Positions 1 to 64,000 of a stretch of DNA of 64,000 bases are shown here, one piece after another. The stretch is from assembly GCA_963786955.1 (NCBI GenBank), contig CAWBAT010000008.1:96001-160000 (forward strand), read 5' to 3'. Under the pieces are notes generated by a model that had not been told where the DNA came from, searched no databases, and was given only the letters and a program-made list of their open reading frames with translations. This DNA comes from an uncultured Acidimicrobiia bacterium. GTDB taxonomy: Bacteria; Acidobacteriota; Terriglobia; Versatilivoradales; Versatilivoraceae. A program made the position numbers and the translations under genes. The number at the start of each line of letters is the position of its first letter. Position 1 is the stretch's first letter.

Positions 1-9
1 CATAACGAA

Positions 10-150
10 TTAGGGCCTGACACGATCCTGAGGATTGAATTCACGAACATAGCGGGGCAGGTATTTGATTTCGATGTCGGGGTGAGCGCTAAGCACTTCT
101 CGAATCGGTCGGCCTTGCTTATCCAGTCCACATAGAATGCAAGACTTTCT
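10..150 (-). pseudogene. Degenerate IS630-family transposase fragment (C-terminal DDE motif region)
   Basis: My own translation of the - strand gives ...ILCGLDKQGRPIREVLSAHPDIEIKYLPRYVREFNPQDRVRP*, resembling the IS630 motif HP.I....LP.YSPELNP.E..W; no start codon, bounded by stops. Confidence 0.4.
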
Positions 151-165
151 TCATTCCGAAGAAAC

Positions 166-864
166 TCAGTGGGTCCAATCGAAACAGGTAAGATTCCACT
201 CCGGGCCCTCGACCGCGACCGCTCCCACGTAGCCCGGTTCGACCGGAATATCCCGTAAATGCCAGAGCGAAGCGTCTGCGAATCCTGGTAACGATCTCAA
301 CAGAGCCGCGGGTTCTCCGGGACTCAAGGAAACCTCAAACTGATCCAGGTCAATCCCCAGCCCTTTACCCAATCCTTTGATGTAGGCTTCCTTGCGTGTC
401 CAGCAGCGAAAAAAGGCGCTGCACCGTTCAGAGGGAAGAAGCCTCATGAGTTTGGCTGTCTCCTCCTGACAGAAGAAACGCACGGCTAGCACTTCCATGT
501 CAGAAATCTGCCTGATCTGTTCCACATCGATGCCGATCTCACGTTCTATCGAAAAGCCGAAGACCGCCACGTCTTGCGAGTGTGCAAGGTTGAATCGAAG
601 CCCCTCTTTGTTTTCAATGAAAGGTTTGCCATATGGACTGTAGTGGAGACTTAATTGGTTCGGTTGGCTGCTGAGATAATTTCCCAATAGTGTGCGTAAG
701 ATCCCACGGGAGACCACAAACTGCTTGCGGTCTTTTTCGAAATGGAATCGGTTCGCGCGCGAAATTTCATCGTCTGAGAGCAAATCTTCGAGATCCCGCT
801 GAGCGATATCTTTGGAATCTAAAACGGCTTGCCAAACATGAACTTCGTTAGTTTTGAGCCTCAA
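166..864 (-). CDS. Sfp-type 4'-phosphopantetheinyl transferase
   Basis: Motifs GKP, FNLAHS, IGIDVE, FFRCWTRKEAYIKGLGKG. Confidence 0.93.
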   Translation of the reverse strand: MRLKTNEVHVWQAVLDSKDIAQRDLEDLLSDDEISRANRFHFEKDRKQFVVSRGILRTLLGNYLSSQPNQLSLHYSPYGKPFIENKEGLRFNLAHSQDVAVFGFSIEREIGIDVEQIRQISDMEVLAVRFFCQEETAKLMRLLPSERCSAFFRCWTRKEAYIKGLGKGLGIDLDQFEVSLSPGEPAALLRSLPGFADASLWHLRDIPVEPGYVGAVAVEGPEWNLTCFDWTH

Positions 865-970
865 TGGCTGAATGGAAGAGTGATTTCGAGTCGTGACTCC
901 CTCCCCGACTCTATGGATAAGGTCTGACTGAAGGGCGTTGCGAGACTTGAAGAAAAGAGTACAAACTGAT

Positions 971-1057
971 TGGTGCGGAAGGGGGGACTTGAACCCCCAC
1001 GCCCTTGCGAGCGCTAGAACCTGAATCTAGTGCGTCTGCCAATTCCGCCACTTCCGC
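971..1057 (-). tRNA. tRNA-Leu(CAG)
   Basis: Reverse complement GCGGAAGTGGCGGAATTGGCAGACGCACTAGATTCAGGTTCTAG...GTTCAAGTCCCCCCTTCCGCACCA; anticodon loop TT-CAG-GT, long variable arm, encoded CCA. Confidence 0.97.
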
Positions 1058-1160
1058 AACATGCTTGTTTCTACCATAGCCACTTTTCTCAAGCAAGGAA
1101 AACATAGGCCACGTGCCATCTTCAGCGGTATCTAGATTGTACGAAACCGCGATAACCCTC

Positions 1161-1949
1161 CTAGTCGTCCGGCCTCGTAGAACTCGTCCCTCCAGAAAGA
1201 GCTTGGATTTGGAATCCATTTCGGGAAAGCGCTTCCCTGATATGCCTCAAGATAGTTAATGCCGAAGGATTGTCTCCATGAATGCAAATCGTGTCGGCAT
1301 GAAGGGATATTTCTGCCCCGCTTGCTGTTTTGAGTTTACCCTTGAGAACGATGTCCAAGCATTGCCGGGACGCCTGGACAGGATCTGTAATGAGGGATCC
1401 CGGTTGGGATCTTGGGGTGAGGCTTCCGTCAGTTTCATAAGTTCGGTCGGCGAAAGCTTCCTCCGCAAATGGGATCCTGGCAGCCTTGGCCGCAGCAATC
1501 AACTGTGAGCCGGCGGCCCCAAACAGAATCCATTCAGGATTCAAAATTCTTACAGTACTTGCTATTACTTGGGCGAATTTCCAATTTTTGGCGGCCTCAT
1601 TGTAAAGCCAGCCATGGGGTTTGATGTGGCGAATCTGGCTGCCGGCAGCTCGAGCAAAAGCATCCAGCGCACCAATCTGGTACAGCAAGAGATTTTCGAT
1701 ATCCTCTGTTGTAAGATTCATTGCGCGTCGGCCAAAACCTTCCGCGTCTTGCGTTCCCGGATGAGCTCCAATCGAAACACCATGACGCAGCGCCAACGAG
1801 ACGCTCTCTCGCATTACCTGCGGATCGCCGGCATGAAAACCGCAAGCAATGTTTGCCGAAGAGATGAGGGGGAAAATAGCGGCGTCTCCACCAGACTTGG
1901 CAATCCCAGTCCCCTCACCCAAGTCGCAATTAAGATCGATCGCTTTCAT
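1161..1949 (-). CDS. pxpA: 5-oxoprolinase subunit A (LamB/YcsF family)
   Basis: IDLNCDLGEG, SANIACGFHAGDP, HIKPHGWLYN, EAFADRTY, TICIHGD motifs. Confidence 0.93.
   Translation of the reverse strand: MKAIDLNCDLGEGTGIAKSGGDAAIFPLISSANIACGFHAGDPQVMRESVSLALRHGVSIGAHPGTQDAEGFGRRAMNLTTEDIENLLLYQIGALDAFARAAGSQIRHIKPHGWLYNEAAKNWKFAQVIASTVRILNPEWILFGAAGSQLIAAAKAARIPFAEEAFADRTYETDGSLTPRSQPGSLITDPVQASRQCLDIVLKGKLKTASGAEISLHADTICIHGDNPSALTILRHIREALSRNGFQIQALSGGTSSTRPDD
1169..1194. repeat. REP family A copy (TGGAGGGCCGAGTTCTACGAGGCCG-like) inside the pxpA 3' end
   Basis: CCGGCCTCGTAGAACTCGTCCCTCCA differs by one base from the reverse complement of 8077-8102. Confidence 0.7.
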
Positions 1950-1957
1950 AAACGCCT

Positions 1958-2074
1958 AAAGTCGGACGTCCAAGGTCGAAGGTCAAAAGTCGAAAGTCAA
2001 AGGTCAGGAGTTTAAGCTCAGAATTCAAATGTAAAATCGTTTCATTCGGGAATGGGCATTCGACCTTAGACTTT
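1958..2074. repeat. Heptamer tandem array (AARGTCR x7, one degenerate unit) with a short inverted partner
   Basis: aaagtcg gacgtcc aaggtcg aaggtca aaagtcg aaagtca aaggtca at 1958-2006; ttcgaccttagacttt at 2059-2074 is the reverse-complement type. Confidence 0.75.
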
Positions 2075-2080
2075 ATTTTA

Positions 2081-3352
2081 TTATGACTGCAACGGCAGCT
2101 CGGGTTCAACAACGGTTTCCTGATAAACGCCTACCCAGTTGGCAATCAGCCAGACCGCGCCGGTTAGGAACGTCAAAATGCCAGCAATTAACGCAATGGC
2201 TCGAATGCCCACATAGTGTTCCCCCACGCCCGCCAGAAGCATGGATACGACCATCGTAAAGATCACCAAGCTGTCTTTGGTCGAAAACGTTCGACCCCGA
2301 AACTCGCTGGGAACGATATTCATCAACAAGGTGGTGGCAATGATATGGGTAATTCCCATCGTTACACGACTCACAGCGATCCAAAAAAAACCGGTTGAAA
2401 GAAAATGTGTGAAGCTGAAAATACTGTAAAAGACTCCGGTCAATGCCATGCAAATGCCGATGACCCATTTGGTGACAACGAAGGTTAGGTGACGAAAGTA
2501 AAAATTGGCAATTGTGGCGCCAATCATGATTCCGAGGCCGCCCGCCGAGTACAGGAGTCCAATGCCGGCATCTCCCGCGTGGTAGATGTCCACGGCGAAA
2601 ACAGTGAACAAAATTTGAGCGGCTCCGCCGCCAGTCGCCCATCCAACGCCAATCAACACCAGCCCGAGGACGACCGCATTCCTCCAAATATAGAGAATTC
2701 CGTCATGAAATTCTTTGAAGAACGAGGTTTCGGGGTGAGTGTCTGTGGGAGACCGGCGAGAAGCCTTTTCCTGGAATTTCACGTTCAGGATAAAAGCGGC
2801 AGATCCCAAAAACGAAAATGCATTAATGAGGAAGGCGATATTATAGCCGAACCATAGTGTTGCAAATCCACCGATGGCGCCACCAGCCATTTGCAAGACC
2901 GCCGTGGTTGAGCCGGTCAAGGCATTTGCGGGAGTGAGCTGGTGAGCTTCACAAAGTTCCGGAATGGCTGCCGTTTTGGCAGTAGAGAAGAAAATGGACA
3001 CGGCGGTGAGGAGAGCACTGAAAAGGTATGCCATCCAAACTCGTTCATGGGAATTCACAACGAGGAACCCCAGTGCCAGCAAAGCACGAGCGTAATCAGA
3101 ACCGAGAAGAAGCGTCCGGCGACTCAGTCGGTCTGTAAAGACACCTGCGAAGGGGCCAAAGACAACGGAAGGAACCGTTCGGCAAAGCAAAATGGCCGTG
3201 ACGACGAGGCCGGAGCCGGTCAAATGCAAAGCCAATCCTAGAACAGCAACATTATTGAACCAGTCCCCCAGTTCACTAATAATTTGCCCAAACCACAACG
3301 AGCGGAAATTCTTGTTTGTTTTAACAAGCTGAACGTACCCCAAAGAGCTCAT
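2081..3352 (-). CDS. MFS transporter (MFS_3/macrolide-efflux-like)
   Basis: NFRSLWFGQIISELGDWF start, AGVFTDRLSRR motif A, ~12 hydrophobic segments; ATG at 3352 chosen (ORF extends to 3394). Confidence 0.88.
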   Translation of the reverse strand: MSSLGYVQLVKTNKNFRSLWFGQIISELGDWFNNVAVLGLALHLTGSGLVVTAILLCRTVPSVVFGPFAGVFTDRLSRRTLLLGSDYARALLALGFLVVNSHERVWMAYLFSALLTAVSIFFSTAKTAAIPELCEAHQLTPANALTGSTTAVLQMAGGAIGGFATLWFGYNIAFLINAFSFLGSAAFILNVKFQEKASRRSPTDTHPETSFFKEFHDGILYIWRNAVVLGLVLIGVGWATGGGAAQILFTVFAVDIYHAGDAGIGLLYSAGGLGIMIGATIANFYFRHLTFVVTKWVIGICMALTGVFYSIFSFTHFLSTGFFWIAVSRVTMGITHIIATTLLMNIVPSEFRGRTFSTKDSLVIFTMVVSMLLAGVGEHYVGIRAIALIAGILTFLTGAVWLIANWVGVYQETVVEPELPLQS

Positions 3353-3611
3353 GGCCGGATTATAGCCTATCCGTTCGAGTTCTCTTTTGACCAATTTGAA
3401 ATTGTCGATGAAGCCTGCCTCTCTTCACTTCCTTTACTGAGCGTCCATTCGTTTGGCTGCGAAGCTCCTCTTTGCCCCGCCTTTCCTGATGATGGAAGAT
3501 TAAGGACGAATGGTGAAGGGCGGCATTTTCAACGTGATCGCTTTTCTTTCCAATTTCACGGAGACATGATAGAAGCATCAGAAAAGATCATGAGCTCAGA
3601 AGGAAAAATCA

Positions 3612-6023
3612 ATGGAGTCAACCGAAGAAAGGATCCTGGCAGAACTTAAGTCGGTGCCGTCACGTCTGCTTAGTTCTAAGCAACTCATTCGAATGCTCGG
3701 CCTCGAATCTGACCAACGGCATGAACTGCGGATGACGCTACACGACATGGTCAAATCAGGAACCCTCATCAAACTAAAAGGCAATCGCTATACTTTGCCT
3801 GCAGAGAGCCAATTGGTCAGCGGGAGACTCTCGACCCATCGGGATGGTTATGGATTTGTAATTCCCGAAAAGAAGATACCCCAACTGGAAGGGGATGTGT
3901 TCATCCCGGCGCGTTACATGTCGGATGCCATGGACGGAGACCGGGTGATGGCGACCATGGAAGAATCCAGGCGCGGGAATCGGTCTGAAGGCCGGATCAT
4001 CAAGATTATCGAAAGAAAAAATTTAACCATCGTCGGACAATTCAAGCGGACGGCGCAGGAAAACTTCGTGGTCCCTTATGATCCCAAAATTCAACAGGAA
4101 ATCCTGATCCGCGATGAAGACGACATGAATGCCCCGCCGGATTCAATCGTCAACGTCGAAGTCACCCATTTCCCTCACGGCTATCGCCGGATGCGGGGCA
4201 AGATCGTCGAGATTCTTGGATTTAAAGGGGATTTCGGCATCGACGTCGAAATTATTATTCGAAAACACCAGATCCCGGTGCAGTTTCCAGTGGCTGTCTT
4301 GAGGCAAGCCGACGACATTCGGGATGAAGTGGACGCGTCGGAAGTTGAAAAGCGAACGGATTTCCGAAAGCTTCCGATTGTGACCATCGATGGCGAGACG
4401 GCCAAAGACTTCGACGACGCCGTTCATGTCGAAGAACTCGAAAACGGGAATTTCTTGCTCGGCGTTCACATTGCGGATGTAGCCCATTACATCCGGAAAG
4501 ATTCTCCCCTGGACCGCGAAGCGAAACAGCGGGGGACCTCGGTTTATTTCCCGGATCGTGCCGTCCCGATGCTTCCCGAAAAACTTTCGAACGGAATTTG
4601 CAGTTTGAAACCGAAACTGGATCGGTTGACTTTGTCTGTTCTGATGGAGATTGATCGCGCCGGAAACACCATAGAGTATTCGTTGCATGATGGAATCATC
4701 TGCAGTCAGGAACGCATGACATACACCTCGGTCGGCAAGATTTTGGTCGACCGGGATCCGGAAGAATCTGCCCGGTACTCAAGCCTGATCTCCCACTTCG
4801 AGCAGATGGAGAAGCTGGCGCTCATCCTGAATGGGAAGAGAAGAAACCGCGGATCGATTGATTTTGATTTGCCTGAGCCAGTTATATCTTTCGATGCAAC
4901 GGGCACCATGGTGGGGATCCTCAAGTCCGAACGAAACATGGCGCACCGTATTATTGAAGAATTCATGTTAACTGCCAATGAGACGGTCGCCCACCATTTG
5001 TTCGCGCGAAAAGTTGCCTCCCTCTATCGAATTCATGAAACTCCAGACCCGGTCAAGGTTTATGAGTTTAATGAAATTGCGCAAAGTTTTGGGTACAGCC
5101 TGGGAAGAGTGATCGGGGAGAAGAGTCTGGCGCCTCTTCCAAGACTGAAAGATCGGGTGCGGCGAGGCCGGGGAGGCAGAGAAGTCCATGCTTCGAGAAA
5201 TCAGGAACTGCAGGGGCTTAACATCAGGGTTTCCCCCAAAGATTATCAGAAACTGGTCGATCAGATCTCCGGGAAGCCGGAAGAACGGATCTTGTCATAC
5301 CTCATGCTGCGTTCATTGAAACAAGCCTGCTACTCGCCGCTGAACAAAGGCCATTTTGGGCTCGCGTCTTCCTGTTATACCCACTTCACTTCGCCCATTC
5401 GGCGCTATCCGGACTTGATGGTCCATCGCATACTCAGGAACACCCTTCAACTCGGGACAACCAGCACCGACCCATCCTCAACAAGGGTTTTTTCCTTTCG
5501 GAGGGAGACCTTGCAAGAGCCCACTGTAGCGCACCCTGGCCATGAAAAACTACCCAGGCGGGCTCCAAAAAAAATGCCCAAAGGGGAAGGGGATTCTGTA
5601 AGCGAGCCTTCTCTTTATAGCTCTGAAGAACTGGAATTGATCGCCTCTCACTCCAGTCAGATGGAAAGGCGTTCGGATGATGCGGAGCGGGAGTTGGTTA
5701 ATCTCAAGAAATTAGAATTCATGGCTGACAAGCTCGGTGAAGAATTTGAAGGGATTGTCATTCACATTACGAAAGACGGGATGTTTGTTGAATTAATGGA
5801 GCTATTCATCGAGGGGTTTGTTCGGCTCACGACATTGGAAGGAGATTTTCAATACAAAGAGCGTCCGATCAGCTTGGTGGCGCCACAAAGCAAAATTGTC
5901 TATCGACTGGGAGACCGGCTCATGTTCGGAGTGGATCGCATCGATCGTTTCCGACAGCGGGTGGATCTGTCCGTGGTCAGACGCCCTTCGTCAACCGGTG
6001 ATTCCAAAGGAACGAAGGCATGA
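3612..6023 (+). CDS. rnr: Ribonuclease R
   Basis: N-terminal HTH, cold-shock domains (HRDGYGFV), RNB motifs TIDGETAKDFDDA, HIADV, YTHFTSPIRRYPDL, C-terminal S1. Confidence 0.95.
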   Translation: MESTEERILAELKSVPSRLLSSKQLIRMLGLESDQRHELRMTLHDMVKSGTLIKLKGNRYTLPAESQLVSGRLSTHRDGYGFVIPEKKIPQLEGDVFIPARYMSDAMDGDRVMATMEESRRGNRSEGRIIKIIERKNLTIVGQFKRTAQENFVVPYDPKIQQEILIRDEDDMNAPPDSIVNVEVTHFPHGYRRMRGKIVEILGFKGDFGIDVEIIIRKHQIPVQFPVAVLRQADDIRDEVDASEVEKRTDFRKLPIVTIDGETAKDFDDAVHVEELENGNFLLGVHIADVAHYIRKDSPLDREAKQRGTSVYFPDRAVPMLPEKLSNGICSLKPKLDRLTLSVLMEIDRAGNTIEYSLHDGIICSQERMTYTSVGKILVDRDPEESARYSSLISHFEQMEKLALILNGKRRNRGSIDFDLPEPVISFDATGTMVGILKSERNMAHRIIEEFMLTANETVAHHLFARKVASLYRIHETPDPVKVYEFNEIAQSFGYSLGRVIGEKSLAPLPRLKDRVRRGRGGREVHASRNQELQGLNIRVSPKDYQKLVDQISGKPEERILSYLMLRSLKQACYSPLNKGHFGLASSCYTHFTSPIRRYPDLMVHRILRNTLQLGTTSTDPSSTRVFSFRRETLQEPTVAHPGHEKLPRRAPKKMPKGEGDSVSEPSLYSSEELELIASHSSQMERRSDDAERELVNLKKLEFMADKLGEEFEGIVIHITKDGMFVELMELFIEGFVRLTTLEGDFQYKERPISLVAPQSKIVYRLGDRLMFGVDRIDRFRQRVDLSVVRRPSSTGDSKGTKA

Positions 6024-7564
6024 AGAACCTAATCTGCGTGTCATTTTTACTCACGGGATTTTTGTGCTCGGCCGTCTCGGTCCTATCTCCTCAAGCCTCG
6101 GACACGAGAGGCAAGGAGATTCGAAATGTGTTGTTCATCATGGGCGATGACCACTCGGCCGAGGTGTTGGGGTGCTACGGCAATAAGATCATTCGGACGC
6201 CGAATCTTGATCAACTTGCTTTGCAGGGCACACGATTCGACCGGGCATTCGTCAACGCTCCGTTGTGCACACCTTCGCGGCAGTCTCTCATTACTGGCAA
6301 ATTGCCGCACGCCGCTGGAGTCACTTTGCTCCAAACTCCACTCAGTAGCGAACAGGTCACAATCGCAGACCATCTCACGAAATTGGGTTTTGCCACCGGA
6401 GCAATCGGCAAAATGCATTTCAACAGCCAACTCAATCATGGATTCGGCTATCGCATCGATACACCGGATTACCAGAAACACCTCGACCAGTATCCCCCGA
6501 AGATACTGCCAGAAGGCACTCGAATTAAACCCGTTTGGAAGCCATTTCAAGATCCAGCACGGATTTGGCTGAACGCCGATGGACTTCCTGTGGGCTATAT
6601 GGATGCGGACAGCGAAGGCCCTTACTTTTCCGCACGTACCGTCGATTTCCTCCGAAAAAATAAGACAAATCGATTCTGCCTCTGGCTGAGTTATCACCAG
6701 CCTCATTCCCCTTTTGATTTTCCGGTCGAGTATGCCGGCAAATATGATCCGGGGAAAATGCCGCTTCCCCAGCCCGGGCCTGAGGACCTGCGCTGGATAC
6801 CGGCAATCTTCAGAGATCTGACGGAGGCTGATAAGCGGGGAATCGTTGCCTCGTATTACGAGTCAGTCGAATACCATGACAAAAACATTGGGTTGGTCCT
6901 TGACGAGCTCAAGAGATTGGGACTGGAACAATCAACCCTGGTGATCTATGTGGGTGATAACGGCTATCTCCTTGGTCACCACGGGCGATTCGAGAAGCAC
7001 ACGATGTGGGAGCAGGCGGTTCGGGTACCTTTGATCATTCGCCGAGGGTCCGGTCAAGGGCAAGTGAGGACTTCAAACGCCCTAGTCGAGTTCATTGACC
7101 TCGTGCCAACGATTTTGGAAGTGCTAAAGGTTCCCGCGATGAAGGATCTTCAGGGGAAGAGCCTCGTGCCGCTTATAGATGGCAAGACAAAGGTGCACCG
7201 GGATTCGATTTTCAGCGAATACCTGGAAGATAACCTTGTGATGCTGCGTACCGAAGAATGGAAATATGTCTTTACATCGGGGAAAGCGGATTTGGCGATA
7301 GGCTATGCAACAGGGTACCCCCCACCGGGAATCACACACTGGCTTTACAATTTGAAGCAGGATCCAGGAGAAACTCATAACCTGGCCGGCAACCCGCAAT
7401 ATCAAGCAAAACTCGTAGAACTTCAGAATGCCTTGCTCAGCCGCTTTCAAGAAACGCACCCTTACGCCAAAGACTTTCCTCCGGCAGGGGCATCCATTAA
7501 TGAGGCGCTCACCTGGTTCTGTGACCCTCCAGAAAGCACCATGCCGGCAACAAGTAAGAAATAA
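6020..7564 (+). CDS. Exported formylglycine-type sulfatase
   Basis: Signal peptide; NVLFIMGDDH, CTPSR (CxPxR), GKMH, GDNG...EKH motifs. Confidence 0.92.
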   Translation: MKNLICVSFLLTGFLCSAVSVLSPQASDTRGKEIRNVLFIMGDDHSAEVLGCYGNKIIRTPNLDQLALQGTRFDRAFVNAPLCTPSRQSLITGKLPHAAGVTLLQTPLSSEQVTIADHLTKLGFATGAIGKMHFNSQLNHGFGYRIDTPDYQKHLDQYPPKILPEGTRIKPVWKPFQDPARIWLNADGLPVGYMDADSEGPYFSARTVDFLRKNKTNRFCLWLSYHQPHSPFDFPVEYAGKYDPGKMPLPQPGPEDLRWIPAIFRDLTEADKRGIVASYYESVEYHDKNIGLVLDELKRLGLEQSTLVIYVGDNGYLLGHHGRFEKHTMWEQAVRVPLIIRRGSGQGQVRTSNALVEFIDLVPTILEVLKVPAMKDLQGKSLVPLIDGKTKVHRDSIFSEYLEDNLVMLRTEEWKYVFTSGKADLAIGYATGYPPPGITHWLYNLKQDPGETHNLAGNPQYQAKLVELQNALLSRFQETHPYAKDFPPAGASINEALTWFCDPPESTMPATSKK

Positions 7565-7668
7565 GCTTTTGGAGATGTCTGAGCGTGTTAGCCAACATTA
7601 GAATGCACAAGTGTTGTACAGTTTATTCACACGGGCTGAGCTTTGCGAAGCCTCATTTTGGTAATGCG

Positions 7669-7778
7669 GGCGCGTGGGACCGCTGTCTCCCGCCACGCGC
7701 TTCTGGGCAGTTCAGGCCGCTTGGAAGCAGGCGGGGACGCCTGCACCACAAGTTTGTGGTGCGGGCCTCTGGCCTGCA
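7669..7778. repeat. REP/REPIN-like palindrome cluster
   Basis: GCGCGTGGGACCGCTGTCTCCCGCCACGCGC hairpin (related to 16717-16748) and GCAGGCGGGGACGCCTGCACCACAA...TTGTGGTGCGGGCCTCTGGCCTGC inverted pair. Confidence 0.65.
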
Positions 7779-7855
7779 CAAATATCCAATTTGCGGGGAT
7801 ATACGCGCGGCCTCCTGGAATGGGGCTCTCAGCCAGCCTTCCTCCGGCTCGCGAT

Positions 7856-7884
7856 TTGACAATTTTGGCCCGCTCTTCTAATAT
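7856..7884 (+). promoter_or_regulatory. Sigma70-type promoter of tRNA-Met
   Basis: TTGACA (7856-7861), 17 bp spacer, TAATAT (7879-7884), ending 28 bp before the tRNA. Confidence 0.75.
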
Positions 7885-7912
7885 TTGGCTCGCCGCAGTT
7901 CTCTTCTCTTGT

Positions 7913-7989
7913 GGCGGGGTAGCTCAGGTGGTTAGAGCGAAGGATTCATAACCCTTAGGTCGGGAGTTCAAGTCTCCCCCCCGCTACCA
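7913..7989 (+). tRNA. tRNA-Met(CAT), probably elongator
   Basis: GGCGGGGTAGCTCAGGTGGTTAGAGCGAAGGATTCATAACCCTTAGGTCGGGAGTTCAAGTCTCCCCCCCGCTACCA; anticodon CAT; lacks the initiator C1:A72 mismatch and the three G:C anticodon-stem pairs (Ile2 not fully excluded). Confidence 0.93.
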
Positions 7990-8076
7990 CTTATTCAATA
8001 ATTTAGTGATTTTGTCCGTCCTAATATCCTCGAACAAATTCCACGTGTCGTTGTCATCAATTAACTAATTAACTGT

Positions 8077-8145
8077 TGGAGGGCCGAGTTCTACGAGGCC
8101 GGGTTGAGCAGAGGACATTCCGGCTTCGCAGAGCTCAGCCCTCCA
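8077..8145. repeat. REPIN-like inverted doublet of REP family A
   Basis: TGGAGGGCCGAGTTCTACGAGGCCGG...CCGGCTTCGCAGAGCTCAGCCCTCCA. Confidence 0.75.
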
Positions 8146-8168
8146 GTAATTAAGTTCGGGATTCGGAT

Positions 8169-8996
8169 CTATTGACTGCGTTGGTTGGAACGATTTTTCT
8201 TTCCCTTTGGCGGTGGTGGAGAGCTGTGGGAGGAATCATCTCTAGCTGGGAGATCTGCAATCGAGGGGTTTGCCTGCACGTCTGAGTAAGAGGATGAAAT
8301 GGAAAGTGTCGAGTGACCCGCAATGAATAGATCGCTCGTCGAATCAATCTTCTTGGTCAGCCAATACTTGCCGACACGTTCATATTGACGGTCGATTTCT
8401 GTTTTCAATGTCCAAAAGTTTACGCGTTTAGAAGGTGAACCCTGGATGCGCGCAACGGCAAAATCCTCAGCGTCGATCCAAACTGATCCATTCAGCAGAT
8501 TTCTGCTTTTTCGCTTGGGGCTTATGGTCAGACGATAGCAATTCCGGCCCTCATACTGATCAAAGCCAACAAATCCAAAGTTGTAGTTCACAGGCAGGAT
8601 TCCGTTCTCAATCTGATCCTTTTTATGGCTGCTCTCTTTCTCAGCTTCGAGAATCTTGTCGAAAACGCGCTCGCGGATGATCGTTGGACCTTCCTGTTTG
8701 AGCACCCGTGACTCCAACGACTCCGGTTGCCGGAAAACCGTCATGACATCCATAGTGGATGCGACACCAAAGCGAAGATTTGCGGCCTGAAAGCGGCGTA
8801 GGGCCTTGTACCCGAGCATGGACTGTTCCTGCCATTGGCCATGAGCAACCATCCTGGCCACAATTTGTTCCGCAGGAAGAATCTCAGCCGGCTGTTTTAT
8901 GTTTGTGTCTGATTCACCAGCTCGAATCGAAGTTCCACAAGCCAAGAAAGTCGTCAGGAGAAATAAGGAGTGAGAAGCTTTGAGGACTGAGTTCAT
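8169..8996 (-). CDS. Exported hypothetical protein, possibly LolA/MucB-RseB-like fold
   Basis: Signal peptide/lipobox (FLAC); GRNCYRLTISPKRKS...GSVWIDAEDF pattern of lipoprotein-sorting-like proteins. Confidence 0.6.
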   Translation of the reverse strand: MNSVLKASHSLFLLTTFLACGTSIRAGESDTNIKQPAEILPAEQIVARMVAHGQWQEQSMLGYKALRRFQAANLRFGVASTMDVMTVFRQPESLESRVLKQEGPTIIRERVFDKILEAEKESSHKKDQIENGILPVNYNFGFVGFDQYEGRNCYRLTISPKRKSRNLLNGSVWIDAEDFAVARIQGSPSKRVNFWTLKTEIDRQYERVGKYWLTKKIDSTSDLFIAGHSTLSISSSYSDVQANPSIADLPARDDSSHSSPPPPKGKKNRSNQRSQ

Positions 8997-9060
8997 CGGC
9001 AGAGCAAATTATTGATGATTCATGACGAGATAGTTGACTTCCTTGACTTCGCAGGATCGT

Positions 9061-10230
9061 TCACCAGTCGGCAACGGATCCATCTTTGTGAAACATTGCC
9101 ATGGTGATTTCCGGTTGAATGGGGTGTTTAGCGGCCTCTTTCTCGTTGACCTCAATCCCCAAGCCGGGAACTGTGGGTGGGTACGCAACCCCGCGCTCGA
9201 TGTGGACGGGATGATCGACAATATCATTCCTCCAGGGGACATCATTTCGGACTGCTTCCTGAATTAGATAATTGGGTGTGGCGAAGCCTAGATGCACGGA
9301 AGCTGCGGTGAGGATTGGTCCAGCCGGGTTGTGGCAGGCCACTGAAATTTGATAGGTCTCTGCCAACGCTGCAATTCGACGGGCCTCACTGATCCCGCCA
9401 CAATGTCCTACGTCGGGCTGGATAATGGCGCAGGCTCGTTTTTCGCAGACTTCTCGAAATCCCCACCGGCCGATCAATCTCTCTCCTGTTGCAATAGGGA
9501 AGGGAAGTGCTCGAGCTACCTCCACAAGCCCGTCGACATGCTCATGCCAGCAAGGTTCCTCGTACCAGTAAAGGTCGTAATCCACAAGCAGTCGTCCAAA
9601 CTGGATCGCCACGGCGGGGGTGGACCGGGCGTGCAGATCGATCATGATATCGACGTCATCTCCGACAGCTCGTCGCATCGCCTCCACGCAGCGGGCGGCT
9701 TTCTTAAGCGCCGGGGGGCTCTCGATCATTTCAAAAACCGGGATGGGCATCGACTTCACGGCGGTGAAGCCGTTGTCGAGGCTCTCCTGGATGAGGTCCG
9801 CAAATTGCTCGGGTTCAGTGGTCTGGTAAATCCCTTCGAATTTTCCACCGGCGAGATGATCATAAAAGCGCAGGGTATCGCGAACCGGCCCACCTAACAG
9901 CTCACAAACCGGTTTTCCTGCTTCTTTCCCCTTAATATCCCACAAAGCCTGATCGATACCACTCATCGCCGTGGAATTAACGATTCCGCCTCGCCAGAAA
10001 TATTGTCGGTGCATGACCTGCCAGAGATGTTCAATCCGCAGAGGATCCTGTCCAATCAGCAGCACGGCCAGATCTTCCAGAGCCCCCAGAACACCCTTGG
10101 TCTTCCACTCCAATGTGGCTTCACCCCAACCATAAAGTCCGGGCTGATTGGTCTCTACTTTCACGAATACCCAATTCCGCATTCGTGCATTGACACCCAC
10201 TGTTTTAATAGCGGTAATCTTTAATGTCAT
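9061..10230 (-). CDS. Galactonate dehydratase-like enolase-superfamily enzyme
   Basis: GWGEATLE, SGIDQALWDIKGK, metal ligands DLH / EEP / TGER, QPD, CHNP, C-terminal DGSVADW like DgoD. Confidence 0.88.
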   Translation of the reverse strand: MTLKITAIKTVGVNARMRNWVFVKVETNQPGLYGWGEATLEWKTKGVLGALEDLAVLLIGQDPLRIEHLWQVMHRQYFWRGGIVNSTAMSGIDQALWDIKGKEAGKPVCELLGGPVRDTLRFYDHLAGGKFEGIYQTTEPEQFADLIQESLDNGFTAVKSMPIPVFEMIESPPALKKAARCVEAMRRAVGDDVDIMIDLHARSTPAVAIQFGRLLVDYDLYWYEEPCWHEHVDGLVEVARALPFPIATGERLIGRWGFREVCEKRACAIIQPDVGHCGGISEARRIAALAETYQISVACHNPAGPILTAASVHLGFATPNYLIQEAVRNDVPWRNDIVDHPVHIERGVAYPPTVPGLGIEVNEKEAAKHPIQPEITMAMFHKDGSVADW

Positions 10231-10355
10231 CTTGAAGTCCCGTCAGGAATGATCCATTTAGAGAACCTGTTTCCCCCATTTACCCCTAGCCCCATCCGGG
10301 CGGCATATCAATTTCCGTAAAAGGTGGATTCTTTGCCGTAATAGACTCTTTTTTG

Positions 10356-11870
10356 TCATGAGGTCTTGGGGCGAGGAGGCCGCCGGCGGGGAGGTGGGCG
10401 CCGGGGAGTGCTGGGACCAGCCTTTGGCGTGATCTTTTCAGAATCACGATCTGGAGAAGAAGATTGAGATGAAGACGGCCGTGGAGCCACGCTTTTCTCG
10501 TTTGAGGAAATTGGTGGCATATCCGGTTCTTTAGGCTTTAAGGATTCGGTGTCCCCGATATTCGTTGGAGCTGCGTCACTCTTCGGCCCTCCAGCCTTCA
10601 ATGGCGATGGCCTGATTGATCTGTTGACGGGGCTATTTCTGCGGTAACGAGGGCGCGGGGCTCGTCGAGCCGGCACTTTAGGCCCAGTGACCACTTCTGC
10701 GGGTGCAGTACCCTCAGATTCCGTGAGGGGCAGGGTCGCAGGATCTCTTAATTCAACAGGAATTGGGGCTGGCTGCTCACGGCTGGCTGCTTCCATTTCG
10801 GGAGCTGTTTCGCTCGGATTCTCCGAGACAACAGATGCTCCAGGTAGAACAGCCGCCTCATCATTAGCGACGACGCCCTGGTCGTCTGTCGGAACGCCTG
10901 AGAGCGGTGATGCGGAGAGTGGAACAGACCGAAGAGCTCCGGCTGGCCGAAATGGAGTCCGACGTCCCCGCTCCCAGCGAGAGTGTCGTAAACGATCTCG
11001 ATGCTCCTGCTGGGGGGTTGCCTGGGCTGAAGCAGCGATTGCAGCCGTTTCAGAGGCTTGGGCGTTTTCTGCTGCCGCAGAAGTCATGGCGGCTTCCCGA
11101 TTAGCTACCTCGATTGGAAGCGTCACAATATAGCCTCCGCTTCTCTGGTCTTTCAGAAGTTTTAATAATTGGTTTTCGGCAGCGTCTTCCAATAAACGGG
11201 AAAATGTTGGGTATCCAAAGTAAGTTTCATTGAAAGACGGAAGCTTCCGGATCAAAGTCTGCTTGATCATGGATCCGTAGATGACTTCTTTCCCCTCACG
11301 CTGCAAGGCTTGGAAACTTTCCAGAACGAGTCGAATCGCTTCCGTCTTCTTAGGTGAAAGTTGGTGCAGTTGGGGATCCACCACCGGAATTGCCGCCGTC
11401 GGTCGAACCAGATCTTCATAAAAAATAAATTCATCACAATTATTGATCAAAAGATCCGATGAAGATTGCTTGACCCCGATACCGATGACATAGCGTCCGT
11501 TTTCTCGCAACTTGGAAACGAGCGGGGAAAAGTCGCTGTCGCCGGAAACGATCACGAACGTATCGATGTGCTCTTTCTGGTAGGCCATATCCATGGCGTC
11601 GACAACCATCCGGATATCGGCACTATTCTTGCCGCTATAGCGTGTTTGTGGAACATCGATCAATTCAATGGCCGCTTGATGAAAGGCTCTTTTGAAATCT
11701 GAATAGCGATGCCAGTCAGAATAGGCTCGTTTGACCAGGAGCTTTCCTTTTTCGACAAGTCGTTTCAGGACCAGATCAATGTCAAAATTTCCGTACTTGC
11801 TTTCCCGCACGCCCATAGCAACGTTTTCAAAGTCTATAAATACGGCGATGCTTTTTTCGTCATTTTGCAT
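10356..11870 (-). CDS. NYN (LabA/DUF88) domain protein with OST-HTH/LOTUS domain and long disordered tail
   Basis: FIDFEN, GKNSADIRMVVDA, VSGDSDFSPL; SFNETYFGYPTFSRLLE (LOTUS); AGGAG RBS before ATG at 11870. Confidence 0.9.
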   Translation of the reverse strand: MQNDEKSIAVFIDFENVAMGVRESKYGNFDIDLVLKRLVEKGKLLVKRAYSDWHRYSDFKRAFHQAAIELIDVPQTRYSGKNSADIRMVVDAMDMAYQKEHIDTFVIVSGDSDFSPLVSKLRENGRYVIGIGVKQSSSDLLINNCDEFIFYEDLVRPTAAIPVVDPQLHQLSPKKTEAIRLVLESFQALQREGKEVIYGSMIKQTLIRKLPSFNETYFGYPTFSRLLEDAAENQLLKLLKDQRSGGYIVTLPIEVANREAAMTSAAAENAQASETAAIAASAQATPQQEHRDRLRHSRWERGRRTPFRPAGALRSVPLSASPLSGVPTDDQGVVANDEAAVLPGASVVSENPSETAPEMEAASREQPAPIPVELRDPATLPLTESEGTAPAEVVTGPKVPARRAPRPRYRRNSPVNRSIRPSPLKAGGPKSDAAPTNIGDTESLKPKEPDMPPISSNEKSVAPRPSSSQSSSPDRDSEKITPKAGPSTPRRPPPRRRPPRPKTS

Positions 11871-12338
11871 ACAGACTCCTCGTATCCCCCTACTTAATCT
11901 TAGTCTAACTTCCTCGTGTGACGAATAAAATACCGTCATCTGCAGAATTAAACTCTATGAAACCAATTGTGCATTGTGTCATAGAGCTCCATCTATACAA
12001 AATGACTTTTCGAGGGTTGAGCAGGGAACGCATGGGAATAGCGGGGGAAGGAATTGGTGAATGGATCGCACAGTTGGAGTAAAGACGGCTTCTAAGACAA
12101 TGAAGCATTCAGTAAATTCCCTGGCTTCCCCACGACCCATGGAGAAGATGGGCCGGAGGCTTTTTTGGGCAAATCTGGTGCTGTATGTTAGCATTTACTT
12201 GCGTCGCTATTTAGATACACCGAAAGCGAGGGAATGACTTTCATTCTACATATATTGAGACTGCAATCTGAAATGCCATATCGAACAATCCCTATCAAGG
12301 GGTCTTTACCTGGGATCTCGCAACAACTGGGGGGGAAC

Positions 12339-13562
12339 TTGGTAAACAGTAGCGTGCCTCTATTAAGATTTACCATCCTGCTGATGGCTATTGGGGTACT
12401 CACTGCTTGTTCCGGCAATAAGACCAATGCAATATCGGAAGCGAATCCAGTTCCGGTCAGAATGGCCAGTGTGGTTCAGAAGGATGTGCCCGTCGAGGTC
12501 AGTGCCATCGGCAATGTGGAGGCCTATTCGACCGTTTCAGTGAAGTCCTTGGTCAGCGGCGAACTCATGAACGTGTTTTTCAAGGAAGGTCAGGAGTTAA
12601 AGAAAGGAGAAGTTATTTTCAAGATCGATTCCCGCCCTTTTGAAGCAGCGCTGAGACGCGCTGAGGGGAATCTGGCCAGAGATCAGGCTCAGGCAAAACA
12701 AGCTGAAGCCAACCTGGCCAAGGACACGGCTCAAGCTAAGAATGCTGAAACGCAGTCGAGTCGTTATGAGAATCTGTTCAAAGAGGGAGTGGTCGCCAAA
12801 GAAGTGTATGATCAATTTCGCACGAGCGCCGAATCCAATGATGCCATGCTTCAGGCGGATCGGGCCGCTATCGAGTATGCGGCAGCCACCATTCGTTCGG
12901 ACCGGGCGGCTATTGAGAATGCCAAACTGGATCTCGAAAACTGCACCATTCGCTCCCCTCTCGATGGACGAACAGGCAATTTGATCGTACATCAAGGAAA
13001 TATTATTAAGGCCAACGAGGTTCCACCTCTGGTCGTCATCAATCAGATTCAACCCATCTACGTCACGTTTTCGGTTCCCGAACAACATCTCACCGAGATT
13101 AAAAGGCGAAAGGCTGAAGGTAGTCTTACCGTGGCGGTGGCCGTTCCCAAATCGGAAGGGCATACCGTCGATGGAGTGCTGACTTTTATCGATAACACGG
13201 TAGACATGACAACGGGAACGATCCAGCTCAAAGGGACCTTTGCGAATCAGGAGAAACTCCTCTGGCCGGGGCAATTTGTCAATGTGATCTTAACGCTCAC
13301 TATCCGGCCAAACGCCCTTCTCGTCCCGACACAGGCGGTTCAGTCGGGACAGGGAGGGCAATATGTCTATGTCGTGAAACCGGATCTCAAAGTGGAATAT
13401 CGGCCCGTCAATGTTGGCTCGACAGTTCGAAACGAGATCATCGTTGAACAAGGTCTCACGGCTGGCGAAAATGTGGTGACAGACGGCCAGCTCCGCCTGA
13501 CTTCAGGGGCTCGAGTCGAGGTGAAGAAAGAGGTCGAGGCCAGCCAGGAGAAAAGTCGATGA
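12339..13562 (+). CDS. RND efflux periplasmic adaptor (MdtA-like)
   Basis: Lipobox LTAC; IRSPLDGRTG, FIDNTVDMTTGTIQLKG, LLWPGQFV, VVTDGQLRL; TTG start at 12339 inferred. Confidence 0.9.
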   Translation: MVNSSVPLLRFTILLMAIGVLTACSGNKTNAISEANPVPVRMASVVQKDVPVEVSAIGNVEAYSTVSVKSLVSGELMNVFFKEGQELKKGEVIFKIDSRPFEAALRRAEGNLARDQAQAKQAEANLAKDTAQAKNAETQSSRYENLFKEGVVAKEVYDQFRTSAESNDAMLQADRAAIEYAAATIRSDRAAIENAKLDLENCTIRSPLDGRTGNLIVHQGNIIKANEVPPLVVINQIQPIYVTFSVPEQHLTEIKRRKAEGSLTVAVAVPKSEGHTVDGVLTFIDNTVDMTTGTIQLKGTFANQEKLLWPGQFVNVILTLTIRPNALLVPTQAVQSGQGGQYVYVVKPDLKVEYRPVNVGSTVRNEIIVEQGLTAGENVVTDGQLRLTSGARVEVKKEVEASQEKSR

Positions 13563-16500
13563 GCATAGCGGAGATTTTTATCCGCAGGCCGGTGATGACG
13601 ACCCTGGTGATGCTGGCCATACTGCTCTTCGGCGTGATGGGTTACCGTCTGCTCCCAGTCAGTGACTTACCGAATGTCGATTTTCCCACCCTGCAGGTGA
13701 CTGCCAGCCTTCCCGGCGCCAGTCCGGAAACCATGGCGTCGTCGGTAGCGACTCCGCTCGAACGCCAGTTCTCGACCATAGCGGGCATAGACTCGATGAC
13801 CTCAACCAGTGCCCGGGGACTCACGAACATTACGATTCAATTTACCTTGAGCCGGAGCATCGATGCGGCTGCCCAGGACGTGCAGGCTGCCATCACTGCC
13901 GCTCAGCGGCAACTCCCTCCAGGGATGCCCAGCCCGCCCACCTATCAAAAAGTCAATCCGGCCGACCAACCTGTGATCTATTTGTCGTTGAATTCACAGA
14001 CGCTCCCCTCTCAACCGTTGACGAGTATGCGGAAACCATGATGGCTCAGCGCATATCGACCGTAAGCGGCGTGGCGCAGGTGGCCGTGTTAGGCGCGCAG
14101 AAGTTTGCGGTTCGCGCTCAAATGGATCCCCAACTCTTAGCCTCGCGGGGCATTGGGATTGACGAGGTGGAAAAGGCACTCCAACAAGGCAACGTGAATC
14201 TTCCGACCGGAACTCTCTATGGAAACCATCAAGCCTTCACGGTCGAAGCCAATGGACAACTGCTGGACGCGGATGCCTACCGCCCACTCATTGTGGCTTA
14301 TCGGAATGGCTCCCCGGTTCGCTTGGGGGAACTCGGGCGAGTGATTAACAGCGTTCAGAACGACAAAGTGGCGAGCTGGTTCAACCAAGCCCGCTCGATC
14401 ATCATGGCGGTCCAGCGCCAGCCGGGGACAAATACAGTCGAAGTGGTGGATTCTATCCGGAAGCTTTTGCCCGTATTCCGTCAGCAGATCCCGGCTAGCG
14501 TCAACCTGGATGTGCTTTATGATCGCTCTGAAACTATTCGGGCTTCTGTTAAGGATGTCAAATTTACCTTATTCCTGACTGTTTGCCTGGTGGTGATGGT
14601 GATTTTTCTTTTCTTGCGAAATCTCTCTGCCACAATCATCCCCAGTCTCGCGCTCCCGATGTCTATTGTCGGCACCTTTGCGGCCATGTATTTGCTGGGT
14701 TACAGCCTGGACAATCTTTCCTTGATGGCATTGACTCTCTCCGTAGGATTTGTGGTGGACGACGCCATTGTTATGCTGGAGAACATTGTTCGGCACATGG
14801 AATTGGGGGAAGGCGCGTACGAAGCTGCCTTGAAAGGGTCGAGAGAAATTGGGTTTACCATCTTATCCATGACCGTATCCTTGGCTGCCGTATTCATTCC
14901 CGTGTTGTTTATGGGCGGGCTGATTGGACGGTTGTTTCGGGAATTCGCGGTGACGATCGGGATTGCGATTCTCATCTCTGGTTTTGTCTCGCTCAGCCTC
15001 ACCCCGCTTCTTTGTAGTCGCTTTCTCCGACCACCCCGTGAGGAGCGGCATGGCCGCTTCTTTGCCGTGACCGAGCGGTTCTTTCAAGGGATGCTGGGAG
15101 TTTACGAATGGACCTTGCGACGGGTCGTCCACTATCGGCGGACGATGATGTTCGTTTCCTTCGTCCTTTTGGTGGCCACGGCTTATCTTTTTTTAGTTAT
15201 CCCCAAGGGATTTATCCCCAGTGAAGATACCGGACAGATGTTCGGTTTTACGGAAGCGGGCCAGGATATTTCTTTTGAAGAGATGAAGCGACACCAGCAG
15301 GCCGTTGCCGACGTTATTCGGGAAGATCCGAATGTCGATTCGTTTTCCTCCAGCATTGGGGCAAGTGGGCCCAATGCAACGGGAAATACCGGCCGAATCT
15401 TTGCCCGACTGAAACCACGCTCCGAAAGAAAACTCAGCCCGGATGAAGTGATTGAGGGGTTACGTCCCAAATTGGAGAAGATTCCAGGCATCCGCGTCTA
15501 CTTGCAGAACCCCCCTCCGATTCGGATTGGAGGACAGCTCACCAAGAGTCTCTACCAGTTTACCCTCCAGGGGTCGGATACCACTGAACTGTACCGCTAT
15601 GCGCCTCTCATCGAGTCAAAGTTTCGCGCGCTGCCAGGCCTCCAGGATGTCACCAGTGATCTTCAGATCGCCAGCCCACAGGTGTTTGTAGAAATTGACC
15701 GGGACAAGGCTTCAGCGCTTGGGGTGAACGCCACCCAAATCGAAAATGCTCTTTACGATGCTTATGGTTCCCGGCAGGTCTCAACGATTTACACGGCCAC
15801 GAATGAGTACTGGGTCATCCTGGAGTTGGAGCCTCAATATCAGAGGGATCCCTTCGCCCTTTCGCTGCTCTACATTCGCTCAGCCACAGGGCAGCTCGTC
15901 CCATTGAGCGCTGTGGCCAAGCTGACACGCAGCGTAGGGCCCCTGACCGTGACTCATCTGGGCCAGCTGCCTTCGGTTACCATTTCTTTTAACCTCAAGC
16001 CCGGTGTCGCTTTGGGAGATGCGGTGAATCAGATTGAAGAGTTTGTGAAAATGGATCTGCCCGCCTCCATCAGTACGAGCTTTCAAGGATTCGCTCAAGC
16101 TTTTCAGTCTTCGATGCAGGGTCTCGGGCTCTTGTTGCTCATGGCCATCCTGGTCATTTACATGGTGCTCGGCATCCTTTACGAGAGCTTTATCCATCCG
16201 ATCACCATTCTCTCAGGCCTCCCTTCGGCTGGATTCGGAGCTCTTGTGACGTTGATGATCTTTCACACCGACCTGAACATCTATGCCTTTGTGGGGATCA
16301 TCATGCTGGTCGGTATCGTCAAGAAAAACGCCATCATGATGATTGACTTTGCCCTGGACGCGCAAAGAACCGAGGGGAAGAGCCCGGCCGATGCCATTTT
16401 TGAAGCTTGCCTGGTGCGGTTTCGTCCGATCATGATGACTACGATGGCTGCGTTGACGGGCACCTTGCCGATTGCTCTCGGATATGGTGCAGGGGCGGAA

Positions 16501-16671
16501 GCGCGCCGTCCCCTGGGCCTGGCTGTCGTCGGAGGTTTGGTGGTTTCTCAACTGCTGACACTCTACATCACGCCGGTCTTTTATTTGTATATGGAATCGT
16601 TCCGAGAAAAGGTTAGCCGTTTCAGAGCACGACACCGGAAAGTAGATCCAGTTCAAGTCGTGGAGGGTTGA
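13559..16671 (+). CDS. RND efflux permease (MdtB/MdtC-like), split by a -1 frameshift at ~14005-14008
   Basis: FIRRPVMTTL start, GFVVDDAIVMLENI, GIVKKNAIMM, RFRPIMMTT; adding one C to the C4 run joins the two ORFs as TLPLSTVDEYAETMMAQRIS. Confidence 0.88.
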
Positions 16672-16711
16672 ACTCTTGGAGACGCAGAGCTCTCGACACC
16701 ACGTTGAGGTG

Positions 16712-16814
16712 GAGCGTGCGCGTGGGACCGCCGTCCCCCCGCGCACGCTTAATGAACGCGCGACGGAGCGCGCGTCCCACCATTGATTGCCGGCCTCGTG
16801 AAACTCGGCCCTCC
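16712..16814. repeat. REP cluster between convergent genes
   Basis: GCGTGCGCGTGGGACCGCCGTCCCCCCGCGCACGC hairpin, ACGCGCGACGGAGCGCGCGTCCCACC, and a family A copy at 16790-16814. Confidence 0.65.
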
Positions 16815-16841
16815 TGACCCAATGAAGTGCCGCCGATGTCC

Positions 16842-17480
16842 TCATGGCGACAGTCGCTCAATTCGCCATGAACCATCAGGCTGGAGGGTATATCGTAGAC
16901 GGTCATGCAGCCGATTCGGACGGCCTTGCCAGAATTCAATTGTCTCCGGCGAAAGCAATAGCCCACCCCAAAAGGCTGGCATCGGGATGGATTTCCCTTC
17001 GAACTGAAATTCGAGCTCTTTGATGCGGCTCTCCAAGAATTCTGGTGTACCGATCACGTCGCTCTGATGAGACGCCCAGGCTCCCAGTTGGCTGCCTGTG
17101 GGGCGACTGTGAAAATACTCTTCGGACCCCTCTCGGGGAATCCGGCTCACTCTTCCAGTGATGCGCACCTGCCGTTCCAGTTCCGCCCAGAAGAAAACCA
17201 TTGCGGCGTAAGGATTCTCGTCGAGTTCCCGGCCTTTTCTGCTCTCATAGTTCGTGAAAAAGACAAATCCCTTCTCATCGAAATCTTTTAAAAGCATGAT
17301 TCTTGCCGATGGTTTACCCTCACGACTTGATGTGGCCAGCGTCATTGCAGTCGCATCCAAGAGCTCAGCCGAGAGAGCTTGCTCGAACCATCTCCCAAAC
17401 TGCTTGAATGGACTTGGATCCAGGTCTCGCTCATGGAGACCGGTCAGGGTATATTCTCGGCGAAGATCAGAAATAGACAT
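16842..17480 (-). CDS. pdxH: Pyridoxamine 5'-phosphate oxidase
   Basis: DLRREY, FFTNYESRKG, SQLGAWASHQS, EFWQGRPNRLHDR, ERLSP. Confidence 0.97.
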   Translation of the reverse strand: MSISDLRREYTLTGLHERDLDPSPFKQFGRWFEQALSAELLDATAMTLATSSREGKPSARIMLLKDFDEKGFVFFTNYESRKGRELDENPYAAMVFFWAELERQVRITGRVSRIPREGSEEYFHSRPTGSQLGAWASHQSDVIGTPEFLESRIKELEFQFEGKSIPMPAFWGGLLLSPETIEFWQGRPNRLHDRLRYTLQPDGSWRIERLSP

Positions 17481-17518
17481 TGTTTTTCCACTCCAGACAG
17501 AGAGATTTGATCCTCATT

Positions 17519-17587
17519 GTAGGGGCAAAGCATTTTTCGGTAGCGAATAATTCTCTTTCGCTCTACTTTGGCAAATGCTTTGCCCTG
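17519..17587. repeat. GTAG-type REP hairpin
   Basis: GTAGGGGCAAAGCATTT...AAATGCTTTGCCCTG with inner GTAGCGAA...TTCGCTCTAC. Confidence 0.65.
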
Positions 17588-17617
17588 TGGCATAAAAGAA
17601 AGAGCTGCCTAATCGCT

Positions 17618-17686
17618 TGTAGGGAACGCTCGCTGCAGCATTCCGTTTTCATTTAACAAGGAACGGAACGGCGTCCGTTCCCTACA
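17618..17686. repeat. GTAG-type REPIN (inverted relative of 27202-27300)
   Basis: TGTAGGGAACGCTCGC...AAGGAACGGAACGGCGTCCGTTCCCTACA; the right arm reverse-complements to 27202-27230 with 2 mismatches. Confidence 0.75.
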
Positions 17687-17745
17687 ATGTTCCTTGTCGC
17701 TTCAACCCTATGCCTGACCAATAGGCAATCGGCAATTAACCAAAC

Positions 17746-20223
17746 TCATTCCCAGGCGGCTGTCACCTGCCCGTCCTTTTGCTGCCAGTAGGGGGCCCAC
17801 GCCAGCGCCACTAGGCTGACGGAGATATTGGTCTTTTTTGGTTTTACGATGACTGTCTCCAAAGTCTCTGTCATTGAATCAACCTTGGATTCCAGGGCCG
17901 CGGTTTCCTGCTGGAGCTGAGATTCCAGGTCTGCCAACTGTTGCTGCAATGCTTCTGCCGTCTCACCGGCACGTGCCACGTCCTGGGATTCCTTCATCGA
18001 GCGACTCACTCCGCGCGCAGCCGTGGTAGCCCTACCTAGTGTCGAAGCACTGATGGCCTTTCTTCCCAAGAAAGCCCCAAGCAAGGTTGTTCCGAAGGAG
18101 ATGGCGGTCTGGATTTTTTGCGCTTGAGCTTGCTGTGCTTCTCGCTCGACGGCTTGCTGGGCGCGTCGAATCCGGTCTTGCAGCGCGGCCAGCTTCGGTG
18201 CGTATTGTTGCCGCAGTTGTTCAACCCGGCTATCCCGTTCCTCCCGGGCTGTCTGTTGAAGTCGAATTCGAAAATCACGCTCAGATTCTCCGGGTTTCGA
18301 GATTTGGCTGAGATTCGAACTACGAAACATTTCCAGTTTCTGAGTGCGATAAAGCGCATCAGCTAAGGAACGTTTCCAAGAATCCAAACCCTTCACTTTT
18401 GTGACGGCAGTGGAAAGGGATGCAAAGGTGGCGGCGGCATTAGGTTCCTTTTCCAAATCTGAATCCGCCAAATCGACCGCGGGGGCTTCTCCCCAATCGA
18501 CGGCGACAGCCTGGTCCGTGATGGGCGCCAGAACGGCAACAGTCTGCTCTTCGTCGATTTTTGCCTTGGCATCGACAAAGTAGACTTTCGCGCTCCCAAA
18601 CGCCATGGGTTGGTACAAAAGACGGCTTCCCGTTGGTTGAGCTGCCCGAAGTGGGATAAAGAGTTGAATAATCTCCGGAGGGAGCACCGGTCGCTGAGCG
18701 GATAATCCCGAAGGAGGGTCAGAAATTGGCGCTGCGGGTGCAGCCGCATCAGTTGCCGCTGAAGCCAAAGGAGCCGCCGTCGCCGATCCGGTTTGCGATT
18801 GGGTTCCCTTCTTCTTGGTTTCCATGAGAGATTTTATTTGGTCGCGAGTGAGCGGTCCTCTTAAATAAGAAAGCGCCCAACGGGACTCAAATACCTCGGG
18901 AGCATCTTCATGAACGTTGTTCATCAGAAAAATTCGGTTGCCCAAACCGGCCAGGGTTTCCTCCATCTGCTTTCGGTTAAACCTCGTGCCAGTGATGGCG
19001 GCGGCGCCTTCAAGTCCTTCCATCAAGCGGCCCTTGTCCCGTTCAGTCTGCAGCCGGCCGATAAACCAGGTTCCGGCATTGGCGAGCCCTTTGTAGTCGA
19101 GATCGACAGGATTCTGGGTTGCCAGCACAACTCCGAGTCCATAGGCACGTGCTTGCTTCAAGAGTGTTAAGAAGGGGGCTTTTGAGGGTGGGTTCGCGAC
19201 CGGTGGGAAATAGCCCATAATTTCATCCATATAGAGCAAAGCCCGCAAGCTGGTTGTGCCGGATTGGGTGCGCATCCAGGTCACGACTTGATTTAGCAGG
19301 ATGGAAACAAAAAACATTCGCTCGCTGTCGCTCAGATGGGAAATGGAAAAAATGGAGACCCGGGGTTTTCCGGTGGCGGTGTAGAGGAAAGATTGAACAT
19401 CCAGAGGCTCTCCTTCCATCCAGGTCTCAAATCCTGGTGCCGCCAAGAGGTTATTCAGTTGCATGGCCAACTCAAAACGATCTTTTGAAGAATAGAAAGA
19501 TTCGAGTTCCAGAACGCCCACTTTGTTTATTGGCGGGGTCTGGATCTGTTGAATCAAGGCAGCCAAGTCTAGTTTCTGAGCCTGTTTCCAGGCATGGTTG
19601 AGGATTGTAGAGATGAGAATATGTTCACGACTCTGGAGAGGGTCGGCCTGGATGCCCAGCAATCCCAAAAAACCAGTCACCGTCGTACTGATCCGCTCTC
19701 GCAATAGCTCTTTATCCTCGAGAATACTGTTAGGTGGTGCTTCTAATGAGTTCAAAACGGAGACAGGGAATCCGGCTGTGCTTCCCGGAGTGAAAATGGT
19801 GAAATCGGCTGCCTCCTTTAACCTCTGAATCCGCTCTTGTGATTGTCCCCACTCCGCCAGCCCTTTTTTCCACATATCAGCTTGCTGCTGGGCAAAATCC
19901 AGCGTCGACAACCCTTTCCTTTGGGCGTCTTCAGCGTTAATCCAGGGTTCCAGATCTTCGCCTCTGAGTTGCGGAAAAGTGAGCAATAAATTGCTGAGGT
20001 CTCCCTTGGGATCGATCACGATAGCGGGAATGTTGTCGATAGCGGCCTCTTCGAGTAGCGCGAGACACAATCCGGTTTTCCCGCTCCCTGTCATGCCCAC
20101 GCATACTGCGTGAGTAACGAGGTCTTTGGAATCATAGAGTAGGAGACCTTCCAGGCGTTTCTTACTTCTCAAGTCGTAAGGGTTTCCCAAGTAGAAAGCG
20201 CCTAGTTTTTCAAAATCTTGCAT
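17746..20223 (-). CDS. HerA/FtsK-like P-loop ATPase (DUF87-like) with C-terminal coiled coil
   Basis: Walker A GMTGSGKT, IDPKGD, Walker B LLYMDE, LATQNPVDLDYK; AAGGAG RBS before ATG at 20223. Confidence 0.85.
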   Translation of the reverse strand: MQDFEKLGAFYLGNPYDLRSKKRLEGLLLYDSKDLVTHAVCVGMTGSGKTGLCLALLEEAAIDNIPAIVIDPKGDLSNLLLTFPQLRGEDLEPWINAEDAQRKGLSTLDFAQQQADMWKKGLAEWGQSQERIQRLKEAADFTIFTPGSTAGFPVSVLNSLEAPPNSILEDKELLRERISTTVTGFLGLLGIQADPLQSREHILISTILNHAWKQAQKLDLAALIQQIQTPPINKVGVLELESFYSSKDRFELAMQLNNLLAAPGFETWMEGEPLDVQSFLYTATGKPRVSIFSISHLSDSERMFFVSILLNQVVTWMRTQSGTTSLRALLYMDEIMGYFPPVANPPSKAPFLTLLKQARAYGLGVVLATQNPVDLDYKGLANAGTWFIGRLQTERDKGRLMEGLEGAAAITGTRFNRKQMEETLAGLGNRIFLMNNVHEDAPEVFESRWALSYLRGPLTRDQIKSLMETKKKGTQSQTGSATAAPLASAATDAAAPAAPISDPPSGLSAQRPVLPPEIIQLFIPLRAAQPTGSRLLYQPMAFGSAKVYFVDAKAKIDEEQTVAVLAPITDQAVAVDWGEAPAVDLADSDLEKEPNAAATFASLSTAVTKVKGLDSWKRSLADALYRTQKLEMFRSSNLSQISKPGESERDFRIRLQQTAREERDSRVEQLRQQYAPKLAALQDRIRRAQQAVEREAQQAQAQKIQTAISFGTTLLGAFLGRKAISASTLGRATTAARGVSRSMKESQDVARAGETAEALQQQLADLESQLQQETAALESKVDSMTETLETVIVKPKKTNISVSLVALAWAPYWQQKDGQVTAAWE

Positions 20224-20419
20224 AAGTCCGAATCTCCTTTTCCGCCGCTCACGAGTGCATCTACTTACAGGCCAACAATTAATTTTATTCACAAGTCTAA
20301 TGGTTGGGAATGAATAAAATTTGCAGGAGCAGGAATTGTTACTTACGATGTTATCCTGAGTATGTGAGGCAGAGCATTCGCTAAATAAAGATGGAATGGG
20401 TTTTGTGACCAAAAAACCC

Positions 20420-20496
20420 ATCGGCTCCCCTCTCCCCGAAGGTTTTCACCTATGTCTCCGAACGAAACAAAGCAGGAGAAGGGTTGGGGGGGACCT
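20420..20496. repeat. REP family B copy (ATCGGCTCCCCTCTCCCC...GGAGAGGGGTTGGGGG) with expanded loop
   Basis: Related copies at 31209-31255, 37764-37809, 42547-42594 and 45015-45064. Confidence 0.65.
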
Positions 20497-20632
20497 CTAA
20501 AGAAGACTCATTTGTCATTGTTGACTGTTCATTTCTCATTTTCCATTGAGAAGCTTCAATGAAAAATGGCAAATGGTAATTGACCAATGGTAAATAGGGT
20601 AGCTGCGAAGATGACATCAACCGGAGCTTTGC
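20497..20632. repeat. ~135 bp dispersed heptamer-hairpin element, copy 1
   Basis: CATTTNN heptamers / AAGCTT centre / (A/C)AATGGN heptamers; near-identical to 37583-37717. Confidence 0.85.
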
Positions 20633-20735
20633 TGCGGCCCCCCTTCAAAGGCGGACTTGTTTATGATCCCCTCCGTTGGAGGCGTGTAGGGGTGGGCCTT
20701 CGGTTCCCCTCGCTCCAACCACTCGTGAGCTCCTT

Positions 20736-22103
20736 ATGACTTTCATTCGCCCTTCCTTCCCCCGACCTCCCGGACCGAGAAATATCCTCCCGGGTCTCTG
20801 GTATGTTGGATTTCGCAGAGACCCCATCCGTTTTTTCATGCGATTGGCACACCAATATGGCGACATTGTTTATTTCCACCTGGGCCCCCAGCGAGTCTTC
20901 TTGTTGAATCATCCGGATCTGATTCGAGATATTCTGGTGACTCATGATTCCAATTTTGTCAAGGGTCGGGGGCTGGAGCGTGCCAAATTGCTATTGGGTG
21001 AAGGTCTCCTCACGAGTGAAGGGGAATTGCATCGCCGTCAACGAAGGTTGATGCAACCTGCCTTCCATCGTCTACGGCTTAAAGCCTATAGCGAGATCAT
21101 GGTGCAGGCTGCCGACCAATTGCAGGATACCTGGGAAGAAGGGATGGTTCTTGATCTGGATCATGTGATGAAAGGGCTTACCCTCTCAATCGTCGGCCGA
21201 ACCCTTTTCGGGGCTGATGTCGGGAAAGAGGCAAGCGAGTTGGAAGAGGCCTTAACCGCCGCTATGAAATTGTGGCGGAAAATGATGCTCCCTTTTGCCG
21301 AGACTCTCGAAAAATTTCCGCTTCCCAGTGTGCGCAAATTTCGGAACGCTCGGCGCCGCCTCGACGAGACGATTTATCGAATCATTGAGGAGCGGCGCTG
21401 GAAACCGGATCTCCACGATGATCTGCTCTCCATGCTTTTGGCGGCCCAGGATACGGAGGGAGACGGTGGACAAATGACTGACCTTCAGCTCCGGGATGAG
21501 GTGATGACATTGTTCTTAGCGGGGCATGAAACGACGGCTAACGCGCTGACCTGGACTTGGTATTTGCTTTCTCAAAATCCAGAAATTGAAACACGGTTTC
21601 ATGCCGAAGTGGATCGACTCCCGAAGGGAAAAGTGTCTTCTGCGGAGGACCTGCCTCTGCTCACTTACACTGAAAAAGTATTCGCGGAGTCGATGCGTTT
21701 GTTCCCGCCGGCCTGGTTGATTGGCAGACGAGCCCTTCGCGACTACGAAATTCCGCCGTACCGAATCCCCGCTCGATCTCTGGTCTTGATGAGCCAGTAT
21801 GTCATGCATCGGGATGAACGGTATTACCCGGATGCATCTCAATTTGATCCGGAACGCTGGACCCCGGAAGCCAAAGCATCTCGTCCTAAATTTGCTTACT
21901 TTCCTTTTGGCGGCGGGCCGAGGCAGTGTATTGGAGACGGGTTTGCTTGGATGGAAGGAGTCCTGCTCTTGGCTGCGATAGGAAGGACATGGAAGTTCAG
22001 GCTCGTTCCCGGCCACCCCGTAGAGATGCAGCCCCTTGTCACGTTGAGACCGAAGTATGGAATGAACATGATTCTGGAAAAGAGATTGAACCGAGTGATC
22101 TAG
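20736..22103 (+). CDS. Cytochrome P450
   Basis: I-helix FLAGHETT, ExxR (ESMR), PERW, heme motif [10 protein letters not shown]. Confidence 0.95.
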
Positions 22104-22221
22104 CAGAAACAGAGTTGATTGGAGTTTATGAAATGAAGTTTGCTGATGGGCTTTAAACGGTGAAACATTAAGTCCCCACTGAAAGGACCCAAAATTACAG
22201 GCTAACTTTTGAAGGAGTGCG

Positions 22222-24468
22222 ATGGCAAAAGAAAACAGTGAGCGAGGAGTCTCCCGAAGAGCGTTTCTCAAGGTATCTGGCCCAGTGACTGCCGGAGCGT
22301 TGAGTTTGAGCACAGGTTCCATAAGAAATGTCGTTGCCGGGCAGAAACAACCTGAAGGGTCCCCGAAATATGGCATGCAGAACAAGCAGTTCAGCTTGGG
22401 GGTTTCCTCTGATGAGGGTTTGCAGGTTCTCTTGAAACATTTACCCTCGGGTATTGAACTTGCCAGTGGCGCCTATAACTTTTCCTTCGGGACCCCCAAG
22501 TTGGGGGCGCCCGTGAAGATGGAGGAATCCAACGTGGAAGTCCTCACTGTCAAGGGTTCCATCAGAGAGGCAATCTCGTTTAAGCATGAATTTCGGCTGC
22601 CTTCCTCTCAGCCCTGGTTTGAGGAGAACTTCACCATAACCAACCGTAGTTCCTACCCGTTGGACTTGAGTCAGGTGCGCGGGGGATTTGTTCTTCCCGT
22701 ACCATTTGAGGCGGATAAAGCCTCCGGTCCGCTTAAAGACTTTAAGTTCACGGCCATACCTTACCGACGTGAGCCCACTGGAGATCGGAAGCAATATGCC
22801 GACTATACATTGACCCAGGTCTTGACAGAGCCCCGGTCTTCACGCTTGCGCTCCGATTTTCCGATCCGGCGGGATGGAACGGTTGTCATGACGACGGCCT
22901 ATGAAACGGGTATTCCGAAAATTGAATTTATGGTGTACGCCTCTGAGGGTTGGGTGTTGACCGATGGGAAGCGGGGTTTCTTGATCACCAAATATAACCA
23001 GCGCGGAATGGAATGGTCACTCTTGAATCGGCTTCCAGTATCTGTAGATCAAACTGGTCTCTGCTGGGGTGGATTTGGCATTTTCGAGGGAGACCCGCAA
23101 CCGGCAACGATCTTGGCTCCGGGGCAAACCTATACGTTCGGGGTTTCGAGGCTCACCCCTTTTGAAGGAGGGTTAGAGGAGGGTTTCTATGTGTTTCGTG
23201 CTGAGATGGAATCAAGGGGACACGGTTGCCCAAAAGGCTTCGATCCACCTCTCCAATGGAATGAGCTTTACGATAATAAACTCTGGCATCTCGGCATGAT
23301 CGAGATGGACAAGCCGGAGAATCGCCGAAAGTATTACCAGCTTGCCGACATGTTGGAAGAGGCGAAGAAGGCGCGGGAATACCGTTGTGAAGCGCTCTAT
23401 TGCGATCCCGGATGGGATACCAGCTTTGCTTCCAAAATTTGGGATCAATCGCGTTTGGGAAACCTCAAAAACTTTAGCGAGCGGTTGCGGACAGATTATG
23501 GATTGAAGCTTTCCCTCCATACACCCATGTCAGGTTGGTGTAATCCCGTTTCCTACTCGCTGGATGCCACGCGAATGGACCGTCAGGGGAACCGGGTGCC
23601 ATTTTCTCTTTGCGCCGCTTCCCAACAATTTCAGGATGAAACCCTTTCCCGGCTGGAGACTCTGGCGCGAGATGGAGCGACCTTCTTCATGTTTGATGGA
23701 ACAATGTATCATGGTGAATGCTGGGATCCGGCACACGACCACCCGATTCCGGCGCGCCGGGAGGACCACGTTCAGGGGAATCTACGCTTGGCGCGAGGGG
23801 TCCACGCCAAGTATCCCCAGGTCTTGATTGAGATGCATGACCCCGTTCTGGGTGGGGCTCGATTGCGCTACGCCCCGACATACTATGGACACGGCCCGGA
23901 CCCTTATGGCGTAAGCATTCCAAGTCCTGCCGGGTTCGATTCGGTTTGGGCATTCGAGCTGATGTGGGATCCCATGGCTGACCTGGTTGGCGGGCACAGC
24001 ATCGCGCTGTATTATTACAATCTGGCCTACTCTCTGCCGCTTTATATTCACATTGACCTTCGCACGGATAACGCCCAAGCCCTCATGTTTTGGTGGAATG
24101 CCTCGACCTGCAGGCATCTGGGCATTGGAGGGACCCATCCTGACCCGAGTGTCCAAAAGGCACACCAGGCTGCTGCCGCCACTTTTCGCCGCCTGAAGTC
24201 TTTTTTTGCTTCCGGAATTTTTTATGGGATTGATGAATTGACTCACTTCCACCGCCATCCCACCGAGTGCTCCGCTGTGATCAATTGCTTCAATCTGGAA
24301 GACCAGCCGGTTACGCGGAGATTTTTATTTGAACCCGCCCGGTTTGGGCTTGATGCTGGCGCGACTTATCAGGTCAGTGGAGGAAACGCTCATAGAAAAA
24401 ACGGGCGTTACGAAATTGAGGTCACTATTGTCAGCTACGGGCATACGCTCATCGAGCTAAAGAGCTAG
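22222..24468 (+). CDS. Tat-exported protein, distant GH36/GH27-like TIM-barrel glycosidase
   Basis: SRRAFLK Tat motif; WNE..., CDPGW, FFMFDG, IEMH patterns resembling clan GH-D. Confidence 0.6.
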   Translation: MAKENSERGVSRRAFLKVSGPVTAGALSLSTGSIRNVVAGQKQPEGSPKYGMQNKQFSLGVSSDEGLQVLLKHLPSGIELASGAYNFSFGTPKLGAPVKMEESNVEVLTVKGSIREAISFKHEFRLPSSQPWFEENFTITNRSSYPLDLSQVRGGFVLPVPFEADKASGPLKDFKFTAIPYRREPTGDRKQYADYTLTQVLTEPRSSRLRSDFPIRRDGTVVMTTAYETGIPKIEFMVYASEGWVLTDGKRGFLITKYNQRGMEWSLLNRLPVSVDQTGLCWGGFGIFEGDPQPATILAPGQTYTFGVSRLTPFEGGLEEGFYVFRAEMESRGHGCPKGFDPPLQWNELYDNKLWHLGMIEMDKPENRRKYYQLADMLEEAKKAREYRCEALYCDPGWDTSFASKIWDQSRLGNLKNFSERLRTDYGLKLSLHTPMSGWCNPVSYSLDATRMDRQGNRVPFSLCAASQQFQDETLSRLETLARDGATFFMFDGTMYHGECWDPAHDHPIPARREDHVQGNLRLARGVHAKYPQVLIEMHDPVLGGARLRYAPTYYGHGPDPYGVSIPSPAGFDSVWAFELMWDPMADLVGGHSIALYYYNLAYSLPLYIHIDLRTDNAQALMFWWNASTCRHLGIGGTHPDPSVQKAHQAAAATFRRLKSFFASGIFYGIDELTHFHRHPTECSAVINCFNLEDQPVTRRFLFEPARFGLDAGATYQVSGGNAHRKNGRYEIEVTIVSYGHTLIELKS

Positions 24469-24573
24469 TACCGTTTCATCTTATACAGACGCAATGGGGA
24501 TAACGAAAAACCCGGCCTCCTGGAATTCGATCCTCCAAGCCGGTTGAAGACGCGACATGGTACCTTGCAATTG

Positions 24574-24608
24574 TCCCCACTTGCACAAGGGGGGACTTCA
24601 GGGGGGTC
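24574..24608. repeat. REP family C (CCCCCTT..AAGGGGG) copy
   Basis: Related hairpins at 20637-20697, 31141-31177 and 49436-49472. Confidence 0.5.
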
Positions 24609-24777
24609 GTCAAAACTGGGCAGGCACTCTGCCGGAGAAAAGCCCACGATGAATAGTGAAAGCACATTCATCGTGGCTTCCAATACAAATGCGAGACCGA
24701 TGACATTCGCGGCCACGCGGACCTCGGATCGAGACCAGATAAGGTATCATCGGCTCCGCATCTGCGAACTCAATCTA

Positions 24778-27135
24778 ATGACAATAACGAATCGATTCTT
24801 CCGACCCATTGCAAGTTACTCCTTGGCCTCCTTATTTCTCTTGGGAGGATTTGTATGGGAAGGGTGTCATGTTCGAGAAGATCACTGGCCAAAACAAGTT
24901 CGAAGCACGGGTGCCGGAGGAGTCGCCTTTGTCGACAATCAGGTTTGCGCGGAGTGTCATCAACTGGAATTCAAAGAATGGTCCGGTTCCAACCATGATC
25001 TGGGTATGCAACCAGCCAATGAGAAGACAGTCCTAGGTAATTTCAATGATACCCGCTTCACCTATTTTGGCGTGACATCCCACTTCTTTAAAAAGGGCCC
25101 CAAATTTTTTGTGAATACGGATGGTCCCGATGGGAAGATGACCGATTTCGAAATTCGATACACCATCGGGGTCGAACCCCTGCAGCAGTATCTGATTGAG
25201 TTTCCGGGCGGCCGGTTGCAATGCTTATCGATTTCTTGGGACACCACGAAGAAAGAATGGTTTCATCTCTACCCTGACGAAAAAATTGAATATACCGACC
25301 CTTTACACTGGACCCAACGTTCTCAGAACTGGAACATGATGTGCGCCGAATGCCACACAACGCATCTCCGGAAAAATTACGACTTGGCGAGTGATTCCTA
25401 CAAAACGGAATGGGATGTCATCAATGTGAGCTGCCAGGCCTGCCATGGTCCGGGCGAAGCCCACGTGAACTGGGCTCGGGCTAGGGCAGGGAGCAAGTTT
25501 CCCCAGGTCCGGGACGACTACGATGGAAAAAACTCCACGCACTATGCTCTTCAAGTGCAATTCACGGGCAAGACTCCGCTGCCTGAGATTGAAGCCTGTG
25601 CGCGTTGTCATTCTCGACGTCACCGGCTTTCTCCCGATGACGGGCAAGGGGAGCCTTACTTGGATTATTTGCAGGTCGAGACTCTCCGCCAAGGTCTCTA
25701 CCATCCCGACGGCCAGATCCAAGGCGAAGTCTATGCCTATGGATCATTCATCCAGAGTAAGATGTATCACGAGGGAGTTCGTTGCTCGAATTGCCACAAT
25801 CCTCATAGTCTGCGCACGTGGGGTGTGGCCAATAAGTTGTGTATTCGTTGTCATCAAACATCGCCCCCTTCGGACTTTCCCACGCTCAAATCGAAACAAT
25901 ACGACACTCCTGCCCATCACTTTCACCGCGAAGACTCTGCTGGCGCTCAATGCGTGAATTGCCACATGCCGACTCAAACGTATATGGTTGTCGATCCCCG
26001 CCGCGATCATAGCCTCCGAGTGCCTCGGCCTGACCTGTCTTTGAAATTGGGAACCCCTAATGCCTGCAACCAATGCCATCGTGACCGCTCACTGGAATGG
26101 GCAGCCCAGGCTGTTGCTCGCTGGTACGGACCTCACCGGCAACAGGATTCACATTTTGGTGAAATCCTGAGCGCCGGCAGAGCAGGAAGCGAAGATGCTG
26201 AATCCAGGCTGTTGCAACTGGCCAATGATTCGAAGCAGCCGGCAATTGCACGGGCAACCGCTCTGGAGTTGTTTCGTCCATCCAGCCCGGGAAGTTTGGA
26301 AGCCATGCTGAAGTTAGTGACAGACGTTGATCCGCTCGTTCGGGTTTATGCATTGAAAGGTCTGGACCAAGCAGCGCCCGAATTCAGACTCGAGAGAGCT
26401 GCTCCTTTGTTGAACGACCCGGTTCGCGCCGTTCGTATTGAAGCCGCCCGGGTTCTGGCATCCGTGCAAGCCGAACAGTTCAGTCCGGCCCAACGCAAGG
26501 CATTTGAATCTGCCCGGCAGGAGTTTATTGATGCACAAATGTCGCAGTCAGACATGCCTTCCGCCCACTTAAATTTGGGAGTGATGTATGCAAACTCAGG
26601 ACAAACTGAGCGGGCCGAACAGTCTTATTTGAAGGCTCTCCGCTTGGATCCGACATTCCTTCCCGTCCATGTGAACCTGGCCAATCTTTATAACCAGTTG
26701 GGCCGTAATCCCGAGGCCGAGCAGGTCCTTCGAAATGCCATTGAAAAAGCGCCGAAGGAAGGTGAGTTGTATTATTCGCTTGGGCTGCTCCTGGCTGAAG
26801 AAAACCGCCTGTCTGAGGCGGAAGCCAGCCTGGGGAAAGCTGCAGAACTGCTTCCGCGCCGTGCCACTGTACGTTACAACAGAGGCCTGGCCTTACAACA
26901 AATGGGCCAGCGACCCGAGGCAGAAGAACAGTTATTGGCAGCAAACCGATTGGAACCGGAGAATCCAAAGATTCTGAATGCGCTAGCCATTTTCTATTTG
27001 CAAGACCAGCACCCAAAGCAGGCCTTGCCTTTTGCTGAGCAACTGGCGAAAATGTTTCCTGCTGCACCGGGCCCAAGCCAGTTGCTCCTGAAGATTCAGC
27101 AGGAACTTTCCAGCAAAGAAAATAAAACTCGGTAG
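24778..27135 (+). CDS. Octaheme c-type cytochrome fused to HEAT and TPR repeats
   Basis: Eight CxxCH motifs (CAECH x2, CQACH, CARCH, CSNCH, CIRCH, CVNCH, CNQCH), HEAT-like DPLVRVYA/DPVRAVR, C-terminal TPRs; N-terminal signal. Confidence 0.88.
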   Translation: MTITNRFFRPIASYSLASLFLLGGFVWEGCHVREDHWPKQVRSTGAGGVAFVDNQVCAECHQLEFKEWSGSNHDLGMQPANEKTVLGNFNDTRFTYFGVTSHFFKKGPKFFVNTDGPDGKMTDFEIRYTIGVEPLQQYLIEFPGGRLQCLSISWDTTKKEWFHLYPDEKIEYTDPLHWTQRSQNWNMMCAECHTTHLRKNYDLASDSYKTEWDVINVSCQACHGPGEAHVNWARARAGSKFPQVRDDYDGKNSTHYALQVQFTGKTPLPEIEACARCHSRRHRLSPDDGQGEPYLDYLQVETLRQGLYHPDGQIQGEVYAYGSFIQSKMYHEGVRCSNCHNPHSLRTWGVANKLCIRCHQTSPPSDFPTLKSKQYDTPAHHFHREDSAGAQCVNCHMPTQTYMVVDPRRDHSLRVPRPDLSLKLGTPNACNQCHRDRSLEWAAQAVARWYGPHRQQDSHFGEILSAGRAGSEDAESRLLQLANDSKQPAIARATALELFRPSSPGSLEAMLKLVTDVDPLVRVYALKGLDQAAPEFRLERAAPLLNDPVRAVRIEAARVLASVQAEQFSPAQRKAFESARQEFIDAQMSQSDMPSAHLNLGVMYANSGQTERAEQSYLKALRLDPTFLPVHVNLANLYNQLGRNPEAEQVLRNAIEKAPKEGELYYSLGLLLAEENRLSEAEASLGKAAELLPRRATVRYNRGLALQQMGQRPEAEEQLLAANRLEPENPKILNALAIFYLQDQHPKQALPFAEQLAKMFPAAPGPSQLLLKIQQELSSKENKTR

Positions 27136-27201
27136 AGCTTAAGACAGGGACAACCTCTAAGTTGCACGATTTTGCGGTGTTTGTTGCAGCCGGGGATGCC
27201 T

Positions 27202-27412
27202 TGTAGGGAGCGGACGCTGTTCCGTTCCTTGCTGAAGGGCCTAACGATCTAAATTCAGCCATCCGTGTCAGTCAGGAACGTGGCGGCGAGCGTTCCCTTC
27301 TGAGGTTTGTAGGCCGCCTTCCCCCACTCGGCGATTTCTCAGACGCCGGGTCAGGGGACCCGTCCCACAGTAGGGCGTAGGATTCTGGCTTTCTCGAAAC
27401 CCCAATCCTACG
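27202..27412. repeat. Patchwork of three GTAG-type REP/REPIN units
   Basis: 27202-27300 REPIN; GTAGGCCGCC...CGCCGGGTCAGGGGACCCGTCCCACA; GTAGGGCGTAGGATT...AATCCTACGC. Confidence 0.7.
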
Positions 27413-27462
27413 CGGCGTGGTCGGTTTGCCAGAATCGAAAGTAATCATTGAGGGGAGAATCC

Positions 27463-28884
27463 ATGAATCACAACTCCGGAATCCAATCAATAGCTTTTAG
27501 GCGCGCGACGCTGCAAAGCGAACGATCCCGAATCATTGGACTCCTCATCCTACTGAGTGCATCGGCCCTGCTTGTTTTGGTTCGCGCCTCAATCAGCACG
27601 AATCAGGCAGAGAAACGGGTTGTTCCCGAGGCCATCTTTCTTGTAGTTGTTGTGATTGTTTATGAAAGTCTGATGCTGAAACGAATCAACCGCAAGATCC
27701 AGGAGTCGCAAGATTTTCCAGGTTGGTTCTGGGGAGTGAATTTTTTTATCGAAACGCTCTTGCCGACGGGATTGCTCTTCCTCTTGACCGAGAGCCCTTA
27801 CTTTGGCCCTTATCGAGCGTTGGTTGCCCCAGCCGTTCTGACCTACTTTTTAGGCATGATTTTATCGACCTTGAGACTCAGCCCGCTGCTTTCGCGCCTG
27901 ACCGGCTTATATTCTGCAGGCGGTTATCTGGCAGTTGCCGCCTATACTTTCCGGTATTATCCCAGACCCAACATCTACCCGAGTGGCTTTGGTCTTGAAG
28001 TTATTCTAACTTATGCGGCAATGCTCTTAATTGGTGGTTTTGTCGCCGGAGCCGTCGCGGGAGAGATTCGGAAACATGTCTTAGCCGCGCTTCGTGAAGC
28101 GGAGACGCGAAGGCTCATGGAAAAAATGGAGCACGACCTGAATGTGGCCCGCTCCATCCAGCAAGGGCTGATGCCCACGCAGTCGCCGCCTGCTGAACAT
28201 TTTGACATTGCCGGCTGGAATCTTTCCGCGGATCAAACGGGAGGTGATTATTTCGATTGGCAGACTTTACCCGACGGACGTATCGTTGTGACGCTCGGGG
28301 ACTCAACCGGGCACGGCATCGGACCAGCGTTGGTCGCCACCGCCTGCCGTGCCTACTCTCGGGCTTGTTTTCTCTCTGGCCATGAAATCACGAAGGTATT
28401 GGACCGGATCAACGACTTATTGGTGGCTGACCTGCCTCAAGAACGGTTTGTCACTTTCGTGGCGGCTTTGTTAGACCCGATTCGTTTTCGGATCCAGTTG
28501 TTATCTGCAGGCCATGGCCCGTTGTTGCTATATACGGCAGCTGACCAGCGAATCCAGAACATCAATCCACAAGGCATTCCCCTAGGGTTACTGGAGGGAG
28601 CGCCGATGGATTCGCCTCTGCAAATTGACGTAGCGCCAGGAGATATTCTTCTTCTAGTGACTGATGGATTCTTTGAGTGGGTCAATGCCCAGGATGAGCA
28701 ATTCGGAGTCGAACGGATGGAAGAGGTAATCCGCGTCAATTGCCATCGACCTGCCAAGGAGTTAATTTCCACGCTTTATGAAGCGGTTCTCAAATTCGCT
28801 GCGGGAACCCAACAGCTCGATGATTTGACGGCCGTGGTCGTGAAACGTAAGACCCCCAATGGTGGCCTTGCGAGATCCTTCTGA
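27463..28884 (+). CDS. Membrane-anchored PP2C/SpoIIE (RsbU-like) phosphatase
   Basis: N-terminal TM helices; GGDYFD, GDSTGHG, SAGH, VTDGFFE, DDLT. Confidence 0.9.
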   Translation: MNHNSGIQSIAFRRATLQSERSRIIGLLILLSASALLVLVRASISTNQAEKRVVPEAIFLVVVVIVYESLMLKRINRKIQESQDFPGWFWGVNFFIETLLPTGLLFLLTESPYFGPYRALVAPAVLTYFLGMILSTLRLSPLLSRLTGLYSAGGYLAVAAYTFRYYPRPNIYPSGFGLEVILTYAAMLLIGGFVAGAVAGEIRKHVLAALREAETRRLMEKMEHDLNVARSIQQGLMPTQSPPAEHFDIAGWNLSADQTGGDYFDWQTLPDGRIVVTLGDSTGHGIGPALVATACRAYSRACFLSGHEITKVLDRINDLLVADLPQERFVTFVAALLDPIRFRIQLLSAGHGPLLLYTAADQRIQNINPQGIPLGLLEGAPMDSPLQIDVAPGDILLLVTDGFFEWVNAQDEQFGVERMEEVIRVNCHRPAKELISTLYEAVLKFAAGTQQLDDLTAVVVKRKTPNGGLARSF

Positions 28885-29083
28885 CTTTACAGAAGAGAGT
28901 CGACTCTAAACTTTGCATCGCGAGAAGCTGGCTTTGCCAAGGCATGAAGTGGTAGGCTGTGCCTCTACAACTCATTCCCTGTGAAGGATGTTTGTCAAAA
29001 TAAGAATTCCCATTTAGACGGTCACCGTCAGAAAGGACGCGAAAGCCAGCGAACAATGCTTTTTGTTCCTGGTCTTACTCATC

Positions 29084-30430
29084 ATGAAATTCAACCGATA
29101 CTTACTCGGCAGTACCATGGTCGCCGCGCTAGGTGGTTTCTTATTCGGATTCGACACCGCCGTGATTTCCGGAACCACCGATGCCTTGCGTCATGTCTTC
29201 CATCTCACCAGCGGCCAACTTGGATTTACTGTGGCCAGTGCTTTGATTGGGACGATCCTGGGTTCTCTCGCCGCGGGTAAGCCTGCAGAAATTCTGGGTC
29301 GCCGAAAGACCCTAACCATTTTGGCGGTGCTTTATTTTATTTCCGCCCTGGGCTGCGGGTTTGCCTGGAGCCACACGGCGTTGCTCCTTTTCCGCTTTAT
29401 CGGGGGGTTGGCTATCGGTGGCGCTTCGGTTGTCTCGCCCATGTACATTGCCGAAATCTCGCCACCTCAGGCCCGCGGACGGCTGGTGGCAGTCAGCCAA
29501 TTGAATATCGTCATTGGCGTGCTTACTGCCTATGCCTCTAATTATTTCATTTCCGCACAATTTCCCACTTCGGTGGCCTCGGGCACGTCAGACGCCTGGC
29601 GTTGGATGCTGGGGGTGGTTGCCATCCCGGCAATCCTGTTCTTCTTCTTTTTGATCCCGATTCCAGAAAGCCCGCGTTGGCTGGTAAAGCGGCATCGGCG
29701 AGATGAAGCGCTGAGCGTCCTTCAGAAGCTGGGAAATGAAGATGCTGAAGGCGTACTTAAGGAAATAGTAGATTCGCTCCATGAAGAACGCGTCAGCATC
29801 AATGAGCCGTTCTTTACCCGTAAGTACCGCATCCCCATCCTGCTGGCTTTCATGGTGGCTACTTTCAACCAGATGTCTGGCATCAATGCCATCATCTATT
29901 ACACGGCAGATATTTTTAGAATGGCAGGCGCTGGACAGGCCAGTGCCCTATTCCAGTCTGTGATCATCGGATTTACGAACCTGATTTCTACTTTGATCGC
30001 GATGACCATGATTGATCGGTTTGGGCGGAAGAAACTCCTTCTGATCGGGTCGGTGGGGTTGACCGTCTGTCTCGGCATCACGGCCTACGCCTTCTACAAC
30101 GGCATTGGAGGCGGATTGGTGCTCGGCAGCTTGATGGGATACATCGCCTTTTTCGGGTTTTCTCAAGGCTCGGTGATCTGGGTTTTCTTGAGTGAGATCT
30201 TTCCCAATCGTGTGCGTGCCAGAGGCCAGGCTTTGGGAAGCTTCGTCCACTGGTTCTGGTGTGCCATAGTCAGCTGGACATTCCCCATTATCGCCGAGCA
30301 CTCCGGTGGACATGCTTTCTCTTTCTTTGGATGCATGATGGTTCTGCAATTCATCATGGTGTGGAAGTTCTTGCCGGAAACCAAGGGAGTATCCCTGGAG
30401 CAAATCCAGCGGACACTTGGAATCGAGTAA
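29084..30430 (+). CDS. Sugar porter family MFS transporter (XylE/AraE-like)
   Basis: GGFLFGFDTAVISG, PMYIAEISP, PESPRWL, DRFGRK, PETKG. Confidence 0.93.
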   Translation: MKFNRYLLGSTMVAALGGFLFGFDTAVISGTTDALRHVFHLTSGQLGFTVASALIGTILGSLAAGKPAEILGRRKTLTILAVLYFISALGCGFAWSHTALLLFRFIGGLAIGGASVVSPMYIAEISPPQARGRLVAVSQLNIVIGVLTAYASNYFISAQFPTSVASGTSDAWRWMLGVVAIPAILFFFFLIPIPESPRWLVKRHRRDEALSVLQKLGNEDAEGVLKEIVDSLHEERVSINEPFFTRKYRIPILLAFMVATFNQMSGINAIIYYTADIFRMAGAGQASALFQSVIIGFTNLISTLIAMTMIDRFGRKKLLLIGSVGLTVCLGITAYAFYNGIGGGLVLGSLMGYIAFFGFSQGSVIWVFLSEIFPNRVRARGQALGSFVHWFWCAIVSWTFPIIAEHSGGHAFSFFGCMMVLQFIMVWKFLPETKGVSLEQIQRTLGIE

Positions 30431-30491
30431 TTGGACTTTCCAACATTTTTGATCAAGGCCACCTTCAAGCAAACATATATATGGAGGAATC

Positions 30492-31091
30492 ATGACCAAG
30501 CCGATCCAATCGCGGGCCCTACCGTTGATGGCCTGGATATTGATCCTCGTTATCGCGCTCCCCTTGATGGCCGGCGAAACAAAGGAAATTTACACAGGCA
30601 CGGCCGTGTCGGTCGGCGGCACGGTTTCCGGTCAGCTTGCCTCAACGACCTTTAATCTGACCATCGAAGGCTATACATCCGATGAAGAGGCCCAGCGGTA
30701 TCTGACTACTTTGGCGGAAGAAAAACAAGATGGCCTGTTAAAAGCGATCTCGAAACAGAAATTGGGTTTTTTCTCTCTCTCCGGGCAGGTGGGAAGGACG
30801 ATCAATGTGGTCCGGGTGCATAATCTCGAAGAAGGCAAGCGTAAGGTCGTGGTGGTCTTTGAGCGTTGGCTCAAGATGGCCGAAGTGCGAAATGGCTATC
30901 GCTCCAGAGACTATCCCTTTGGGGTGATTGAAATCGTAATGGACCCTGATGGTAAGGGGGAAGGAACCTATATTGGTGCAGCCAAAATCCGTTGGGTGAC
31001 CGACGAGAAGACGGGGAAAAAGTCTGTGGAGATTGAGAATTTTGCGACCTACCCGACACGCCTCATGGGGGTTGCGAAGCGGAGCAAGTGA
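30492..31091 (+). CDS. Exported hypothetical protein
   Basis: GGAGG RBS, signal peptide, globular mature region; no family recognised. Confidence 0.7.
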   Translation: MTKPIQSRALPLMAWILILVIALPLMAGETKEIYTGTAVSVGGTVSGQLASTTFNLTIEGYTSDEEAQRYLTTLAEEKQDGLLKAISKQKLGFFSLSGQVGRTINVVRVHNLEEGKRKVVVVFERWLKMAEVRNGYRSRDYPFGVIEIVMDPDGKGEGTYIGAAKIRWVTDEKTGKKSVEIENFATYPTRLMGVAKRSK

Positions 31092-31208
31092 TAGACAGCA
31101 GATCTCAGCCCTCCATAGGTTCGACAGCGGAATTGAAAAGTCCCCCTTGGAAGGGGGCAGCAGCAAGGCTACGGGGGATGTCTTCTAGGTAGCTGTCCAT
31201 AGGCACGC

Positions 31209-31255
31209 AGGTCCCCCCCCAACCCCTCTCCCGCGCTGGGGAGAGGGGAGCCGAT
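31209..31255. repeat. REP family B copy
   Basis: CCCCAACCCCTCTCCCGCGCTGGGGAGAGGGGAGCCGAT. Confidence 0.7.
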
Positions 31256-31301
31256 GATTTTTTCTTTCCTGCTGGGAATTTGAAATTGGTTAACGGTATT
31301 T

Positions 31302-31763
31302 ATGAAATCAGGCAAGAAGTCAAAGAAGAGACCTGTGGCGACGGGTTCTGCCGCGAGTGCGAAAAAGTCCTCTCGATGGCTCATCTATCTGCTCATTACG
31401 GTGGGCCTTGTCGTTCTCGGATACTTTGTCATTCGAGAATGGCCCTCAAGCCAGAATGAGTCACAGCTTTTGAAGGGACGTTGGCTTCGGCCGGATGGTG
31501 GCTATGTCCTGGAAATCCTGAATATTAAGCCAGATGGGGAGATGGAAGCCGCCTATTTCAATCCCCGCCCTATTCACGTGGCGATCGCTAAAGTGTCTCA
31601 ATCTGGCTCAACAACCAAGGTCTTCGTCGAACTGCGGGATACGGGGTATCCTGGAAGCGCTTACAATTTAGTTTATGATCCAGGGAGCGATCAGCTCAAG
31701 GGAATCTATTCTCAAGCTGCCCTCCATCAAGACTTCGACGTCTATTTCGTTCGAATGAAATAG
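31302..31763 (+). CDS. Membrane-anchored hypothetical beta-rich protein
   Basis: Basic N-terminus, one TM helix, then GRWLRPDGGYVLEI...YFNP...ELRDTGYPGS. Confidence 0.72.
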   Translation: MKSGKKSKKRPVATGSAASAKKSSRWLIYLLITVGLVVLGYFVIREWPSSQNESQLLKGRWLRPDGGYVLEILNIKPDGEMEAAYFNPRPIHVAIAKVSQSGSTTKVFVELRDTGYPGSAYNLVYDPGSDQLKGIYSQAALHQDFDVYFVRMK

Positions 31764-31992
31764 GGGATTCATGGATCCCGCCAATTCGTGACGCGATCTG
31801 TCACAAATTCCGCCACGCCTTCTACCCCCCCCCGAGTATTTTCCTGCAAGAACAGCCGCACCAGTCCTGCAACATGCCTTTTTCCGTTCGCTAAGGAGGC
31901 GTTGCGTATGGTAATCTTTTTAAGGTTCCCGCCACTCATGATTTTGCGTGCGTGTCTATAAGTTTGAATTGTTCAGGATGGAAAGAAACTCT

Positions 31993-34575
31993 ATGAAGAG
32001 ATGTTGGCGAACACGGTTTGTCCTCGTGCCATTACTTCTTGGTACGATGCAGGGTCTGCTGCGGGCTGAAGAAGCGAATCTGAAAAGTCTTCCTCCCGCG
32101 GCAAACACCCAGGTGGATTTCTATCGAGACATTGAGCCCCTTTTCAAAGAGAAATGTCTGTCCTGTCATGGGTTTGTCCAACAGTTGGGGGGGCTTCGCC
32201 TGGATGGCCGGGAAGCCAGCCTGGCTGGAGGGAACAGCGGCGTCGCGATAAAGCCCGGCAATAGTGCTGACAGCCGGCTAATTCAACTCGTGGCAGGTCT
32301 CAACAAAGACTTGAGAATGCCGCTGACGGGGGATCCTCTGAGTTCTGAACAAGTCGGCTTACTGCGCGCCTGGATCGACCAAGGAGCCGTCTGGCCCGAT
32401 CCGGCAGGGTCTGCCAAATCGGCCTCTCCAGTTGGAGCCCAGCGGCCGAAGATCAAACATTGGGCATTTATCCCGCCCCAACGTCCGAAGCTGCCCAGAG
32501 TCAAGAACGCCAGCTGGATCCGAAACCCAATCGACCCATTTGTATTGGCCAGGCTGGAGAAAGAAAGCATCCAGCCTTCGGTTGAAGCGGACCGGGAAAC
32601 CTTGATCCGTCGCCTGAGTCTGGATTTGATCGGGCTGCCTCCTACCCCCGAGGAAGTTGCTGAATTCCTGGCCGACAAGCAGCCCGACGCCTATGAACGG
32701 CTGGTCGATCGCCTGCTGGCCTCTGAACATTATGGCGAAAAGTGGGCGCGCCATTGGCTCGACCTAGCTCGCTACGCAGACAGTGACGGCTATGAAGAGG
32801 ACATGATCCGGCCGAATGCCTGGCGCTGGCGTCATTGGGTCATTGAGGCCATCAATCGAAACATGCCCTTCGACGAGTTCACGATCGAGCAGCTGGCCGG
32901 GGATCTTTTGCCCAATGCCACTCTGGAACAGAAGGTTGCAACCGGCTTCAATCGGAATACCCTGACTAACCGTGAGGGTGGAGTCAACAGGGAAGAATTT
33001 CGGACTGAGCAAGTTGTCGATAGGACCGCAACGATCGGGACGGTCTGGCTGGGCCTGACCCTGGGTTGTGCGCGTTGCCATGATCATAAATACGATCCCA
33101 TTAGTCAGAAGGAGTTTTATCAGCTCTATGCCTTTTTCAATACGGCAACCGAGGTCAATTTTGATGCGCCGCTTCCGGTAGAACGCGGACCTTTTCTGCT
33201 GAAGCAACCGGAATATGAAAAAAAACGCGCGACCCTTCTGGAAGAATTCAAGGTTGCGGAATTACAAGTCGAATGGGAGAAGAAAGTGCGTGATGCGGCC
33301 GCACACCCGGGCGTTGATTTCGCTTCGGACTTTCAGTTGGAATTACTGAGGGTCAAGATGGATGGGGGTGAGGAGATTCTCATGCTGGCGCCAGAGAAAC
33401 GGACCCCCAAGCAAAAGAGAATCCTGACAGACCAATTTGTCAAGTTCTCTCGTTTTAACGAATTAAACACCCGTCTGAATGCGTTGGCGGAAGAATATCC
33501 GGCGTTGACTGAGGCCCTAGGGATTGCGGAAAACCCTCACCCTCCCAAGACGCATGTTTTGATCCGGGGAAACTTCCTCCAGCCCGGGATTGAAGTCCAG
33601 CCAGGGACTCCAGCGATTTTGCCTCCTCTTGCAACAGACTCAAAGCTTTCCCGACTCAGGCTGGCTCGTTGGCTGGTCTCCAGTGACAATCCGTTGACGG
33701 CACGAGTGACCATGAATCGCACCTGGCAGGAATTTTTCGGGCGGGGTTTGGTAGATCCCCCGCAGGACTTTGGTCTCAGGTCGAGTCCTCCCACGCATCC
33801 TGAATTGCTGGATTGGTTGGCGACCGAATTCGTCTCCAGCGGATGGAATGTCAAGAAGATGCATAAACTGCTGGTGATGTCCGCCACATACCGGCAGTCT
33901 TCCAATACGAGAAAAGATCTGGAAGCCCGGGACCCGGACAACAAATTGCTGGCGCGACAAACGCGTCTTCGTTTGCCTGCAGAACAGGTCCGGGACGTTG
34001 TACTCGCGGCAAGCGGGCTGTTGAATCCAAGCATTGGGGGGCGAAGCGTCCGGCCTCCCCAGCCAGCCGGTGGAGCGGGGATGAACTCCTTAACCAAATG
34101 GAAAGAGAGCGAAGGGGCGGACCGGTATCGCCGCGGACTCTATATTTTATTTCAGAGGCGTTACCCCTATCCGCAGCTCGTCACCTTTGATGCTCCGAAT
34201 TCCTTAAATTCCTGTCCCCGTCGGGAGCGATCGACGACGCCTCTGCAAGCGCTGACATTACTGAACGATCCTGTTTTTTTTGAGGCTGCCCAAGCTTTGG
34301 CCGTGCGCCTGCTACAGGAGAGGAAGGGAGATGCGGGAGAGCGGATTGATTATGCGTACCAATTGTGTCTGGCTCGCTCTCCTCGCCCTGACGAAAGAGA
34401 GCGGCTGATGGAGTATCTCCACGAACGGAAGAAAATGTTGGAACAGAAGCCTGAGTCCATCGAAAAAATCTTTCCGGCTAAAAGTTTAGAAGGAATCAAT
34501 CCGGCCGAAGGGGCTCTCTGGATCGGGATCAGCCGGGTCTTGCTGAATCTGGAAGAATTCATCACAAGAGGGTAA
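31993..34575 (+). CDS. Planctomycete cytochrome c + DUF1549/DUF1553 (PSD1) protein
   Basis: CLSCHG, HWAF, NPIDPF, LIRRLSLDL.GLPPT, RHWLDLARYADS, CARCHDHKYDPI, PTHPELLDWLA, TPLQAL.LLN. Confidence 0.92.
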   Translation: MKRCWRTRFVLVPLLLGTMQGLLRAEEANLKSLPPAANTQVDFYRDIEPLFKEKCLSCHGFVQQLGGLRLDGREASLAGGNSGVAIKPGNSADSRLIQLVAGLNKDLRMPLTGDPLSSEQVGLLRAWIDQGAVWPDPAGSAKSASPVGAQRPKIKHWAFIPPQRPKLPRVKNASWIRNPIDPFVLARLEKESIQPSVEADRETLIRRLSLDLIGLPPTPEEVAEFLADKQPDAYERLVDRLLASEHYGEKWARHWLDLARYADSDGYEEDMIRPNAWRWRHWVIEAINRNMPFDEFTIEQLAGDLLPNATLEQKVATGFNRNTLTNREGGVNREEFRTEQVVDRTATIGTVWLGLTLGCARCHDHKYDPISQKEFYQLYAFFNTATEVNFDAPLPVERGPFLLKQPEYEKKRATLLEEFKVAELQVEWEKKVRDAAAHPGVDFASDFQLELLRVKMDGGEEILMLAPEKRTPKQKRILTDQFVKFSRFNELNTRLNALAEEYPALTEALGIAENPHPPKTHVLIRGNFLQPGIEVQPGTPAILPPLATDSKLSRLRLARWLVSSDNPLTARVTMNRTWQEFFGRGLVDPPQDFGLRSSPPTHPELLDWLATEFVSSGWNVKKMHKLLVMSATYRQSSNTRKDLEARDPDNKLLARQTRLRLPAEQVRDVVLAASGLLNPSIGGRSVRPPQPAGGAGMNSLTKWKESEGADRYRRGLYILFQRRYPYPQLVTFDAPNSLNSCPRRERSTTPLQALTLLNDPVFFEAAQALAVRLLQERKGDAGERIDYAYQLCLARSPRPDERERLMEYLHERKKMLEQKPESIEKIFPAKSLEGINPAEGALWIGISRVLLNLEEFITRG

Positions 34576-34577
34576 CT

Positions 34578-36026
34578 ATGAACTTTTTAGAGTTCCAGCG
34601 CCTTCAAGCACGGCGCGGTTTCCTGCAGCAATGTGCCGGTGGGCTGGGAACCATTGCGCTCTGGCATCTGATGGCCGGTGAAGGGAGAACGGCCATTCCA
34701 GAAGGTTCTCTCCCAGACGTCAACCCGCTAAGGCCCAAGGCGGCTCATTTTGCAGGGAAGGCCAAGAACGTCATTTTTTTGTTCATGGAAGGTGGACCTA
34801 GCCAGCTCGATTTGTTTGATCCGAAGCCCGGGCTGAGCAAGTGGGATGGCCAGTCCTTGCCGCCATCCATGACCAAGGATCTGAAGCTGGCCTTTATCAA
34901 GCCCGATGCCAAGGTTTGGTCGAGCCCGCGCACGTTCACCCGATCCGGCCAATGCGGCATGGAATTTTCTGATTACCTGCCGTATACGGCGGCCTGCGCA
35001 GATGATATTTGCATGATTCGTTCCATGGTGACGGATCAGTTCAACCATCATCCAGGCCAACTCATGATCACTTCCGGCACAGGATTGCTCGGGCGTCCCA
35101 CAATGGGAGCCTGGGTGACCTATGGGTTAGGAAGCGAATCGCAAGACCTTCCGGGATTTGTTGCCTTGACTTCAGGGGGCGCTTCTCCGGGCGCCGGCAG
35201 CGGCAATTGGGGTAATGGCTTTCTACCTTCCGTCTATCAGGGAGTTCCGTTTCGAGGCACAGGGGATCCGGTTCTTAACTTGTCCAATATTCCGGGAGTC
35301 GACACGGAAGATCAGCGGATGACACTCGATGCCATTCGCGACTTGAACCAACAGAGTTTTCTGCGTGCGGGGGATATGGAGATTGCATCTCGCATTGCTT
35401 CCTATGAATTGGCATTCCGGATGCAGTCGGTCGGACCGGAACTGCTGGATTTTTCGAAGGAGACCCCCGCCACGTTGGAGATGTATGGCGTCAACAAAGA
35501 GCCGACCCGCCCTTTCGCCACCAATTGCCTATTGGCCAGGCGCATGATTGAGCGCGGAGTGAGATTCGTCCAAATAATGCATTCGACCTGGGATGATCAT
35601 TCCGACTTGAATAAGAAATTGAAGAAGAACTGCGAAATCACCGACCAGCCCACCGCCGCTTTACTCAAAGACTTGAGACAGCGCGGGCTGTTGGACAATA
35701 CGCTGGTCATCTGGGGAAGTGAATTCGGCCGCACCCCTATGGTTCAGAGTCTTGGGCTCGCCGGGGAGAGTTGGGGCCGGGATCATCATCCTTTGGCCTT
35801 CACCGTGTGGATGGCGGGTGGGGGTGTCAAACCCGGCCAGGTCATTGGCAAGACAGACGACCTCTGCTTCAACGTGGTCGAAGATAAGATCCACGTCCAC
35901 GACCTGCATGCCACCATTCTTTATTGCTTGGGTTTGGAACACAAACGGCTCACCTATCGCCACGAAGGAAGAGATTTTCGACTTACCGACGTATCCGGCG
36001 AGGTTGTGCAAAAGCTGCTCGCCTGA
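34578..36026 (+). CDS. DUF1501 domain protein (Tat signal)
   Basis: ARRGFL, FLFMEGGPSQLDLFDPKP, CLLARRMIERGVRFV, WDDH, EFGRTP, GRDHHP, HVHDLHAT. Confidence 0.92.
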   Translation: MNFLEFQRLQARRGFLQQCAGGLGTIALWHLMAGEGRTAIPEGSLPDVNPLRPKAAHFAGKAKNVIFLFMEGGPSQLDLFDPKPGLSKWDGQSLPPSMTKDLKLAFIKPDAKVWSSPRTFTRSGQCGMEFSDYLPYTAACADDICMIRSMVTDQFNHHPGQLMITSGTGLLGRPTMGAWVTYGLGSESQDLPGFVALTSGGASPGAGSGNWGNGFLPSVYQGVPFRGTGDPVLNLSNIPGVDTEDQRMTLDAIRDLNQQSFLRAGDMEIASRIASYELAFRMQSVGPELLDFSKETPATLEMYGVNKEPTRPFATNCLLARRMIERGVRFVQIMHSTWDDHSDLNKKLKKNCEITDQPTAALLKDLRQRGLLDNTLVIWGSEFGRTPMVQSLGLAGESWGRDHHPLAFTVWMAGGGVKPGQVIGKTDDLCFNVVEDKIHVHDLHATILYCLGLEHKRLTYRHEGRDFRLTDVSGEVVQKLLA

Positions 36027-36322
36027 TCGGTATGCCAGCGCTTGAGTTCACGGCTCCATGGGTCGGACTCTTCGAGATTGTTTGCGGCATTTTGATGATC
36101 GCCGACCTGCTGACCCGGTTGGCAGCTATTCCTTTGATCGTCATCATGCTCTCCGCCATCTGCACCACCAAGTCCCCCCTGTTAGTTCACAAAGGTTTCT
36201 GGGCCATGGCCCAAGACCCTCGCCCGGATTGGTCCATGCTTCTCGGTTCCATTGTTTTGCTCTTGATGGGTGCGGGACGATGGCTAATTGACGACTACTG
36301 GGAATCAAATCTGGCAGGTTGA
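36026..36322 (+). pseudogene. 5'-truncated DoxX-family membrane protein
   Basis: IGMPALEFTAPWVGLFEIVCG...LTRLAAIPL...GAGRWLID matches the C-terminal two-thirds of DoxX; N-terminal helix absent (ATG at 36032). Confidence 0.65.
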
Positions 36323-36323
36323 C

Positions 36324-37532
36324 ATGACTGAGCCTGAAGATGTCGGGTCCGAAACTCCGCTTCCATCCGCGCGAAACACATCCCTGAGAGAGATTGCTTT
36401 CCTCTTTCTCAAGTTGGGGAGCATCGCCTTTGGCGGCCCGGCGGCACACATCGCCATGATGGAGGCAGAGGTTGTTCGCCGCCGTCGCTGGTTGTCCCGG
36501 GAAGAGTTTCTGGATCTCTTGGGTGCCACGAACCTGATTCCCGGTCCCAACTCGACGGAGTTGGCGATCCATATTGGGCATCGCCAGGCTGGGTGGGCAG
36601 GATTGCTCGTAGCCGGAAGTTGTTTCATTCTCCCGGCAGTTTTCATCGTCTCTGCTTTTGCCTGGGCCTACGTCCGATACGGCTCACTACCGGAGATCGC
36701 CGGAATTTTGTACGGTGTGAAGCCGGTGATAATCGCGATAGTTCTGCAAGCCCTTTGGGGACTTGGGCGCTCCGCCCTTAAAACCAGGTTTCTGGGAATT
36801 GTGGCTGCAACGGGCGTGGCCCTTGGCTTTATTGGGATCCACGAGCTGGTCATCCTTCTGGGATGTGGAGTGGGAGTCGCCCTTCAAGTGGGGATCATCA
36901 GCCGGAAGCGCGGCCAAGGACTCGCTTCGTTTTTTGCTAGCGTGCCAGTCGCGCTGGCTTCAACAGGAGGAGTCTCCGGGAGCCTTATGACTGCTGCTTC
37001 TTTCTCACTGTGGTCGCTGTTTCTGTTTTTTCTGAAGGTCGGCTCGGTGCTGTTTGGAAGCGGTTATGTGCTCCTGGCGTTTCTGCACGCGGATCTGGTA
37101 GAGCGCTGGCACTGGCTGAGCGAATCACAATTGTTGGACGCCATCGCCATCGGCCAGGCGACGCCGGGCCCGGTCTTTACGACCGCCACGTTCATCGGGT
37201 ACGTTCTGGGAGGGGCTAAGGGGGCCGCTGTCGCAACCCTGGGAATCTTTCTTCCTGCGTTTATTTTTGTGGCCGTGAGTGGCCCAGTGGTTCCCCGAAT
37301 GCGGCGATCTGTGACCGCGGGAGCATTCCTCGACGGCGTCAACGCCGCCTGTCTCGCCTTGATGACGGTGGTGACTTGGCAGCTCGCCAAAGCTAGTTTG
37401 GTTGATTCGATGAGTGTTCTTTTGTTAGCGATGAGTCTGATTCTACTGGCGAGATTCCACTTCAATTCAATGTGGCTTGTTCTAGGAGGAGCCTTGGTGA
37501 GACTGCTGACTCACTGGTTTCGACTTCTCTAG
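36324..37532 (+). CDS. chrA: Chromate efflux transporter (long-chain CHR)
   Basis: FGGPAAHIAMM, PGPNSTELA, FGSGYVL, GQATPGP. Confidence 0.93.
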   Translation: MTEPEDVGSETPLPSARNTSLREIAFLFLKLGSIAFGGPAAHIAMMEAEVVRRRRWLSREEFLDLLGATNLIPGPNSTELAIHIGHRQAGWAGLLVAGSCFILPAVFIVSAFAWAYVRYGSLPEIAGILYGVKPVIIAIVLQALWGLGRSALKTRFLGIVAATGVALGFIGIHELVILLGCGVGVALQVGIISRKRGQGLASFFASVPVALASTGGVSGSLMTAASFSLWSLFLFFLKVGSVLFGSGYVLLAFLHADLVERWHWLSESQLLDAIAIGQATPGPVFTTATFIGYVLGGAKGAAVATLGIFLPAFIFVAVSGPVVPRMRRSVTAGAFLDGVNAACLALMTVVTWQLAKASLVDSMSVLLLAMSLILLARFHFNSMWLVLGGALVRLLTHWFRLL

Positions 37533-37582
37533 GCACTCGCTGGGACAGATCGATTTTCTTAGACATCAGAAGGGCGGGACAC

Positions 37583-37717
37583 CTAAAGAAGACTCATTTG
37601 TCATTGTTGATTGTTCATTTCTCATTTTCCATTGAGAAGCTTAAATGAGAAATGGTAAATGGTAATTGACCAATGGCAAATAAGATAGCTGGAAGAGGTC
37701 ATCAACCGCAGCTTTGC
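37583..37717. repeat. ~135 bp dispersed heptamer-hairpin element, copy 2
   Basis: Direct-orientation near-copy of 20497-20632. Confidence 0.85.
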
Positions 37718-37763
37718 CGAACGGGATTTTTTCAATTCCCCAGCGTGGAAGAAACTAGATATC

Positions 37764-37895
37764 ATCGGCTCTCCTCTCCCCAACGCGGAAGAGGGGCTGG
37801 GGGTGAGGGAGAACTTCACACGGGCTGAGGGCAAGATCCACCGCATGGCAGGCGACGCCGACGGAAAACGCGGCCTCGTGGCATTCGGCCCTCCA
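37764..37895. repeat. REP family B copy (37764-37809) and family A copy (37871-37895)
   Basis: ATCGGCTCTCCTCTCCCCAACGCGGAAGAGGGGCTGGGGGTGAGGG; CGGCCTCGTGGCATTCGGCCCTCCA. Confidence 0.65.
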
Positions 37896-37947
37896 GTCCA
37901 GGTGAACATCCGAGCAGAACTAAAAGCGAGAAAATCTAAATCTTAAA

Positions 37948-38853
37948 TCATCGTTCCTTCAGGAATGTTCCATTATGGAGCTCGGCGTAGGCCTGCCGCA
38001 ATTCTTCCTCCGTATTCATCACGATGGGGCCGCGCCAGGCAACCGGCTCCTCGAGCGGCTTTCCAGAGACCAGCAAGAATCGGATCCCGGCGTCTCCCGC
38101 TTGCACGGTCACTTCATCCCCCGTGTCGAAAAGGACGAGGGAACGATTCCCAGTCTCATCGATCGTTGTCTTGTCTGCTGATCCCACCTTTTCCGTCTTG
38201 ACGGCAACCGGTTCGGAGGCGTCGCGAAATGTACCCGCCCCTTCAAACACATAAGCAAACGCATGCCGGTTCGTCTCGACGGGCAGTATCTTTCGCCTAC
38301 CGGGTGGCACCCACACGTCTAGATAGCGCGGATCGGCGGCGACCCCTTCTACTGGCCCCTTTTTCCCCCAGAAACTCCCGCAGACGATGCGGACAGTCGT
38401 TTCGTCATCGTCAACAACCACCGGGATATCACCGGACAAGACGTCCTGGTAGCGCGGAGCCGTCATCTTCAGCGAGGCGGGCAGATTTGCCCAGAGTTGG
38501 AAGCCGTGCATTCGACCCTTCCCATCGCCCTTAGGCATTTCTTGATGGAGAATCCCGCTGCCGGCGGTCATCCACTGCACATCGCCGGCTCCTAACGTCC
38601 CCTGATTTCCCAAACTATCACCGTGGCTCACGTTTCCCGCGAGGACGTAGGTGATGGTCTCGATGCCTCGATGCGGGTGCCACGGAAACCCGGCGAGATA
38701 GTCCTCGGGATTCTCGTTGCGAAAGTCGTCCAGCAACAGGAACGGATCAAAGTCGCTCGTTTTTCCAAAACCAAACGCGCGCCGCAATCGTACCCCCGCG
38801 CCTTCGACTGTGGGCTGGGATTGAGTGATTCGCTTAATCGGTCGTATCGACAT
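37948..38853 (-). CDS. Pirin family protein
   Basis: DPFLLLD, GFPWHPHRGIET, QWMTAGSGILHQE, FQLWANLP, GPIVMN. Confidence 0.95.
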   Translation of the reverse strand: MSIRPIKRITQSQPTVEGAGVRLRRAFGFGKTSDFDPFLLLDDFRNENPEDYLAGFPWHPHRGIETITYVLAGNVSHGDSLGNQGTLGAGDVQWMTAGSGILHQEMPKGDGKGRMHGFQLWANLPASLKMTAPRYQDVLSGDIPVVVDDDETTVRIVCGSFWGKKGPVEGVAADPRYLDVWVPPGRRKILPVETNRHAFAYVFEGAGTFRDASEPVAVKTEKVGSADKTTIDETGNRSLVLFDTGDEVTVQAGDAGIRFLLVSGKPLEEPVAWRGPIVMNTEEELRQAYAELHNGTFLKER

Positions 38854-39060
38854 GGCTCCTCCAGATATTGTTACTGCCTGACGTTGCCTCGTGAGTTGTG
38901 CCGTCGGCCAGCATGGCTAAGTGCTTCTTCTCATCGATTCTTCCACGCTAACATGAGTATAACATCGAGAAGACCAGTTGCTAAGCTCAGGCCCTACTCA
39001 TGTGCTCAAAACACACGAAGAGATAAAAATTTGTCAGCCGGGCAGACCCTGCTCACTCAT

Positions 39061-40929
39061 TCAGGAATTTGGCTCAATCTTGATGACACGGAGACCGCCT
39101 CCCGGGGTTTTATCGCGTTGAACCGTTATTGCAAACTCGCCCAAGTCCTTTTCCATATAGATTTTGCTTTTAGCTCCAGGCCAGAGTTCGGTGATGGTGT
39201 AGTTGGTGTGTCCCGTCATCCCGATTTCCTTAAGGGGGATTTGTAACCGGATGTGGGCATCTTGCGTCGTATTTCGATTCGCGACCAGCAGGATCGCCGC
39301 ACGCTCGTTCCATCGAATATAAGGAACCGGAACGGCAATTTCTGGCTCGCAAGGCACCGCGATCAGATGAGGTTCTTTATCAGCCGAGGAGAGGGCCAAG
39401 ACACGGGCTTCCTGCCTGCGGATGGCGATCATCGTTTTCACATCTTCAAACATGGAAGCGTGCTCTGGGCTTCTCAACTCGTTCCAGTCGAGCATGGTTC
39501 CGCAGAGCCAGCGACCCTTCCCAAGATCTTGGCCGCCAAATAAGTGAGCGGATAACCAGGGGATCGGCCGGTACGTCGCATCAAATTCTTCTCCAGCGAA
39601 GAAAATCGGGATCATGGGTGTGAAAAGGCAAGAGTAGCCGAACAACGCCCGGCTACCTTGAGCCACGTAAGGATTTTTGTCTGCCGGGAATCCTTCCCAA
39701 CCCTCGTCGTGGGAACTGAGTTGGATGCAAGGCCAGCCGTAGGCAAGCGTGGCTAAGTAGAGCTGGACGGAAGGCGGTTTCCCTTCGACGGCCAGAAGAC
39801 GTGCGTTTCTTTCCCAGCGGGTCTGCCATTGCCCGCCCATATCATCCTGGACGACGATTTCCTCGATGGGCTTCGAGGCCACATTCTCAACCGTAAGCTG
39901 GATATCCGGGATTCCATCGGCATGATCATCATTGATGCGCCGGCAAATCTTGTCAGCAATCAAGCCGTCCAGCCGGATGTGCAGCGCGCCTTGGCCGTTG
40001 GTGTCGCCGCTCGCCCTTGTTCCATCATCTGCATATTGGATCTCCACCCGGTAATATCCTTTTCTGCCGAAGATTCGAGCGTAAAATCCGGGGATGTCAT
40101 GGACCAGGTGAGGATTCAGATTGCCCGGTGGAGGGATCCGCAGCATCCGGTCATGTTGGGTGAAATCGGTGACTCCCGGGATCACGGCATCATCTTCTTC
40201 GAAGAGAACAATCTCATGCCCAGCACGAGCCGCGTTTTGTCGAATTCTCTCCCAAAGGTCCGGCCGGTAAATCCGGTGGTCCAAGCGGAACCCATCCGCT
40301 CCATACTGGGTCACATACTTGGTCCACACATTTACCCACCAGTCATCAAGATCCGTGTGTCCGCCCCGCCAGTCGTAGTCGGTCATCCGCCAACTGCCAC
40401 CGCGAAACCAGTGGGGGTGTTCTTTGATCAAAGGGCTGAAACTCAAAATGCCGTGTACATGGACGTCCAGAAACACCCGAATCCCGCGCTCGTGCGCGTT
40501 GGCGATAAGTGCCTTGAATTCCTCGGGAGTGCCCAGGGAAGGGTCAATAGTCTGCGGTTCGATGTTCGCGTATTGGGTCCAGATGTTATAGAAATGGTGA
40601 GCGTCGGCGAGCGAATGACCGCTGAGCCAGATGCCCGTGATCCCCAGTTCCTGAAGATAGGGTAACCTGGTTTGAAGACTTTTGAATGTGCCCGATTCGG
40701 GTCCGTTTGGCGAAGTAAATCCCTTGGTTGCGATCTCATAGATGATCAAGTCTCGGGCCCAATCGGGTGAGGGTGGCTGCATGGACGCTGTTCCTACGCC
40801 GGGTGTCGCCTCCGGATTGGCCGTAATCAACCCGGTGGAGCTTGCCAACAAGCCCGCCCCGACAGTGGAACTGGTCTTTAGGAAATTGCGTCGCGACGAG
40901 TTCATCGAATTACTGCGATTATTTTCCAC
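39061..40929 (-). CDS. Tat-exported GH13-like (alpha-amylase fold) glycosidase with an inserted domain
   Basis: SRRNFLK; IDPSLGT.EEFKALI, VFLDVHVH, DGFRLD, LFEE, SSHDE, PIFFAGEE. Confidence 0.78.
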   Translation of the reverse strand: MENNRSNSMNSSRRNFLKTSSTVGAGLLASSTGLITANPEATPGVGTASMQPPSPDWARDLIIYEIATKGFTSPNGPESGTFKSLQTRLPYLQELGITGIWLSGHSLADAHHFYNIWTQYANIEPQTIDPSLGTPEEFKALIANAHERGIRVFLDVHVHGILSFSPLIKEHPHWFRGGSWRMTDYDWRGGHTDLDDWWVNVWTKYVTQYGADGFRLDHRIYRPDLWERIRQNAARAGHEIVLFEEDDAVIPGVTDFTQHDRMLRIPPPGNLNPHLVHDIPGFYARIFGRKGYYRVEIQYADDGTRASGDTNGQGALHIRLDGLIADKICRRINDDHADGIPDIQLTVENVASKPIEEIVVQDDMGGQWQTRWERNARLLAVEGKPPSVQLYLATLAYGWPCIQLSSHDEGWEGFPADKNPYVAQGSRALFGYSCLFTPMIPIFFAGEEFDATYRPIPWLSAHLFGGQDLGKGRWLCGTMLDWNELRSPEHASMFEDVKTMIAIRRQEARVLALSSADKEPHLIAVPCEPEIAVPVPYIRWNERAAILLVANRNTTQDAHIRLQIPLKEIGMTGHTNYTITELWPGAKSKIYMEKDLGEFAITVQRDKTPGGGLRVIKIEPNS

Positions 40930-42487
40930 GGTTGAGCTCCTTAATGACGATTTCCACTGAATACGTTCGCTTCGGCTCAGGGGTTAACGCGAGCCGATAA
41001 TAGCCATCCCGGCTCAGGGCAAGGGTCTTGCCATTCAAGCGCGCGCGCGGATTCCCTATTTTCCAAAGAACCTCGAAATCAGCGCCGCGATAATGAATAC
41101 GAGCTCTGGCGGGGGTGATTCGTTCGGGAATGGCCGCTCGAAACCGAAGTTCATCGCCCTCGACTTCGATTCCCAAGACAGCTTCAAAAAATCCCCAGAT
41201 GAAACCTCCGTTGTTCATCAGGAGGCCGCGGCAATTATTGGGCTCGCCTGTTTTTCCGTCATAAGCCTCAAAAAATCCTACATCGGTTACCTTGGGGCGG
41301 GTCGCCAAAAGATCGGCCACACGCAGGGCGCCTGAGACGTCTTTCAGAAGGGCTCGAGCCCGCATATCCGGCGCAGCGACCAGCGTCCAGATTCCACCAT
41401 TCCAATAATATTCCGCCCGGTTGCTGCACAACCCTTCTTTAAATAGACCAATCCGGACGCGGCAGGGGACAATTTCCTCGATTTCCGCTCGATGCACCTC
41501 GAGCTTTTTGAGAATTCGCACGCTTTGTTCGGGGTCGGCCAATCCGCAGGCAACGGCGTGCAGGTTATTTCCGGTGATCCAGTCGTCATGGGGGGTGCCG
41601 TTCCTTTCCACCCAGGCCAGAAACCCATCCGTTTTGGGGTTCCACAAAATTTTTTGGATGGCCTGGCGCACACGCCTGGCTTTTTCCAGGCGCCGTGTCG
41701 CCTCGGGATTCTTTCCCAGAATATTTTCAAGCAACCCGAGCCGTCGAAGTGCTTCGTAGTAAAACAGGGCGGCACCAAAATCTTTCCAAGCGTTGGCGGA
41801 CGTGTCTCCAATATAAGTCACGCTGGAACATGCGCAACCACCTGGGCCGATCGGCCCGGGAAATTCTTGCGTCCGTCCCTCCGGGAGAAGATCCCCATCC
41901 AAATCCCGCGCCGAAAGATAATCGACTACTTCCAAGCACTTCGGGTAGAGATCCGAGGCGAACTGCCGGTCTCCCGTGATTTCATAAGTCCTGACAACTT
42001 CCAGGATGAACTCTGCCGAGCGGTCCAAGTCGTAGCCGGGATCCGGATTAAACTTTGGAGTGCGGCCGTCGGCCGAAACCGCCCAGGGAACCGGAGGATG
42101 TCCCGGATCAGCCTTAACGTGTTGGGCAATTTTTTTCAACTCCCTGCGGAATATTTGGTGTTGATCCTCGCCACCGATGAAGAGCCCACCGTATAACCCA
42201 AAGTACAAATCATTCAAGACCGTGTCGGTTCCCCAACTTCGTCCCGCATCGGCGCAGTGGGTTTGATTATTGACCGTACAGTTCAGGATTCCTGCGCGAG
42301 ACTTGGCGAGTGCAGCTAAAAATTTCGAATCGACACATTCCAACAAACCATATTCTCTGGCGGCCGCCGGTTTTGGTTGCAGGTTGTCATTGCCCATTGA
42401 CACGAGAAAGGACTCGTATGGTGGGAAAGCCGCTCCGGCAGCAATTCCTGCTACTTTCAGGAAATCTCGTCGCCGCAATTCCTTCAT
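40919..42487 (-). CDS. Tat-exported (alpha/alpha)6 six-hairpin glycosidase-like protein
   Basis: RRRDFLK; DLDGDLLPE, YWNGGIW, GFFEAY patterns; GGAGG RBS before ATG at 42487. Confidence 0.65.
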   Translation of the reverse strand: MKELRRRDFLKVAGIAAGAAFPPYESFLVSMGNDNLQPKPAAAREYGLLECVDSKFLAALAKSRAGILNCTVNNQTHCADAGRSWGTDTVLNDLYFGLYGGLFIGGEDQHQIFRRELKKIAQHVKADPGHPPVPWAVSADGRTPKFNPDPGYDLDRSAEFILEVVRTYEITGDRQFASDLYPKCLEVVDYLSARDLDGDLLPEGRTQEFPGPIGPGGCACSSVTYIGDTSANAWKDFGAALFYYEALRRLGLLENILGKNPEATRRLEKARRVRQAIQKILWNPKTDGFLAWVERNGTPHDDWITGNNLHAVACGLADPEQSVRILKKLEVHRAEIEEIVPCRVRIGLFKEGLCSNRAEYYWNGGIWTLVAAPDMRARALLKDVSGALRVADLLATRPKVTDVGFFEAYDGKTGEPNNCRGLLMNNGGFIWGFFEAVLGIEVEGDELRFRAAIPERITPARARIHYRGADFEVLWKIGNPRARLNGKTLALSRDGYYRLALTPEPKRTYSVEIVIKELNRGK

Positions 42488-42546
42488 CGGTGCCTCCAAA
42501 CGATCTACACGGCTTGATGCTTTTGTCTTCAAGCCACAGATGAATG

Positions 42547-42594
42547 ATCGGCTCCCCTCCCCCTATCGCGGGAGAGATGCCGGGGGTGAAGGGG
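42547..42594. repeat. REP family B copy
   Basis: ATCGGCTCCCCTCCCCCTATCGCGGGAGAGATGCCGGGGGTGAAGGGG. Confidence 0.6.
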
Positions 42595-42737
42595 ACCGAA
42601 CTCAGCCCCTTCGGAATACCGAAGCAAAGTGAATGCAAATTGGTAGGATCCGCTGTCTGCAAATCGTAGCAATGCATATCTACTTTATTCTGCCAATCAC
42701 CTGATTAGTCGGTCCCTTTACCTCTCTCGAAATAATC

Positions 42738-44807
42738 TTATTTGAGTGTCAATTCTAATGTTGTCGCAGAATGGGCAGGTAATTGTTGAGTGAATCTATC
42801 GCTCAAACCAGTAAGCCGTTGGTGCTGAACTTTAACTGGAGCGACCCCGAAATTGTTCAAAGACAAAAAGCTTTCCGAGGCGATTTGCCACAGATCACCA
42901 CTGGGCTCTACGGAACGGCCAAGGAGGCGGATTTGAACGCTCAAGGGCTCGGCTTCTTTCAGGTTCAGAAGATGCAAGAAAAGTTTACGTCCATCCTCCG
43001 AAAGAGTTGCGGTAGCGTCAAGGTATGGAATATTTTTCCAGCCGGCCTCTGGAACATCGTACATGGGAGATTGCTGCTCCACCTTGAGAAGCTTGGAGCC
43101 TGAGTGCGGCCCATAGATCTGCAGGGCTGTTCCCGAAGCCGTAATATAGGCTTCCGTACTGCTGGTACGAATGGTGCCCGTACTGTTGACCAGGTGAGTC
43201 CTACAGGCCAGGGGCAGTCGATCTCCGAGGCGCATGAAAACATGAAACATTCGGGCTGCAAATAAAGCCTGTTCCTGAGGCTGGTTAAAATCCCCACCGT
43301 ATTTGATGATCATATCCACGAGTCGAGCAAAGGAGGAATCCTTAGGCAGGCCCGGCGGCTCAGGACCGAAATCCGCCTCATTCCATTCGTCCAAAGCAAT
43401 CTGAATTTTCTTGGATCCCGTATTCGCCGCGTCAATCTTCGCGATTCTCTCGCGCAGAGTTTGCTCGACAAAAATGGGAGCCGCCACCACCGACCGGTAG
43501 AATTCCACAGGATGATTGAGATAAAACGGCGACTGGAAACCGAGCGCATAATAATAATGGATGGAGAGTAGATCGGCATGCTGTCCGCTGATCCGGGCGA
43601 CCGTCTCATTCCAATTACTCGTGGAGTCCAGGGTGTCGCCGACGGCAACAATTTGTAGTCCGGAATCGGCTTTGCGCATCGCATCTGCAAACTGGTTGAA
43701 ATACATGGCGTAACCTTCCGGAGTGGAGTGTCCTGGCTGGATGCTCAACCAGCTTTCATTGCCGACCCCCCAACTCTTTACGTGATAGGGCTCCGGGTGG
43801 CCGTTAGAAGCGCGGCGTGCCCCCCATTCTGAATTTCCGGGTCCATTGCAATATTCCACCCACTGGCGAGCCAGTTCCGGGCTGCCCGAGCCGAAATTCA
43901 CCGTGATGTAGGGCTGGGCCCCGACTAATCTGCAAAAGTGAATGAACTCGTCGGTCCCAAAATCGCTGGGATCGACCCGGGAGTCATAGCTATCCTGATT
44001 GGCATAGACCCCGACGGTGTGGGGTGCTCGTCGGTCTCGTGGGCCGATCGCTACTCGCCAATCATAAGTATCCGCAAAACCGCCCCCCGGCCAACGCAGG
44101 AGCGGGGGAGACATGGTCTTGGCCAACTCCACAACTTCTCTCCTGAATCCATCGACATGATCGCCGGGCATCAAGGAAGCGCCGCCGATCCAGACGATTC
44201 CGGGATGATTGAAGCGTATGCTGAAAACTGCGGGGTGAAGCCCATTGACCGGTTCTAATTTGAAATCGTAGCGATGCCAATCGCCTTGCTGTAAGGAGGT
44301 TTCAGAGCGGGCCAGGATTGTTCCATCCCGCTTCTCCAGTACGAAAGAAACCGTCTGAACGGCCGGTTCAGCTTTAATCCAAGCGTACCCTACGTATTCC
44401 TTTCCTCCAATCACTTCAAACCCGCTTTGCCATACTCCTCGCCATTCATTGGATAAGCCGGACAGGACGATTCGCTGTGAGGAGACTCCATCGATCGAGA
44501 GGTTACGATCAATCGCATAGCTGACATTCCTCTCCTCCGGATCTCCTGCCCAAGGGGCAGCGATGTTCATCTGTCCGACAGCGTCGAAGGGGTAGAATTT
44601 TCTATTCTGCAGCAGTTCAGCCCAGATGCCATGCTCGACCACACGGCCGTAGTGCTCAATAAACTGCCCGTATATTCCCGGGTTGATGGTATGCAATGGA
44701 GCGTTTATGTTGACTTCAAGTTCGGCCTGAACTTGGGCCATTCCTTGGATCGGAAAGGTCACCAGGATCATTCCTAAGAAGAGCTTCGTTATATTGGGCC
44801 CGCGCAT
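42738..44807 (-). CDS. GH51 alpha-L-arabinofuranosidase with CBM4/9-like insert
   Basis: Signal peptide; IYGQFIEH, RWPGG, FGTDEF, WVEYCN, GNE (acid/base), DEWN (nucleophile). Confidence 0.9.
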   Translation of the reverse strand: MRGPNITKLFLGMILVTFPIQGMAQVQAELEVNINAPLHTINPGIYGQFIEHYGRVVEHGIWAELLQNRKFYPFDAVGQMNIAAPWAGDPEERNVSYAIDRNLSIDGVSSQRIVLSGLSNEWRGVWQSGFEVIGGKEYVGYAWIKAEPAVQTVSFVLEKRDGTILARSETSLQQGDWHRYDFKLEPVNGLHPAVFSIRFNHPGIVWIGGASLMPGDHVDGFRREVVELAKTMSPPLLRWPGGGFADTYDWRVAIGPRDRRAPHTVGVYANQDSYDSRVDPSDFGTDEFIHFCRLVGAQPYITVNFGSGSPELARQWVEYCNGPGNSEWGARRASNGHPEPYHVKSWGVGNESWLSIQPGHSTPEGYAMYFNQFADAMRKADSGLQIVAVGDTLDSTSNWNETVARISGQHADLLSIHYYYALGFQSPFYLNHPVEFYRSVVAAPIFVEQTLRERIAKIDAANTGSKKIQIALDEWNEADFGPEPPGLPKDSSFARLVDMIIKYGGDFNQPQEQALFAARMFHVFMRLGDRLPLACRTHLVNSTGTIRTSSTEAYITASGTALQIYGPHSGSKLLKVEQQSPMYDVPEAGWKNIPYLDATATLSEDGRKLFLHLLNLKEAEPLSVQIRLLGRSVEPSGDLWQIASESFLSLNNFGVAPVKVQHQRLTGLSDRFTQQLPAHSATTLELTLK

Positions 44808-45014
44808 TTTCAGCCTTCCTTTCCCTTATGATAGAAAAATAGATGAGTAGATGATTTTTCACAGATTCTGCCAATCCCTGTTCCCTTGTAGTAAACTCAT
44901 CTCGAATTGTAGGAGGGTTGCTGCCCCCAAGCAAGCTGTGCCTGAACGGGAGGCAAGGTACGGTGAAGACGGAGAAGTTTGTTGCTTTTGACGATACCTC
45001 TGCGCAGGTTTTCG

Positions 45015-45064
45015 CCCCCCCCTCACCCCCAACCCCTCTCCCGCGTTGGGGCGAGGGGAGCCGA
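45015..45064. repeat. REP family B copy
   Basis: CCCCTCACCCCCAACCCCTCTCCCGCGTTGGGGCGAGGGGAGCCGA. Confidence 0.7.
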
Positions 45065-45156
45065 AAATCTTCAGCGTTCTCGATACCTTGCTCACGCTTG
45101 GAGGAGAGGGCAACCGAAGATCTCTTGATTTGAATTCGAGAGGGAGGAAAACAATC

Positions 45157-47169
45157 ATGGATAGGCGAAAGTTCCTCAAAAACTCTCTGTTCGCATTGGG
45201 CGGCTCCGCTTTGACAGCAGGTTTGGAGTCCTGCAAACCCTCCAGTGTGGCAAAGTTGAACAAGAACACGAAACTCGTGATTGATTACCCACAAAAGAAC
45301 ATCCCGGTACTCGAACTCCCGCCTTGCCGCGGTGAGTGGTATGAAGACATCATCCCCGACACGCTCGACATTGCGAGCCGCTCCGAGTTGGCGATCAACG
45401 CACTAACCGGGATTACCGATCCCGATGCAGACTACGAGGTCTATTGGCAGGCCGAGCTTTTCCGTAATCCTCCGATCATGATGCATGACCATAATGACTG
45501 GGTGGCCAGCGTTGAGGGATTCATGGAAGCACTGCCGCTACTGCGGGCGGCCACGGGAAGCGATCTGAACACGCAGGTGGATTTGGCTTGGATGCAAGTG
45601 AACCTAAAGACCGTTGGGTCGGACGGCCTGGTCTACGAAATACTCAGCGGAACTCCGTGGAGCCGGCTCAATCCCTGGAGCTTCGCAACGGTTTGGAAAG
45701 CTGATGGAAGGAGCACCAGCGCCGCAGATGAGTCGGTGAAACTGGCCACCACTCCGGCGAAATGTGGGCGAGTCATCGGGGCCATGACGGTTTATTACCT
45801 TCGCGATAGAAACCCCGTCTGGATGCAAACGAGTGAGCGGATGATTCAGCGTTTGCTGGAATTGACGGTTGACCGGGGTGACTTTGCGTATGTTCCTTGG
45901 GGCGCCTACGAGCCTCACGCAAAATACGGTCCCCAAGCCAAGATGCCAACTGGGTTTGACTCCGTCGACTACGGAAACATCCGAATGATTCAGGGCCTGG
46001 CGCAATACTACCGGGTAACCGGGTACGAGCCTGCTCGTCAATTAGCCGCGAAACTAGTGGCCTACGGGATGGGGCCTGCGGAGTACTATGACGAACAAGG
46101 GCGCTTCCTTTTTTCACCACTGGAACGAGAAGCGCTGATGACCTCAACGCGGATGAAGAGGAATTACCCGGAGGCAAAGGATGCCAAGTTGGGCGGGCAT
46201 TTCCACGCCCATACCATCGGAATGATCAGCATCCTGGAGTATGCCGCGGCGGTGAAGGATCAAAAGGCGCTGCACTATATCAACTCGGGATTCCAGTGGG
46301 CCATGACCCAGGGCTCAACGCTCGTGGGATTCTTTCCCGAACTGGCCATCAATAATCGCTACCTTACCTGCGAGAGTTGCGAGGTGGCGGATATGATCGG
46401 GATGGGTGTGAAACTGTCCGACGCGGGTGTGGGAGATTATTGGGACGACATCGACCGCTGGGTGCGGAACCAATTCACGGAACAGCAGCTTACCGATGCG
46501 AAATGGTTTTACGAGCTGGCCCAGACTCAGCCTGTGAAGCCGGTGGCATTCAACGAAACAGCCGAGCGGTTGGCGGAGCGGAATATCGGCGCTTTTGCCG
46601 GCTGGGCGAGCGCCAATGAGTGGGCGACGTTGATCGGCATTCAACAATGCTGCCTGGGAAATTCCGCACGGGCACTCTATTATGTGATGGAAAGCATCGT
46701 GCAGACGCAAGGGAAGCAGTTGCGCGTGAATCTGCTGCTCAACCGGGCGACCCGGTGGGTTGACGTGTACAGCTACATCCCATACGAGGGCCGAGTGGAA
46801 CTGAAATTCAAGAAACCCTCTGAGAAAGTGTTGGTCCGTGCTCCTGAGTGGATCAAGAGCGGCAGCCATGAGATTGTGTGTCAAGTAAACGGCGCAAGGC
46901 GAAACTGTCATTGGCAAGGCCGCTATCTGGATGGGGGCCACGCCGTACCGGGCGATAAATTCGTCGTCACATTCCCGATCGCAGAACGGACGGTAAAGGA
47001 GACGATTGGAGATGTCCCCTATACGTTGACTATCAAGGGCAGTACCGTTACTTCGATCGATCCACCCGGTACCATCGGTCCACTTTACAATCGCGCTTAC
47101 TACCGCCAGGAGGAAGCACCCCTTCGGAAAGTAAAACGCTTCCTGCCTGAACAGACCATTGTTTGGTAA
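45157..47169 (+). CDS. Tat-exported distant GH127/GH146-like cysteine glycosidase (beta-L-arabinofuranosidase-like)
   Basis: DRRKFLK; ESC..ADM and CCLGN motifs match the ExC and CC Zn/Cys ligands of GH127; C-terminal PYEG.V..., VRAPEW sandwich. Confidence 0.68.
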   Translation: MDRRKFLKNSLFALGGSALTAGLESCKPSSVAKLNKNTKLVIDYPQKNIPVLELPPCRGEWYEDIIPDTLDIASRSELAINALTGITDPDADYEVYWQAELFRNPPIMMHDHNDWVASVEGFMEALPLLRAATGSDLNTQVDLAWMQVNLKTVGSDGLVYEILSGTPWSRLNPWSFATVWKADGRSTSAADESVKLATTPAKCGRVIGAMTVYYLRDRNPVWMQTSERMIQRLLELTVDRGDFAYVPWGAYEPHAKYGPQAKMPTGFDSVDYGNIRMIQGLAQYYRVTGYEPARQLAAKLVAYGMGPAEYYDEQGRFLFSPLEREALMTSTRMKRNYPEAKDAKLGGHFHAHTIGMISILEYAAAVKDQKALHYINSGFQWAMTQGSTLVGFFPELAINNRYLTCESCEVADMIGMGVKLSDAGVGDYWDDIDRWVRNQFTEQQLTDAKWFYELAQTQPVKPVAFNETAERLAERNIGAFAGWASANEWATLIGIQQCCLGNSARALYYVMESIVQTQGKQLRVNLLLNRATRWVDVYSYIPYEGRVELKFKKPSEKVLVRAPEWIKSGSHEIVCQVNGARRNCHWQGRYLDGGHAVPGDKFVVTFPIAERTVKETIGDVPYTLTIKGSTVTSIDPPGTIGPLYNRAYYRQEEAPLRKVKRFLPEQTIVW

Positions 47170-47243
47170 TTTGTCTGTCAAGTGTTGGTCTTCTGGGGAG
47201 GGGAACAACCTTATCGAAGTAAACATTCATCATCGGAGGCTTA

Positions 47244-49349
47244 ATGAAAGTGTACAAAAACCGTTTTCAGATTCTTAGGCGTCATACAGGTTATCTTTTG
47301 CTTACAGCCTGCTTTTGTCTGGGGGCATCCGAGTCCGGATGGGCGCAAATTCGCGCAGAGTTGCGAGTCACTCCGAGTATTCCACTTCACAAAGTTGATC
47401 CTCACATTTACGGACAGTTCCTCGAACATTTCGGTCGGGTCATTAACGGTGGGTTGTGGGCCGAGTTATTACGCAATCGAAAGTTTTATCCGGTTGATCC
47501 CGACCGCATTCATGTCGCGGATCCCTGGAAACCCGAATCAGACCTCAGCGCCGTCAGCTACGTCATTGATCGGTCGATTACGCTGGATGGAATCTCTTCC
47601 CAGCGGATCTCCACTTTCGGAAAAGAGTCCAGCTGGAGGGGAATCCGCCAAACTGGATTCGATCTGCTGGGTGGGAAAGAATATGTGGCCTATGCCTGGA
47701 TCCGGACCGGATCGGGGAAGGGAAATGTTTCCTTCCGTTTGGAATCGGCTGAAGGTGTCGCCGCCGCCCATGCTGAGGTGCGGTTGGAACCGGGCGACTG
47801 GAAGAAATACGAAGTGCGCCTGACGCCAGATCGCGATTTGCGACCAGCCGTTTTCCGTCTGGCCTTCGATGCTACGGGTCAGAACTGGGTGGGTGAGGCC
47901 TCGCTCATGCCGGCCGACAACATCGGTGGCATGAGGCGTGACGTCATTGAGCTCACAAAGAATCTGGGACCAACCATTATGCGCTGGCCGGGGGGCGGCT
48001 ACAGTGATTCCTACGATTGGCGCAAGGCGATCGGCCCACGCGAACGGCGTCCGCCTCAAGACATCCTGCCTTACGGGCAGCCTTACGGTTATGACAACGG
48101 CATCGACTCCGATGATTTTGGGACCGACGAATACATGAACTTCTGTCGGTTAGTCGGCGCAGATCCTTACATCAGTGCGAATTTTGGTTCGGGAACTCCG
48201 GAAATGGCAGCCCAATGGGTGGAGTACTGTAACGGATCGGTTCAAACGACTATGGGTGCTCGCCGGGCGGCCAATGGTCATCCTGAACCCTACGGAATCA
48301 AATACTGGACGATCGGGAATGAGATTTGGGGATCGTTCGAACTCGGTTGGATGAATGCAGAAGGATACTCGACTTACTATGCCCCGTTTGCCAAAGCCAT
48401 GCGGGCTGTGGACCCGACGATCCAGATCGTTGCCGTGGGCATGTTCCACGACCCGAACGTCCGGACGTGGAATGAGACCGTCCTCCAGCAGGAGTGGCCG
48501 CAGATTGATTTACTTTCTCTCCATCATTATTTTACAGGGCTTTTTGCACTGCCGGAATGGCGGAATAATCCTCTCCAGGCTTACAACGCGATCGTCGCCG
48601 AGCCAACCATTGCGGAACAGCGTGCCCGTGAAATGATCTCTCTGATGGATCAGATCACGGCAGGCCGGAAGAAGATTCTCATTGCTTTCGACGAGTGGAA
48701 TCAATTGACCTTGGATTTCCCTCCGCCCGTCAACACTCCGGAGCGCTCTGAACAGAACCAATTCATTGACCTGTTGAACAAGACGGGTCTGGACATCAAC
48801 TTGACCCATCGGGACGGGATCTTTGGCGCTCGTATGTTGCAGCTCTTCATGCGGCTGGGTGACCGCATCCCGATCGCCATCCGGACTCACCTGATCAACA
48901 GCCTCGGCTCAATCCGCAGTGATAGCACGCGTTCGTACATCACCGCTTCGGGCAAGGTCATGCAGCTCTACCGCTGGCACTCTGGCAGTGAACTCGTCAA
49001 GGTTGAACAGCAGTCTCCCGAGTTTGATGTCCCCGAGCAAGGATGGAAGGGCATCTCTTACCTCGATGCGGCCGCTACACGCTCAGCGGATGGGGCGAAG
49101 CTCTATCTGCATTTGATCAATCTTCACCCGAGTGAATCGATGGGGCTAAAGGTGGCCATCGCCCAAAGCGAGGTGGACCCCAAGGGAGACCTCTGGCAGA
49201 TTGCGCCGCAGGACTTTATCACCAGAAACGACTTCGGTGTGACAAACGTAGAAATCACCCATGAACAAAAGACAGGGTTACGCCCGGAGTTTACTTTACT
49301 CCTCCCACCTCATTCAATTTCAGTACTTGAGCTTCAGCTTCGAAGATAG
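47244..49349 (+). CDS. GH51 alpha-L-arabinofuranosidase with CBM-like insert (paralog of 42738-44807)
   Basis: IYGQFLEH, RWPGG, FGTDEY, WVEYCN, GNE, DEWN. Confidence 0.9.
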   Translation: MKVYKNRFQILRRHTGYLLLTACFCLGASESGWAQIRAELRVTPSIPLHKVDPHIYGQFLEHFGRVINGGLWAELLRNRKFYPVDPDRIHVADPWKPESDLSAVSYVIDRSITLDGISSQRISTFGKESSWRGIRQTGFDLLGGKEYVAYAWIRTGSGKGNVSFRLESAEGVAAAHAEVRLEPGDWKKYEVRLTPDRDLRPAVFRLAFDATGQNWVGEASLMPADNIGGMRRDVIELTKNLGPTIMRWPGGGYSDSYDWRKAIGPRERRPPQDILPYGQPYGYDNGIDSDDFGTDEYMNFCRLVGADPYISANFGSGTPEMAAQWVEYCNGSVQTTMGARRAANGHPEPYGIKYWTIGNEIWGSFELGWMNAEGYSTYYAPFAKAMRAVDPTIQIVAVGMFHDPNVRTWNETVLQQEWPQIDLLSLHHYFTGLFALPEWRNNPLQAYNAIVAEPTIAEQRAREMISLMDQITAGRKKILIAFDEWNQLTLDFPPPVNTPERSEQNQFIDLLNKTGLDINLTHRDGIFGARMLQLFMRLGDRIPIAIRTHLINSLGSIRSDSTRSYITASGKVMQLYRWHSGSELVKVEQQSPEFDVPEQGWKGISYLDAAATRSADGAKLYLHLINLHPSESMGLKVAIAQSEVDPKGDLWQIAPQDFITRNDFGVTNVEITHEQKTGLRPEFTLLLPPHSISVLELQLRR

Positions 49350-49528
49350 AGAAAGTCCGCATTGGGAGGGGAAAGAAGCCGCAGACCGCAGGAAATTCCC
49401 CCAACGTGGGAGAGGGTGTCCGCTAGGTTTTTCAACTCCCCTCCTTGTTTAAGGAGGGGATAAAGGGGTGGTGGTTTTCACCCTACTGCTCATCCTAAGA
49501 AGTCATCGAAATTTTTTTTGTTTCATCA

Positions 49529-50728
49529 CTACTCATACTTCGCTCGGCCAAACAGGGTGAGGCCTACGACGTAAATCATACACAAAGCCGGAACCAGCAT
49601 TGCGACGCGCATCCCGATGTGGTCTCCAATCCAACCTTGTAAGGGCGGGACGACCGCAGCGGCGATGTAGGCTGTGCATAAGAGCCCCGAAATAGTGCCG
49701 TGATAGCCTTCGAAGCTGTTGATCGTGCCACTGAAGAGGAGAGGATAGAGGACTGAGGTGAAAAGCCCACAGCCTGCAAAGCCGATGGCTGTGACCAGCG
49801 TTGATCCGAACATAGCCACGAACACACTGACCAGCGCCATCACCGAGCAGAAGCGCATGACTTGGACAGTTCCAAACCGTTTCATGACGGCGCCGCCGAG
49901 GAGGCGTCCCATGCCCTGCATCCCCAAAAACAGCGCGAAGACGAACGCCGGCAGGCTGGGAAACACTTTCCCCAGAAATGTGGCGGCATTTGGGTTTGAA
50001 ACAGCTGCGGGCACGCCGTGAACATCTTCGAAGAATTTCGGAATCCAGAAATACATTCCTATTTCCGCCGCAGTATAAAGATACACCCCCAGACCGTAGG
50101 TCAGCAGAATCGGGTTGCGCAGCAATTTCCCTATCGCATGGAGATGGATTCCTTCGGTGTCCTTGGCACGGGGTGGGAAAGTGGAAAAGGCCAGAAAGGC
50201 CAGCAACACCAGGCAGACGATGGCGAATAAAAGGTAGTAGGCCTGCCAAGGCCTGCCGGTTCCACGAATGTATGCCAGGAGAAAGATGGCGAGGAACCCT
50301 CCAAACGTGGCACACGCGATCGTGAACGTCAAGTTGCGATGATAGTTCTGCGGCGTATCGAGTTGCTGGATCATGGGGCTGCCACTGGTTTGGAGCATTG
50401 TGATCCCAACACCGATCGCAAAGATCAAGGAAAGCAGCAACAAGTAGCTGTGCGACTGGGAGATCCAATAGCAGCCCAATGCCATCAGCGATACGCCTGC
50501 CAGGATCACTCGTCGCGCGCCGAGGCGATCTGCCAGCAAGCCACTGGGTATCGCGAACAATGACATGGCCACGGAAGCTGCTGACGCCAGCAGGCCTGCT
50601 GCAAAACGACTGAGTTGAAAATCCCGGATGATGTCCGGAGTGAGAGCGCCTAAAACACCCATTAATCCAAAAGTGAAATAGGCAAAAAGCATGACCCAAA
50701 GTAGGGAGGCAGGACGTTGCTGAGGCAC
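49529..50728 (-). CDS. MFS sugar permease (FucP/GluP-like)
   Basis: ~12 TM segments, LADRLGARR, LQTSGSP, YLYTAAEIG, VPPLQGWIGD. Confidence 0.85.
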   Translation of the reverse strand: MPQQRPASLLWVMLFAYFTFGLMGVLGALTPDIIRDFQLSRFAAGLLASAASVAMSLFAIPSGLLADRLGARRVILAGVSLMALGCYWISQSHSYLLLLSLIFAIGVGITMLQTSGSPMIQQLDTPQNYHRNLTFTIACATFGGFLAIFLLAYIRGTGRPWQAYYLLFAIVCLVLLAFLAFSTFPPRAKDTEGIHLHAIGKLLRNPILLTYGLGVYLYTAAEIGMYFWIPKFFEDVHGVPAAVSNPNAATFLGKVFPSLPAFVFALFLGMQGMGRLLGGAVMKRFGTVQVMRFCSVMALVSVFVAMFGSTLVTAIGFAGCGLFTSVLYPLLFSGTINSFEGYHGTISGLLCTAYIAAAVVPPLQGWIGDHIGMRVAMLVPALCMIYVVGLTLFGRAKYE

Positions 50729-50838
50729 GAAAACCTTTCCTTGGTTGAGAGGTGTTTGGAATCTTTGAGGATTGAGGATTAGATCTTATCGACCCTTGAA
50801 ATCCTTGATACTTCTCACTTCAAATTGAATGTGCCTCC

Positions 50839-50863
50839 TGGAGGGTTGGACTCCACGAAACCG
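50839..50863. repeat. Degenerate REP family A copy
   Basis: TGGAGGGTTGGACTCCACGAAACCG. Confidence 0.45.
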
Positions 50864-50907
50864 TCTTTTGGACGGGCGCCTGTCAAGCCAACAGCATAAG
50901 AATACGA

Positions 50908-51906
50908 TCATGCCGGCGCGGAGCCGTTCGGATTCAGTAAAGGCACTCCTTGTTCACGAAGCCAGTGGATCCAACCTTCGAGCTGATTAAGACGAAGCGG
51001 TTGATCGCTCACATGGACAGCGGGTTTCAATCCAAAACGTTCGAGTTTGCTCTTCCCTAGTGGATGATAGGGAAGCAGCTGAACCCCTGTGAGATTCGGC
51101 AACGAACGGGACAATGCGGCAATCGCCGCGAAGTGATCTTCCCGGTCGTTAAAGCCGGGAACGATGGGACACTGCAGTTGGATCCTGGCTCCTGCGTCGT
51201 GCAGGAAACGAAGATTTTGCAGGATGAGTTGGTTGGAGTGGCCTGTAAACTCAGCGTGGCGACCCGGATCGGTTTCCTTAAAGTCGTAAAGGAACAAATC
51301 GACCAAAGGTAAGACACGGAGGAATCGTTCCCGATTCGCAAAGCCAGCGGTTTCGAGACAACGATGAATCCCTTGTTCCTTAGTTGCGGACAGTAAGGCA
51401 ACAGCGAAATCGATCTGCGCCATGGGTTCTCCGCCGGACAGAGTTAAACCGCCGCCTGAGGTGACGTAGAAAGCTTTGTCCTGAACCACTTCCTTCATGA
51501 CCTCCTTCACGCTCATTGGGCGGCCCACGATTTCCACCGTACGCGTATCGCAAACCTCGGTGCAGTGGCCACAAGTAATGCAGTGCTCGCGGTCATACAC
51601 ATGGGTTATCGTCGAGTCGTCGGATTCTGAAGCGACAAGATGATGGGCGCCTTGGGGACACACTCGGACACACTCCCCGCAGCCCATACATTTCTCAGGA
51701 AGGAATGAAATGATCGGTGAAGGGCTCATCCCTTCGGGATTGTGGCACCACAGGCAGCGAAGGGGACAACCTTTGAGGAACACCGTTGTGCGGATTCCGG
51801 GTCCATCATGGATCGAGAAACGCTGGATATCAAAGACGCGTCCAAAAGGTTCGCCATTGATCCTTGCATTCTCAAACACAGTTTCAGCTTGCGGATTTTC
51901 TAGCAT
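50908..51906 (-). CDS. Glycyl-radical enzyme activating enzyme (radical SAM) with ferredoxin insert
   Basis: HDGPGIRT.VFLKGCPLRCLWCHNPE (CX3CX2C), CMGCGECVRVCP and CITCGHCTEVC, SGGEP, LLPYH; start 51906 (or 51951). Confidence 0.95.
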   Translation of the reverse strand: MLENPQAETVFENARINGEPFGRVFDIQRFSIHDGPGIRTTVFLKGCPLRCLWCHNPEGMSPSPIISFLPEKCMGCGECVRVCPQGAHHLVASESDDSTITHVYDREHCITCGHCTEVCDTRTVEIVGRPMSVKEVMKEVVQDKAFYVTSGGGLTLSGGEPMAQIDFAVALLSATKEQGIHRCLETAGFANRERFLRVLPLVDLFLYDFKETDPGRHAEFTGHSNQLILQNLRFLHDAGARIQLQCPIVPGFNDREDHFAAIAALSRSLPNLTGVQLLPYHPLGKSKLERFGLKPAVHVSDQPLRLNQLEGWIHWLREQGVPLLNPNGSAPA

Positions 51907-51947
51907 GCATTTCCAACCAGCGACGTCCTGAACGGTCGTCGCAAGTA

Positions 51948-54174
51948 TCAATGTTCACAGAGGATTCGATCCACAACGAACTGACGCATCTCGGGTGAAA
52001 GACTGGCAAAATAAGCACTGAATCCCGTTACGCGAACGATTAGATCCGGAAACTTCGAGGGGTCTTTATGCGCCTCGAGGATCTGTTGGTTGTTCAAGAT
52101 GTTGATATTCACCTGAGTGCCGCCTAACTCACAATGCCCGCGAATCAAGGCCGCGACTTTGTCAACATCGTCGGGAGTGTTCGTGAGGCTAGGATCGAGG
52201 TCGATCTGGAGTGGAGAGGCGTTTCCGTATCCGGACTGAACCGAAGCCACGGCCACGGCCAGTGCGGTCGGAGCGCCATCCTTGCGGAAGCCCGGGTCGG
52301 GATTGGCGCCATGAGAGATGGGGTCACCGGCATGGCGGCCATTGGGTGTGGCCCCGATTTTCCTTCCCATCGAAAGGTTAAGCACCCAGGAGAAAAGTCC
52401 GGGAATCATCATGAATCCCCGAGGCGTGGTTTTCTCTTTCACCGTTTCGGAGAAGGCCTGGGAGATGCGAACTGCCCACTCATCGCCTAAGGAGCCGCCG
52501 CTTCCGAAGCGTGGAGAGTTCTTCATCATGATGCGAGCCCGCTCACCCTCGGGGCCGGTCCAGTTTGATTCAAGGTGCGTGCGCAACTCCTCCCACGTGA
52601 GGCGGGGCTGTTTCTCGAGACGTTGTTCCAATGCGGCAAAGGAATCGGCCGCGGTGGCCAGTGCCGCGCCATCCACTCCGAAGGTATAGTACTCAACGCC
52701 GCCGTTGCTGGCGTCGAGGCCCTTTTCGATGGTTCCATGGCAAAGGAGATCGAGGACTAGTTCCGGGAATACCTTGTGAAAGTGTTCGTACTGGAAGTCG
52801 AACCCTTTGGCAACCGTGTCGACGGCAGCGTGAAGGTGCTGCCGGAATCGCTTCCAGAGGACAGCGACGCTGGGTTCGACCGCCGGGTGCGCCAGCACGT
52901 CTCGCCACGCGACTTCGAAGATGGCCGCAAAATTAACCTTGGCGATATCCATGAGCGCATACTCGCGCCCCGGAATGGCCAACCAATGGCAACCGGCATA
53001 GGCCCGCTCGCGGGCCAGCTCAAGGGGGAATCCATTGGCGGCGAAGCCCGCGACGGTGTTATCTACCCCCAGAAATTTGGGCACTCCGCAACGGTCTTCA
53101 AACAGGATTTCGACGCCGCGCCGGATCAACCGGGGGTCCACGTTCTTTCCGACGCAGACTCCAATGTTTGCCGGAATCCGCAACCGGTGAGCCGCTTCGA
53201 GGATTAGAAAAGATACGGGATTGGTGGCTTCCTGGCCGCGGGCATCCGGACCACCGAGTTGGATGTAAGCGGGATCGCGCACCAGATGGCACCCGATATG
53301 GAAGATGGCTTCTTCATCAGTCAGCCGACCGGCTTTGGTGTCGGCTAGATAGTAAGGCAGCAGGAGCACATCCAGGCGGCCGAGGGATCCGCTGGTGTTG
53401 TACATGCGGGCGATACTCTGGTACCAAAGAATCCACTGACAGGCTTCACGGAAGGTTCGCGGAGGGTTCGAAACCAAATACTCGTTCATCTCGGCAATCT
53501 CGAGCAGGTTTTGTCTCATCTCCTCGTTCTGGGCAGCCAGGCGGCGCGCAGCCTCGGCGTGACGCTGAATCCAGTCTTGTGCCCCCAGAACAACGTGCTC
53601 CAGCCCTGCATAGAAATCTTCACTCGCAGGATTGTTGACACGGTAACGATTAATTTTCTCAAGCAGCCCGCCCCAGCCGAGATTGAGCCCTATCTCCATG
53701 TCCTGGCACATGTGATTCACACCACCGATGGCCGGGATGGTTTGATACTTGGCATGTTCAGCAAGCAATTCGGAACAATCAATATCAGGATTCCAAACGA
53801 CTGTCCGGTAGGCCATGAAATTCACCATATAGGCCCCGGCAAGCGAGGACAGGGGATCGATGTAGACGGGATGAACTTCGAGAAGTCTGCGAAAGTTTTC
53901 CCCGGTGGAGCGAGGCCCGAAGAAACCACCACTGCGGATGATTCGGCGTGGGCCTGAACGTGTTCATGATGACATCAGTGAAATAGACTCCTGAACCGCC
54001 GAGAGTCTCGACGGTTTCGCGGATTTCCTTGGGCGGCAGGATGATCGCAAAATCATCGAAGTCCATGGCGCCGCGGACCTGCTGCTTTTCAAGCGTCTGC
54101 TGCTGTTTGCTCTCGCGAAGTGCCGCCAGGCGGTCATTAATGGAAAGTTGTTCGATGGTTCCTGTTGCTTTCAT
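51948..54174 (-). CDS. Glycyl radical enzyme, copy B, interrupted by a +1 frameshift at ~53935 (pseudogene or sequencing error)
   Basis: ORFs 53785-54174 and 51948-53828 together are colinear with copy A; actgCggatg vs actgggatg; YAGCHW and RVTGF retained. Confidence 0.85.
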
Positions 54175-54225
54175 AAGGAAGGTCTCCTGTACCGATTCTC
54201 AAGAATACGAAGGCCGCCGCAAGTA

Positions 54226-56451
54226 TCAATGTTCACAGAGGATTCGATCCACAACGAACTGACGCATCTCGGGTGAAAGACTGGCAAAATAAGCACTGAA
54301 TCCCGTTACGCGAACGATCAGATCCGGAAACTTCGAGGGGTCTTTATGCGCCTCGAGGACCTGCTGGTTGTTCAAGACATTGATATTCACTTGAGTGCCG
54401 CCTAACTCGCAATGCCCGCGAATCAAGGCCAAGACCTTGTCAACATCCTCGGATGTGTTCGTGAGGCTGGGATCGAGGTCAATCTGGAGCGGAGAGGCGT
54501 TCCCGTATCCCGGCTGAACCGAAGCCACGGCCACGGCCAGTGCGGTCGGAGCGCCATCCTTGCGGAAGCCCGGGTCGGGATTGGCGCCATGAGAGATGGG
54601 GTCGCCCGCATGCCGGCCATTGGGTGTAGCCCCGATTTTTCTTCCCATCGAAAGGTTGAGCACCCAGGAGAACAGGCCCGGAATCATCATGAAACCCCGG
54701 GGGGTGGGTTTTTCCTTCACGGTCTCGGTAAAAGCCTGGGAAATGCGAACTGCCCACTCGTCGCCTAAAGAACCGCCGCTTCCGAAGCGCGGGGAGTTCT
54801 TCATCATGATGCGAGCGCGCTCACCTTCGGGGCCCGCCCAGTCTGATTCCAGGTGCGCGCGCAACTCTTCCCACGTCAGGCGGGGCCTTTTCTCGAGACG
54901 TTGTTCCAATGCGGCAAAGGAATCGGCCGCGGTGGCCAGTGCCGCGCCATCCACTCCGAAGGTATAGTACTCAACGCCGCCGTTGCTGGCGTCGAGGCCC
55001 TTTTCGATGGTTCCATGGCAGAGGAGATCGAGGACAAGTTCCGGGAAAATCTTGTGAAAATGTTCGTACTGGAAATCGATACCCTTGGCCACTGTGTCCA
55101 TTGCAGAACGCAAGTGTTGCCGGAATCGCTCCCACAGCACGGCGACGCTGGGCTCGATCGTCTTGTCTGCCAACATCTCTCGGAGCGCCACTTCGAAAAT
55201 AGCGGCCAGATTCACTTTGACGATATCCATGAGCGCATACTCGCGCCCCGGAATGGCCAGCCAGTGGCAACCCGCGTAGACGCGATCGCGAGCTAGCTCC
55301 AGGGGAAATCCATTCGCGGCAAAGCCCGCGACGGTATTATCTACCCCCAGAAATTTGGGCACTCCGCAACGGTCTTCAATCAGAATTTCGACGCCACGCC
55401 GGATCAACCGGGGATCCACGTTCTTGCCGACGCACACTCCAATGTTTGCCGGAATCCGCAGCCGGTGAGCCGCTTCCAGGATCAGGAAAGAAACGGGATT
55501 AGTGGCGTCCTGACCGCTGGCATCCGGACCGCCGAGTTGGATGTAAGCGGTGTCGCGCACCAAGTGACATGCGATATGGAAGATGGCTTCTTCATCGGTC
55601 AGCCTTCCGGCCCGGGTGTCGGCTTCGTAGTAAGGGAGGAGGATTACATCGAGCCTACCGAGGGATCCGCTGCTGTTGTACATGCGGGCGATACTCTGGT
55701 ACCACAGAATCCACTGGCAGGCTTCGCGGAAAGTTCGCGGCGGATTCGAAACCAAATATTCGTTCATCTCGGCAATCTCGAGCAGATTCTGTTTCATCTC
55801 CACGTCCTCGGCAGCCATGCGGCGCGCAGCCTCGGCGTGACGCTGAATCCAGTCTTGTGTCCCCAGAACAACGTGCTCCAGTCCTGCATAGAAATCTTCA
55901 CTCGCGGGGTTGTTGGCCCGGAAACGATTGATTTTTTCGAGGATACCTCCCCAGCCCAGTTTCAGCCCCATCTCCATATCCTGGCACATGTGCTGCACGC
56001 CGCCGATGGCCGGAATAGTTTGATACTTGGCATGTTCAGCAAGCAGTTCGGAAGAATCAATATCCGGATTCCAGACGACCGTCCGGTAGGCCATGAAATT
56101 CACCATATAGGCTCCGGCAAGAGAGGATATGGGATCGATGTAGACTGGATGGGTTTCGAGAAGTCTGCGAAAATTTTCGCCATTGGAGCGAGGCCCGAAG
56201 AAACCACCACTGGGATGATTGGGCGTTGGACTGAACGTGTTCATGATCACGTCAGTGAAATAAACTCCCGAGCCACCAAGAGTCTGTATGGTTTGGCGAA
56301 TTTCCTTGGGCGGCAGGATGATTGCGTGATCATCAAAGTCCATGGCGCCGCGGATCTGCTGCTTTTCAAGCGTCTGGTGCTGTTTGCTCTCGCGCAGCGC
56401 CGCCAGGCGGTCAATAGTGGAAAGTCGTTCCATGGTTCCGGTTGGTTTCAT
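54226..56451 (-). CDS. Glycyl radical enzyme (PFL-like family), copy A, uncharacterised class
   Basis: PPRTFREACQ, SLGRLD, IQLGG, Cys loop YAGCHW, GATPNGR, C-terminal glycyl motif LIVRVTGFSAYF. Confidence 0.93.
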   Translation of the reverse strand: MKPTGTMERLSTIDRLAALRESKQHQTLEKQQIRGAMDFDDHAIILPPKEIRQTIQTLGGSGVYFTDVIMNTFSPTPNHPSGGFFGPRSNGENFRRLLETHPVYIDPISSLAGAYMVNFMAYRTVVWNPDIDSSELLAEHAKYQTIPAIGGVQHMCQDMEMGLKLGWGGILEKINRFRANNPASEDFYAGLEHVVLGTQDWIQRHAEAARRMAAEDVEMKQNLLEIAEMNEYLVSNPPRTFREACQWILWYQSIARMYNSSGSLGRLDVILLPYYEADTRAGRLTDEEAIFHIACHLVRDTAYIQLGGPDASGQDATNPVSFLILEAAHRLRIPANIGVCVGKNVDPRLIRRGVEILIEDRCGVPKFLGVDNTVAGFAANGFPLELARDRVYAGCHWLAIPGREYALMDIVKVNLAAIFEVALREMLADKTIEPSVAVLWERFRQHLRSAMDTVAKGIDFQYEHFHKIFPELVLDLLCHGTIEKGLDASNGGVEYYTFGVDGAALATAADSFAALEQRLEKRPRLTWEELRAHLESDWAGPEGERARIMMKNSPRFGSGGSLGDEWAVRISQAFTETVKEKPTPRGFMMIPGLFSWVLNLSMGRKIGATPNGRHAGDPISHGANPDPGFRKDGAPTALAVAVASVQPGYGNASPLQIDLDPSLTNTSEDVDKVLALIRGHCELGGTQVNINVLNNQQVLEAHKDPSKFPDLIVRVTGFSAYFASLSPEMRQFVVDRILCEH

Positions 56452-56600
56452 AAGGAAGGTCTCCTGTATCGTTTCTCAAGAATACGAAGGAAGCAAAATT
56501 CTACTAAGAAGACTCGAGGGGTGAATCAAACAAGATTCAAACTGACACTGCCGTGCGTGCGTTGGGAATGTTGCCCCCGGCACAGAGCAAACCCACGATT

Positions 56601-56628
56601 ATTATAGCGTCGTACTTGTTCAAATGAA
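56601..56628 (-). promoter_or_regulatory. Candidate sigma70 promoter of the GRE operon
   Basis: - strand TTCATT-16 bp-TATAAT (perfect -10 at 56601-56606) in an AT-rich divergent spacer. Confidence 0.45.
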
Positions 56629-56649
56629 TACAAGATTACTTTCATTATT

Positions 56650-56669
56650 TACCAAAATATGCTTTGGTA
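56650..56669. promoter_or_regulatory. Palindromic candidate operator
   Basis: TACCAAA-ATATGC-TTTGGTA between the divergent GRE and GH3 promoters. Confidence 0.45.
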
Positions 56670-56840
56670 TGTTGAAAAAATCATCAACCAAGCGACCGGT
56701 CAGCCGTACCGATAACATTAAATGTATAGCCGAAGTCTTATTGACAAAATAAAATTGCTTCGGCTTAATGTCAGGCGCACGGGCACAGATAGCATTTCTG
56801 CATACTCAGGAGCTACTTACATATTCGCTAGGAGGGAATA

Positions 56841-59543
56841 GTGAATCGATCAAAGTACGGAATTATCGGGAAAGTTCTTCTCGGAAGTTTATGGGTCCTG
56901 ATGGTAGCGAGCCTGCTCCTGCAACCCGCGTATTCTCAAGAGGCAGGGGAGTCTGCGGGGCAAGCATTTCGCAATCCATCGTTACCTCTGGGGCAGCGCG
57001 TCGATGACTTGATTTCAAAAATGACCCTCGAGGAGAAAGTGCTTCAGATGCAGAATGCGGCTCCAGCGATTCCCAGGCTGAGGGTTCCAGCCTATGACTG
57101 GTGGAGTGAAGGACTGCATGGGGTAGCTCGTTCAGGGCATGCCACGGTATTTCCGCAAGCAATTGGAATGGCGGCCTCCTGGAATCCCGACCTCATTTTT
57201 CGCGAAGGCCGCGTCATCTCCACCGAAGCCCGAGCCAAATACAACCAGGCCCAGCGGGAAAATATCCACGGCACTTATTTTGGACTCACGTTTTGGTCAC
57301 CCAACATCAATATCTTTCGTGACCCTCGCTGGGGACGCGGTCAGGAGACCTACGGAGAAGATCCCTATCTGACCGGAAAGCTGGGAGTTGCCTTCGTCAA
57401 GGGAATGCAAGGGGATGATCCAAAATATCTGCAAACCGTAGCGACACCCAAGCATTATGCCGTTCATAGCGGTCCAGAGTCGAAGCGGCACGGGTTCAAC
57501 GTGAATATATCCACACATGATCTGGAGGATACGTACCTACCGGCTTTTCGTGCAACCGTCGTAGAAGGGAGCGCAGACTCGGTGATGTGCGCTTATAATT
57601 CCGTGGACGGTGAGCCGGCTTGTGCCAATCCATTCCTGCTTCAAAAGACGTTGCGGGATGCCTGGGGTTTTCAGGGTTATGTCACTTCCGACTGCTTCGC
57701 CATCACGGATTTCACCGCCGGGCACCACTTCACACCGGATGCCATGCACGCCTCGATCGCGGCGGTGCGCGCCGGGACAGATCTTACTTGCGGGGAAGAG
57801 TATGTGACACTGGCAAAAGCCGTCCAAGGGGGGTTGATCAAGGAAAGCGAGCTCGACACTTCACTGCGACGCTTATTTACGGCGCGGTTCCGGCTTGGCA
57901 TGTTCGATCCACCGGGTGCGGTTCCTTTTGATCAAATCCCCTTTACGAAGAATGACTCCCCCGAACATCGAAACCTTGCCTTGCAAGCTGCCCGTGAATC
58001 GATGGTGCTGCTTAAGAACAAAGATGGAGTGCTCCCCCTCAAGCCCAGCGTGAAGAAGATCGCGGTGGTGGGCCCGAATGCCGAAGCGTTGATTTCGCTG
58101 GAAGGGAACTACAATGGGGCCCCATCGAAACCCGTATTACCGCTGGAGGGCATGCGCAGACAGTTTGCAGGCAAGGCCGAAGTGCTCTACGCGCAGGGCT
58201 CTTCCTTTGTGGCGGAATTGCCCGTGCCAGTCCCTAGTACGGTGTTGCAATCCCGTGCACAATTGACGAACTCAGGACTCAAAGCCGAGTATTTCGCGAA
58301 TCTTGACTTCACAGGGAAGCCGGAGCTCGTGCGCCTCGATCCGCAGATTCAGTTTGACTGGAGTGGCGCGTCCCCCGCACCGGGAATTCCCATGCACGCC
58401 TTTGCCGTGCGCTGGAGCGGAACTCTGACTCCGCCAGCCCCCGGAGATTACACATTTGGGATTGAACAACCATTCTGCTGGCCTTGTGAAGACAAAGAGA
58501 CTTTCAGCCTCTATTTAGATGAAAAGCTCGTGTTGAGCAGCATCCAGGAAAATCGTAACCCGGCGGTACCGCAGTTTCAGACGCATTTCGCGGATGCGAA
58601 GCCACATAATTTTCGCCTGGAATATACCCACCGGGCGGAATTGTACGCTGCGGGCCTCACGCTTGTCTGGAAGGCACCAGCCGAAGTGTTGCGCGAAGAA
58701 GCCGTAAAGACAGCCCGACGCGCTGATGTGGTCGTTGCATTCATCGGGCTCTCACCGGGATTGGAAGGCGAGGAGATGGGTGTCCGCGTTGAAGGCTTCA
58801 ATGGGGGGGACCGCACAGACATCGGTTTGCCGCGTGCTCAGCAGGATCTAGTGGAGGCGTTGAAAGCCACCGGGAAACCTCTGATCGTGGTGCTCATGAA
58901 TGGCAGTGCGCTTGCCGTTAATTGGGCCGAGGAACATGCCGCGGCAATTCTGGAAGCTTGGTATCCGGGCGGGGAAGGCGGCACGGCGATTGCTGAAACG
59001 CTCGCCGGCCTGAACAATCCTGGCGGGAGGCTGCCCATCACCTTCTACGCCTCGCTCGACCAGTTTCCTTCGTTTGACGAATACTCCATGCAAAATCGAA
59101 CCTACCGGTATTTTCGGGGCAAACCGCTCTATGGATTTGGCTACGGCTTGAGTTATGCAAAGTTTGCTTATAGCAAACTCAAGCTCTCTTCGTCCCAGGT
59201 CAAGGCCGGCGATCCGCTTAAGCTCGAGGTCAATGTGCGCAACACCGCGAAGGTCGCGGGCGATGAAGTTGTGCAGCTCTATCTTTCGAAACATGAAAAC
59301 GCCCCAGCGCAGCTGGTCCGTGCGCTGCGGGGATTTGAGCGGATTCATCTGGCCCCGGGTGAAACGAAGCAAGTCACATTTGCGCTGAGTCCGCGTGAAT
59401 TGAGCCTGGTTACAGAACAAGGAGAACACGCGATTCTACCCGGCAAATATCAGTTATTTGTAGGAGGCAGCCAGCCCGGGCAGGGCTCATCGGGTGCCGA
59501 GGCAAGTTTTGAGACGATCGGCGAAGTGAAATTACCCAGGTAG
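56841..59543 (+). CDS. GH3 beta-glucosidase/beta-xylosidase with PA14 and Fn3-like domains
   Basis: WWSEGLHG, WSPNINIFRDPRWGRGQETYGEDP, KHYAVH, VTSDC, PA14 insert, GEEM, FGYGLSY; GGAGGG RBS + GTG. Confidence 0.94.
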   Translation: MNRSKYGIIGKVLLGSLWVLMVASLLLQPAYSQEAGESAGQAFRNPSLPLGQRVDDLISKMTLEEKVLQMQNAAPAIPRLRVPAYDWWSEGLHGVARSGHATVFPQAIGMAASWNPDLIFREGRVISTEARAKYNQAQRENIHGTYFGLTFWSPNINIFRDPRWGRGQETYGEDPYLTGKLGVAFVKGMQGDDPKYLQTVATPKHYAVHSGPESKRHGFNVNISTHDLEDTYLPAFRATVVEGSADSVMCAYNSVDGEPACANPFLLQKTLRDAWGFQGYVTSDCFAITDFTAGHHFTPDAMHASIAAVRAGTDLTCGEEYVTLAKAVQGGLIKESELDTSLRRLFTARFRLGMFDPPGAVPFDQIPFTKNDSPEHRNLALQAARESMVLLKNKDGVLPLKPSVKKIAVVGPNAEALISLEGNYNGAPSKPVLPLEGMRRQFAGKAEVLYAQGSSFVAELPVPVPSTVLQSRAQLTNSGLKAEYFANLDFTGKPELVRLDPQIQFDWSGASPAPGIPMHAFAVRWSGTLTPPAPGDYTFGIEQPFCWPCEDKETFSLYLDEKLVLSSIQENRNPAVPQFQTHFADAKPHNFRLEYTHRAELYAAGLTLVWKAPAEVLREEAVKTARRADVVVAFIGLSPGLEGEEMGVRVEGFNGGDRTDIGLPRAQQDLVEALKATGKPLIVVLMNGSALAVNWAEEHAAAILEAWYPGGEGGTAIAETLAGLNNPGGRLPITFYASLDQFPSFDEYSMQNRTYRYFRGKPLYGFGYGLSYAKFAYSKLKLSSSQVKAGDPLKLEVNVRNTAKVAGDEVVQLYLSKHENAPAQLVRALRGFERIHLAPGETKQVTFALSPRELSLVTEQGEHAILPGKYQLFVGGSQPGQGSSGAEASFETIGEVKLPR

Positions 59544-59589
59544 GTGTAAAAACCGAATCAATCGCATGTATCAGTGATGGAATGGTTCC

Positions 59590-60228
59590 GTGTCCAACAT
59601 TCACCGACTCAAGACCACGGATAAGTTATTCTTCATTACAACCAATTTGAACATAGGTGATCGGCCGTTTAACGAACCGGAATACCAGATCGTTGCCGAA
59701 ACGATCAACAGCGAAAGGCGGCGGCTCGGTTTCTTACTCTTTGGCTATGTACTGATGCCCGATCACTGGCACGCGCTCATTTGGCCCCCGTTGCCGATCA
59801 GCATATCGGGCATTTTGCGGAATGTGAAACGGGTGTCGTCGTCCAAGATCAACCGTCTGCGGCAAACGAGCGGGTCACGGTGGCAGCATCAGTTCTGGGA
59901 TCGGTTTGTCCGCGATACCCAGGAATTTGGAGAACGGTTGAAGTACATGCACATGAACCCGGTCCGCAAGGGTTTGATCGAGAAGCCAGAACAGTGGCGT
60001 TGGTCCAATTACAATAATTTCTCCCTCGACAAATCCATCGTGGCCATCTGTCCAGTCCAAATCGACTATGTTCACCTACCAGACAATTACCGTGCGAAAC
60101 AATCGGTAGCCACAATTGAACGCTGTTCGTTCAATCGTGGATGGGGGCGTGTGAATTACGTGGTATTTAGCTTCGCACATCCAGCCGTTCATGCTGGCGG
60201 AGAGGAGAGACGAGGGCCCAGAGGATGA
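59590..60228 (+). mobile_element. REP-associated tyrosine transposase (RAYT, Y1_Tnp family)
   Basis: FFITT, YVLMPDHWHALI (HUH), WQHQFWDRFVR, YMHMNPVRKGL, WRWS. Confidence 0.88.
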
Positions 60229-61390
60229 GCACGCAAATCATCGGCATGAGACCAAATCCGATGAACACAGGCACATAAGAATGGTGGTCAACCACCCAAC
60301 CGGTTAGCAGGGCGAATACCATCCCTCCAAATCCCGATCCCATGCTGGCGAGTCCCCAAATCGAACCCACGACGTTTTTTGGAAACAAGTCTGCCGGAAA
60401 AGCCAGCATATTGGCCACGCAACCGGTGTATCCGAGCATCGCCAGAGAAACGAGCGAAATCGAGATGGACGCGCTCTCCACCAACACGGCTGGAATCGTG
60501 GAGGCCATCAGACAGGCGAAGACCGTCACCGAAACTTTCCGGGCTACATTCAGCGAGACATTGCGCCGGATGAGAAATGCCGCTAACCAGCCTCCCATAA
60601 CATTACCGAGACAGGCGAAGGCAAATGGGATCCAGGCATACCGGCCAATTGCGTTCAAGTCAAAGTGACGGGCGCGCTTCAAATATTCCGGAAACCAGAA
60701 AATATAAAAGTACCAAACGGGATCCAGAAAAACTTTGGCTAGCGTGAAGCTCCAAACGAACCGCGTGCAGAAGAGCCGCCAGGTGGAAATCTTCAGGGGC
60801 TTTTCTTCCTGCTCGCTCTGGGGCGGGGTGTAGTACACGAGCAACCAAATGGCTACCCAGATCAGCCCCGTCGCTCCCAGGAAAACGAACGCCGCACGCC
60901 ATCCGAATTGCAGCACGATCCAGACCACTACAGGAGGTGCCAGGATCGCTCCTACCGATGAACCACTATTGAAAATTCCCGAGGCAAGTGCCCGTTCGGA
61001 AACAGGGAACCATTCGGCTACTACCTTGACGCCTCCTGGCCAGTTGCCGGCCTCACCCATTCCGAGCAAAAAACGATAAACACCAAGCGACCCTGAGCCA
61101 TTGGCTAATCCGTGCAACATGGCAGCCAGCGACCACCAGGCTGCGGTGAGTGCGTAGCCCATCCGCGTTCCAAGGCGATCAATCAGCGCACCGGAAACCC
61201 CGTTCATGATGGTGTAAGCGAGCATGAAGGCAAAGATGACTCTGGAGTACGTCACGTTGGTCATCTTGAATTGGTCAATCAAGAGAGGGGCGACAACGGA
61301 AAGTGTCTGGCGGTCCAGGTAATTGATGGCCGTGGCCCAAAACACCAGGGAAATCATCAACCACCGCGTTCGTGGGTTTTGTTTTTGCAC
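60167..61390 (-). CDS. MFS transporter, ExuT hexuronate-transporter-like (ACS family)
   Basis: INYLDRQTLS, GEAGNWPG, EWFP..ERALASGIFNSG, DPVWYFYIFWFP.YL. Confidence 0.9.
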   Translation of the reverse strand: MQKQNPRTRWLMISLVFWATAINYLDRQTLSVVAPLLIDQFKMTNVTYSRVIFAFMLAYTIMNGVSGALIDRLGTRMGYALTAAWWSLAAMLHGLANGSGSLGVYRFLLGMGEAGNWPGGVKVVAEWFPVSERALASGIFNSGSSVGAILAPPVVVWIVLQFGWRAAFVFLGATGLIWVAIWLLVYYTPPQSEQEEKPLKISTWRLFCTRFVWSFTLAKVFLDPVWYFYIFWFPEYLKRARHFDLNAIGRYAWIPFAFACLGNVMGGWLAAFLIRRNVSLNVARKVSVTVFACLMASTIPAVLVESASISISLVSLAMLGYTGCVANMLAFPADLFPKNVVGSIWGLASMGSGFGGMVFALLTGWVVDHHSYVPVFIGFGLMPMICVLILWALVSPLRQHERLDVRS

Positions 61391-61683
61391 AGAGGAATGT
61401 TTTCTCGAAGTGGACCAGAAAGCCGAATGAATCAGAGGAACCGAACAAGCAAAGATTGTCGCGGATCAATCGTGATTGTACAATGCCAAATGTGTTATTA
61501 CCGGTTGGAAACGGACAGGGAATCGCCAGTGGTCGAGGGATCCACACCAGACAAACGAAAACGGTGGGAGCAGACTTATGTCTGAATTCATCGTCTGGCA
61601 ACTCGACGCGCTCTGCTGCCCACGTTTGACAGATGTCGTTATTCGAATAGAAAGTAGGACTCATATGAAGGAGGGACATAAGA

Positions 61684-62955
61684 ATGAAGAATTACGAAAA
61701 TGGATCAGAAATCGCAGGGGAGCCTTCAGCGGGGTCGAGCTACAATTATGAACCGTATCCTCTCGAGGTCTCAGCCGCGCGCACGGCTCAGACTCAAATA
61801 AGAACCGGCGCGGGAGATCAAAGCGAAAATTCGACGACCCGGCGTGATTTTCTTCAAAAAGTGTCGCTCAACTCCGTGGGGTTTGCTCTGGCTTCCAAGT
61901 CCACGAACGCCTTCGGTGCGCAAGAGGCCAAGCCTGTCAGTTTGCCGGAAGGCAAGCCGCTTAAGGTGTTTTGTTATGACTTAAACTGGGTTCTATTGAA
62001 GAAGCCCATCGAGGAATTTGCGCCAGCGTCGGCAGAGGACTGGGCTTTCATTAGCCCTCAAGAGTACTTCGATTGGCATAAAGATCTGGGGGTCAACATT
62101 ATGTTTTGTCAGGCCTTCAATTTTGGCGGCTATGCCTACTACCCAACGAAATTTGGATCCATAGCCCCTGGGCCGGGACGGAACCTGTTGCCGGAACTGT
62201 TCAAGTTGTCGCGCAAAGCTCACATGCCTTTCCATTCGTATTTCTGTGTAGGAGCCGATTTGACGGTGAGTAATATGCGGGATTCTTGGGTCGTCCCGAC
62301 CAGCAAAAATGAATACGGCCATTGGGGATACCTTGGACCTGAAAGTCCCTGGACGGATCTGCTTTGTGCAAGGGTAGACGAATTTCTCCGCCAGTATCCC
62401 GTCGAATGGATTATGTTCGATTGGTTCTCGTATGGAAACATCGAGGCCCACGGTCTTCCGGTGCAGCCCGCCTGGTTTGTGAAAGCACCCTTCAAGGAGA
62501 TCATCGGCCGCGACATGCCGGATGAGGCCGCCAAGATAACGCCCGAAGAAAGCCTTAAATACAAGCGAGAAATTCTGGCCCGCCAGTTCTACCGTATCCG
62601 CGAGACAGTGCATAAGGCAAGCCGCGAGACAAAAATCTATTTCAATGTCCCATTCCGCATACCGGCTGCAGATGTTTGGGTGGATCACCCCATGCTCAAC
62701 GAGAGCGACTTACTTTTTGCTGAACTCGAATCCTGCGAAAAGGTGGAAGTTGTCGAATGGCTGCTGAAGATCCGCAAACCGGATCAGCGTGTGATGACTT
62801 CACTGAATTGTGATCCGGCTTCTTGGAAGAAGTGGCATGAGCGCGGTTGCGACTTTTTTGGAACGGTTGTGGGGACGCCACCCCAGTTCAAGCCCGATGC
62901 TTCCTATGCGGAGCGCCTGAAGATTGTCCGAGAGGCATTCAAGGAAATGTCATAG
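61684..62955 (+). CDS. Tat-exported TIM-barrel protein, distant GH29/GHL-like
   Basis: TRRDFLQ; GGYAYYPTK, ELFKLSRK..MPFHSYF, VEWIMFDW patterns. Confidence 0.6.
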   Translation: MKNYENGSEIAGEPSAGSSYNYEPYPLEVSAARTAQTQIRTGAGDQSENSTTRRDFLQKVSLNSVGFALASKSTNAFGAQEAKPVSLPEGKPLKVFCYDLNWVLLKKPIEEFAPASAEDWAFISPQEYFDWHKDLGVNIMFCQAFNFGGYAYYPTKFGSIAPGPGRNLLPELFKLSRKAHMPFHSYFCVGADLTVSNMRDSWVVPTSKNEYGHWGYLGPESPWTDLLCARVDEFLRQYPVEWIMFDWFSYGNIEAHGLPVQPAWFVKAPFKEIIGRDMPDEAAKITPEESLKYKREILARQFYRIRETVHKASRETKIYFNVPFRIPAADVWVDHPMLNESDLLFAELESCEKVEVVEWLLKIRKPDQRVMTSLNCDPASWKKWHERGCDFFGTVVGTPPQFKPDASYAERLKIVREAFKEMS

Positions 62956-63082
62956 CACGAACTGCGGAGAGGGAAGATCGTCGGCCTCATCAACAACTCA
63001 CGCGTTGTGATTACGCGTGATTGGATTGTCAGGAAACCCCCGACAAAGCCTGGAGAATTATCGCCCGGATCCCCACGTCTGC

Positions 63083-64000
63083 TCAGGATTTCTTGGCTGC
63101 CTGGAGGATGCGATCGACGAACCCTCCCGGAGCGCAGAATGCGGCAAGGTCCTTTCCCTCCGCGGCGGCCGGCACAATCCATAACAACATGTTCTGGACC
63201 AGAAATGTTCCGAGCGTCTTCTGCCCTGAATCGCCGCGAATGACATTGGGCTGATCCCAGGTATATCCCCACTCGACGTTCAAAGCATATTGGCAGCGCC
63301 GAATCAGTTCCAATCCGAATTCCCTTTGCCCCTCGTACATGTAAGTGGCGCCCAGGATATCGATCTCGGGCACGAAAAACGTATTGATGCCATAGCCGAT
63401 CCCTTCCGCGAGATTTCCCTGTGGGGTGACGACGTCGGATGCACCATACTTTGTAATCGACGCATTGAGCCGTTTGATGGTTTCGAGCGCGGCCTTGACG
63501 CGGTCGGCACGGAAAATCCCCGGCAGTCCGTGGAATTTGACCATCCACTGCCCGTCGAGTTGATAGCCAAAGACGAGGTCAGATTTCTTTCCGGTCTTGG
63601 GCTCGTTATAGAGCAGGTAGTAACTGCCGGCCCACATTTTCTCTTCCATGGAGCGACTGCCTGCCTCGAGCCAGACCCGGCATTGGCGCTCAAACTCTGT
63701 GTCACCAATTTTTTTCGCCATGCGTTCGGCGATTGCAAGCTGAGCCAAATGGATCCCGCCCACATGAGTCACCATGCCGTACAACTGTACGGCCTCAAAC
63801 CACTCCAGGAGCACTCCGGGTTCCCGCTTCGGATTATAGGGATCGACGTTGCCGGTAGGGACACTGATGATTCCGTCATCTCCATCTTCGGGTCTGAGGC
63901 CCATGGTGAAAATCGTGTTCTTCTTAATCGAAGGATAGAACTCTTTGAGTAGCGGATCATCGCCGACTCGCGTCAGAATGCGATCCACCATATCCACGTA
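63083..64000 (-). CDS. GH116 (non-lysosomal glucosylceramidase-like) C-terminal part; 5' end outside the window
   Basis: MWAGSYY, QLDGQW, ALETIKRLN; frame open to the window edge. Confidence 0.72.
   Translation of the reverse strand, partial: YVDMVDRILTRVGDDPLLKEFYPSIKKNTIFTMGLRPEDGDDGIISVPTGNVDPYNPKREPGVLLEWFEAVQLYGMVTHVGGIHLAQLAIAERMAKKIGDTEFERQCRVWLEAGSRSMEEKMWAGSYYLLYNEPKTGKKSDLVFGYQLDGQWMVKFHGLPGIFRADRVKAALETIKRLNASITKYGASDVVTPQGNLAEGIGYGINTFFVPEIDILGATYMYEGQREFGLELIRRCQYALNVEWGYTWDQPNVIRGDSGQKTLGTFLVQNMLLWIVPAAAEGKDLAAFCAPGGFVDRILQAAKKS

Follow-up and report, generated by a model that had tools for sequence, protein, structure and literature searches.

Glycyl radical enzymes (GREs) carry out chemically difficult anaerobic reactions, and to our knowledge each newly assigned GRE clade has so far led to a new metabolism (choline, hydroxyproline, sulfonates, anhydro-sugars). 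Among the described members, PflD and YbiW are C-O lyases/isomerases of 1,5-anhydromannitol-6-phosphate and 1,5-anhydroglucitol-6-phosphate with solved structures (PDB 8YJO, 8ID0, 8ID7). According to a 2026 GRE review, the CXE motif is kept in all characterised eliminases and isomerases and its Glu is catalytically essential; in the YbiW/PflD mechanism this residue deprotonates the C2-OH. The same review points out whole GRE clades without experimental validation and lists no class of the xCxW type that is the subject of this study. Our literature searches, which covered main texts, likewise found no paper on an xCxW clade; supplements may contain similarity-network clusters that include it. 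A term search of the aminoacyl-radical-enzyme paper gave 0 hits, and the Guaymas paper refers to a GRE phylogeny only as a supplementary figure.

The GRE operon and its flanking genes

The window, i.e. the whole stretch of 64,000 nucleotides that was analysed, contains the following features around the operon.

42738-44807, minus strand: weak GH51-like gene (E about 1e-7 to 1e-9)
45046-47169, plus strand: 707-aa ORF between the GH51-like genes, without Pfam or NCBIfam match
47244-49349, plus strand: weak GH51-like gene (E about 1e-7 to 1e-9)
49529-50728, minus strand: MFS permease, distant FucP/GluP (FHS) relative (translation; MFS_1, 111 bits)
50908-51951, minus strand: GRE activating enzyme, radical SAM, with CX3CX2C and a ferredoxin-type insert (translation, NCBIfam, Pfam)
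51948-54174, minus strand: GRE-B, tandem paralogue of GRE-A, Cys codon 52989-52991, Gly codon 52023-52025 (translations, sequence)
54226-56451, minus strand: GRE-A, full-length GRE belonging to the xCxW clade, 741 aa (ORF and translation, Pfam, AF2, Foldseek)
54301-54303, minus strand: codon of the GRE-A glycyl-radical Gly717, RVTGF (computed coordinates, PF01228 match)
55267-55269, minus strand: codon of the GRE-A catalytic Cys395, loop YAGC-H-W, with Trp397 in the place of the CXE glutamate (computed coordinates, alignments)
56841-59543, plus strand: GH3 glycosidase carrying PA14 and Fn3-like domains, transcribed divergently to GRE-A (domain search)

As originally predicted, ORFs and translations give four co-oriented minus-strand genes, namely GRE-A, GRE-B, the activase and the MFS permease. 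On recomputation, both catalytic Cys codons fall exactly at the predicted positions within YAGCHW, and the glycyl motif RVTGF is present in GRE-A and GRE-B. A promoter/terminator scan returned five promoter-like sites against 3.6 expected. In the RNA run X19, seven small contigs of 90-99% likeness lie on the activase and both GREs; DNA carry-over is possible and they are not counted as expression. The operon is flanked by GH3, GH116, GH13-like and (alpha/alpha)6 glycosidase genes and the glycosidase island of the original prediction therefore stands, while its attribution to arabinose and xylose found no support: the two genes called GH51 do have a match to that family, albeit a weak one, the 707-aa ORF labelled GH127-like is hit by no Pfam or NCBIfam model, and the GH51-like cluster recurs in only four loci, all of the Acidobacteriota type, which lends no support to the proposed link with arabinose release.

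GRE-A possesses the domains of the GRE superfamily (PF02901, 302.9 bits; PF01228, 51.7 bits; both above cut-off), and the same two domains were found in GRE-B. The N-terminal ~145 residues lie outside the Pfam PFL-like model, and a regular-expression search located the GAMDFDD-type motif in 73 of the 121 close family proteins. The two GREs share 92% amino-acid identity over 626 residues. Both had been recognised before, but it had been missed that the open frame of GRE-B is broken in the present assembly, where one extra base at 53935 splits it into an ORF of 129 aa (53785-54174, first ~78 residues homologous) and one of 626 aa (51948-53828). All three related contigs that cover this site (two runs) are one base shorter at 53936, and dN/dS between GRE-A and GRE-B comes to 0.105 for 626 codons and to 0.18 for the 78 N-terminal codons. 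For these reasons GRE-B is probably functional, or its frame break a mis-assembly; an old pseudogene was rejected on the same grounds.

The activase carries Radical_SAM and 4Fe-4S Fer4 domains (Pfam) and two CX2CX2CX3C ferredoxin-type motifs in its insert. It passed the cut-off of TIGR02494 (339.9 against 174.35 bits) and missed every equivalog cut-off; its true start may be an internal Met. The permease scores 78.6 bits against gluP and 62 bits against FucP, both well below cut-off. Its cluster comprises nine loci and is kept downstream of GRE and activase in Acidobacteriota-type loci, across which the GRE-activase-MFS core is conserved.

A GRE clade with Trp in place of the catalytic Glu

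None of the curated NCBIfam cut-offs for GREs was reached by GRE-A, the best being TIGR01774 with 273 against 678 bits. Scores and cut-offs were 249 and 1109 bits for the PflD model NF007437, 212 and 1000 for HpsG, 192 and 1000 for HpfG, 197 and 1100 for HypD, 183 and 1050 for CutC, and 97.3 and 994.2 for pyruvate formate-lyase (TIGR01255). The decarboxylase equivalogs (HPAD, IAD) were missed as clearly (NF033718, 137 against 1100; NF033715, 119 against 1150 bits), and in the window the GRE and activase genes are not separated by any small ORF that could represent an HPAD-type small subunit. Searches of the ESM Atlas returned generic PFL/GRE clusters only.

The AF2 model of GRE-A (pLDDT 93, pTM 0.92) resembles many solved GREs at a TM of about 0.8 in Foldseek, with PflD (8yjo_A, TM 0.80) as top match and PflD and propanediol dehydratase as best structural matches (TM 0.80-0.81). 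Identity to solved GREs is at most about 24%, with PflD nearest. When GRE-A is aligned with PflD, HpsG, CutC and glycerol dehydratase (GD), Cys395 pairs with the catalytic Cys and C-H-W with the C-x-E of these enzymes; Trp397 occupies the column of the CXE Glu in five of five printed PDB alignments. There is one catalytic Cys and no Cys-Cys pair. His154 and Asp409 are equivalent to GD His164 and Asp447, and about 11 residues are deleted where PflD reads '...saryfagfptgY' and GD carries Tyr339, an aromatic active-site loop that is missing throughout the clade.

In a tree of 93 rows with PflB as outgroup, the 28 xCxW rows all grouped together, to the exclusion of every other row, in a clade with a support of 100; its sister clade carries GCxQ, and E. 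coli PflD and YbiW were placed far away. The expectation that GCHW proteins cluster without a characterised member was thereby borne out, as the clade is monophyletic and apart from E. coli PflD, YbiW and PflB. Glu occupies the Cys+2 column in 55 of 64 non-clade rows and in 0 of 28 clade rows. Trp397 and Glu471 are each found in 100% of the clade and in 0% and 2%, respectively, of the rows outside it; W167, R256, N624, P654 and T716 are further clade-specific conserved residues, and H154 is common to the clade and other GREs in the same screen. In each of the 121 close family proteins, among them both copies of the window, the loop reads GC[H/Q]W (111 with H, 10 with Q), and the catalytic Cys and glycyl Gly (47/47) as well as D409 are invariant in the alignment of 47 family members. 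We define the xCxW clade by Trp at Cys+2, Glu471, a short 303/304 loop, a length of ~700-760 aa and monophyly, all of which apply to GRE-A.

Homologues were found in 71 loci, mostly of Chloroflexota and Acidobacteriota and three of Bathyarchaeia, which span at least 11 phylum labels and MAGs from soil, sediment and digesters. The family occurs in two of two genomes of the genus and in none of 300 others sampled from the phylum. By its sequences, xCxW is a distinct, widespread and uncharacterised GRE clade, as the failed curated cut-offs, the separate position in the tree and the absence from the 2026 review all agree with the class originally predicted. The clade departs from the glutamate rule of all characterised eliminases and isomerases, yet it is strongly conserved and under purifying selection, and the loss of this catalytic residue speaks against a mere replica of their mechanism.

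Proposed uptake and conversion of a carbohydrate-derived compound

Neighbourhoods of the homologues were compared in a census of 124 same-strand operon mates from 64 related loci and the window. GFO/IDH/MocA proteins were the commonest (12), followed by MFS (9), ABC permeases and ManD-like enolase-superfamily dehydratases (5 each), fructosamine kinases (4), DHDPS-type aldolases (3) and lyxose isomerase, GH32, GH28, SIS and FGGY (2 each). Oxidoreductases of sugars, transporters of sugars or oligosaccharides, dehydratases of sugar acids, kinases and glycosidases make up most of the mates, in line with a carbohydrate-related role in general terms. Anhydrofructose reductases and levoglucosan dehydrogenase are members of the GFO/IDH/MocA family, and a weak match to levoglucosan dehydrogenase was obtained. 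An FGGY kinase lies directly upstream of the GRE in two loci (L003, L004), with a fragment nearby in a third (L065); with these and the GFO/IDH/MocA mates, the absence of kinases and dehydrogenases is not supported as a family trait. The commonest non-activase neighbour cluster (14 loci) is URO-D/MtaA-like, not an obvious carbohydrate enzyme, and follows the GRE immediately in L009 and L029. The activase adjoins the GRE in 29 of 65 loci, a number partly explained by short contigs. The neighbourhoods are heterogeneous, with no pathway partner common to most loci, and no bacterial microcompartment (BMC) genes were seen among the annotated ORFs of the window (shell genes) or among the 25 families that occur most often in the 124 mates.

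On balance we lean, if only slightly, towards an uptake-and-conversion module in which an FHS permease and a GRE act together to break a C-O bond of a free carbohydrate-derived compound. The FHS-type permease would import a neutral carbohydrate-derived small molecule, while the dedicated radical-SAM activase would generate the glycyl radical at Gly717 of one GRE or of both paralogues. The thiyl radical of Cys395 would then abstract hydrogen from the imported molecule, leading to C-O breaking by dehydration or ring-opening isomerisation. The substrate could be a non-phosphorylated sugar, an anhydro- or deoxy-sugar, a polyol or a sugar acid, on which Trp397 might stack while acid/base help would come from outside the Cys loop, possibly with roles for Glu471 and His154. 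Since it combines two oxygen-sensitive GREs with Trp for Glu, an activase and a sugar-type importer, the operon probably serves to transform a compound derived from carbohydrate in anoxic soils and sediments, and the probable substrate of the enzyme is a neutral sugar derivative taken up by the cell. An unphosphorylated substrate is plausible because the core is coupled to a permease and has no PTS.

A specific sub-case of this explanation would be a free-sugar counterpart of the "anhydroglycolysis" of YbiW/PflD, where the GRE opens the ring of a non-phosphorylated anhydro-alditol (e.g. 1,5-anhydroglucitol, 1,5-anhydromannitol or a pentose analogue), thereby forming a 1-deoxy-ketose for phosphorylation by an FGGY kinase. 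PflD as best sequence and structural match, the shared IPGR(E/T)Y..D loop after the Cys, the permease in place of a PTS, the FGGY kinases of L003 and L004 with the fragment in L065 and the frequent GFO/IDH/MocA mates are all consistent with such a route. However, the Glu needed by the YbiW/PflD mechanism is absent here, NF007437 stays far below its cut-off, E. coli PflD and YbiW are distant in the tree and no FsaA-equivalent aldolase is conserved beside the gene, so we regard this sub-case as unlikely. The same degree of doubt applies to a non-carbohydrate substrate, e.g. a methylated or amino compound handled with the URO-D/MtaA-like partner or a decarboxylated organic acid, with glycosidases nearby by coincidence. 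The prominence of that partner, the GCxQ sister clade and the patchy, transfer-prone distribution of the family would fit, but among the operon mates that can be identified most are enzymes or transporters of carbohydrates, neither a corrinoid protein nor a small GRE subunit was seen beside the gene and the decarboxylase scores are far too low.

We consider it improbable that the enzyme is a diol or glycerol dehydratase whose substrate would be a small diol (1,2-propanediol, ethylene glycol, glycerol) from deoxy-sugar or sugar-acid breakdown. Glycerol and propanediol dehydratases are among the best structural matches, the GD His164 and Asp447 equivalents are conserved, and neighbouring sugar-acid dehydratases and DHDPS-type aldolases could yield lactaldehyde or glycolaldehyde. 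On the other hand, there is no Glu base, the deletion of the aromatic loop that bears GD Tyr339 suggests a larger pocket, BMC shell families are lacking among the 25 most frequent mate families, TIGR01774 is not reached and a directly coupled sugar-type permease would be needless for an intracellular diol. Hardly credible is an ordinary pyruvate formate-lyase or a catalytically dead relic, two readings that might be prompted by the public name "formate C-acetyltransferase" and by the lost canonical Glu, respectively: the motif (no Cys-Cys pair) and the TIGR01255 score effectively refute the former, the genome has a separate PFL-like locus (541 bits to PF02901), and the clade shows no variation at Cys, Gly, Trp and Glu471, with a dN/dS of 0.10 and a dedicated activase.

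Beyond the uptake-and-conversion module itself, we tentatively raise the possibility of a new mechanistic class, in which the Cys-loop base has given way to Trp, with either a relocated Glu (Glu471) or base-independent radical chemistry in its stead, and whose direct substrates would be unphosphorylated free sugars or anhydro- or deoxy-sugars. If true, this would be a previously unknown radical entry into carbohydrate catabolism for uncultured anaerobic polysaccharide degraders among Anaerolineae, Acidobacteriota, Planctomycetota, Lentisphaerota and perhaps Bathyarchaeia. Assigning the xCxW reaction would test how GREs manage without a Cys-loop base and could uncover a new anaerobic carbohydrate route. 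It would also correct a widespread mis-annotation in metabolic reconstructions of uncultured anaerobes, since public annotation calls these proteins "pyruvate formate-lyase".

Comparison with known systems

PflB, the source of that name, belongs to the same superfamily and has a Cys-Cys pair where the loop of GRE-A reads G-C-H-W. CutC, HypD, IslA/IseG and HpsG/HpfG share with GRE-A the PFL-like GRE fold and the glycyl and Cys loops (HMM E about 1e-44 to 1e-58), but they keep CXE, and GRE-A reaches only 180-212 bits against their equivalog cut-offs of 1000-1100. The B12-independent glycerol and 1,2-propanediol dehydratases (PDB 1R8W/1R9D, 5I2G) come closer in structure (TM 0.78-0.81 to the GRE-A model) and their His164 and Asp447 are kept as H154 and D409, whereas Glu435 has no equivalent, the Tyr339 loop is deleted, TIGR01774 remains below cut-off and there is no BMC context. 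PflD is the best match of GRE-A in both sequence (2.6e-66) and structure. PflD/YbiW and GRE-A have in common the GRE barrel, one catalytic Cys and a conserved His/Asp pair, as well as the IPGR(E/T)Y..D segment after the Cys loop in the case of PflD, and their loci share a ferredoxin-insert activase and a sugar-related context without a microcompartment. GRE-A differs from them by an identity of 22-24% in structural alignments, Trp instead of Glu at Cys+2, its separate clade, a length shorter by about 25-70 residues and the ~11-residue deletion that removes the aromatic loop; moreover, its locus is coupled to an MFS permease, whereas PflD/YbiW are coupled to a PTS.

Operon, reading frames and surroundings

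On the minus strand of 49529-56451, ORF calls and translations gave four genes in succession, with both catalytic Cys codons exactly where the original prediction had placed them (domains from Pfam):

54226-56451, minus strand, GRE-A, a glycyl radical enzyme (GRE) of 741 aa (PF02901 and PF01228)
55267-55269, minus strand, catalytic Cys codon of GRE-A, within YAGCHW
54301-54303, minus strand, glycyl Gly codon of GRE-A, within RVTGF
51 nt downstream of GRE-A to 51948, minus strand, its tandem paralogue GRE-B (PF02901 and PF01228)
52989-52991, minus strand, catalytic Cys codon of GRE-B, within YAGCHW
52023-52025, minus strand, glycyl Gly codon of GRE-B, within RVTGF
50908-51951, minus strand, radical-SAM activase gene, 347 codons (Radical_SAM and several 4Fe-4S ferredoxin models)
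49529-50728, minus strand, MFS permease gene, 399 codons (MFS_1)

The two GREs reached 303 and 288 bits with PF02901. The translated activase carries a CX3CX2C and two CX2CX2CX3C motifs and exceeds the cut-off of the GRE-activase subfamily model TIGR02494 (340 vs 174 bits), while falling below that of every substrate-specific activase equivalog in NCBIfam. The window encodes a genuine GRE that has its own activase, evolves under purifying selection and is linked to uptake systems.

In this assembly GRE-B is divided into ORFs of 129 codons (53785-54174) and 626 codons (51948-53828), and DNA alignment with GRE-A revealed one extra base at 53935 (CATCC[G]CAGT). Between the copies, dN/dS was 0.105 (dS 0.41) across the 626 codons downstream of the break and 0.18 across the 78 codons before it. 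Among related contigs from coded public sequencing runs mapped at a likeness of at least 90%, one base at 53936 is missing from all three that span the site (one from run X1, two from X3; two studies). A canonical PFL-like gene of the same genome (PF02901 541 bits) and its adjacent PflA-like activase (G000:C6:1062280-1065290; L072, L075, L077, L079) each fall into two reading frames, through either assembly indels or real frameshifts, which bears on the reading of GRE-B. Likewise, the GRE of the closest related locus, L061, is broken into pieces. Assembly indel errors are plausible because of these split and fragmented genes and, together with the low dN/dS and the three contigs without the extra base, they speak against GRE-B being an old pseudogene.

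The tandem duplication is unusual, as two full-length copies were found in none of the 64 related loci with a callable GRE ORF, and the two other genomes of the genus gave one match each. One contig of run X4, which stems from a related population, connects 51932, immediately beyond the GRE-B 3' end, with 56486, immediately before GRE-A begins ("goes back 4555"). This suggests that relatives have the copies in another order or number, or that their tandem copies have recombined.

Around the operon lie two weak GH51-like genes, an unassigned ORF of 707 aa, a GH3 gene and a GH116 fragment, with GH13-like and (alpha/alpha)6 glycosidase genes further upstream. The GH3 gene is separated from a second MFS gene by an IS200-like (Y1 transposase) ORF (59590-60228), beside a GRE operon of patchy, genus-restricted distribution. 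Upstream of the glycosidase island, a planctomycete-type pair occupies 31948-36026, a PSCyt1/PSCyt2/PSD1 gene (DUF1549/DUF1553, 875 aa) followed by a DUF1501 gene (482 aa).

A conserved clade with Trp in the Cys loop

A word-indexed homologue search scored 7999 candidates, 2160 of them at E <= 0.001. The best 120 of these, at 64-97% identity, almost all measure 735-750 aa. They stem from MAGs with the labels Terriglobia/Acidobacteria, Kiritimatiellae, Lentisphaerae, Anaerolineae and Chloroflexi and are named 'formate C-acetyltransferase' or 'pyruvate formate-lyase' at their source. All 121 close proteins of at least 600 aa, the window's two copies included, contain GC[H/Q]W (111 H, 10 Q), and their glycyl motif is RVTGF in 118 and RVTGY in one, with no match in two. 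An exhaustive search of representatives returned 5087 clusters at E <= 0.001; among the best 150, xCxW loops (x = H, Q, N, F, Y, G or P) give way to the canonical GCxE once identity drops to about 30%.

The FastTree tree comprised 93 rows: GRE-A, six close relatives, 83 of these 150 representatives (those below 680 or above 950 aa were left out) and E. coli PflD, YbiW and PflB. All 28 xCxW rows fall into one clade with a local support of 100 and no foreign row within, and PflD and YbiW are placed outside it. Its sister is a trio (P0201, P0207, P0219) of similarly short proteins (728-745 aa) with a GC(N/A/G)Q loop, another uncharacterised Cys-loop variant. W397 and E471 are present in 100% of the clade and in 0% and 2% of the sequences outside, respectively; other clade-conserved residues rare outside are W167, R256, N624, P654, T716, D41 and L476. 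H154, D268, D278, D487 and the GATPxGR segment are common to the clade and other GREs, and D409 is invariant in a 47-sequence family alignment. The xCxW proteins are a distinct, conserved clade in which Trp replaces the Cys-loop Glu.

Gene neighbourhoods and distribution

We called ORFs in all loci, many of them on short contigs, and clustered them by BLAST. An activase adjoins the GRE in 29 of 65 loci with a GRE ORF (window counted) and occurs anywhere in the locus in 32. The GRE-activase-MFS core was found in nine loci including the window, all of Acidobacteriota type. The GH51-like cluster occurs in four loci, and the GH51/arabinose link is local to the window's lineage. Among 124 operon mates (same-strand, closely spaced genes other than GREs and activases), the leading Pfam families were GFO/IDH/MocA (12), MFS (9), Enolase superfamily and ABC permease (5 each), Fructosamine kinase (4), DHDPS, SBP_bac_1 and URO-D (3 each), and Lyxose isomerase, GH32, GH28, SIS and FGGY (2 each). 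L003 and L004 have a gene for an FGGY carbohydrate kinase directly upstream of the GRE, and L065 has a fragment nearby. In view of this kinase and the GFO/IDH/MocA genes, an absence of kinases and dehydrogenases finds no support as a family property.

In five Anaerolineae loci (L015, L018, L032, L059, L060) a recurrent block precedes the GRE, with genes for DUF362, an MBL-fold hydrolase, a fructosamine-kinase-like protein, two unassigned proteins (566 and 130 aa) and, directly upstream of the GRE, an enolase-superfamily dehydratase that is ManD-like (415 bits). GH116 and GH20-like genes recur downstream on the other strand in these loci. This arrangement may represent a second, different pathway context for the clade. 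The top non-activase neighbour cluster (c2, 14 loci) is a URO-D/MtaA-like protein (62 bits with PF01208, and well short of the cut-offs of the MtaA/CmuA models), whose gene directly follows the GRE at L009:5885-6979 and L029:4503-5603, the usual activase slot. The neighbourhood of xCxW GREs is thus carbohydrate-related but heterogeneous; the predicted carbohydrate setting was retained, while arabinose/xylose products were not as a family property.

Scanning a single genome for each species gave 71 loci, by record label from Chloroflexota (38), Acidobacteriota (9), Bathyarchaeota and Armatimonadota (3 each), Lentisphaerota, Planctomycetota, Poribacteria and Bacillota (2 each), and Bacteroidota, Spirochaetota, Rhodothermota and Actinomycetota (1 each), with no phylum recorded for six. 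The gene is present in both other genomes of the genus and was not found in the other 22 genomes searched in the family, the 16 searched from other families of the class or the 300 others sampled across the phylum (E <= 1e-120). This patchy occurrence fits a spread of the clade by horizontal transfer. Family members at 59-62% identity also occur in MAGs labelled Bathyarchaeia (L024, L036, L037), explained by transfer between the domains or else by a binning artefact; according to a recent review (Imrich et al. 2026, PMC13450708), no function is assigned to any archaeal PFL-like GRE. L061 has 92% identity and the same order GH3 / GRE / activase / MFS / GH51-like as the window; it is titled Acidimicrobiia and other close relatives Terriglobia or Acidobacteriota, so that its taxonomic label looks inconsistent.

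Candidate reaction and relation to characterised enzymes

The substrate would be the compound brought in by the permease, with a neutral sugar derivative as the likeliest candidate. A thiyl radical on Cys395 would abstract a hydrogen, followed by C-O cleavage, as dehydration or ring-opening isomerisation, to which His154 and Asp409 would contribute, and perhaps also Glu471, which is specific to the clade. Trp397 would stack on the substrate, and loss of an aromatic loop would give a larger pocket. In rival readings the GRE would serve a form of anhydroglycolysis that runs on free sugars, dehydrate small diols, or act on a non-carbohydrate substrate tied to the URO-D-like neighbour. A mis-annotated PFL or dead enzyme is effectively excluded by the motif, score and selection tests.

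GRE-A scored far below the cut-off of all curated NCBIfam GRE models:

Scores of GRE-A with NCBIfam models (bits vs cut-off)
TIGR01774, 273 vs 678
PflD equivalog, 249 vs 1109
HpsG, 212 vs 1000
HypD, 197 vs 1100
CutC, 183 vs 1050
IAD, 137 vs 1100
HPAD, 119 vs 1150
PFL, 97 vs 994

With these cut-offs missed and a separate clade in the tree, the idea of an uncharacterised GRE class survived every test run. According to the available text of Imrich et al. 2026 (PMC13450708), which does not mention a Trp-loop class, CXE is kept in all characterised GRE eliminases and isomerases, its Glu forms a hydrogen bond to the substrate and has proved essential for catalysis wherever tested, and whole GRE clades are still without validation. 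A full-text literature search, to which supplementary SSN figures are out of reach, found no publication on the xCxW clade. These enzymes are a good target for enzyme discovery.

GRE-A matches 37 distinct PDB chains at E <= 0.001, with E. coli PflD (8yjo_A, 2.6e-66) at the top. Its AlphaFold2 model, built from the 47-sequence alignment (pLDDT 93, pTM 0.92), was closest in Foldseek to PflD, propanediol dehydratase, glycerol dehydratase (GD) and CutC, with TM about 0.78-0.82 and only 20-24% identity. Several GREs draw an aromatic active-site residue from a loop that is missing from GRE-A, where about 11 residues are lacking at the position of '...saryfagfptgY' in PflD and Tyr339 in GD. In the alignments, His154 and Asp409 correspond to His164 and Asp447 of GD, whereas the C-V-E or C-T-E of PflD, HpsG, CutC and GD becomes C395-H-W397 in GRE-A.
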